Positions 1-53,088 are shown, counted from the first letter of the whole stretch. The stretch: 53,088 nt of DNA, filler included, from Dimargaris cristalligena (GCA_003614675.1; 3 parts of 3 records of this genome joined end to end with filler, not necessarily neighbours in it); one strand, 5' to 3'. Numbers and translations: made by a program. The notes: generated by a model from the sequence alone, not told the origin.

Positions 1-540
1 CGGGGGAAGATCACAATATTTACATTTATTTTTCCACCGAACAGGGTGGGGGGGTTATAGAGGTCAGGGGAGATGGAGGGAATAGTCAAAAAGCAGTACA
101 CATGGATGAGTACACCAATAGAAGAAGTTCCGGTCACAATACCATACATGGGAATTAATGAACCGGATAAATAGCACCTGAAATGGAGGGGAGACTGGCC
201 AAATGGTAGAGTGGGGGGGACCTTGAAGTGACAGTTCCAGTCAGAGGGACAAAGGGGTGGGAAAAATCGGCTGGGGAGACAGTGTGGGGTTTGTGGAACC
301 TGGGCGCCGCTCAAGCCAACTCTTACTGCCCAACGTGGGGGAAATTCAAATTATGGACACTTCCTCCTCCAAGGAAAATATTGGGGGCACACGGTGGGTA
401 AGGTGTGACCGCCTCGTACATCTTTGCATGCCTTATTGTCAGAATTCCCCAAAATGCAGAATATTGGGAAGAGAATACGCCAAAGAAGTTGAGGTTGGGG
501 GGGTGCGGATCCCCCCCACAGTGGTATATATTTAACTCAC

Positions 541-1043
541 CCTCATCCAGGATCACTTTGTCACCAAAGACGATGATTTCGAAGATACCGTATTGCATGA
601 GACGCTCGATGATGTTACCCATGTGCTTGGACCGTGCCTTTTTATCCATGGCACATACGCCAATGACGACTGGATCAGCGGAAGCAACCAGTCGACCGAA
701 TCAATCGGTGCGAGTTAAAGAGTCAGTGAATGTTGGTGACATTGGGCGCATCGAACCATATGGGAAACAATAATAATAATGGCAGGTAAGGTGTGAATAA
801 ATCGATCCTTGGAAGTATTCCAGGCATAGATATATCGGGAACTGGCCTTGTATGCGCATACACTTCGGCCCCAGAGTGTATGCCAGTCAGTAAACTATAG
901 CTAGTTAGGGTATGAAGTGCCCCCATGGAGCCTATTAACGCGAGCCAGCAAACTGGGGGTGGTGACTTACATTTCTTGTCATTGTTCTTCGGGAATTCGA
1001 AGAAGTGGGGGGAGGTGGAGAATACCTCGCCGGGTTTGGTCAT
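541..1043 (-). CDS. VIP1: Inositol pyrophosphate kinase VIP1/Asp1/PPIP5K, 5' part (exon 1 1043-971, exon 2 669-541; gene continues off the left edge)
   Basis: Spliced translation [67 protein letters not shown] matches the conserved Vip1 N-terminus (IGVCAMDxKxxSKxM...FGDKVILDE). Intron 970-670 is GTAAGT...CCAG and keeps frame. The next donor GTGAGT starts at 540. The expected next exon (xENWPxCDFLISF) was not found in 1-540. Confidence 0.9.
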
Positions 1044-1585
1044 GGTGAGAGAGTCGGAGGGGGTTGGAATTGGGAAGGCGTATATGGCTGTCAAACGGGC
1101 CAGTAGACGTGGTACCGGTTAAAGAGAATAAGTCACGCTAGGCCGGGAAGGAAACCGCGGCAGCCGCGAAAAGGTGGGGAGGGGAAGTAAGTCAAAGACG
1201 TAAAGCACTGGGTGAATTCAAAACCATAGGTCTCTATGCAAACCGCAGAATACTAAGAGCAAGCCAAGTATATTAGAAGAGAAAGTAAGAGTGAAAGTGA
1301 AAGTGAGAGAACAGAAACAGCAGGAGAGAGGACAGGGGGGTTTAATAGGTGAACCTGTCCAGGGGAGGAGGAGCACCATGACCACTTTAACCGGTCCCCG
1401 ATTCTCCTGCTGGGTGAATTGGACTGGGTTGGGTGGTGAAAAGTTCATTGGGTGAATAAATAAGCTATATACATCCACCCCCCCCATCTATACACAGACA
1501 CAGACGCTACAGTGGCGGGAGTTGGTTTATGGTGTCTCTTGAAGACAATCCAGGGCCATAGTGAGCCACGATGGGGACGTGGCTG

Positions 1586-1614
1586 AAAGTAAAGTAAAGT
1601 AATGTAATGTAATG
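1586..1614 (+). repeat. Short tandem repeat (AAWGT)n
   Basis: AAAGT x3, AATGT x2, then AATG; lies upstream of VIP1. Confidence 0.7.
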
Positions 1615-2591
1615 GAGTCAGGGGGAAGGGGAGGTTTGGCCTTAAATGGGGCGCTTATCAACGATAGAAGAGGTAACGTGGCTCAACCACCGTCTGGTGG
1701 CATGGATAATATTGGAGGACTCTTGGACTGCCTTTAGAAACCATCTATAAAGTCGCTCAAGTGGGAGGTGGTGAGGGGTGCACGCATGTGGGACCAGTGG
1801 ACCCTAGTGCATTAGCCATAGAGTGCCTTGGAAGAGACCAGCCCAGTTGACCACAACACAGTCTATACAGCGCTATCCTTATTCAATGACTCTGCCGAGG
1901 CTGTCCAACTCAGCAAGACTATTATTCGGGACCATTGGCCAGGCCGACGGGGATTATCGTCATTTGCGAAGGCGGGCAATCTTATAGAGAGGGGTTGGTG
2001 GCACGTCCGTTTAAATACACAGGAAACCGATGGGCACTCGGAATATGCCCATTCTCCCATGGCAGTCCCCCCTTCTAAGATCCGGAAATCTTGGATGATT
2101 GACCCTTCCGATCGATACCACCGAGTGCCCATTGAATACCAGCGTAGATGGGGCGACTATCTCCTGTTCTGCACTTCTTGCCTACCCCAGCCACCAGTTC
2201 CACAGGGAGTAGTAATATTTATTATATAAAAAAAACTAATTGATTAAAAAAAGGCCCAGGGTAAAGCCAGTATGAGGGGGATGTGGGGGAGTGCCAAGGG
2301 TGGAATGCCGCTACAACGGGTGTTGGGCCGCTAACTTCATCGGCGCCTACCACTCATAGGCGAGTCTAATAATAAACCTGGATGTTAAATATATTATTTT
2401 CTGCCACCCTCGTTCTTTTGGGCATGATAAAACGGAGAGCCAATACAGATCACCAAAGGGCAGCCCATATAGAAGATACCACCAACGTAGTATCAATAAT
2501 ACTGGGTCGCGGGACTCATATCCTGCAATTTATAGGGGCCATTCGGGCATTAACCGACGACACTCCTGCAGGGCATCGGGGACCGGTTTAA

Positions 2592-3758
2592 TTAAAGCAA
2601 GTTCAAGTTAAGTTCCAACTGCTTGAGCAGCTCCTGGTTTTCCTGGGCGTTGCCCACCGTGATGCGCAAACAGCCCTCGCATCCTACTTCGGTGCCACGG
2701 AACCGCACAACGAGGCCACATTCCTGGGCCATCCGTTCGTACACCCGCTGGGCGCGGTCACTATCGGGCCGCCCCGATCCGTCCTTGGCGACCACACGGC
2801 AGAGCACGAAATTAGCATCATTTCCACCGATAATCTCACTAATCCCCGAAATACGCGGCAACGCTTCCGTGAGCATCCGGCGCTGGTCCCGCAGGATCGC
2901 GGCATCCTGGCTCATTTTGCGCAGACCCGCGTCGTCGAGGGCGGCCAAAGCCACGGTGGCGGCCAGGGTGCTCACATTATAAGGGGCCTTGGTCTTGTTC
3001 ATGAGGGCAATGATGGCACGGTCGGCGAAAGCCATGCCGAGGCGAATACCGGCCAGTCCGAAGCTTTTACTCATGGTTTGCATGACCACCAGGTTGGGGT
3101 AACGCGCCACCCAGCTCGCCACGGAACCGCCCTTGGTTTGTTCAACAAAGTCAATGTAGGCCTCGTCCACGACCACGATGCCCCGGTACGCCTCGGAGTC
3201 CAGAAGTTGTTCGATATCGCGCGTATCGAGCCAGGTCCCCGTGGGGTTGCCGGGGGAGCAAGCGAACACCAATTTGATGGTGGGATCGGCCCGCGTGGCT
3301 GCCAAAATGGCCGCGGTATTGAGTTGGAATTGCCGAGGACCCGTCAATTCAAGGGGTACTTTAACCACCTGGACATCGTTGACCTGGGCCGTCACACTGT
3401 ACATACCATAGGTAGGCGGCGTGATGAGAATCTTATCGCGACCAGGAATACAGAAAATACGCACCAGAATATCAATGACCTCGTCCGACCCCACCCCCAG
3501 GAAAATATGGTCCGGGTCCGGGACTTGGCGAAGCTTGACGAGGCGCTCCTTAACCGTGCCGTGCAGAGGGTCCGGGTACCGATTCAAGGACTGCTCCTCG
3601 GCCACGGCGGCGAAGGCAGGGTTGACCGAAGAACCCAGGCTATTTTCGTTGGCATCGAGAAGAATGCCGGAGCTGAAGTCGTCGCGGGCACAGCGGTAAG
3701 GCTTAAGGGCCCAAATGTTGGGCCGGGTGATGGCCTGGAGGTCAAAACGGTAGGTCAT
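2592..3758 (-). CDS. HIS5: Histidinol-phosphate aminotransferase (388 aa, intronless)
   Basis: ATG at 3758 (MTYRFDLQ). Motifs PYRCARDD, LLDANEN, NRYPDP, GVGSDEVID, CSPGNPTG, VVVDEAYIDF, PLP-lysine TMSKSFGLAGIRLG, LRITVG. Confidence 0.97.
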   Translation of the reverse strand: MTYRFDLQAITRPNIWALKPYRCARDDFSSGILLDANENSLGSSVNPAFAAVAEEQSLNRYPDPLHGTVKERLVKLRQVPDPDHIFLGVGSDEVIDILVRIFCIPGRDKILITPPTYGMYSVTAQVNDVQVVKVPLELTGPRQFQLNTAAILAATRADPTIKLVFACSPGNPTGTWLDTRDIEQLLDSEAYRGIVVVDEAYIDFVEQTKGGSVASWVARYPNLVVMQTMSKSFGLAGIRLGMAFADRAIIALMNKTKAPYNVSTLAATVALAALDDAGLRKMSQDAAILRDQRRMLTEALPRISGISEIIGGNDANFVLCRVVAKDGSGRPDSDRAQRVYERMAQECGLVVRFRGTEVGCEGCLRITVGNAQENQELLKQLELNLNLL

Positions 3759-5073
3759 GGGGATACTAGTGGATACTGTAGTCAAAGGGAGAGGTGGCTG
3801 GAATGAGGACGGTGGGGCGAAACTGAAAGTCCCGATTTTGGCTAATTGAAACAAGTAAACGAAATATCAGCCCTTTTTAGGTGAGGTGAAACTGCGGGGA
3901 AGTTATAGAAGGGTATAGTTCAAATAAAGCAGTAAAGATAGAGAGGTGTGTCGGCCTCGGTCTAGGTCTAGTTGTGTCCCTTATCCGTTGATTCCAGGCT
4001 CCAATTTAACCCTCTATAACCACAGTCCATGAATAGAGCCCCTCCCTCACTCTACCGGCCTCCCTGGAGCTGAAAACCACGACATGCCATGGTGGTGCTG
4101 GTTGTAAACCTGACTGCCAATTAGTCATTAAGCCACAGGGGATACAGAAGGGAAGGAACCCCCCATTGGACCAATACAAACCATAGTGATTAGTCCATGC
4201 GACAGTCCTCCAGTCTCACTCCACCAACCCCAGACAGCTCTCATACCAAAGCCAGGCTAGGTGGTGGCCATTAATACTACGGTTCTCTTGACATTTAAAG
4301 GGTGACGGCCGAAAGCAGCTCTGCTCACTTTGCTCGATAACTATTATATATTAGTAGTCTACATGTGATCCAGGTGTATCATTAATACATGGACTCTGGT
4401 GACTAACCGCTGCTCAGTCAACTTAAAACTGACAAAGCATTTGATTAGGCTGATGACAGAATACCATGTGAAGGGAGAGGGTCATTGAAGTATAGAACTT
4501 GGTTATGATTACAGATCGCAGTAGCTCGGCCAACCAAGAGATATAAATAGCATTCTGATCTTGAATATTGTTAAAGCGACCATCGTTCAAATCTCCTACG
4601 CGATGAGTTTTGAAAGGTACTATTGTAATGCATTCCCACTGAACATCTCCATAAGCGGCCTAGGGGGACTAAATCCTCCTTGTATTTTGATGCAGAGAGT
4701 TTAGCGCAATGCGGTGGAAGCTGGCATACCGCATCAGGGAAAATCCCCCATTAATAATGTTATTGATCACAAAAGTATTGTGATGTGAACCGCGGCCATA
4801 AAAATATATATAGCCAAATCCAAAATTCTCCCTAGTCTAGTTCGGAAGCTCTATTTTTTCTGCTGCGCACTATGCCTCCTCCCTCTTACATATTATCTAA
4901 TTGCATTGTCTAGTATTAATTGGAATACATTCGGAATGCCCCAAACCTGTTTCCAGTTAGTTTATTGAATCCTCTATTTACCCGATTCTACTCCACACTT
5001 CTCCTGTTCCAATCCCAGTCCTCTATCTAATTACGCCTTTTCCTTGCATTTGACTTTACGCCGACCAGGCACC

Positions 5074-7568
5074 ATGAAATTCTTTATCGATGACCTGCCG
5101 GTCATCTTCCCATATGACTACATTTACCCCGAACAATATGCATACATGGTCGACTTGAAGAAAAGCCTGGATGCCCGAGGCCACTGCATGCTTGAAATGC
5201 CCTCGGGTACAGGCAAAACCATTTCCCTCTTGTCACTCATTATATCGTACCAACAGGTAAGCACTGCTCCCTTTTATTTACCTTCTAAACCTACCATAAA
5301 CCCTCCGCAGTAAGCCTGGGTCCCAGGGCAGCCGTCGTTTACATTTAGCTATGGCTGATACTCCGACCCAGCTCCAAGCTGATATGCGATTCCCTGCTCA
5401 ATAGGCGCATACCTATTAAATACACTTTCCATTGTATTATTACTATACTCACTCCCTACCAGTTTCACCCCGACAAGCGGAAACTCGTCTACTGCTCTCG
5501 AACCGTACCCGAAATCGACAAAGCGCTGGCCGAATTGAAGCGATTGATGGCCTTCCGGGCCCAACAGGGCGAGACCATCGATTTTCTCGGACTAGGGCTT
5601 ACCTCCCGGCGTAATCTCTGCCTCCATCCGGAAGTTAGTAAAGAGAAGAAAGGAAAAGTGGTCGATGCCAAATGTCGGGACATGACCGCGTCTTGGATTC
5701 GCGGCAAAGCCCAGGCGGGCCACGGCGACATTGAACTCTGCAACTATTATGAACGGTTAGAGGCGGCCGGGGACTTGCCCCTCCCCTCGGGTGTCTACAC
5801 CCTGGACGATCTCCGGGCCTACGGTCGGGAGAATCAGTATTGCCCCTACTACATGGCCCGCCGGGCCCTGCGGGCCGCCGACGTGATCATCTACAGCTAC
5901 CATTACATGCTCGACCCCAAGGTGGCCGATTTGGTATCCAAAGAACTATCCCGCGACGCCATTGTTGTCTTTGACGAGGCGCACAATATCGACAACGTAT
6001 GTATTGAAGCGCTCAGCATTGATTTGATGCGGCCCACCCTGGAAGCGAGTACCCGTAGCGTGAATCTGCTGGAGCAAAAGGTACGCGCCGTCAAGGAAAA
6101 GGACGCCGAGGCACTGCGGACGGAATACGCCCGCCTGGTAGAGGGCCTGCGGGAGGTGAGTGCGGCGCGGGACGAAAATGCAATTTTGGCTAACCCGGTG
6201 CTGCCGGACGATATTTTGACGGAAGCCGTTCCGGGTAACATCCGCAAGGCCGAGCATTTCATTGCGTTCCTGCGACGCTTTATCGAGTATCTCAAAACCC
6301 GGCTGCGGGTCATGCACGTGGTAGCCGAAACCCCCGTGTCCTTCATCCAGCATCTGCGGGATATCACTTTTATTGACAGCAAACCCCTGCGGTTCTGCGC
6401 CGAGCGGCTTAATTCGCTAATTAGGACGCTGGAACTCAATGATTTGGAGGAACTCACCTCCCTCCAGAAGGTGGCCTCCTTCGCCACTTTGGTATCCACC
6501 TACGACAAAGGATTCTTGCTCATATTAGAACCGTTTGAAAGTGATGCCGCAACGGTCCCTAACCCGGTCTTGCATTTTACCTGTTTGGATGCCTCGTTGG
6601 CTATTCAGCCGGTCTTCCAGCGGTTCTCGAGTGTCGTGATTACATCCGGGACGCTGTCCCCGCTCAGTATGTATCCCAAAATGCTGCGCTTTGAACCGGT
6701 CATCCAGTCCAGTTTCACCATGACCCTCACCCGCACCTGTTTCCTGCCGCTGGTCATTACCAAGGGCAGCGACCAAGTCGCCGTCAGCTCCAAATTTGAG
6801 GTACGCAACGACCGGGCCGTGGTGCGTAACTTCGGCAACATGCTGGTCGAGTTCGCCAAAGCCGTCCCGGACGGGATCGTGGCGTTCTTTCCCAGCTACC
6901 TGTACATGGAGGCGATTGTAGCCATGTGGAACGAAATGGGCATCCTCAAAGAGGCGTGGAGACACAAGCTTATTTTCGTGGAAACCCCCGATGCGGCCGA
7001 AACCAGTCTGGCGTTGGAAAACTACCGACTGGCCTGTGATAACGGGCGCGGGGCCATTCTCCTCTCGGTGGCGCGGGGCAAAGTCTCGGAGGGTATCGAT
7101 TTCGACCACAACTACGGGCGAGCCGTCATCATGTTCGGAATCCCCTATCAGTACACCGAAAGCCGCATCCTTAAAGCCCGCCTCGAATTCTTACGCGAAC
7201 GGTACCAGATCCGGGAAAACGATTTCCTCACTTTCGATGCGATGCGCCACGCGGCCCAGTGCGTGGGGCGGGTATTGCGCGGGAAAAGCGATTACGGACT
7301 CATGGTGTTTGCGGACAAGCGGTACTCCCGCAAAGATAAACGCGATAAATTGCCCCAGTGGATCGGGCAGTACATGACCGACGCAACCCTGAATTTGTCC
7401 ACCGATATGGCGACCAGTATCACGCGCAAGTTCTTGCGCACCATGGCCCAGCCGTTCGATGGCAGTCAGATTCATACGAGTTTGTGGTCCGTGGAGGATA
7501 TTGTGCAGCATCAGAAAAATCCGGTGGCCCAGCCCGTATCGGCCGATCATCCGGCTGCGAAGGCGTAG
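5074..7568 (+). CDS. RAD3: TFIIH/NER helicase XPD (762 aa; exons 5074-5256, 5463-7568)
   Basis: [22 protein letters not shown], Walker [17 protein letters not shown], four Fe-S cysteines (NLCLHP, AKCRD, ELCNY, YCPYY), [19 protein letters not shown]. Phase-0 intron 5257-5462 (GTAAGC...CAG). Confidence 0.98.
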
Positions 7569-8428
7569 GAGTGTCGGGGCGAAGGGGGGAGAGGAGTAAA
7601 CGAGTGAGTATGCCTGGTGTTAGCGTTACTGGATAGAGGAGGTCCATCCATAATTGGTTCATCTCCGACGTTTGGGTGACTTAGTATTCCTCATCAAGGG
7701 CTTTTGTCAAAACCTGGAATTAAAAGGTCGGAATGGGGAAATACAATAAATACTATTACTAGGTCGCTTGTGGGAAAGTAATTGCCGCTACCATTTGCCA
7801 AGGCTTCGGATGCCCAGATATATTTGATATCAGTCAGTCTGTCTAAATGGCTGGAGAGTTATCTATAACAGATACCCTGGCACATTAAAGTACTGACAGG
7901 GAATGCCATAATATAATTATGAGGTAACCTGGAACACGGGTTTAGTTTTACAGCCCACATGCCAATTATACGATGTCTTCACGCATCCAAGGGGAAAGGA
8001 GCAGCGGCCAGTCACCAGCGAGTTTGATTAGCCTACTTACACGCACACTTCTACTTGGCGGTTTCTGTGAGCGGGAAAAGACCACTTGGCCTACGCCAAT
8101 TCCAGTAAGAATCAGGGAGTTAAAAGTGTGAGGGAATGCCGTGTGTAACGTACACTCATTCTATTCGTTGGTGCGATTGAACCATATAGGACATTTACTT
8201 GAATTCACAAGCGAGCCTTCTCCTTAACTCCACAGCTTCTGGTTTAATTCCCCATTAGAAGACTATTTTCTTCTGCTTATCTCTCTCATACGACTTCCAC
8301 CAACCCCAACGACCCTTGATCCTACGTCATTTCGTTAGGTGGCTTTCAGTCTAGATTTCTGGATTCACTTTACTCTACTTGTTTACACCTCCTTAGAAGT
8401 TATTTCTCTATTTCGGCCCAGGAACGCT

Positions 8429-10186
8429 ATGCTGAGATCTGTCTTGACTAAACGAACTGCGCATAGCTTGATCTCCCGTCGGAGCCTGGCTAGCCGCTCC
8501 TACCCTCTTTCGGCGTCGCCCATGTCGAACATGACCCACAGTCCTACTTCGGCAGCTAACCCTTCCACGGCCCTTCGTCGCACGGCCCAGCTAACCTCCC
8601 ATTTCATTCACACCTCCACCCGGTCCCCCATGGCGAGCGACGCCACCCGCCCCACCAAACCCGGCTCCCCGGCCTCTTCCTCCGCCACTACTACCGACAT
8701 GTTCGCCAAGCAGCCGACCTTCAATGAACCCTTGAGTCAGACCGAAGTCCTCCAACACAAACAGGATACCGGACGGGCCCTGGTCCTCAACCGCCCCAAA
8801 GCCCTTAACGCGCTGAACTTGGCCATGGTGCGGGCCATGACCCCGCAACTGCTGGCCTGGGAACAGTCCGATTTGTGCAAGGTCATTATTTTGAAATCAT
8901 CCGCGGCGCGGGCGTTTTGCGCCGGCGGGGACGTGAAGAAAGTGGTGGAGCTGGTGCAGGCCAAAGACGAGCATTACGCCCAGTTTTTTGAAGAGGAATA
9001 CCGGCTGAATTACTTGATCGGGTCGGCGCGGACCCCGATTGTGGCCATCATCGACGGTATCACTATGGGCGGCGGAGTGGGCTTATCGGTCCACGCGCCC
9101 TTCCGAGTGGCCACCGAACGGACGGTCTTCGCCATGCCCGAAACGGCCATTGGCCTATTCCCCGATGTCGGTGGATCCCATTTCCTACCCCGTTTGGACG
9201 GCTTTTTGGGTCGCTACCTCGGGTTGACGGGTCAGCGGTTGGAGGGCCAGAGTGTGTTTTGGGCGGGCATTGCCACCCATTATGTACCCTCCGAGCGACT
9301 CCCCGCATTGCAGGAACGGCTCTGCGAACTCGGATCGTCCGATCCCGCCGTGGTGAATGAAGCCATCGAGGAATTCTCTCAGGAAACCGCCCAGTTGTCC
9401 GACCCCGCGGCTTACACCCTGTTCCCGTACCTGCAGGCGATTGACCGCTGCTTCCGTTACGATACGGTCGAGGAAATCTACGCCGCTTTGGAACGGGAGG
9501 CCACTAAACCCGGCCAGGGTGCTACCACCACAGCTACTGATACTGCTACCCACTCTACTGCCAAAATCGCCAAGTGGGCCAAGGAAACCCTGACGACTCT
9601 CCGGAAAATGTCGCCCACCAGCCAAAAAGTCACTCTCGAACTCATCAAAGAAGGCGAGAAGCGTAACCTCCAGGACTGTCTCCAACTCGAATTCCGGGTG
9701 GCCCAAACCATGACCAAGGCCCCGGATTTCACCGAAGGAGTCACGGCCAAACTTATCCACCGCGGTAAGGTCGAACCCCAATGGCAACCCGCTACCCTCG
9801 AAGAACTGCCCCTCAACCAGCTGATCAACAACTACTTCAAGGCCCACACCCACGACTTGGACTTCCTCCCCATCACCCAGCCGACCCAGAATGCGACGAC
9901 GACGGCTAACCCCAACGCCAATATCGATATGATGGCCTCGAAGAGCGGTCAAAAGACCCCGGCCATCTTCACGCCCACTACCCACCCGAACTTCGCCCTC
10001 GTCACGGCCAAGGAGGTGCTGCATCTGATCCATAACTCTAGCCTCAAGGTGACCACCGACGAAATCTTCGACTATTTCCACCATAAGTACAGCGGAAAGA
10101 TCGGGATGACCACGAAACTGCAGATCCTGCTGAGCACTAAATTTACCGTAGACCCCAAGACTAAGGTGATTTCGGTACCGAACTAA
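8429..10186 (+). CDS. EHD3: Mitochondrial 3-hydroxyisobutyryl-CoA hydrolase (HIBCH/Ehd3, crotonase fold; 585 aa)
   Basis: ATG 8429 with an Arg/Ser-rich presequence (MLRSVLTKRTAHSLISRR). Motifs LNRPKALNAL, FCAGGD, DGITMGGGVG, FAMPETAIGLFPDVG, MSPTS, DFxEGVxAxL. Confidence 0.95.
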   Translation: MLRSVLTKRTAHSLISRRSLASRSYPLSASPMSNMTHSPTSAANPSTALRRTAQLTSHFIHTSTRSPMASDATRPTKPGSPASSSATTTDMFAKQPTFNEPLSQTEVLQHKQDTGRALVLNRPKALNALNLAMVRAMTPQLLAWEQSDLCKVIILKSSAARAFCAGGDVKKVVELVQAKDEHYAQFFEEEYRLNYLIGSARTPIVAIIDGITMGGGVGLSVHAPFRVATERTVFAMPETAIGLFPDVGGSHFLPRLDGFLGRYLGLTGQRLEGQSVFWAGIATHYVPSERLPALQERLCELGSSDPAVVNEAIEEFSQETAQLSDPAAYTLFPYLQAIDRCFRYDTVEEIYAALEREATKPGQGATTTATDTATHSTAKIAKWAKETLTTLRKMSPTSQKVTLELIKEGEKRNLQDCLQLEFRVAQTMTKAPDFTEGVTAKLIHRGKVEPQWQPATLEELPLNQLINNYFKAHTHDLDFLPITQPTQNATTTANPNANIDMMASKSGQKTPAIFTPTTHPNFALVTAKEVLHLIHNSSLKVTTDEIFDYFHHKYSGKIGMTTKLQILLSTKFTVDPKTKVISVPN

Positions 10187-11571
10187 TTACTGTTACTATT
10201 ATCATTATAATTTTTATTAGTGGTATGACTTCGCTGGGAGAAGGGGGGGTTTAAGTAAGAAAATAAGAGCTTCCCCAGTTTACGGCCTCCTCTCCCCATT
10301 TGATTTTACTCGGTTTTATCGACCCTGTTTTTTAGGAATTTGATTTTTTTTTTTGGTTTGTGCCGTTTTCTTTTTTTCTCTCTCGCCATATAAACATTTA
10401 CAATTTACAAGACATGCTAGTAATTAAAATAGGCGAAGTTCAATTTAACTACGTGTTATTTTGAATGAATTATAGATGGGAGGATACACTGGGGTTTTAT
10501 GAACAAGTAATCCATATTTCACCGTCGTTATTTTGATATGCGGCTGGGCCAAACTGAATCTCTCCACCACATGGCTTAGATAGGGGGGGTATATCATTTT
10601 AATTGACTAGTACTATAATTCAGTTTACGGACGCTGTCCCCAGTGGAAATATAAGATAATTCAGGGTAATGATATCCGAAAATACTATACTAAGGGCTTA
10701 TTCAGCTATTTTCCTAAAGCTATAGACACTTACATCTATATAAAACAAGACCCACTAATGTCACCTATTGTAATAACCAGCGTGCACTCTTCTTATTCTT
10801 CCACGGGTTTACTCGTTTTGTTCATTATTATTTGAAGATTGCATTTTCCCTTTTATAAGAATAGTATTAATACCCGATCTATACTCTCAGTCCTGGCTAA
10901 TAGGTTAGCCAAGCAAGCAAGGAGTTGAGGCGGATTGTACTTATACTTGTATTTAGGGGCGAGTATGACTATAAGTCGAATTGTAGCCCCTCTACTTTAC
11001 TAGTACTCAACTAGCTCCTTATCACTGTAATAGCCTGGTCTGTGCCGGTATTGAAGGAAAAGTAACTGGGGGGAGAGTATAGGGGAGTGTGATTAGGCCA
11101 GTCACTTTTTAATCAAAGCATTACTTGGTTAGCTCGTCCCACCCCCATTTGGACTATATCCTCCCGTCCAGGTCCAAAGTTAACCCATATTCCCCCCTCC
11201 TCGTAAGTCTGAATACTTCTTAGCTAGCAAGGGGACTATAGTACCTGGCATAGAGCTCATTGAGCCCAGTTGGCCTATCTTCCATGCAAAGCATCTCTAC
11301 AGACCGGCTGTCCCTCTCTATTTATCCACCATAACGCTTGCTCTACCTGCTTGAATTGCGGAGTTTACACATTCTATTTGGCTAGACTTCTTTGCTGGTG
11401 ACTGTAACCACTATATTCTTAATAGCTCTTTAGGCCAGTTGCATACTTTGTTTCACCGAATTTACTCCCTTTTGCTCCGCCCATCCTTGCACCACCTTCC
11501 TCCTCGCCTAGCTATATAGTATACCTGCCTCAGTTTCAGTTTCAGTGTCTCCTGTTTCTTTCCCCCTCCCC

Positions 11572-14500
11572 ATGATACGTAAGAATACTATCAGCTCACC
11601 CTTCTCGAAGGGGAAATCCCGCTCGCGACCCGAAAAAAATAAGAATAGGCCGTTTCCCGCGCCCAAGTCGCTTTCGAAAGGCGGCAATGTGCAGATTATC
11701 AGCCGACTGGACAGCTCCCATGTCCCCATCTCCTCGCCCGCACTAAGCCACCCCGGCAGCGTGTCAGCCTACTACAGCGACCGGGAGCCTTCCCAAGGTC
11801 ACATCGACCCTAGCGGCCGCGGCAGTGTAGGGGGTGGTGGCGGTGGGAGCATCGGTGGTGCCTCTCCGGGGGGTGGGGCAGGGAGCGTCAGTGCCGGCGC
11901 CGGCGTAGGCAACATTGGAGGTAGTGGCGGCGGAGGGGGTGGGGGTGTTAGCCCTTGGCATTACCGCTACCTCCAGGATTTCGGCGACCCTAAATTCAAC
12001 CCCAAAACCTACCTGGCCCGCCACCTCAAGTCCATGAACGACAAGGATATCCGGGCCGTTACGCAAACTTTGGACAAGACGAAACAGGCCGCGGGGATGG
12101 TATTGCGCCGCAACATGTATAAGACCTACCCCGAGTTTATCGAGATTTCCAAGGAAATGATGAAGCTGGAAACGGACATGTTTTTACTAAAGGATTTGTT
12201 GTCCGAAATGAAAGTGATTGGCCAGGACTTGACGGCCGACGTGGACCGAACGGACGTGGCCAGTCCGGGGAAGAATGGGGGCGACGCGGCCTTGTCATCC
12301 ATGGCGGCATCGGCTAAATTACAGCGCCGCCGGACGCTCCGCAATTCCGTCGCGGACCAGCAGACCCTATTCCACGCCCAAATGACCAGTTTGTGGAATA
12401 CTGTCGAAGACTCCCAGAACTTCCTCCCCTACCACCCCAACCGCCACGTCGTGACCGAATACCACGGCCTCCGCGAACTGAACCCCACCACGTACCAATA
12501 TAAGCAGAGCGTCAGCCTCATTTTGCTCAACGACAGTCTCCTGGTGGCCGCCCGGAAGAAACGGTCCAAGAATTCCAAAACGGTGCTGGTAGCCGACCAA
12601 TGCTGGACCCTGACAGACATTACCTTGGTGGACCTGAAGGATACCCGCGACTTGTCCCATGCGATTAAAATCGTGTATAAGGCGGAATCGTACATTTTCT
12701 ACTGCGTGTCGGCGGATACGAAACGGGATATCGTGGCGATGGTCAAGCGGGCGGTAGGGTCATTCATTGACTCCGCTAGCCATAACCCATCCCAGTCCAA
12801 TATACTGGCGGTGGCGGCAGCCACTACCCTGGGCGAGCGTAAAGCATCGGGACCGACCTTGAACAGCCGGACGGTGTTTGTGAAGGAAGATGACGACGCC
12901 CTGGTGGCCAAGCTCGAACAAATCCGGGACGACCTCGATGTCCATATTGCGCACCGCGAATTCGACCGGGCCGTCCAGCTCATTGAAGCCTCCAAAGTCC
13001 TTGTGGCCCAGTCCACCGAACTCTCCCCGCAGGTCCAGGCACTCCTCCAAGACACCAAGAAACACCAGGGCGATCTCATGTCGTGGATCATCAGCGACCT
13101 ATCCCTCCCCAACGCCTCCAAAGCCCGCATGATCCAGTGTGTGCAATGGCTGGTCAAACTCGACCAAACCGTCGACGCCAAAAACGTTTTTTTAGCGGCC
13201 CGGAGTGCCACGATCCGCCAGCGCGCCCGCCAACTTAAATTGGAGGGCAGTACCGAACGGCACATCAAGGAACTCGCTGTCGTGTTCTTTTACCTCGTCC
13301 GTAATACCTGCGGTTGGTATGCCGAATGTTTCCAAGAGCCCGCACTCACTTCGGGGCTCATCCGGTGGGTCCGCGAGGAGCTGTCCGTCTACGCTGATAT
13401 TTTCCGCCGGCAGGTGTTCCATAGTCTACAGAAACTGTCCGTCATTGCCGATTGTCTAACCAGCACGGAACACGAAATGAGTATCCTCATGTATTCCGGC
13501 CTGGACTTGAATTTTATGCTGGAGCAGGAATTCCAACGGGACTTGTCGGAATGCGTCATCCAACACGAAGGTAAATGCGCCACCCATATTGCCAAAGCCG
13601 TCCGCGAGGATAGTTTCGAAATCATCGGCTCCCTCTCCACTAATTCCTCCTTTAGCAGCAGCAGCAACCACAATAACAATACCGGTAACCCCAGTGCCGG
13701 CCCGCCCATCGCCGACCCCGTCAGCGATCCCGAACTCTGGCTGTCCAGCAGTCTCTACGAATTTGAACGCGCCGTCATTGCCTTTTTACACGATATCCGC
13801 TGCATCGCCCGCGAAACGCTCTACGGCCAAATCATCGCCTCCACCTCCTCACTCATTGAAAACACGCTCAAACAACTACTCACCCTATGCCGGGACCCTA
13901 AGAAAACCACCGATCCGCAGTGTTTCGCCATCATCATCAATTGCCGGCTCCTCGTGGAAGTGGTGATTCCCCGCATCGCCAGCGAATTCAGCCGCCTCTA
14001 CCACCGCCCGGGCATCGATTTTGATAACCTCAAGGCCCGCCTGGAATCGTTCCCCCGGACCATCCAGGAAGTCTACGCCCACCGACAAAGCCAGATTTTG
14101 GGCCACGATCGGTATCCCTTCGGAACGATGGACTACTCGGCGACGGACCCGATGCCCGATACCGCCGGGCCTACGCCGAACATGAAAAACGTCGTGTTTG
14201 ATTTGATGGCCCTGGCTAGGCAATTGGATGCTTGGCCGTTGGAGAAAAAGGCCATCATGTCGGCGATTATCGAGCGCTTTTTCTATAACATGACGGATCG
14301 TAAGTTTTCCAGTTTAGTTGTTGCTATTTATTTATTATGAATACCAGAGGTCCGTTGTCTGGGGAGATGTCCTTCCCAGGAATCAACCATGCTTAATATT
14401 TCGGCATATTCCAACTTCCCCACCGTTTCCTATGCCATATATATTTTGAAACCCACCCTTGTTCCGGAAAAAAAAACAACATGTATCCAGCCGCCGGATG

Positions 14501-15213
14501 GGATACGTCATCAGGGAACCGGTCCTTCGGATCACGGGGAGTTCAGCAATTAGTTCTCGATATTCACTTCTTTTTACGGGTGGTAGGCCCTTGGGTCAGT
14601 AAAAATGCCAATTCGGTGGCTAATAAGCTCTGTGAAAAGGCCCTACGTTTGTACTTCAGTACCAATAAGGACCGTAGTCAACCCATGAAGGTAAGCGAAT
14701 GTATTCATGTCGATGTGAATAGATTGTTTATTTTCTAACCAGCTGAAGTATTTTTTGATCTGGTTATTAGTTGGGGGGCGTGGGGTTGTAAAATCTTATA
14801 ACCGCGGACATTCCCCATCTGGCTTTTCTGGTTGGTCAATACTTGGGTACATTGATGAATTGCTTATACAACTTATACGCCTCTATGCTTGCATGTTATA
14901 ATCCAGACCAAACCGTGGTACGATGCCCGAGTTGCTGAAACTATCGAGTCACTTGGTCGAGGTAAGTCTCCACCTTTATGGAGAATTTGAGAAAAATGAA
15001 TATATGTTAATCCATCCATCCCAAGCATCCTCTATCGATCTTCATTTGTCCAACATCATTGACTAATATTACTTTGGGTTCTCCAATGGTTGGTGTGGGA
15101 CACTGAAACCTCAAATATAACATTCTTTGCTTCAATCACCGTTAGGCTTCCCTAATTTCGGTCGAGTGGAGTTGTCGCCATCATCAACATCATCGCCTTC
15201 ATCTCGCCGCTAA
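11572..15213 (+). CDS. EXO84: Exocyst subunit Exo84 (exons 11572-14299, 14491-14690, 14907-14961, 15146-15213)
   Basis: Vps51-like N-terminal helix (FGDPKFNPKTYL...NMYKTYPEFIEISKEM), PH-like domain (LLNDSLLVAARKKR), helical rod, and C-terminal GVQQLVLDIHF. All three 3' introns are GT-AG and phase-consistent; stop TAA at 15211-15213. Confidence 0.9.
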
Positions 15214-17635
15214 GTGGGCTTATTCCCCCACAGCCATATACATTGGCCCCTCTGCGCCCTACACCCATTTTTCTTTGGTCACGCTTGGTGCATACTGGCC
15301 CAACTGGTGTATCGTTCACACGATCAAACTAAACTCCAATATAGAGGAGTCATGGCGCTCTGAATAGCATCCAGTCTCTTCGTGTTTATTTTACTATATC
15401 TTACCAGACACTCGCACCTATATTTATACCATTTAATATAAGACTATTGTGGACAGTTTCTTTAGTTTTTATGACATAATATATGTATAGCGGTGATTGA
15501 GTACGGGGGGCCTCGAAAGGCATGGTAGATTGTAACTGTTTAGCAACAATGCCAATATGTTCTTTCATATTCCGGAAAAAGATCGGAGATTCAGTTATAG
15601 GTATTTCATCTGGCCCAATCTTGTAAAGTAAATTCCCGATGGATACGCTAAGGGTCATCCGTAATACTGGGTCAGAGACGGGCCTAACATTTCACTACCA
15701 CTCTCTTCTGTTCCTTGCCATAAATGGCAGGATAACCCTGGCCAGGTCTACGGCAAGGAGCCTCACATGGGAAAATAGCCCGATACATAGTCAACTGAGC
15801 ATTAGCGTAGTGGGAAGTAATTGTCTGGCTTATAAATCGATAAAGCCCCCAATAACACTTATAAGCCCCATCCATTCCATTATGAAACTCGCCAACTTGG
15901 CTAATATATATGGACCAAGATCGAACCTAGGCAGACAGGGCCAGCTAAATGATAAGCATTAAATATACATGGTCCAACAAAGTAAGACCATACAAGATTT
16001 GCGATGTAAGACACTTATTGTAATAGATGAGATTAGGGCTTTTTCAAATTTTAGATGGACGTGTATGCAACTAAATAATGCGGACATAGTTGCTGAATAA
16101 TGCCTGATTGGGGCTCAATTATATTACACAGGGGATATGATAAAACTAGGTGTGTTTTTTTTGTAATGGCAATAGTTTCTGGTGTATTACGGCTATGCGA
16201 TGGTCAAATGAACCATGTGGTGGATCTAGATATGGTCACTGGCTGTCATATTGGTGGGGTTGAAAGTCCCAAAAGGTCCACAAACTATATTAGTAATATA
16301 AGCTAGTCGACAGTGAATAGGTTACTGCAACTATTATGGCTCAATGGATGGGATGGGTGCTGGGCTGCTAATGCAGCTATAATGGTAATTTACATAGAGA
16401 AATCGGCATCCCAAAGGAGACCATTGCTATGGGCCATAAACCATGTGCCCCAAAAATAACATTACCCAATAAACGTAGCAAGGCATCCTGTTCCAGTTGA
16501 TGATATTTGACCACCTTCAATCACACAAGCTTGGAAATAGGATGGATCATGAGTATCCCTTTTCCTATTTTAGCCCAAAGATTTCAGTTTACCAAGCTGT
16601 ACAATGTCCTTTGTATTTAACCACTAAAAATACTCCCAGCCAACTGCACCATTCAATAAAACTAAAACTACCCAGATGTATCTACTGTCCTCTAGCCAAC
16701 AACATCCCTTCCATACAGTTTTATTAATACATATTTAGAATTCCCAATAGAATGATCCCCAGCTACCCAGCCTGTCTCCATCTGAAGTCCAGATAAGAAT
16801 AGCCCCCACCAACTGCAAATTATTGTCCTAGAATCTCAGTTTCTTAAGAGGCTACCACAGTACCAGCTGGTGCTAAATAAATGTTATAAGTTTTATTTCA
16901 ACATGGAATTATGTTCTGCCTCGATAAAATCGATAGTCATCTTAAAGGCCATGTGTTATGAATACTATATGACAACTATTTGGAATGGGAACAGGAATAT
17001 GTAATATAGATAACATTATTGGATAAACTGCAAGCTCTCTCATAGATAATAATCCGAGATATATCAATATAGCCTAGGTAAATTAGATAAAAGTAGGAAA
17101 GAACCGCAAGGAGATGATTAAGCTCTCTGTGTTGGAAATTCATTTCCCCCGTCCCACCAATTCCTTTACTCTGATTAGCTCGTCCTATACTGGGGACTAT
17201 ATTCTAATCTTTACTATATCATTCTATACCTGGGACTTCATCCTAGTCATTATTACTACTAATTCCAACTCAATAAAACCTACCGCGGGCATCTAGCCTT
17301 GCCCCTTGCGGTTCTTTCTCTCTTCTTTAAAACATTTTAGTTGTATTAGAAGGTACTTGCGTTTACTATCAAATCCATATTTCCAACATAATGTATATGC
17401 TGGATATATATGGGAAAAGTTCAACCATACTATATAGTAATAAGTCTATTAGATGTAGCATAAACTACTAGTTAATAATAAATCTCTCATATTTTCCCAT
17501 ATGTGGTGGACTTACCACATTTTTTACCTACTTTTATTTTTAATCCATTTTTCACACTTATCAGAAGTATGCCCCTGACAAGTATAGTCATTTTTCCTCC
17601 ATTTTCATTATTATATTGTTTTTCCTATTATTATA

Positions 17636-17735
17636 NNNNNNNNNNNNNNNNNNNNNNNNNNNNNNNNNNNNNNNNNNNNTTAATTAATTAANNNNNNNNN
17701 NNNNNNNNNNNNNNNNNNNNNNNNNNNNNNNNNNN
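17636..17735. other. Artificial contig-join spacer (N44-TTAATTAATTAA-N44)
   Basis: Exactly 100 bp with a palindromic all-frame-stop linker at 17680-17691; identical to the spacer at 35365-35464. Confidence 0.97.
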
Positions 17736-20700
17736 GCGAAATAAGTATCGCCAATAAATAACAAAACGTCGACGGCATCTATTAACGATAATCTATTAAT
17801 GGTCATCTGGATTTGAACATGACAGCTCCCAGAGCGTAAATATATCCAATTATGGTAGGAAACGCTCCTCTGGTTCATCACATGATGTCAAGTTGGCGGA
17901 TTCAAGACAATCTAGGTATACTATCTTTTGGCGCTATCGTTATGATTTGGGCTATGAGAGAAACAAAGCAGAATGTTATACATATATAGATTTCTTATTA
18001 TGTCATTGACATGCACTACCACTTGCTCATGAGATGGTACTTTCAAAATCTCTAAAAAACCAATCACGTGACCGTATATATATATATGCGTGTTCACTGT
18101 GGAGCCCAAAGAGTTGTATTAGGAACCAGCTTGGGTTAAGGCATTTTTGAGTAAAATTTGATTAAATAGTTTCAATACAATGCATGCTATTGGTATTTTT
18201 GGAAACATTGATGCCAGCCATCCAAGAATATACCCATATTTATTGTTAGGCCCAACCTTTACTGTGTGTGAATTAAATATGATTCGTTTAAATACCCATG
18301 GTGGTTTTGGAGAGTTAAGTGTAACTGCTGTGTATGTCGCTACTGCTTCAAAGTCCACATATGATAGTCGTACTCAATGGATATGTATCGAAAGGGCGAA
18401 TTGCGGCTTCCTAGTCGAGAACCTGCGTTTATTATAATGGGAGATACCCGTCCCTAAACCTGGCTTGATATTGGACACTAGTTTCCAGAATAAGAATGGA
18501 ATGCCTTGCAATCAATTAAAGGCAATAATATGGTTGTTATTCCCTTTTAGGGGTAAATCACCCCAAACTAAGGTACATGCAATATATACCGGATATTCCC
18601 TTCATTCGGAATACCGTTCCGATATGTGGCCGTAGAATGAATCCCATTCGGGGGTAGGGGACATCAAAAATAGGGTTGAGGGTATTTAGAAATAGCCATG
18701 GGTCCATGTGTAATGGGGATACCTCCCGCACTGACAGACTATATCCAACAATTGCAGCATTTTAAAGAAGCCCCCTTTCTACATACGTCCAAGTAGTGAA
18801 AATGACAAGGATACTTGAATGGTGGCCCGACAGTAATATACATGTGCAGATGACAACCACTTAAACGCCGCTAACATCACCAACTAATACTCATCGACTG
18901 TATACCAGCCTATAGACTAGTGTGCCAAAAACAAGATCTTGCATTCAAAACCTACCATATAAGGCCTAATGGAAAGTAAATAAACGACCGTTAAGGTTAT
19001 ATATTTGACGGCATTCAGCGGCAGTCAATGACTAAACTGGTATATGGCGAGGCTGATTGGAATATATATTGCCGTGGGAATGCCTTTGATGACTACGTTC
19101 GTACGGGTGATGTAATACTTCTGCCGATTAGTGGTTGGGAGGGGCGAATATTATCAAAATGTAATTTTACCTAAATGGCCATCTATCTCCAAAAAAAGAA
19201 AAAAACAAAGAATCCGGGAGCGTATCCTTAGTCTTAGACTGAAAATGTAGCGAATGTCATCACTAATCCGGTACCTTGCATTTTTAGCGACTATAGGCGT
19301 ACCGTGAGCGAATATACAATGTTGGATATTGACTCTGAACCAGTCGATTCCGGTTAGCAAGTCGATTTGTATGTATAGCCGACGGCTGTCGCATAATATT
19401 ATGCTCATAGTATTGGAAAGACCGAAAAAAAGTTTACCGATGGGTTGAATTCAGCCTGGAGTATATATTCTAGTATGGTCGATATATGTTGAGTATCAGA
19501 CCTTAATAAGATACTATATTTTAGGGTAGTATACGCACCTAGTCTGGGCATAATATTAAAGGTATAAAATAATGGAGTCGGTAACCCTAGCCTTACTATT
19601 ATCCGCTGGGCTATCGGGAAATACATTGGGCCCCAATCCTGTTATATCTAGCACCTCGGTTGGCTAGCTAAGCTTAATAGATTACAAATATTTATTGTGC
19701 TATTTCGATCTTCAGAGTTCCCTACAGTAGGAGCATTGTATCTATTGTGACTGCAAAGGGTTCTTGTATTTATAAGTAGGAGCATTGGTATATACTCCAA
19801 AAAATGCAGCAGGCTTAATGTGATGATGGTATGGGTAATTGGCTAAACTCCGGGATGGCCTTGGTGAGTCCAAGGAAGTAGGGATCATTTTAAGGACATA
19901 TGCTGGTCGGAGACTACAGTTTAGTCCATATATTCCGAGACTTTAAGAACTAAATTACATACCCATAGCATCATGTACTCAGGCTTGTTTGATTCTCAGT
20001 TGCTAGCTGCATATTTTTTTATACAAAAGATACCTAGGATAGGGTTCTAACCATCAAGGGACGGTGCTACCCCTTAAAAAATATCAAGTGGATCAGTAGT
20101 GGAATATGTTGCTATGACGAGAATTATTATATGGTTCATCTTACTCGATCATACATGGCTCCGACTTAATAATCAGTTCCAGACGGATTATTCCTTATTC
20201 CCTGATATTATTTAAGCGTATGTATTAAAGCATACTCATATTGGTACGTGGATAACGACATAGGTTCCAATTGAACACCAGTCGGCTTTGAAGCCAGGCA
20301 GTGTGTACATTACGTACCTTTCATACCCCATAGTGGCGGTAGGCAGCCCCCGACAAAGTAAATTAGGCCATCACTGACTAATGTCGTCCAAGAAGGCGGT
20401 CCAGTCGCACATATACTAACCTGCCGAGGCATGTGGGTGCCAAATAAAGTATATCAGCTGCATAAGAATATGGCGACAATTGTATTGATTCTGGCCATGA
20501 TTCAGCGCCAGTTAATGAGTGAAAATAGAAGAACGGGTGTTTCATGAGTAAGTCGAGGCTCAACAGTCAACTATCACTTGGGTCTCCGCTAAGAGCCATT
20601 ATGATATATAATTTAATATAATGGCACACAAATCGTCCAACTCTGCAATTAAAAAAGAATCGACGGTTATGCTTGATCTCATCGATCGGCTATAAGGTAC

Positions 20701-23700
20701 CGATGAGGTGTAATGCATTTTAAGGGATGCTATGTATAGAAATCGGATCGGATCGTACAATTGATGGGTGATGTTAGGTTGCTATCGAGATCGCCACTTC
20801 TATGCAAAACGATCCAGTACATAGAGGGCTTTATAATATGACTACCCCGCAAATCTGCTTGACACGATTTAGTGAACAAGCCCTCAGTGATGAGGCATAA
20901 GGGTGAAATTTGGCCCAGCTGCATAACAATTTTTATATTATTGGTATGGGAGAATAGTCAGGAAATTCATTTTAAATCAGTAATTTTTGCCTCATTAAAC
21001 GAGTTTTTTGTTGTACGGCCTGGTTGAACCTCTCCGATATTACCTACGCTCTATTCTGCCATTATAAGACTGGATCCAGCCCGATATATTGTTTCATTCT
21101 TCCAAAAAAACAACTATTTTAGAGCCAAATGTCTTCAAATTTTGGGTAATGGGAGACCCTATAGTATTAGAAGCAAGGTCGTGAAATGACACAAAAAAGC
21201 AACCGAGGGATTGTGGGGATGCGGTTGCATGAAAGCTAAATCCCAATTCACTTAGTGACAAGGCCCTACAGTGCGGCTAACGGGAATTAGTCTATGGTAT
21301 ACTTCCGAATAAATCCTTTCTAATAACAACTGGTTAGCCTGGGCCTTTGGTAGTACTTCCAAATAAAGTAAAAATAGTGAATTGAAATAGCTGGTATGCA
21401 TCCCGTAAATCATATACGCTTGGACAGTGTAGTTTGGCAACATGGTTAAAAGTATTCCCATTGATTGATACAGGGAATTTAACCTAAATGGGTAGAGGGG
21501 GTTGACCTGTGCTTCATGGCTATGTACATCTGAAACTTCATTGACACGTACGAGCCATATGTACGTAGAGAAATATATATCTATGCATATCAGCGGACCT
21601 GGCTGTGTTCCTGGATAAGGTGGTCCCGGTCAATTAAACTTATATAATTCTGGAATGAACTTACAAGGATAGCAATGACTAACACGGTAGCTTCCTAAAA
21701 CTATACAGATAGTAGTATCAGACTAGAGTCTATCCATCTGCATAACAAAAAAAAATATCAAAACTGGTATAGCTAGTTTAGCGGTAATGTCCGGCCTGCT
21801 TTCCCGTTTACATCTCTTTAAATGACTTATACAGTTGTTGACTTTAGCTTTTATGTATCTTCTACCTTGCTATAAGGTGGTTTTACAAAATGAGATTATA
21901 GACATCTGCGTTCATTCCGAAAATCCGTGTGGAATACGAATTCCCATCACAGTCATAGGCATGTTTGTCGGTTCGTCTAGCAGCAGTTTTACCTGTTTAA
22001 TCCGTTTACTATTGCCTTGGAATAGGTGTATAATGCAACCAAAATTATCTAGTATTCTGAAAACTCCCCCAGGTCTATCAAATATCGGTCCGTTGGGCCG
22101 TACCTGGTGGGATATCAAATGGGACTAAGCAAAGCGCATCTTGGCCAGTCGCTGTTTCAAAGGCTAACGGACCCACTCCGCGACAGGATAGTAAGTGGCC
22201 TACCGTTGGGCGTTATGAAACGCATCTTTTCTTGAGAGCGAGACTTTAAATCGATATGGGGGAATTTCCTGGGGTGGTCAATAAATGGGCCACTCACTAG
22301 AAATCCCTTGGAATATCACATCCTCTAAAATACGGAGGTAGTGTTGGTAACCGTGTCTACCCAACAAAAAAACTTCTGGTTTCCACACTCAAAGTGGATA
22401 GATGAGGGGAAACGAGTTTGAGTGAAACTGGTACCGTGTTTTTTTGTCCCTCATGATAATATACCGCCGCACCCGTCTACCCACAACCTAGAGCTATTGA
22501 CAACGGCTAAGATACGTTGGACTTGGTAAACGAGTACTATCTGCAGCCAACTTACTTTACAACATTGGGTAAATTGGGATCAGGTGGGGGGATAAGTCGC
22601 ACACACATACCCGCATGTCCAGGGGGTGCTATAACCTCTACTCCTTCACAGCCACCTCCTTCCCCCTGTATTACCAAATGATTCCAAATTAGACCGCGTG
22701 CCAGTGGCCAGTTCCAATCATAAAAAGAAAGGTTTTAATACACCGTCTGGCCAAATAGGAAACGTGACTCAGGATCCCGCCAATTCCATGTAGCTTCTGG
22801 TGGTTTAGGGTATTGGTCTATAATAAACCTTAAGACCTAGCGCATTCCATGCCAATGCAGCAGTAATACCAGCCAACGGAAAATAACTAGAGGCGGTGCT
22901 GTAAGATGCCCTAAACTTTCGGTAATGAGCTGGGCAGACTATAATTCCTTAAATCCATTTACTACGGATATTCTGGGTGTTATTTGGCACCCAAGGGCCA
23001 GTCGGAAAGGGCGGTCGGATGATGAAGTTTGTCCTAGAGTATTCATGGTTTCCGTATCATCTTTAATCTACGCCACCGTCAAACTCCACCACTACGCCTT
23101 GACTACCCTGCTACTAACTGCCACCCCCTTATTATTCGGGTTGAACAGTATATACCAATTCGCTTTTCCCCGCATACGATCAAGTATTTTCGAGGTGTGC
23201 TGGTACAGCCATGACCGCTGGCAAGGAAGATTGGCCAGTGATACTCATTAGGCACTATTCAGTACCACTCAGGAGAAAAATGACGGAAGTCTCGATATGG
23301 TGTACTGGATGAGGGGTCGTGAATTGTCTGGCTGCATTGTCACTATTATTATTACACGATCTCTTCATACCCAACCCATGGGGTGACCAGGGTAACTGTC
23401 CTATTAATCACATGATTATGTACCCGTGGGGCAATGTTCTCGGGGGCTGAAGGGCAAACGTCAAGGGAGATTTGGGGATCAGGTGAGGCGCCTATTAGGT
23501 AAAACTGGTTTATAGGTCTACTATCATACATTTCTCATAATCCAAACAATTGATCGGTTACGTACTCAATCCACAACCAGCGACTTCCCCCCTTTCTCCC
23601 AATAGGACAGTGTTGTATAGGGCTTGAACCGGCAATTATACAGGGGACGATATAAAATCTATGACCATCGGCGAGTGGATCGCGACCTCTATGGTTTTTC

Positions 23701-26700
23701 TCGATTTTCGTCCTGGGTCCTGTATTTCTAGCTCACCTAGGTCAGATCTTCGGTTGTTAAATATTTGGAGCCACGCCAGAGGTAAGCGAAATACACTTGT
23801 CACCGATTCCCTTGTTGAGGGGGAGCCTCCAACGAGTGCAGGGCGGGACTTTTTTGATGCATACCTAGGTATGGTAAAAACACATGTCCAAAACTCAGTT
23901 ACCATCTCCAACCAGATTTTGGGTCAGCCGGGTGAGGAATCACTTTCGCTCTTATCACCCCTTTCTTTGTACACCGGCGCGACAGGTACTGGCATCCTTT
24001 ATTGCGCCAAGCTATCCACGGGGATCGCAGCTTTTGGGACCCCTTTCCCCCGAAAAACCGGGCTTCCGGGAAGGGCAGGAGTACCCCTGTAAACCGTAAT
24101 TCGTGGGATTAGTACATCAGTGACCAATTTGATCAAGTCCTTCAGGTCGGAGAATAGGGGCACAGTGTTTGGATCTCCACTTCACGCCACATCCAATTTT
24201 TAATCCTAACAGTTAACTTTGGTCCCTTCCCCTCAGGATATAGCCCGAACCACCAGGTACACCTCTCTCCATTAAAGATGCGGCTCTGACCTTACCCCAC
24301 ACCCGCTATTGTCTGCATCCGGGTCGAACAGTCAAACCTGTTTCATTACAAGGCCCTTGACAGTGTGTATAAATAATTGGGACTATGGCCAAGTAAGTGC
24401 ATTGGTAGTCGGGGGTAATGATATTTCATTAGATTACATGTTGCTTTAGTAATTTTCGTTTGGGTTGATGCCGATCGTTCAAGCCACACTTATAGTCAAA
24501 ACTTTCGGCCTAATAGCATCCATTATTTTTTAATATACTTCTATTCTGAAGGTATTCCCTACATGTACTACTCAGTGCTATAGATGCGAGACCAGATCCC
24601 ACCCGCAACCAATTATTACTCCCTGGATCATTTAAAATCATTGACATTCGCCCAGATTTCAGAGAAGGCATACGCCAGTCGGATTACAGTGGTTAGATGT
24701 GTTTACATTGGCACTAATGTTAAGGCCACTATGGTGTCAATAGCATTCCTACTCAATCCTCCTTTTCATTATATCGGTGGCTAAAAAAGATACAGTGACG
24801 ATGGATCGTGTCTGACGCAGTTGAAGATCTACTTTCATAATATAATGAAGGGCCGAATTACCTATTATAAACAGTTCGGCGATATTATTTTCATACTCAA
24901 TTGACTGAATTTTACGATGGATCATCTCCAATTCATCAGTCAAAAAAGACGATTTCTTCCCTTAATATCGGGAGATCTCATTAAACCACACAGTCGGTTG
25001 CAGGATGTATAACCAACAATTCCAACGCGACGCTAATTACGCTCCCTGAAACCATGTGAACCATTTGCCGACACCGGTCAGCTCCTGCCTTAAAGTAGAT
25101 CACCATCCCCTAAACCCACCATGCCTTCTGCAGATTCTACTTTACCCCTGGAATGGGTGCAACCCCCTTATCCGAACAGTGGCTCGCAGCCCAACTAGGT
25201 GAAACGAGAATTCCACTATCATTGCAATTAATGACCAGAATGAGCTGGTTAATGGGAGAACACTCTCTGGTTCGTTTCACTTACACAGTGAGTCGTCACA
25301 TCATTTCCCCGATTACCCATCATTCAAGTATTGGTGTCGAATAGCCCGCTGTTAATGGTTAATCGATAGACTGGGGGGGGCTTGCTACCTCTGACGTGCC
25401 ACTGATTATTCGGTAGATGTGAACCCCGGATGATGGTAGGTGCTAATGAGTAAAGCCGTCCATGTATGATATTCCATGACTGTCCATGAAAGTCCCCCTT
25501 GCCTCGAGACCCGAGCCGGTGGTGTTAGGGGAAAGGGTCATCTACCCTTCCTACTTTGATATCTTCCCACGCCCCTCCCACAGAGCACTCATCCCTTGAA
25601 TATTCAGGGTAATATTTCACAAATTCGGATTGGTCTAGTCTGCTATCACTAGCGAGACCGTGTGACAATCTTGCTCATTTCCGAGAACCACATATTAGAC
25701 TAGCAGGTGACTATTCAGGGTTATTTTGGATGGCAGCGTCACTTGGGGAAGACAATTCATGAGGGCTCTGTATTAAGGGTGCTGTCAATAATGATATACC
25801 ATCCCAAATAGCCACAAGAGAGTGCTGGTCCTGATATAATAAGTAGTAATAGGACTCCGAGACCGCGACTAAGTCCAAGGAGCTGGTCCGCGCTTCCGCG
25901 CACTGCCTTACCCGGACTCCAGCCCAATGGGCAATGGCGTGATAGTAGGTTGGCTGCTATTGACAGAGGAATATCTACCACTCCGCCGCCATTTTCTATA
26001 TATATTTTAAGCGACAGATTTGTCACCATAATAAAGAGCCGGGTTGCTTCAACTAATAAACAGCCCAGCAACCGGAAGCTGAAGAGATCCATGATTCACG
26101 AATACTACCACTTAGAAGTATGTGCCTAGGTCCTCTAGGAAGGTGGTGCAATTTAGTGAGAGGATGTGGGGGACATACCGGGGCTCTACTGGGTGGTGGG
26201 TAGCTTGGATCCAGCGGGTTTCCGTATATGAATATTAAATCGGCTGGCGCAGTTGCCTTCTTAGTGTACCTCGACTCACTCCGCACTCGAGGTCGGGTTT
26301 CTGTTGGTCGCGAATAGTGGTCTCCAGGAATCACTGAGTATACCCACTGGGGGTGGTTGACCTGGGATACACCCGCGTGTACGGGCCTTGGCTTGATATG
26401 GCCACCACCCTATGCACCGATGAGACCATGCCACCTATGCACCCGGCGTCAAAGGCACCTATCCGCTCTACAGTCATGGCGTGCAGACTGACCATATGGA
26501 TCTATCGTACTCTGCCAGCACGATTTATGCAGCCATACTCACTCGCGATGTCACTTAGATCCGTGAATGGACTAATTGGACTATAGGAGGGCCACTGAGT
26601 GTGACTGATTGAGGTGGGTCAAAAAAAGGGTGGATGGTATGGTCAAGGCGAAGAAGGGATCACCCCTTTTCCACTATCAGATCTTGCCGCTCCCGGATGT

Positions 26701-27283
26701 GTGTATCTAGGGCTGTTTGCTTCGACTTCCCCGTCTTAATTCAAAGTGTACTCGGGGCTAATTCTCCTGCTAAGGAACTTTCCGCTGTTGTTTTATTCAA
26801 GGTGATGGTCCCTGCTTTTCGGTAGGTCAGCCAGCTGCACCCTCTCCTCCTCCCCCCCACCCCATTATGACAAATCAGCCTATTTTGGGGGATGCGGATG
26901 GGACCCGGCCTGCAAGTGGTAGCTGAATGAATCCCACAGTGTCACAGGCCATGCCGCCCTCCCCACTTATAGTCGTATTTTATTTCTCATTATTATGACG
27001 ACGATAATTCATGGCCACCAGTGCGGCTACTGCGACTCTTTACTCACCCCCACCCCCCATGCCCGTCCCATCCGATTCAGTGGGTCTGCGGTGACCACCC
27101 TGGTACTTTCCGTGGTCCACTTGAACGGGATTCCTTTAGTCAACATTGACCAACACTATGGGCGTGTGGACCACCAACTGAGAGGACAGGGAGGCTGGTC
27201 TTATGTTGCTTGGTTATGGAGCTTCCCAGGGCCTCTTGCACTATTCTCTCTCCCTGGTTTACCGATTGTGGCCACGAGCCGCC

Positions 27284-27291
27284 TATAAAAG
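27284..27291 (+). promoter_or_regulatory. Candidate TATA box (TATAAAAG) of the C2H2 factor gene
   Basis: Consensus TATAAAAG followed by about 680 nt of pyrimidine-rich, ATG-free sequence up to the ATG at 27975. Confidence 0.55.
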
Positions 27292-27974
27292 GGCGCCGAC
27301 TCCCTCCTGGGTTACCCCTTATCAAACCATCCCCTTGGCCTGACCTCTCCTACTAGTGTCTCAACTTGCACCGATCCGGCGCTTCCTACTCTTTGCTATA
27401 TTTTGCTTCCCTACCGTCCCACTCCCATTCGAGTGGAATAAGCGCCCGTCCTGTTTTTCTTTTGCGTTGAGACCACCGCTTCATCCGTCGCTATCGATAA
27501 TTTTTGCCCAACTTAGGGCTCCATATTTCCAGTGCCTAGGCGGTTCTCGTTGGTAAAGGTTCTGACCAAATATTCTGGCCGTAATCGCTGTGCCCCCCTC
27601 CTGTTGCGTACCATTTGAAGCTGGTATTGTATTGGAATCGATCCCTTTTTGATCGCTATAAACTCTTGCCTGGGGAACATTCCGTGAACCATCCAACCTG
27701 CTTCCCACAACCACCCTGAGTGACTAGCCTCCCTAACTAACACCTGGATCTTTTTCAAATTTCCAACCTCCTAGTGTCTTTAAATTAAGCAATACTCTCA
27801 ATATCACATTTCTCTACATTGCCACCCGAACATTCCTCATTGACAAGCCCTTCCTTTCACCTTGGCATTGTTTCAAAGTTACATCGTCACGTAACTCCCG
27901 TATCATTAATTTATCCTAGCCGCTCATTATTCTCGTTCATTCCCCACCCCTTGCCCTGTAAGCACCGCTACATT

Positions 27975-29324
27975 ATGCTGAGCCAATCCTTCGCCAGCCA
28001 CTCTTACAAACAGATCAAGCATCCGTTCTTCACTGCGGAGCAGATCAGCGAGGCCCAAAAGTATGAAAGTCCCGACCACACAAACAGTTCGCCGTATCAT
28101 CCCAGTATGAGCAGCTCACCCTATACCCCTATTTTCCCATCCGAGAACGACATGGTCGCTCATCCGCATGGCCTGTACCCGCATCCTATTTCCGTATCCA
28201 CAAGTGGCCAGTCGCCCGCTCTGTCCAACGGCTCTGGCGTTCCACACAGCTCCAGCCACCCGGACATGGGGGCACATATGGTATCTTCCGGGGTCCACAC
28301 GCCGGGTATCACTACACCGCTCCTGTTCTCCGCCCCCACTGGTGGCGACCTGTGCTCGTCGGCCACTGGCCTAAAGTTTGTCAACGGCGGCCAGCAGTTC
28401 TATTCGTCGGGGTCCCCTAATGAGTCCCATATTCCGCCCCATTCCCCGATGGCTTCCCTGGAGCACCAGGGCCAGTCCATGGAATCCCCGGTTCACCCAT
28501 CCCGGCCAGTGACGCTAGGATCACACCACGCGCACCGCCAGCAACCGCCGGTTATGTTCAACCAGCCAAGCTTTGTGGCCCTGCCCTATTCGACAATAAT
28601 GGGGGCCTCCGCTACACCCCACCCTGCTTCCCACGCCTCTCTCTCTTCCTCCAACGATGGCCATCTCGTTCCCTACCAGTCCGTGGAACCCAGAATGGAG
28701 GGTCTATTGGGTTACCCGAGCTCCTTCAACTTCTCATATGATCTCCAACCCCCATTAATGAATCCTTCCATGTCGTTCTCGTCGGATTACTCGGCTTCGT
28801 CGCGTGACTCCTGCGATTACCCCATTTCGGCAGGCGTTCTGCATTCTCCCCACGGAGGAGCAATGCTTCCGGATTTTGCCACTAGTATGTCTAATGGAGG
28901 GGGCTATCAAATGGGGCCGAATCCCGATTCAGTTCACCCGATGGACACTGAGCCCAACGTGCCCCGGTCCAAGCGCAAGCGCGGTAACCCCCGTCCGCGT
29001 CGCTCCGCCGGTGAAAAACCCAAATCTAATACCCACCGTGACCCCAAGGAAAAGCGCTTCCCATGTCCCGTAGAGGGGTGTGGTGTGCGATTTAATCGCG
29101 CCGAACACGTCCAGCGCCATTATAAGTCCATCCATCTTAAAGTGCGTCCCTTTGAATGCCCCGAGCCCGGCTGCGGCAAGGTCTTTTCACGAACGGACAA
29201 CCTAACCCAGCACCGCAACACTCATAACCGGTCGAAGTCGAAGGCCAAGGAACGCGAATATCACACCGCGTTTGTTAATACGACAGTCCCCGACACCAGC
29301 AGTATCAAACGTCGTATGGAATAA
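27975..29324 (+). CDS. Msn2/Msn4/Seb1-type C2H2 zinc-finger transcription factor (449 aa)
   Basis: Ser/Pro/His-rich disordered N-terminus, basic NLS-like RSKRKRGNPRPRR, and two C-terminal fingers (CPVEGCGVRFNRAEHVQRHYKSIH; CPEPGCGKVFSRTDNLTQHRNTH). The RxEH / RxDNLxQH helices are typical of STRE-binding Msn2/4- and BrlA-like factors. Confidence 0.88.
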   Translation: MLSQSFASHSYKQIKHPFFTAEQISEAQKYESPDHTNSSPYHPSMSSSPYTPIFPSENDMVAHPHGLYPHPISVSTSGQSPALSNGSGVPHSSSHPDMGAHMVSSGVHTPGITTPLLFSAPTGGDLCSSATGLKFVNGGQQFYSSGSPNESHIPPHSPMASLEHQGQSMESPVHPSRPVTLGSHHAHRQQPPVMFNQPSFVALPYSTIMGASATPHPASHASLSSSNDGHLVPYQSVEPRMEGLLGYPSSFNFSYDLQPPLMNPSMSFSSDYSASSRDSCDYPISAGVLHSPHGGAMLPDFATSMSNGGGYQMGPNPDSVHPMDTEPNVPRSKRKRGNPRPRRSAGEKPKSNTHRDPKEKRFPCPVEGCGVRFNRAEHVQRHYKSIHLKVRPFECPEPGCGKVFSRTDNLTQHRNTHNRSKSKAKEREYHTAFVNTTVPDTSSIKRRME

Positions 29325-32300
29325 GCCCCCTTCCCCCCCGCCCTTAAACCCTAACGTAACTGATGCGGGCCTTGTATAACAGGAATATGGCCTCGGTTGC
29401 TATTCCGCACCCCTCCTGCTTCCCACAGTCAGATCAGCAGTACACCACCAGTCTTAAGCCAATGGTATATTTTCTAAGTTACGTATGACATGTTTTACCA
29501 CGACCACGCTATTCACTCCCCCCTTTTTCTATACCCAGTCTGTACTTTACTTACTACAATCCTCCTGTCTTCTACCTCTCGTCTCCTAATTCATAATTCC
29601 GTTTTCAGCCCAACCAATTCGCTACCAGTAGTTTAATATGTGCCTTCTGGTTCTAGACCCGTATGAGGATTAGTCGTCTCTTCTCCGACATAATGGTCGA
29701 TATTTGCCTAAGCATTTTTGCAATATTCTAATGTATTTCACCTCACTGTAAACCCACCAATCGTTCATAATTTAGCCTGATGTTCGCATAATTCGTCCGT
29801 ACTTTTTCCTATTGTCTACACAGCATCTCACTTTATCTCATTTCATTCCACCCGTTGGCGTTATCATCACTGGTCTGTCATGTAGAATACCACCCTCAGT
29901 GCAAGGGATATTCCGCGAATATCCCGTTTTTAATAACTTCTAGTACTCTCCACTCGCTTTCTCACCATTTGCAGTCAAAATAAACCAGCCCTCAATTCCA
30001 AAACTGCTGTATTCTATCCACATGTCCTTCGGATGAGGTGCCTTTGGGTAGATTGGATGGTGGTAACCATTGAGAGTTCCCGCTAATACCCAACAGTAAG
30101 TATCCCAAAGGGGTACAATTTCGTAGTGTATCTCTTTTGCGGTTCCTTCAGGAGAGTGTGTACCTGCCATCGAAGCCAAGGTCCTGCGTATTTAATTTCG
30201 CCAAGTTGGCCATTGTTTTTGTGGGCTTGTATATTTTGGGATTGGTTTGATGGTGACGAATTACATAAGAGGGACCACGCCGCGGGCTAAGGACGCGGGA
30301 GCCCTATCGGGGGTTTTCTAATGCGAGGCATCGGGATCTCTTGACTAATTGGATATAAGGGAGATCGGGTGGATGAATGAGTTAGTGCTGTAGCCCAACT
30401 CCATTATTATACTAGCCCAGTATAAATCTGCAATAGTGGCCAGGAGCGGGTCTCGTTTAGGTCCGGCATATTACACGGTGCTGAGGACATGGCTATAATG
30501 GTGTGGGTGCCGTACCATTTAGTCACCGCGATGCCTTGCATTCCCCTCCTCTTCACTTGCCGTGGCCGCCGGTTTTATTTCATTACATTTTATGCACAGG
30601 GGCACCTGGTGTAAAGAGCAGCCTTCCGAAAGACGCTGTATTTTCTTAATTTGCCATCACCTAATATATTCGAATAGGCAGTTTTGCTTGGCATATGTCC
30701 ACTGACTGATCCTCAAGTAGGCGGTTCGCTGAGTCGGGGTGGTCCCGTACTTAATATTAAAGCTGCTGCCGGGAATACACCCTACTGAGTTTGCTAGAGT
30801 GGGTCATGAACTCGGTTTTTTGGATACCCTCCCCCCTCCTACCGCATCTCTCTGCCTCACTATTAACAGCAATATAAAACCATGCACCGGTCCCTATTTG
30901 AGAAATCTATCCTCAGGAGACTCGAATCAGCGTCCATATACTGTAAGTAAATATACTCCACCACCCTCTTTTCCTTGTGGAACAGGATACTTGCAGAGTA
31001 GTACACTGAACCTCCAGACTGCACGGTCCAAACACTCTAAAGAAAAATAAGCCCTTTGCCCATCAATAGTGAATGAGGTGGATTGCACATTTTGGGGTTC
31101 CCAGCATGTACCATAAACTAAAGGCCAGCATTTCGCTGCGATTCGGGTCCTCTAATTTAACCTTTTCAGCTAGGGTCACACTTCCCCCCTCTCCTCCGAG
31201 ATGAGGTCTCGGCCCAATCTGAGCCCTTGTCTGTGGATGCTATTAAAAGGTGGTGGATTACCTAGATTGCGGATTTGGAGGCAAAAGCTTTGCCTATTAC
31301 GGGCCCTACTATCTTTAGCCATCCAGATTCGGATATCTCAACTGAATGGGACCTATATATGGCCCATATTATTTAGACGGTAGATCCGGATAACCAAAGT
31401 ATAGGGAATGGGAAATGGTGTAGATTGACTGCTAAAATACCCACGCTGGTTTTTGGGCTGCCATACCAATCCTTTCCATGCCATTCACTGAATAACAGGT
31501 ATTGTGATGCTCTGAAAACAAATACGGCGGAGTTTCCGATGTTTTTGAATTGCCGGAGGGCCGGCATACTGCTTCACAAAACGACGGAGTTAGGCAAATT
31601 GCCGTAGTCTTAGAATCTATAGTCCCTGTATCACTGGTCTCGCTTTAGTAAATCCATGCCTAAAGTTTGGAAGTTGAAGTAGGGGCTGATGACGTCGGCT
31701 GAACCATTCGCCCGATCAACCACCTTGGGGGCTCATCCTTTACCTCTCGTCTGGTCGGACTTTACTTACTTATATAGCCGGCTGTTCAATCATATTGGGT
31801 TACGAGGGGTATAGTTGGGGACCTGGCAACTAAATGGGTGAGTACGGACGCAGACTGGGTACTAGTTGTTCTATATTAACGCCTCATGTACCCGCCTCCC
31901 GCTACACCGCCCAGTCCATTTGGTGTTGAAAGCTCACAGCATGTGTAAAACATCACTTGGTGAATGTATGATGCAGTACATTCGCCAACAGCCACTTTTG
32001 GCCAATGGTCGAATCAATGACCGGGGGTTCCCATCGCAGTTAATTTAATTGCTTCCGAGTGGTTTGTCTTGTATTCCCGGTAAATACCTACTATACAGTA
32101 GAGGATATACCGATGAATTCGTCGAGTTGCAGAAGCCGGTTTGAAAATAGGTATTACTGAAGTGTTGGAAGAAATACATAGTGATGGTATGATTACCATT
32201 CACATGCAATGCCTCCCACCCGAAATGCCTTGTACGGGGTGTATTTTATATTGGCACTTTCCACCCACGTAAATTGAAGGCTGTTATTTTGGGTGTAAGT

Positions 32301-33905
32301 CCATAGCGATATCAGTCTTCTGCAGGTGAGTCGGCTGGTATGGGTCACCTGTATCGCCCCAATCCTCGGTTACACCACCACTGGGAAAAACGAATGAAGC
32401 CTTGGTAAAAAAATATATGAAAAAGCGGCACGAGTTACCCACCGTGAAAAAAAAAACGACCATTGTCCGTATGAAGAGACGTGGTTAATAATTGGGGACA
32501 ATATTTTGAATCAAAATAGACTAATCAGGAATAGAGAATACGCGAAGAACCAATGCTGAAGGGCAGGATTTCTGAACAACTCCCGTATATCTGCCAACCT
32601 TCTAAAATCGTGGGAAGTAGGTGAGGGGGGGGGGGGTTAAGCCTGGATAGCGGAGACCCCTAAATAATAAGCCATTTGAGACCATTGTCCGTTAACCTGG
32701 CTTTTGCCCCAGCTTTGCACCAGCAATCCCAGAGTCTACCTTATTCAGAGAACACCCCCGGCCGACAGCAAGTTATCATAGTAATTAATGGACGTGCTCT
32801 AGATAACGGTGGTAAAAAATACTATTGGCAGAGAATAATAAGCGGGTGAGGAGTCGCATTATAACCTTATTTAAAGGTCAAACAAACTGGTACACGTGTG
32901 GGAGTTAGTTAACTGGTTTAACTCTGGGTGAATCGCGAACTTTCGGTACGTGTTATATAGTACTAGGGCGTGTACGTGCAAATATATTAATTTTGCGTGT
33001 ATACATTGGAACCGGCTATAGTCGGCTAAAGACGAAGGTGAGAAGCCCCGCCATTGTTGTTCAAGGGTAAAACAAAAAGGAGTAGGTGGACTGAGTAATA
33101 GCCTAATGGGGGATTACGTGGCTAATATAAATGCATAATACACACTGCAAGGCGGATAAAAACATAATTTAGACCAGGTCACCCCATGTTTTAAAATATT
33201 GGGATAGGTTGAGACAGATCGCCATTTAGCGATGAGGAGCAGCGGGTATCAATCACTGAATAGCAAGACAGTCCCCCAGCAGAAATAACGATAGCCTATT
33301 ATTCCAATAAGGATTTTCTGGTTGATAGACCTTTATGGTATCTAATCGTTATTATAGAAACCCAGTAGAGTACATAGCAGTCACACCAATAAAATCAGGG
33401 GGGCCGGGTTTATTAGTAGAACCTAGAGCCATGGCAACCAATTGGTTAGTGACAATTCCTAGGAAGCTCCTCTACCGGAAGTCATACAAACCACATCTTT
33501 CCTGGACACTTAACAGAGTATCTGCTGGTTCTGATAAGTATTTTGATTTGGCTACCCTCTTAAGGTACCTAAATCCCCTATCCATATTCCGCTCAGGCAG
33601 TCCTTCCAGCTATCTGAGATCTGTATTGGTATCCCTTTGTGACCACTCTTAGAACTGATAGCTTATACTATGCCAACTTATCCCAGCCTTTATACACCCA
33701 CACCTTTTAGGACCCTGTACTTAGGTGCTATAATATTTACTGTTGTGTTCCTCCCTCACACCTACTAAAGCCCCTGTTGATGGGCATCCCATGTATAGTA
33801 GGCACCTGCCAAACAGGCTTAAATATAATGTTTGGGCGGTTAACCATTGTGATATCTGTCACTAGGTGTTTAATATAAGGAAATCTTGGATTTCAGTATT
33901 ACTAA

Positions 33906-34488
33906 TGTCACCCAGGTTAACCACTCTTAGTCTGTTAAGAGTCCCAAGGATAGGCTTATAATGGTAGGCAGGGCTAAAACTCAGCTAAGTGGGCTACTAG
34001 CATTAGGATGGGGGCATAGTACTAACCAATAGAGGCTTAGGCAATGGGATTATGCAAGGGATGTACAATGGCATACTTACTAGTCAGTATAAGGGGGGTG
34101 AGTATATATAGAGTTTATTGGGGTAAACTAGGGGGTAAGGATAAGCTAGGGAATCTAACTGGTCCTAATGATGCCTGGTTATATATATACAGGGGTAACT
34201 CCAGAGGGAGGTCCCAAGGGGAGATACTACTAGACTATGGTATAGATAAATAGACCAACCAGATGGGCCTCATATCTGGAATACTCTTATGGGAACTGGA
34301 AGAGTCTTCAGATCAGTAGGTTAAGTGTTTTGTGTGAAGCATTGGGGGCTGGAAGGAGAATAGTTATATAACAACTGATGATCCCATAGTACCGGGGTTG
34401 ACCATGGGAGGGTTAATATGGTGCTATAAGGCCTAATAAGGGTAGACAATCATTAAGTCCAGATTAAGTCAGATTAGGAGGGCTGACA
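33906..34488 (-). mobile_element. Degenerate LTR copy 1 (583 bp), probably the 3' LTR of a Ty3/gypsy-like retrotransposon
   Basis: Minus-strand termini TGTCA...TGACA. Internal TATATATAA (near 34179-34189) then AATAAA (34119-34114). Immediately preceded by a polypurine tract. Homologous to 34840-35364 in inverted orientation, with homology starting exactly at the 5' TG. The 3' boundary rests on the TGACA terminus only. Confidence 0.78.
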
Positions 34489-34520
34489 TTACCCTCTCCT
34501 ACTGGAGCCTCATCCTTGAA
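34489..34520 (-). mobile_element. Polypurine tract and 3' internal motif of the LTR element
   Basis: Minus strand reads TTCAAGGATGAGGCTCC-AGTAGGAGAGGG-TAA-TGTCA. This fits a CpG-decayed TCGAGGACGAG motif plus PPT abutting the LTR, as in Ty3/gypsy 3' ends. Confidence 0.68.
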
Positions 34521-34839
34521 ACCTTTGACAAATGGAATGATCTGGTTGCTAGAGACTCATTCTTATTGGTGGTGTTTGTCATGTACCACAGGGGTGATGG
34601 TATAGGTGTTACCACTGTGGCAAGGTGGAGTGTCCCCTTGATTACCACAGGTATAAATTATTATATTTATATATAAGGTATGAAGTGGCTTTTTTTTCTG
34701 GTATAACCAGATTTTCTCCCTTCCCCTTTAACCCATTCTTTCCATATAAATTTTCCCTTTGATTTTTATATATTCCTATTGATTAATCCACCATTTTCAT
34801 AGAATTGGATATACATATTCATGCATGATTATTAGTGGC

Positions 34840-35364
34840 TGTTGGCCCTCCTAATCTGACTTAATCCAGACCTAACAATCACCCATCCTTATTAGGCCTT
34901 ATAGTGACATATTAACCCTCCTATAGTCACCCCCTGGTACTATGGGTCATCATTTATTATATAACCCCACTCATTCCAACCCCAATACTTTGCACCCAAA
35001 ATACTCAACTTGCTGATCCAAGACTCTTCCTGTTCCCATGAGAGTCTTCCCAATGTAAAGCTATCCAGTCAGATTCTTTACCTATCCATACCTTAGTCTT
35101 AGTAGTATTTCCCTTGGGACCTCCCTCTGGAGCCATCCCTGCATATATATAACCAGGCCCCACTGGGACTAGTTCAATGGTCAGCTTGTTCATATCCCCC
35201 AGTTTACCTCAATAAACTCTATATACACTCACCTCCCTTGTACTAACTAGTAAGTGTACCTTCTGCATGTCCCTGATATTTACCTGTATTCTCCATTATT
35301 AGTTAGTATTATGCCCCCATCCTAATACCAGTAGCCCACTTGGCTGAGTCTAAGCCCCACCTAC
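34840..35364 (+). mobile_element. Degenerate LTR copy 2 (5' or solo LTR), truncated by the assembly gap
   Basis: Begins TGTTGGCCCTCC (copy 1: TGTCAGCCCTCC). TATATATAA at 35144-35152, AATAAA at 35211-35216. Aligns to the reverse complement of 33964-34488 up to the Ns. No PPT upstream. Confidence 0.75.
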
Positions 35365-35464
35365 NNNNNNNNNNNNNNNNNNNNNNNNNNNNNNNNNNNN
35401 NNNNNNNNTTAATTAATTAANNNNNNNNNNNNNNNNNNNNNNNNNNNNNNNNNNNNNNNNNNNN
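35365..35464. other. Artificial contig-join spacer (N44-TTAATTAATTAA-N44)
   Basis: 100 bp, linker at 35409-35420, same as 17636-17735. Confidence 0.97.
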
Positions 35465-37219
35465 TCAATACGGCTCTGTAGGAACAGTAGAGGCACTTAT
35501 AGGTAGTGGCTTTTCATCACAATTTTAGATTGCAATGTCTCAGCAATTTGGGGTTCTCATTAGTAATAAGGTTGGCATTCTCATGGCCTTTGCTGTTAAT
35601 TTAACAATCAAAGAGTTATCGTTAATCTAGCAGGGGGTAACTGTCACTATTCTTTTAGTGAGTTTACGGCACTACACTCGTAAGTGCTACAATATTAGCT
35701 GCTACCCCATCCCGCTCAATATTAACTTTTATGTTGTGGCCTACAAAACTCCATAAATACTTGGTAGCCAGTCGCAGATTTGGGAATAGATAAACAGACC
35801 CGAGTGGGCACATCGATCAGTTTTATATTCAAAGGCAGTACTTGTCGAAGCACGCCGGCCTTTAATAAATTCTTTCGCCGTTGTAAAAGTAAGCTCTCTT
35901 GGCAAATTGGTAAGGTAATGTGAAATCATCCCCAGATATCCAAGTATGGTCAATTTTGGCCCTAATTTTGGCACATTATAATTCTCATTGCAGTCTAGAC
36001 TCCCAAACTACCTCAAAGTTGGGTTTTTAATACAAGACGGTCAGATTTTTAAGCATATCCGCAAATCAAATATACACTGTTTTCTCATGTATCTTTTGTA
36101 TCTAATCGGATACCAGGGTTATAGTATTATGCTACTATCCCCCATAAGCGAACTTTTTTTTTTGCAGTCTTTAACTGGCCAAAATAGGTCGACGCTTATC
36201 CGATGTTCCGTGTAATTTGGGGACACTCCTCCCGCCCCAGAGTAATTTGCGTAAGCTTAAGGGCAGCACATTTACCCGGCAACAGTTGGCCTAGTGTATT
36301 TATGGTGCCCATTTCGTAGGGCCATCTTTCTCCCCTTTCTCATGCACCATCCTCCATTCCCAGTAGATTTCATTGGAGATTGACTTTCATCCATGGGTTT
36401 GCATTACATCGTACTACCATAAGAGAAGTATTGCAGAGAGCAATTCAGCCCGTAGTAAAACAACAGAGAGGTCGCTATCAAAGCAGATGCCTTGACCCAT
36501 AATATATTAAGGCAGTCAATGTAAGGATCCACTGTATCCCATGTAATACAATGGAATGTTCGCTCGCAGGGATGGTATAGCACTTAGATAGCTTGAAACC
36601 CAACACTGGTTATGAAGTAGGGTGGTTTCAATTATGAGGGAGATCATGTTAGATGGGTAAATTAGGACGCCACAAGAGTACAAGTAGTCTGACTTGTGTA
36701 CCTGGTATATGCGGCCGTGGTTTCGTGGCCCAGCCATCCGGTCGTTGACGATTGGGAGGAAGATATCGCTCAATATGCAACGGGACTTTCGTTGGCGGCG
36801 GAGAGATGATGGGTATCTTTATGGTGAGTAACCTATCGTAGTACGATAGCCATGCTGTACAATGTCTAGATGAAGGGCTGCCACTCATTAGACTATGGAT
36901 GAAACGCAATACTTTGTGTAGCCCCAACTACATGTATAATTATATAGGAAAATGGTGCATAGGGACCTTCTTAAATAGTAATTTACGTGTTATTTGAGAA
37001 ACGAAAACGCGAGTGTTATTTAGGATTGTTTAAGTTGGTCAGTGCCGTCAACCGAACGGGTGATGTTTTGTAAACCATAGAAATAGGCATGATATCGCCT
37101 CTATATTCAACAACATCCGCAATGTTTCGGGTATACCTCGCCTAGCTTCAATGCCGATACATTACTCATTCCATTGCATTTTCACCGCCAACTGGATTAT
37201 TTGACAATTGTGTTGTATT

Positions 37220-37229
37220 TATATATATA
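37220..37229 (+). promoter_or_regulatory. Candidate TATA element upstream of the signal-peptide zinc-finger gene
   Basis: TATATATATA about 80 bp before the ATG at 37310. Confidence 0.4.
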
Positions 37230-37309
37230 GCTACAGTTTTAGACAGCAATTCATATGTCTGCTGTGGTTTAGTTAAGCATTACATCACCGGTTGTCTATA
37301 ATCAGCAAA

Positions 37310-37981
37310 ATGCGTTTCATTGGAGCAGCCTGCTTTTTTTTCCTGGGCTCATTCACGGCCAGTCAAGCCTCCGAGCAGGATACCCAACTCACCAGTCTCA
37401 ACAACCTTCTCAATACCAACAGCCTCGATAGCAGCGTCGAGGAAGAAGTTGCGGATCTAGCCAATGATCCTTTTTTCCACACTTGGTCAACGGAGCAGCA
37501 GCTAGTGTATATCAGTCAACTAGACAGTAATGAGTTGGCCAGCTTCAATGCCCATCTCGAATACCTCACGAACAACGAGGACATCGATCAGCCCACCCAA
37601 GGACCCGGGTCTTTAGGTGTGAACCCCCCTGCCGCGGCCAGTGGTTCCGGTTGGGGAAGTGGCAGTCTCCCCTTTCCAGTGACCCAGTCCTCCTCCACCC
37701 AGGCGCCAATGTACTGGGACACCGACAACGTGCAACAACAACGGGTGCCCAAAAGCAACCGTGTAAATCGGGAGGCAAATTGTGAGGAGAAACCATTTGG
37801 TTGTCCGAAATGCCTTAAAGAATTCGTCCGGAAATATGATCTCAAAAGGCATATGCTGACCCACACTGGTGAAAAATCCTTCGTTTGTGAAGGGTGTGAT
37901 AAGTTATTTAGTCGTCGGGATGTCCTGAAATCCCATAAGAGAAAGAATTGTCTTGGACAAAGTGCCGAAGTCCACTCCTAG
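37310..37981 (+). CDS. Predicted secreted C2H2 zinc-finger protein (223 aa, intronless)
   Basis: ATG 37310 in AAAATG context. Signal-peptide-like MRFIGAACFFFLGSFTASQA|SEQ, then an acidic/aromatic segment. Fingers KPFGCPKCLKEFVRKYDLKRHMLTH-TGEKS-FVCEGCDKLFSRRDVLKSHKRKNC (second finger CCHC-type). Confidence 0.85.
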   Translation: MRFIGAACFFFLGSFTASQASEQDTQLTSLNNLLNTNSLDSSVEEEVADLANDPFFHTWSTEQQLVYISQLDSNELASFNAHLEYLTNNEDIDQPTQGPGSLGVNPPAAASGSGWGSGSLPFPVTQSSSTQAPMYWDTDNVQQQRVPKSNRVNREANCEEKPFGCPKCLKEFVRKYDLKRHMLTHTGEKSFVCEGCDKLFSRRDVLKSHKRKNCLGQSAEVHS

Positions 37982-39047
37982 AAATAAATGATTTCAGCCG
38001 CCGACGGGTTAATTCAGTTGAGTTCTGATCCGCCCTACTCACAGAGGCATTCTCGCCTACTGGCACTGGGGCAGTATTTTGGAACTGAGTTACACGGCGT
38101 AAAACTATAAATTCCCCCGACTTCTTCTCTTTTATAAAACTCTATTTGCTGATCCATTTTGACGAATAGAGGAGAAGACGACCTATGTCTTCATCGAAAG
38201 AGGACCTCGACCTCTAAACTTCAATCGTTTAACTATTTTACGAAAATAAAATCCAATTTATATGGGTCTACTTATCTTGGTGGATGAATGGCTATACCTT
38301 AGCAATTGTTAATAGTAAACATGGGAAAAGCATTGTTTCGGCCAGGGAAGGACTACAATTGCATTATAGAGTGGCGAACGCTCCATTGGGGAATCTATAT
38401 TTCCATGCGAATTCGGTTTACCGTTGGTCCTCTAATCGCCAACGCCAATTTCTCTTTTTGCAATATGCACCTTTCAATGGTCTTTCTCTTATGTCACAGC
38501 TGGTTAATAAGTTAGTGAAATCAGACAGGGACTAGAGTGAACAGAACGGGGTGTATAGTTGTATTCGGGGGTGTTAGTACAATTATAGGTTATAATCCAA
38601 CCGTCCTATTATGTCAGTACCAAATTGAGCATCAGCTACGCCCCTGTCCTCTGTGGGCCTATCTTCCCCGCCCTATATGCCCATCTTCCTAGGTATATGT
38701 AGGATATGATCAACCGGACAGTATAACACAAAATCCGTTGGATAAGGCACGCACTGCTAGTTTAAGTTGAATCATCCGCCTATTATCCCATAGACACACC
38801 ATGTAAAGCCTTATATAGTCGGGCCGAATTTCACACTTATTCAATTTGGTGGTGTATACATTTAATACAAATTATAGTCGCCATTACAACTAACTGCGGT
38901 TGGGTAGTGAAATCAATCACATTAACATACGGGGATAGGCAATTCAAAAAAAAAACACTGGCCGGTCTTGGCTTTGGTTAATATACAGGGCGTTCGACCA
39001 GCTCCTCCTTCGCCATTGAAAGTCGAAGATCGGTATACGGATAACAT

Positions 39048-40423
39048 CTAGTCGAACTCGCCCAGCATCATTATAATATCCTGAAGGGTTTTGTCTTCCG
39101 CCCAGTCAAGGCCACTTTCCAGAATAAGTCCCTGGTAAAAAAAACAAAGGGTAGTAAGTAGTTGTTGAACCGGGAGTTGTATTAGGCCATAAGTTCACGG
39201 CATTTTCCATCATTAAATCATTAGGCCAAGTAGGACATGGTGAGGCTAAAGATCACATGTCATTTCAAGTCGACTTGTCGAAGTTCGACTAGAAATAGTG
39301 ATAATAAGGGTATGAAAGAGTATATAAATAGCCTACCTGAAGAACGTTCCGGATGACTTCCAATTGGGAAGTAAGTTTAGAATGCTCCGAGTCTAGTCTA
39401 TAATACCAGTAGGATCGGGGGGGGGGGGGGATATGCATTAGTTAAATGGGGAATTAGTATCGTGGTCTCTTGTCCCTAGTTAGGCAATACAATATGCAAT
39501 CCAAAGATAAGGCGAGAGGGCATTTAATATTAGATACTTACTTTCGCAATTCACTGGCCGTGGTCCGACTGGGCGTGGCGCTCGATCGGCTAGACCCTTT
39601 AATGGATTGTACTTTGGCCATCAGCTCCCGGTTTTTGCTATGCTGGGCTATAAGCGACTGCTGGATGGCCTGACGCTCATCGTTAACGGCCGCCAAATCC
39701 TGCATCGCCACGGCCAGCTCCCGGGAAAGCTTGTCGCGTTGATGAAGGGTTTCCTGTAATTTACTATACTCCCGAAAACAGAAAAATAATAATCGCCCAA
39801 TAAAATGTAAGTCATTAATAAACCGATAAGGAGATTCCGTAAATTAGGTGTAGTGTAGTGATGTGTGGCGGCGAGCAGGGTCGGAATTGCCAACTGGGTG
39901 CTATGTTATGTTGGTATCAGCGATTATTCACCTCTGGGGAGGTGGCTGGCTGGTCGGTTTTATAAGGAACCATAGATTGAAAAATAGTGGAATAGGCAGT
40001 CGCTTACATATCCACGTAGCTGGTGTCCTTCGCTGACTTCGCGTTGGACTTCTGTACCTGATCGACTAATGCCAAATTAGAAAGGATGGCCAAACGAACC
40101 CCATTATGTGCGGCTTCTTGAAGCAATTCGGCCTTTAGGTCATCGATGGTGTTTAGTAATCCGTCTTCGGCCAAACTGGCCTGGCGCATGGCCGCGGCCG
40201 AAGTGGCGCTGGAGTTCTGCAGTTCAGCGGCTAGAGCGCGTTCCTCCTGCTGGCCTAGAGAGGCCCTTTGGTCCTGTTGGTTTAGGAAGTGGCTGTATTC
40301 GGAATGGGTGAGGGGTTGGTAGAAATGGGCCGGTTGGAGGGGCTGAATGCCAACCCGGGCCCGAAGTACGGTTTTTAGTAAATGAGTACTAAGTACTTGC
40401 AATTCCTGGAAGGTGGTGGTCAT
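39048..40423 (-). CDS. Kinetochore protein CENP-H/Fta3/Mcm16 family (260 aa; exons 40423-40008, 39763-39542, 39397-39337, 39131-39048)
   Basis: Phase-consistent GT-AG splicing gives a coiled coil (LQETLHQRDKLSREL...KNRELM) ending LEVIRNVLQGLILESGLDWAEDKTLQDIIMML, the CENP-H C-terminal signature. Confidence 0.85.
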
Positions 40424-40680
40424 GGTATAGGATTGAACAGTGAGAACGAAGAAATAGAAAAATAAAACAGCTTAGGTCGAATGAGCTATGGCAAGGAAAA
40501 TGGCAACACGTCAAAAGGCCGAAATAAATGTAGTGGGAAAGACAGGAATGTAATTGAAGGAACACAAAAGGATTGTAAAGTTGGAAGGGAAAATAGGGAG
40601 CGAACGAGCTGGGTGTGCTAAAAATTTATTGCAGTATGTGCCCCATAATACTTGCATTTCTCAAGGGCTTCCATTGCGTT

Positions 40681-40912
40681 TGGCACTGCTGGCCGAGCTA
40701 AGTTGGGTGGGTTATCATAAGGGCCTGGTTTCTTCCCAGGGCCTGTTCATTGTCCTCCCCATGTCCTTTCTCTCTCTATTTGTGGCTTTTGAGGGTTTTT
40801 AAGCCATTTATCCTTTAATATATTCCCTGTGGATGGCAAATTATGGCCAAAAGGTCGCCCGCCTTAGACTCACTTTAAATTAAACTCTACTTCATCTGGC
40901 ACTGCTGGCCGA
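40681..40912 (+). repeat. Exact 16-bp direct repeat TGGCACTGCTGGCCGA (40681-40696 and 40897-40912)
   Basis: Read directly; copies start 216 bp apart, upstream of the CENP-H gene. Confidence 0.8.
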
Positions 40913-41196
40913 TTCTCCTATTTTTGATCAACAGTGTCGCGTAGTTGAAGCGTTCATTACAACCTAGCAATACTTTAATATACGCCGCAATACCCTCGCT
41001 AACCTCAATTTACTGCACTCAAGCTGTGTTGCCAGCTTATAATTAACTAAATATGAAGAGATCTTGCTAGACAAGCACGGTGGTTTCAAATAAGCGAATA
41101 TTTATTTTCGAAATAATTAACCCACACCGCCCATGGTTTTTCGTTCAGAGGGAGGTTGGAAGAGGGTTAATATAATATAGATTGTATGAGAGGTAA

Positions 41197-43794
41197 CTAC
41201 GAAGTATCCATAGTCGAGGCGGACGAAACCTTTTCCGCCTAGTAAACATAGTTAACCAAGGGTTAGTTTGTGGGGGGGATATTAGGTGAAAAAAATATTA
41301 CCATTAGTGTGAAGATAGGGGCGATGGGCATGAGGCATTATATATAGTAGCCGATAGAGTTGGAGTTTAGTTAATAGTGTAGCCAAACTTACCTTGATAT
41401 GAATATCCGAGAGCCGGGGCAGCTCAATTTTACCCATGTTTTGATTAATGAGGGCCAGAATGTGAGAGTCGGCCGGGATGTTATGGTTTGAATGGACGTA
41501 GGACATGGTCTGAGGGGGAGTCAGGCACATTGGGCCCTCATGGGTGATGAGGACGGTGGTCTGGAACTGCGCCACGGTCTCGCGCTCTGTAATTTAAGTC
41601 GCAAATATCACCATTTATACAGTCGGAAATGACGCGGGATGGTTAATTCGCCATCATCATAGACTATCGAGAACCACACGGGAGGGAACGTGGTATAAAA
41701 AGTAGACCTATCAATAACGGCTCAATAAACTCAGGGTATAACACACGTACCTTTTCTTTCGACCAGCATGGGCAGTGAGTTGATAACACCGTGTCCGAGA
41801 CATTCGGTCAATCCAAGTTTTTGACGGAGATCCGAGATGTTTCTGGGAACGATACAAATAAAAATGGTGTCGTCAAACAATATAGTTGTGTCGAAGAAGT
41901 TAGCAAAGGGTGCGCACGGGTCGGGTAATATAGTATCGAATGAGGAATGGGATAATGTCTAATACTACAGATTGTTCTAGAGGTTGGGTAATATCAAAAG
42001 TAACTCGATGACAAAGTAAATCTAAGCACAGTCACCTACCTAACGGCAAAGGGGAACACGGGGTGGTTCTTCGAGATCGTTTCGAACAAGTCGGCGGCGG
42101 ACTTCATTTTAAAGTAGTAAGTCCTGTTGACGTCACGCTGACAGACGGTGGGTTTCATGCCCGAATCTCTGGCCTAATAGATTATCAATGGGATTGGAAA
42201 ATTTTTCTATTAGCCTTGGACAAGGTAAGGCCTCAAAAAACTCCGTTAAACAGAGGTGGATGTCATTATCTAACCAAAAGACTTCAGAAAGACTTAGAGG
42301 GTTACCGTAATAAAAACAAAAAACATAGCCTTACCTTGCCAGTTCCGGTACTCAAGCAGGTGTTCAGGACGAAGACATCGCCAATCTCAAATTCTAAGTC
42401 GGCTTTGCCTTCAGCGACATCGTACCGGTTGGGAATCGACTATAATATATAATAATAAATCGTGGTAATCCCAATAATAATTAGTACAAGTGGGCCATGC
42501 AAAGTGGTGGCAGTATGCATCGTTTAGTTATACTTGAGCTAAGCCAGTAAAGGCGTGAAGTTTAAAAATTCAATGGTTTACTTTTTGGCCGGAGAACACG
42601 TAGCGGTTGATGGCTTGCGAGTAAGTGGACTCTACGGGAGAGCATTGGAAGAACTCAGCAACTTCACGGGTGATGTTGGTAATTTCCTCGGCCTAGAGAT
42701 ACCGAAAGTGGTGATCGATCAAGTAAAGGATGAGAGAGAGAGAGGTTAACAGCTTGATATAATGGTCAATTTTACCGAGCTGGGCACAAAGAATTGCCAT
42801 GAGAGTATATGGCTAAGTCAGATGAACAAAGGTATAGGTAATAAAGCAACAATTACCTTTACACCGGCACGCATTTTCCGCAGGGTCGCTTCATGGGTAA
42901 TCTTGGCGGCACAAATAACATCAGCCCGGCGGTCTACAAGATGGTAGATTATAAAGGTATTGTATGAGTAAGCGATGAGGTGAGCATACTTCCTAAATAG
43001 AAAACGGTCCTTTTAATACCATTATAGTGCAGCTGCAGTAAGCGAATCTTTCCTCGGTAGCATAAGCGCAGCTCCCAATGAAATTAGCGGAAACTGGATA
43101 TAGGTCCAGTCCAATATACATTTAGGTGAAAAGGCGAAAACCTTCTGTAGGTACTTACCAGATACCGGCTCATTAGGATTCGCGCTCATGACAACGGTGT
43201 GGGCCTGGGAAGCCACGTAGCCATTGATATGGACGGCCAACTCGATCTTGACGACATCATTGACCTGGATCATCATGTCCATATCTGCCGACGCGGCCAC
43301 ATTCTGGATCCGGTGGTTAATGGCCACGGAGGTGGGGAAGGCGATGCCTTTATCCGCCTTTACACCGGGACTCACTCTCCGGCAAATGTCCTCGATCAGT
43401 TGGTCGCCAAAAATACAGAGGGTCGAGATTTTAGTGCCGGGCACGGTGCGCTCGATCACCTGGCGAAGCACCTCTATTGTAATTAGGCATCAAACACCCA
43501 AAAAAATACACAAAAAGGGACGTATTGGTTAGTAAGAATGGTCCAAAAATGGTGAACTAGAGCCGTAGGAGGTGTAGTGAACCAGGGCCCACCTGTACCC
43601 TCCCCCAATTTAGAATGTAAATGGAACTATACCAGCGAGCAGAAAACTCTACCAAGGGGTAACCGCAAATAAGGCCCGGGTATTGAACTGGACTGGGTCA
43701 GAAATTGGCCAGAAGACTAGTAAAGACGGCGGGTAGTACCTTGCACAATAGCAGCGGCTGCTTGGTAGTTTTGGATTGCGGCAAAGTAGACCAT
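41197..43794 (-). CDS. Ebp1/PA2G4/Cdb4/Arx1-like M24 (MetAP2-fold) protein, about 374 aa, 9 exons (43794-43740, 43473-43159, 42933-42857, 42692-42582, 42439-42335, 42173-42040, 41842-41751, 41586-41393, 41238-41197)
   Basis: All eight introns are GT-AG and phase-consistent. Motifs LCIFGDQLIE, KGIAFPTSVAIN, DVVKIELAVHINGY, RRADVICAA, LSTGTGK, FKMKSA, FPFAVR, LGLTECL, VAQFQTTVLI. The start codon is less certain. Confidence 0.88.
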
Positions 43795-44541
43795 TGTGAA
43801 ATGCGTAAGCTGAAACGATGTAACGGTGCAAATAGTACTGTAATGGACAAAGAAAAGTACGTTGGACTGAGAAAGAGCTAAGGAATCAATGTGCCACACT
43901 AGCTAGAAAATATGGTGAATTCGGGCGTGAAAAACTTAGCAATTCTCCAGTCGAGTGAGATAGCTGCTCGTTTTTTCTCCCGTTTGTAGGCAAAAGTATT
44001 GAGTGCAAATTTAGGTATCTGATTTGAGCCTGGCTCGCTTTTCATCCTGCTAGCATATATCACCACATCCAAGTCAAGTCACCTGACTCTTTGCCCAGGT
44101 GGTTGTACATTCCAAGAATTAGGTGGCCCATAATGGTGGCAGTCTTGGTTGATAAACTAATAGCACATGCCCGTTCTCATTGACAATACTATATAGGAAA
44201 CCAATTTAAAAATATTCAGCATATTCCCCTAATCGGGTTTACGCAATACCTGCCAGTCAGTCGGACTTGACAAGTTAAATATAAGTAAATTACCTATATA
44301 ATACTGTCCCATCCATCTAATGCATAGCTGAATATAGCTACGCGACCCAATATAATGTTCTATCGTGAGGCTATCACAGGGTCTGTTACTATTTTAAGAG
44401 TGGCCTGTCCGGAGGAAATACGTTAACCGGTACACCAGGCAAATACCCGTGAAAGCAGTATGAGTAGAACCCTACACCAGAATTTCGGTGAAAATCCAAC
44501 CCTGATACTCTATCAAAACCGTATACTAAAAGTGGGTATTA

Positions 44542-45426
44542 TTATCCGGACCATATCTCACATAATCCAACACAACCGACGTTCTGGAATCCAGATCTGG
44601 TATAAAGACGCTGTGCATTGGTCAGCGTAGTTTCAATGTAAACTGCCTCGGGATGAGAAACTACATGACAAATGTGGTTAATTAGGGCGCCACCAACACC
44701 CCGTCGCTGGTGGGTCGGGCGAACTGCAATACTCTGGACCAAATAAAGGGGAGCTGTGTTCTCCAGGCCATCCACTGAATTGGGGTAGGAAGGGGGCACG
44801 TTAAAGAGAACTGCAATACCAACGATTAGTTGGTCTTCTTCAGCAGGTATACGAGCAATGTAAAGTGTAAATTCACCAGGTCTTTCCAGCTAGGCGGTGA
44901 GTTTAGGCTGGATCCAGGTCGTGTCCCCCATCCGGCCATACCCAAAAGCCTGGGCAAACGCGTCTGCGCAAGAGGACATGTCATCCAGTTTAGCAGTTGC
45001 AATCGAAACCTCTGACGCTGGGGCAATGTAGGGTGGATTTTCGGTTGGCGATGGCACCCGTTGCAATATAGCGAGGTCTTCACGAACATACTGGCTAAAC
45101 CCTCCTTCCACTGCTGCTTTAAAGACCCGCTCGTCAGGGTCCAATGGAGCGTATATCACCAACCGGGGTATTGCGCCGTAGGCATGATAATAACCCGCCA
45201 CCCGGTTCAACAAACTGCCCAAAAATGGCGAACTGTGGCCAGTCAGTTGGGACGACGACGACGACTTCGTGGTAACGTGTGCCTGGTTGCTTTGGTGGTG
45301 GGTGGGATTGGAAGGGTTCCCGAAAAGGACCCCCCAGTCGGTCACTAGGCGCTCCGAACTGAGACTACCACAGTAGGCCAGAGTCCACCGCAGAAACGCG
45401 GCCAGGAGCGAGTCGGACAAAGCCAT
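44542..45426 (-). pseudogene. GNAT-family N-acetyltransferase interrupted by a single in-frame TAG (44892-44890)
   Basis: ORFs 45426-44890 and 44799-44542 are in the same frame and joined by 30 open codons (KLTA*LERPGEFTLYIAR). The C-terminal half has motif A VQSIAVRPTHQRRGVGGAL and NAQRLYTRSGF. Confidence 0.8.
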
Positions 45427-45713
45427 ATACGCGAATGAGGTATGTCTTGAAGGGGAATGTCAATACACTTAGAAACGGTAAAAGGTGAAACGGTGGAAGT
45501 GCAGGTAAGGGACACACATGTAGAAGGCACGCAATACCTTCCACCTGTTCCCATGGTTGGTCACTCTGACGAGCCCTAGCCCACTTTCCCATTGGGTCGC
45601 AAGCTACCTGTAAGTGAATCGGGTTATAATATTCGTCCCATTTTAACAGGCCTAGACTTAGCCTTAGCAGACTTACGTATCCATTTGACCCACTTTTAAG
45701 ACATACCCTTGGC

Positions 45714-47251
45714 ATGGCCACTCCGTCAATCTCCAATGTACTCACCGGGTTCATGGGTAAGGCTGCCTTACCCAAGAGCGACTCCGCCCCAGCCGCGATG
45801 ACCTCCATTCAACCCCAACCAGGCTTCGCCTTTACGACCACCAACCAACACGAAGTAATACTTCCCCCTACCGTTACCTCCGCTCGGACGATCGCCGGAA
45901 GCTCAGGGGCGGATATTTATGAACCAGGTCGCGCCCAAGTCAAATTTGCCAAGGGTCTACCGGTATGGGTTAATGTATGTGCCTCGGACGCCCTGCCCCC
46001 TCCACCCACCAACTCCGAATCGGAAATCCAAAAGGCTCTCCGGGCGGACTCTACGACGGTTTACCAAATCCCCCTCTTCCTGGGCCCACCGGTGGAAACT
46101 ACTGACGAGCAAGGTAAGTTCATTTATATTTGATGTATACTACCTAGCTTTTAGATTTATTAATACACCTCTTATCAGGGTTATGGGCGATGCCCAAGAC
46201 TGTAGGCTCTAAAAAATCCCTCTAATCGACTTTGGATGTATTTAACCCTCCGTGGCATTTACATTCCTGCTATCAACTGAACACTTTACATATCAACCAC
46301 TAACGTTGGGATTGGTTCATCATTACCTCTTCAGACAAGCGCCCAATTGTAATTTTGGATGCCATTATCCACCCCAATCCGCTAGCGCGATCAATGCATG
46401 ACTTTGATTTCCGACTCTACCTTATCGAACTATGTATCGAATGGGTTGAGGACCGCACCCAAATGCAACTGAGCCGAGGCAAGTTAGATACCAGTCTCGC
46501 GCTTCCGGAATATTTCTGAAGTGCCTATTATTCAAGCCATTAGTGTGGCGGGATGAATGTCGGTCCTATCCATTTTCGAATGCACCACAGTGACCCGGGC
46601 TTATGAGTAGGTTTATAATATATATATTGTGCGTAGCTAACAATACTTTCGTACATTTGCATTTACTGTTACTTCACTGTCGCACTTTGTTGTAATACCC
46701 TAAATCCAGAATTTTCCCTGGCGCCATTCCCCTACAAGGGTCAGTTGACCACCCACTCCATTCGCCTACCTAACCGCCGCCTAGTTGAAGAGTTAGCTGC
46801 TCAACCACCCGCACCATCTGGGCCCAAGTCCAAACGGGTACCACCTAGTGCACTCTCAACCACCCAACAGGGCGACTCCATCACTGTATCCCTGTCCCTC
46901 AAAGCTTACAGGGTGAGTGAAATAGATTCATTGTGATTAGAAATATCTGTATGACTACTTATCTAGAGGAATCTAACATACTATTGAAAACTCGGAGTAG
47001 TGGAAACTAACCTGGAATGACTGTTCACTATGCTATGCTCTCTGGTAAACTGAATTATGAATTCCTTCCATTAGGTACCCCCTTCGCAAATTAGAGTACA
47101 TATAGACCAAGATCAGATTGTCCTCCAGCTCAGCCCTGACACCATATTGACATTTCCCCATCCCAAACCACTATACACCCACTCCCGAGTATTTTTTGTG
47201 AAGGAAACCAGTGATCTCAAAATGATGGTTAGCCCCCGATCTCTGTTTTAA
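45714..47251 (+). CDS. PIH1: PIH1-domain protein (R2TP/pre-RNA-processing family; 307 aa; exons 45714-46113, 46335-46478, 46710-46912, 47075-47251)
   Basis: IQPQPGFAF, VWVNVCAS, YQIPLFLGPP, ILDAIIHP, LIELCIEWVE, FPYKG and a CS-like C-terminus. Intron 2 is GC-AG. PIH1D1 versus another PIH1 paralog is not resolved. Confidence 0.8.
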
Positions 47252-47442
47252 ATGAACTGATAAATGAATCGCTCGACCCTATTCACTCTGTTTTTACCCA
47301 GGATAACACTTCTAGTGCAATTAAATTGCTATACTTGGCCGACTCTACACACTTGGTTCAATATAAAGCAGTGGTGAATGAGATTAATTGGACATTGTTT
47401 ATTCATAGTCGGGCCCTTCGGCTATCAAAAAGTACCCACGAA

Positions 47443-50294
47443 CTATTTACCGATACAGAACTGGCTGAACAAAACATCGAGGATATCCTCCACGCCCACT
47501 CGACCGGTAATCTTACCAATCGCTTGGGCTCCATAGCGTAGCTCCTCGGCCGCCAGCACAACATCACCTTCCTCCATGTCCAAGAATGTCTCGAGACACT
47601 CCAGACAGTCCCGTAGTTGCTGGCGGTGCCGGACCTGAGTAATCAAGGGTTGGGGGGCGGAGCTGGTATCAAATTGGGACTGGATATGAGCGGCGAGAGA
47701 ATGTAATAGGTCATCGAACCCCGCCTGTGTGTGGCAGGATAACGAAGCCACTGGACTTCCGGGTCGGAGTTGCTGGAGGTGCTGAATCCATTCGGCTAGT
47801 AGCGGTGGGGGCACAAGATCGCACTTGTTAAACACCCACAGGTTGGTCGGGACCCCTTCGTCTTGTGGCAGTCCCCCCAAATCGGGGTGTGGGGCCAGCT
47901 GGTCCACTATCGAAGTCAGATTGGGAAGAATATTGGCACGGTCTGGTAGGAGGGCCGCGGCATCGATGAGAAAAACCCTTAGGTCAGCGGTTCGCATTCT
48001 GAGAAATCGGGGTGAACCAAAAATAAAAATAGAAAACATGCTTATAAATACAAGTTACAGTCAAGGGCAGGACAGGGCGGCGGGTAACAGGTGTGTCGAT
48101 AAAATAAAGGTAAAGTGCATTAGATACATGCAGGTTATTCTAGTTACCCAATGTCACCACTTCTAGACTACTGACCTTTCCCGGGCTCGTCGCATACCCT
48201 CCATTTCGATGACATCAGTGGACTCGTGGAGACCAGCTGTATCCGAGATGACAACAGGGTAACCACCAATATCTATTGTGGACTCCAGAACATCGCGAGT
48301 AGTTCCGGCAACTGGGGAAACGATTGCTACCTGACGTTGGGCTGGATCAGACCAGATCAGATTAATATTCAAAAATAATGAATAGAGGTGGTATTATAAT
48401 GTCGGGGTTAATCAACTGTTCAATTGATATAGCCATGGGTAGACAATTTTAAGTATATATACTTGTTCCTAAAAAGCCAAGCTATTAACATGGCGGCGAT
48501 GTATTCATTCGCACTTGGGGTTAAGGCACATGATTTTAGACTACCGTACATACCTAATAAGTTTAAGAAGCTACTTTTGCCGACATTGGGTGGCCCAATA
48601 ATAGCAACATGGATACCCGACCGGATTATCTCACCCCGACGCTCGTCACTTACGTAGCTTTGGATATCATTTGCCAGCTTTTCAATAGTGCTACGAACTG
48701 GTAGGTAAGTCAGTACAAAAAAAAATAGGAATATTTAGTAAGACGGTGGACCAGGTAATATATTGTAGTTGGTGGATAAAAATAAACCGCCAGCTTTTCG
48801 TGATAATATACTGTTAAATATATGAGGCTGGTAGATCATGTATAGCGTATCAGTTAGGAACTGATAAATAGCAAAATAATACGGTAGGTCTAGTACCGCA
48901 TCCACCTTACCATTTGCATACACTCCCTCCTCTATGTTTTCATCTTCACCGAAATCAATAACAGCCTCCAAGTTGGCCAGTGATGATACTAGTAACGAAC
49001 GCCACTGTTCGTAGATCGTGTACAGTCCGCCCTAGGTGTTACAAACATCGAAGCGCAATACATTATATGTAACTAAGTTAGACCACTGTCCGTCATTAGT
49101 AAATAGGACAGGGTGATTATCTACGCCTCACCGGATCATAATATCAAGTATACTTACCTCAGCCTGTCGAAGCGCCTGTTTCCTTTGGGCCTCCGTTTCG
49201 GCATTTAATAAGTCTACTAACCCTTCCAGGGACGTGAGGTCGAGTTTATCGTTGTCGAACGCCCTGGTTGGATAGCAGGCAGTCGATTACCAATGACACG
49301 ATATTAAAAAGGTTAGGGTTATCGTTCATAGACTGTCCTTGTATCAAGAATATTACCACCACCAAATGTTTATGTGGGATACATAAAACCGGCTGAATAA
49401 AATAATATCCTACCGTCGTGAAAACTCGCCAGCCTCCGCCATTCGAAATCCACTGATTAAGGCAAGATTTTCGAGAATGGCCCTAATTACAGCGGCTCCG
49501 CCATGGGCATGAAACTCGACCACGTCCTCGCCAGTATAACTATGTGGACCTATAGCCAGCGTCTCCCAGGCAAAAGCAAAAGAGTCATAGAGGTTAGTGC
49601 AAAAATTAAGGATCATTTAGATTCGGATGGGCCGACTAGATATTGTATACATAACAACGGTAGGTGGGGCAAACGTAAATCACCTTCCCGGCTCTCCTTT
49701 GTTATCGATAAGTAAAAGAAACTGGTGCGAATTCACATTCAGATATATCACTTACCAGGGAAAAACACCGCAAGGCCGCGGTCTAGCACAATACCAGTGG
49801 TGGGGGATATGATTCGTCGCCCAGTCACTCGCCGCGGTTTGGGAATAATGCCCGTGTCTGAATCGGAGCTTTGGAGCGACCTGGTCATTCTTAACAACGC
49901 CTATTTACAATTATAAAAGGTCAGAAGCCCCACAACCAGCTGTTAGACAATACACTGCCTAATTATGAACGCTTGGTGTAAAATATCTCAATTATTTGGG
50001 AGGGTGAATATATATATATAAACTTACCTGGGTAGCTCGTGGGCCCGATATCCGGACAACCGCGACTCCGGCTTTACCTGGGGCTGAAGCCAGCGCGAAA
50101 ATGGTCGGTTGGGTAAGGGGCGTTGGTTCTACCTGGGTGCCTATATAACGGGCTGTCGAATGGACGGTAGGAATGGTCGTGTGGGGTTTGGCTGCCCTGG
50201 AAACCAATGGGCTTGGTAGAGGCCGCACCCCATGTACCCAAGGAGGGAATCGACGCCTGTTCAGAATAGCAATCACTCGAGTCGGGCGAAACAT
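47443..50294 (-). CDS. MSS1: Mitochondrial tRNA-modification GTPase MnmE/GTPBP3 (546 aa; exons 50294-50028, 49900-49756, 49549-49414, 49263-49158, 49031-48911, 48697-48554, 48341-48176, 47998-47443)
   Basis: Presequence, [58 protein letters not shown]1 GPPNVGKS, G2 GTTRD, G3 DTAG, G4 NKCD, terminal FCIGK. Seven phase-consistent GT-AG introns. Confidence 0.96.
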
Positions 50295-53088
50295 GGCAGC
50301 TGTCCCAAAGGAATAGACTGGGTATAAATAATTGAGTTGATAAACATGCGTAACTGCGAATGGCGTACCCTTGGTCTAGTCGCACTAGCCTCATGCCCCC
50401 CCGTCAGTGGAGCCATGTTTCTAACTATACTGAGGCCAATATGTAATGTTGAAATGCGAATATTTACTTAAGCCACACCTCACTCTCCTCCTTAAACTGC
50501 AAGGCACGTGATTGGAAAAATATGATATTTATGGAGACAGACAATCTGGAATAATGGAAATAGCCCATTTAACTCATATACAAATGTGTAGTACTGTAGA
50601 GTGCAGGTAGTTGACAGTTGAATTAAATACCTGGTTCCTTTACTGGTTACGATTCCATTGTTAGCGTAAATGACTGCTCCGTCAATCACATTCCTTCAAT
50701 TTATCCCACAAAACTAAAGATCCATCATATACTATTCATTCTTTTGCCTGTTATCTTGCAATATTATCGCCTTTCATCAGAAGGTGGTGACAAATTCGGC
50801 TATTCGACTATACCGCCTTTCATTCTTGCTAAATCAATCAACCCTTTTATAAATAAATTCGGGAAAAACGCCATGTTTCACCCCAGCTACAGTATTCCCA
50901 ATTCCCCGCTGTAAGTCCCGGTCCAGTCTGACACACCCGAAGTCCCTGCGAGTGGCCCGAACCTCCCGCCGAGTTTCCCGGCTTTTACCCTCAATGGCAT
51001 AATTCCCGACCCAACGGGTCCACCGGGCCTCGGCACAGAAATAGCAATATTAACAACTGGTATGAAAGTGTAAATACGTTTCACCCACTAAAAACATAAT
51101 TATCTTGGGCTTATAATCTATAATCTCGGAATGTTGCAAATTTACTGAGACTTGGGATTGACTATCATTGATTACTGGAGATTACGAGCTATCGCTTCCA
51201 GCTATTTTAAACGTTTCCACCATTGAAATTCCCCCTGGACGTAGGCCATATCACCAACAATTGGTAGGCGGATATGACTGTAAAATTTATTCTCCACTTT
51301 CCTATTCTTAGGCCATTAGTGAGGCCAGCATATTTTGTTAGAGAGTTAGTACGCTACCTGATAGGAATTGCCTGTAATGACAACCAAGGCAGCTTGGGTG
51401 TTGGAAATTAGCTGAATAATAGGCTTAAAAGAATAGGGCAGTATTCCCAGAAGCCCGTACAACAATAGCGGGCTGGTTTAAGTGAACTACCTTATATTAC
51501 ATGAGGTGGCGTTAGTTCAAGGGACCATGGGTGCAATACTTTATTCTGCAGATGATTTAGGTAAGCCACGGTATTCTTCTTTAATATCCAATGACCCTCA
51601 CTCCACTGACGACCCCGGTGTGTTTTATCTGTTTATGGGTGGGCCATGGAATGGTAACGGGGGCTATCTAGAATGATGGTGGCTATTGATGTAGACCACG
51701 TCAGACCTCTCACGTCCCCTACTGGGCAGTGCATAAAGAACCAGTCAAAGTAGCCTTACTCTGTTCTCAGCAACACTACTACAAAGGCCCTGACTAGGAT
51801 GGCTTAAGGGGGTGGCAATACCTGACTTGACCATATATCTAGAGCCATCCATGGCCGGGCCAAACACTTCTCCCATGTTCTTTCACTTTTATACTTCCCT
51901 TTTGTTGGGCCCTGACCCACAAGCAATTACCTGTGTCCTAACTGTGATGTTTTACGACCCTTGTCTAACACACATAATATTACTGGTGTGTCCCTTCGCG
52001 TCTCCTTAATTATCATTTAGCAGTTCGAGTCATCACTGCTTTGCATTACTCCGGGTTACCCCAGCCCGACCACAACATGCCATAATTGTGTCCCGCTTTC
52101 AGTAACTACATTAACTTCTTATAAAAAGGATGTCTTCGGTGCATGTCGAAAAACAACAATTAACACAACTCCCAACACTCTACATCATCACCATTTTAGT
52201 TCTTCTATTTATCTTCCTATTTTTACCTATTATTTTATTATACCCTGAATAAACCTTCATCTTAACACCAACATTGACATTGGATAAACTGGGGTTCTCT
52301 CTAAACACTTAAATTGTCACACTAACAACCCCTTGACCCCTACCACCCCATGGTCTTGACTTGTCTCACATGACTTCATTGGTGAAGGGCCTTCATGCTG
52401 CTCTAGGGCAGCTCTGATCGACTACCCTGTTTCAAGACCCCTGGACAGTTGCTGGCTAAGTTCTTTTGGCACTCGGTGCCATCTACCTAACAATGGTGAG
52501 TATACCCTACACCTTACTACCCCCAGCTTGAGTAGCACATCTATCAATACATGTTTTTGGTGAAGTAGTCACCTTGCTTCCAGTTGTTCAACCATTTCAG
52601 TTGTTTTTAACCACGATGTAGATATATCCATAATGGGGTTGCTCATAGCTGGTGTATGAGTGCTTCTTTCTACTGACAGCTAAGCTACCTGGTCTGTGGT
52701 ATGCTGGGTTTGGGCCCTTTAATTTCATATATCACATGATAAGTGTGTTGCAAATGATTTGAGGGCCTCCGCTGGTTTGCCTTTGGGAGAGTTGGCAGGA
52801 GGGGGAACCTCCAGTTTCTTTCCACTAGATGGCTCACCATATTTCATCATATAATGCGGAGTGTTGGACTTTGCTGGGTTCGAGGGGGTTGAGACTGAGG
52901 TGGCCTTGGGGAAGTTGCTGCTGAGTTCCTGGTTGTCCATTGCATCATATGTCGTCATCTTGCATCATTGGTTGTTAAAGAAAATATAAAAAATGAAACG
53001 TTATGATCAAACGGTGTAATCAATTTAGTACTTGGGGATACCAAAACTTTGAACTGAATAGATGAAACTAATAAAGTAAAATAGAACT

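Follow-up and report, generated by a model that had tools for sequence, protein, structure and literature searches.

We identified in the genome of Dimargaris cristalligena a compact gene for a 223-aa protein (P0001) that combines a signal-peptide-like leader, an acidic region and two C2H2 zinc fingers of a DNA-binding type. The protein probably enters the secretory route and, more tentatively, may act as an effector in the nucleus of another fungus. The gene is encoded in a window of 53,088 nucleotides (the whole stretch of DNA that was analyzed). Its coding sequence, the segments of the protein and the candidate transcript signals around it are as follows:

37220..37229, plus strand: TATATATATA run, a candidate TATA box, 81-90 nt upstream of the ATG
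37274..37276, plus strand: in-frame TAA stop, 12 codons upstream of ATG 37310
37310..37981, plus strand: complete coding sequence, 223 codons plus TAG, start caaaATGc, with no intron signal (codon model; NCBI nr record)
37310..37369, plus strand: signal-peptide-like leader, residues 1-20, with R2, a hydrophobic core from F3 to F15 and S18-Q-A20 before S21
37370..37588, plus strand: acidic/aromatic region, residues 21-93 (DPFFHTW, EQQLVYISQLD), 62% identical to the paralog, a candidate activation or interaction domain
37589..37738, plus strand: G/S/P/Q-rich linker, residues 94-143, predicted to be disordered
37739..37795, plus strand: conserved basic arm, residues 144-162 (RVPKSNR..R), before finger 1, with columns invariant between the paralogs
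37796..37864, plus strand: finger 1, canonical C2H2, residues 163-185, with R(-1), D(+3) and R(+6) identical in the paralog
37865..37879, plus strand: TGEKS inter-finger linker, residues 186-190, from the sequence (TNEKP in the paralog)
37880..37951, plus strand: finger 2, residues 191-214, C-x2-C-x12-H-x4-C (Pfam and solved-structure alignment)
37983..37988, plus strand: AATAAA, a candidate polyadenylation signal, immediately 3′ of the stop codon

The ORF at 37310..37981 runs from ATG to TAG on the plus strand and encodes the full 223 aa. Its start context is strong, with A at -3 (caaaATGc), and the in-frame TAA at 37274-37276 limits any unspliced extension of the protein at its N-terminus. 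Codon usage was scored with a log-likelihood model, for which four long ORFs of the window with Pfam support served as the training set. The frame of the ORF scored +26.8 bits over the first 60 codons, +51.2 over codons 1-133 and +17.6 over the part that encodes the fingers, and the five other frames were all lower, at 4.7 or below. No coding signal was detected in the flanks (35465-37309 and 37982-39000), as the model was negative in all six frames of each.

A motif scan of 36700..38000 revealed no GTRNGY donor inside the ORF and a single site outside it, at 36824, which has no branch/acceptor partner. We considered whether this donor-like site (GTGAGT, with an ATG before it) could mark an upstream exon, but it lies in sequence of a non-coding type and was treated as a chance occurrence. 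The branch/acceptor motif used here was strict, and its consensus may not be that of this fungus. Given the codon model scores, the negative results for the flanks and the lack of a usable donor, the hydrophobic N-terminus appears to lie within coding sequence whose start is ATG 37310 or a point very close to it, and nothing pointed to an upstream exon. NCBI nr also contains a protein identical to the 223-aa one, from a second contig of different length. A second record at the locus (P0277) is a 51-aa fragment comprising only the fingers, and the annotations thus disagree on the N-terminus. An earlier note on this DNA had described an intronless ORF of 223 aa, and this is confirmed by the ATG..TAG frame, the codon model and the absence of an internal GTRNGY donor. 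Based on the codon scores, a full-length homolog with 54% identity and the rarity of such an N-terminus (see below), we conclude that the gene is real, compact and intronless, and that the observation is more than chance.

A search with the whole protein against 5.8 billion proteins of 122-391 aa returned five matches, one of which was full-length. This match, P0002, is a hypothetical protein of D. cristalligena (238 aa) that is identical to the 223-aa protein at 126 of 233 positions (54%; E = 1e-64). The other four matched in the fingers only. A profile of residues 1-160, built from both proteins, had P0002 as its sole match (553 candidates; 5.8 billion proteins of 87-301 aa). In a representative library, the whole protein had 92,976 matches at E<=0.001, the best 150 of which were all proteins of 802-5807 aa matched via their fingers; a match like P0002 (226 bits) would rank below these. 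Four of the best 150 had a best matching stretch that starts before residue 100 (P0163, 46-212; P0239, 77-209; P0252, 82-212; P0172, 92-212).

Identity along the pair formed with P0002 is even (56-63%), except in finger 2 (42%) and the tail. P0002, which is the single member of its cluster, retains ASEQD after the leader, DPFFxTW, EQQLVYISQLD, the RVPKSNR basic arm and both fingers. To place this divergence, we note that the window also encodes a 3-hydroxyisobutyryl-CoA hydrolase (HIBCH), which is identical at 493 of 495 positions to the named D. cristalligena protein in its 90% cluster; this places the window in D. cristalligena or an organism nearly identical to it. The next HIBCH matches are from Dispira simplex (57%), D. 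xerosporica (56%), D. verticillata (55%) and Tieghemiomyces parasiticus (51%). As P0002 and the 223-aa protein share 54% identity, compared with near identity of HIBCH between D. cristalligena records, P0002 is most likely a paralog, and not an ortholog or an allele. The available text of one study suggests that the species is non-haploid (PMC9866270), and the pair could then be divergent alleles; with 54% identity this is unlikely, given that the records of a housekeeping protein differ from each other at 2 of 495 positions.

Neither the whole-protein nor the profile search matched a relative in the annotated proteomes of Dispira, D. xerosporica, D. verticillata and Tieghemiomyces. Since these other annotated Dimargaritales proteomes gave no match, the family looks restricted to D. 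cristalligena, as judged on annotated proteomes. In the window itself, tblastn with both paralogs detected no second copy, the one match being at the level of the fingers in a C2H2 gene (~28884-29240). The earlier note had proposed a test for family expansion; whole-protein and residue 1-160 profile searches recovered two members only.

The N-terminus of the 223-aa protein reads MRFIGAACFFFLGSFTASQA up to the putative cleavage site and SEQD after it. Its layout is of the Sec type, with R2 as the n-region, an h-region from F3 to F15 and a polar c-region (TASQA). We assessed the leader by Kyte-Doolittle (KD) hydropathy and the -3/-1 rule, which is a heuristic and not a trained predictor. The KD maxima of the protein, in 9- and 19-residue windows, begin at residues 3-4. 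For the leader, the maximum is 1.29 over 19 residues and 2.25 over 11 residues, and a stretch of 16 residues is uncharged. No second hydrophobic segment was found, the best 19-residue window past residue 25 being 0.31. If the leader is cut after residue 20, S occupies -3 and A occupies -1; the crude rule also admits cuts after residues 14 and 18. The leader thus conforms to what had been proposed from the sequence, a signal-peptide-like N-terminus with no other hydrophobic segment in the protein, on both the KD windows and the residues S18 and A20 at -3 and -1. We found neither a C-terminal hydrophobic segment nor an HDEL/KDEL end in the protein. It also has no N-glycosylation sequons, which we counted as neutral.

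With a 19-residue KD maximum of 1.29, the leader is too short for a membrane span, and its length, position and charge asymmetry are those expected of a signal peptide of the cleavable type. According to the positive-inside rule, a leader with a basic N-end and an acidic flank behind it, as here, favors translocation of the C-terminal part. For comparison, we examined the N-termini of the C2H2 and HIBCH homologs gathered in this analysis. Of 152 further C2H2 proteins beginning with M, 2 attain the leader's 11-residue hydropathy (2.25), and an uncharged run of at least 15 residues occurs in none. The mitochondrial HIBCH homologs served as a control, and none of the 113 reaches the hydropathy of the leader or has an uncharged run of at least 15. 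A mitochondrial presequence was considered and rejected, as the leader, hydrophobic and with a single basic residue, differs in this from the 113 HIBCH N-termini.

The leader of P0002 is identical at 12 of 20 residues, with an 11-residue KD maximum of 2.65 and an uncharged run of 17. All of the changes in its core replace one hydrophobic residue by another (A>V, F>L, F>L, F>L). Its core is not preceded by any K/R, position 2 being Y instead of R, and the residue at -3 of the aligned cut site is N; under the crude rule, a cut after residue 14 alone passes. Relatives without the leader had been named beforehand as evidence that would count against secretion; the sole full-length relative, P0002, retains it. 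On this combined evidence, we consider it probable that the 223-aa protein enters the secretory route.

Pfam zf-C2H2 (PF00096) matched two stretches of the 223-aa protein, with 39.7 bits against a cut-off of 25.2. The solved structures closest to the finger module are those of Aart (5e-53), ZNF568, PRDM9, CTCF and Zif268/EGR1. The fingers appear to be of the consensus/Krueppel DNA-binding type, and DNA binding is predicted. Finger 1 has the contact residues that had been claimed for it (R-1/D3/R6), and those of finger 2, namely R(-1), D(+2), V(+3) and S(+6), agree as well. In the Zif268-type recognition code, the RxxDxxR of finger 1 suggests GCG. The contacts of finger 1 are identical in the two paralogs, whereas those of finger 2 differ at +3 and +6 (V/S vs N/R in P0002).

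The canonical four-ligand pattern is present in finger 1 and absent from finger 2. In the latter, H209 is the third zinc ligand, N213 occupies the position of the last His of solved fingers, and C214 follows. C214 is likely the fourth ligand, in which case finger 2 would be a C2HC-like variant that may bind zinc. The paralog ends its finger 2 with the canonical H-x3-H and then G-C (HQSIHGC). Thus, the two TGEK-linked fingers of the earlier note hold with respect to the Pfam score (39.7 bits) and the TGEKS linker, but finger 2 is without the canonical last His. The note had also described a basic HKRK tail. As H209 is the third ligand of finger 2, HKRK is not a separate tail but the end of the finger 2 helix, and it does not occur in the paralog. 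With HKRK missing from P0002, we saw no conserved classical NLS in the 223-aa protein and its paralog. The dibasic KR/RR/KRK inside the fingers are possible sites for Golgi proteases of the Kex2 type, and the zinc-ligand cysteines of a secreted finger protein would have to survive the oxidizing ER.

Residues 21-100 of the 223-aa protein include 15 D/E and no K/R (net -15), and residues 161-223 have a net charge of +8. The acidic/aromatic stretch that had been pointed out in this protein is therefore confirmed, both by its net charge and by the motifs DPFFHTW and EQQLVYISQLD. The basic arm (residues 144-162) is a candidate segment for nuclear import or for contact with the DNA backbone. An AlphaFold2 model, predicted from a two-row alignment, has a mean pLDDT of 43, with the fingers alone at 65-75 and low-confidence helices in residues 21-93. 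The N-terminal two thirds of the protein are probably largely disordered in this model, with some low-confidence helices. A search of the ESM Atlas with residues 1-158 gave no usable match.

The window consists of three contigs of 17,635, 17,629 and 17,624 nt that are joined by two spacers, both recognized in the sequence:

17636-17735, no strand: artificial spacer N44-TTAATTAATTAA-N44
35365..35464, no strand: artificial spacer N44-TTAATTAATTAA-N44, which precedes the gene's own contig (35465..53088)

In its own contig, the gene is preceded by 1,845 nt. Because of the spacer at 35365-35464, the 8 kb of ORF-poor sequence that seems to lie upstream is not contiguous with it. Coding signal on the minus strand begins ~1.6 kb downstream of the gene, adjoining an ORF at 40004-40471, followed farther along the contig by pieces of genes for an M24 peptidase-like protein, a PIH1-domain protein and MnmE. 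The gene-sparse setting, which had been put forward as typical of effectors, is thus an artifact of contig joining and the neighbors are housekeeping genes, so this argument for an effector falls. An Rfam scan of the whole window gave 0 matches.

Dimargaritales parasitize Mucoromycota and some Ascomycota by means of an appressorium and a biotrophic haustorium, according to the available text of PMC9866270. The available text of PMC6784888 classes D. cristalligena as a biotrophic mycoparasite and describes its growth with Cokeromyces recurvatus, as well as a supplemented axenic medium. As D. cristalligena is a haustorium-forming biotrophic parasite of fungi, a host-directed role for the 223-aa protein is plausible. 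If it is secreted, its TGEK-linked fingers, conserved base contacts and acidic/aromatic region would suggest that it acts on DNA in the host nucleus. In detail, the leader would bring the nascent chain into the ER, where it would be cut after A20. The mature protein of ~200 aa would then be secreted at the interface with the host, whose hypha would take it up, and the basic arm and fingers would bring it into the host nucleus. There it would bind short G-rich sites (GCG for the RxxDxxR of finger 1), and its acidic region would recruit the transcription machinery.

We regard this whole chain, from secretion to action in the host nucleus, as tentative, its likelihood being somewhat short of even. 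The lifestyle of the fungus strengthens it, and the false gene-sparse context and the two-member family weaken it. Thus, of the secreted transcription-factor mimic proposed in the earlier note, the architecture stands and the leader is kept in P0002, but the gene-sparse setting and the HKRK tail do not hold, and the family is not expanded. A more specific and rather doubtful version would have the two paralogs as the first transcription-factor-like effectors of fungus-on-fungus biotrophy, passing from haustoria into the nuclei of Mucoralean hosts and activating genes there through the acidic domain, with finger 1 specificity constant (R/D/R) and the divergence of finger 2 (V/S vs N/R) directing each copy to a different host site. 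If true, this would be a convergent reinvention of the strategy of the MoHTR and TAL effectors (see below) in an early-diverging fungal lineage for which no characterized effector is known.

Secreted C2H2 proteins that act in host nuclei have a precedent in Magnaporthe oryzae. The available text of PMC7672089 reports 20 predicted secreted proteins with DNA-binding domains in this fungus, 10 of them C2H2. MoHTR1 and MoHTR2 (HTR for host transcription reprogramming) use the biotrophic interfacial complex as their route of secretion, arrive in rice nuclei and bind defined elements (PMC7672089). Like these two, MoHTR3 combines a C2H2 finger with an NLS and a signal peptide, and all three proteins are secreted and enter the nuclei of rice (PMC7672089 and PMC10189765, available text); secretion of MoHTR3 depends on its signal peptide (PMC10189765). 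MoHTR1-3 are a published exception to the statement, made in the earlier note, that TGEKP-type C2H2 proteins do not normally enter the secretory route, and the novelty of the combination was overstated.

The 223-aa protein resembles MoHTR1-3, as far as the available texts describe them, in its signal-peptide-like leader (as judged by heuristics), small size, C-terminal C2H2 domain with basic flanks, lineage restriction and origin from a biotroph. The MoHTR proteins were mined, according to the available text of PMC7672089, as small proteins that combine a signal peptide with a C2H2 DNA-binding domain and lack a membrane span, a GPI signal and an ER-retention signal; the 223-aa protein has the domain and the size, no second hydrophobic segment and no KDEL/HDEL, and a putative signal peptide as judged by heuristics. 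No relation beyond the finger motif was found: the residue 1-160 profile matched P0002 alone among proteins of 87-301 aa, and the matches of the whole protein, P0002 apart, were confined to the fingers. Moreover, MoHTR1/2 were likened to the single-finger GAGA domain (PMC7672089, available text), whereas in the 223-aa protein two fingers are joined by TGEK and accompanied by a long acidic region, which suggests an activator. The MoHTR host is a plant, whereas here the host would be a fungus and the producer is an early-diverging fungus of the Kickxellomycotina. The 223-aa protein would thus join a known kind, the secreted C2H2 nuclear effectors, in a new setting of fungus on fungus.

Bacterial TAL effectors and the CRN nuclear effectors of oomycetes are named as analogues in the available text of PMC7672089. 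Their likeness to the 223-aa protein is in the concept of a DNA-directed protein made by a parasite and delivered to the host nucleus, where it alters transcription. However, the DNA-binding folds and delivery routes are unrelated, and they have no sequence relation to the 223-aa protein. TAL effectors carry an acidic activation domain, and the delivery of TAL and CRN proteins is by type III secretion and RXLR/LFLAK-type uptake.

Our literature searches found no report of comparable secreted C2H2 proteins in mycoparasites. In the available main texts of two secretome/effector surveys (PMC13188720, PMC9391592), supplements that may list P0002 aside, the terms “zinc finger” and “C2H2” have 0 occurrences, as do “secreted” and “effector” in the available main text of the D. 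cristalligena genome paper. The effector biology of haustorial mycoparasites of the Zoopagomycota is essentially unexplored. If the effector reading is true, a secreted DNA-binding protein would provide a testable handle on how one fungus reprograms another, encoded by a small intronless gene that is easily cloned.

The strongest alternative, which we nonetheless consider rather unlikely, is that the protein is one of the parasite's own ordinary transcription factors and works in the nuclei of the parasite itself. In this case the leader would be weak or non-functional, mostly bypassed or serving as an interaction or degradation element, with perhaps a minor secreted fraction. The standard nuclear DNA-binding type of the fingers, an acidic region typical of activators, the housekeeping neighborhood and the presence of two copies only are all as expected for such a factor. 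The leader of P0002, without charge in its n-region and with N at -3, also fits, as does the N-terminus left uncalled by one annotation pipeline. Moreover, the 2 of 152 other C2H2 proteins with equally hydrophobic N-termini indicate that such combinations occur in predicted proteomes. On the other hand, the hydrophobicity of the leader was kept across ~45% divergence through conservative swaps only, and its length, N-terminal position, charge asymmetry and small -3/-1 residues fit a signal peptide. The codon signal begins at the ATG, whose context is strong (A at -3), and the other C2H2 factor of the window (27789..29324) is without an N-terminal hydrophobic leader. If the leader is non-functional after all, the gene would be a warning that cases of “signal peptide plus transcription-factor domain” identified on sequence alone need transcript and secretion data.

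It is unlikely that the protein enters the secretory pathway without being an effector of the host nucleus. It could then be extracellular, in the cell wall or haustorial matrix, with fingers that bind zinc, nucleic acid or another ligand, or it could be resident in the ER or Golgi. The evidence from the leader applies here just as it does to a nuclear effector, and no conserved classical NLS was seen. However, TGEK-linked fingers with conserved R/D/R contacts are a hallmark of sequence-specific DNA binding, the protein has neither an ER-retention motif nor a second hydrophobic segment, and the precedent for the same combination, MoHTR, is nuclear.

It is also quite improbable that the gene is a young, weakly expressed or non-functional duplicate with an intact ORF and a leader without selected function. 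Restriction to the lineage, with no relatives found in other annotated Dimargaritales proteomes, would be consistent with this. Against it, the copies, at 54-57% identity, have kept 223-238 codons open with in-frame indels only and even conservation, codon usage is gene-like, and a second contig of different length is the source of a record of the same 223-aa protein.

Least probable of all is a transcription factor tethered at the ER or nuclear envelope by an uncleaved signal anchor until proteolytic release, as, although the N-terminus has one hydrophobic segment and a DNA-binding domain comes after it, the core of 13-16 residues (19-residue KD maximum 1.29) is short for a span of ~19 or more, R2 before it and net -15 after it predict by the positive-inside rule that the fingers would be lumenal and thus on the wrong side, and the small -3/-1 residues favor cleavage.

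The effector reading of the 223-aa protein can also be set beside the ordinary two-finger C2H2 factor encoded at 27789..29324. The two proteins belong to the same Pfam family and both have C-terminal fingers, to which a weak tblastn match is confined. The ordinary factor differs in its size (400-500 aa), in the long S/P-rich part that makes up its N-terminal portion and in starting without a leader.

The locus of the gene (37310-37981, +) carries two public annotations that conflict in length. One, P0277 (37787-37939), is a 51-aa fragment that comprises the two fingers only and has no start methionine, and the full 223 aa are present in another public record. P0002, the full-length D. cristalligena relative, is encoded outside the window and is the sole member (n=1) of its 90% cluster. 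Other genes of the species apparently have two annotated records each, unlike the single one of P0002, which may reflect presence/absence variation or an annotation gap.

In the sequence 5' of the gene, an ATG is followed directly by GTGAGT, a consensus-like splice donor (36821-36829, +), 486 nt upstream of the gene. No coding signal was detected around it in any frame, and no branch or acceptor partner of the donor was found using our own motif. This ATG-GTGAGT combination is probably a chance occurrence. Nearer to the gene, downstream of the TATA-like run and ahead of the main ATG, there is a second short element:

37255-37272, +, mini-ORF of five codons, ATG to TAG

Its frame differs from that of the gene, and it would act as a uORF only if transcription begins upstream of it.

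The window holds another C2H2 gene, which provides a useful contrast to the gene at 37310-37981 and sits on a different contig:

27789-29324, +, C2H2 gene, 511-codon open frame encoding a C-terminal pair of C2H2 fingers (Pfam score 44.8 bits)

The N-terminal part of its product is long, S/P-rich and without a hydrophobic leader; this is an ordinary transcription factor.

Two artificial spacers of the same sequence interrupt the window:

17636-17735, artificial spacer 1, 44 N + TTAATTAATTAA + 44 N
35365-35464, artificial spacer 2, 44 N + TTAATTAATTAA + 44 N

The window therefore consists of three distinct contigs placed end to end (17,635, 17,629 and 17,624 nt), and neither synteny nor intergenic distance can validly be read across the spacers.

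On the first contig, tightly packed housekeeping genes occupy 2592-14340:

within 2592-14340, class I/II aminotransferase gene
within 2592-14340, XPD/Rad3-type helicase gene (domains DEAD_2, HBB and Helicase_C_2)
within 2592-14340, 3-hydroxyisobutyryl-CoA hydrolase gene
within 2592-14340, exocyst Exo84 gene

A low-GC stretch (16001-22000; 0.345-0.399, vs 0.45-0.56 elsewhere) crosses the first contig junction, and long open frames are nearly absent from it. Nested, imperfect inverted repeats at 33964-35364 reach the extreme end of the middle contig. Their arms, 64-95 nt long and 81-87% complementary, make up four pairs with a centre near 34660; a foldback-type element is one possible reading, a feature of the assembly another.
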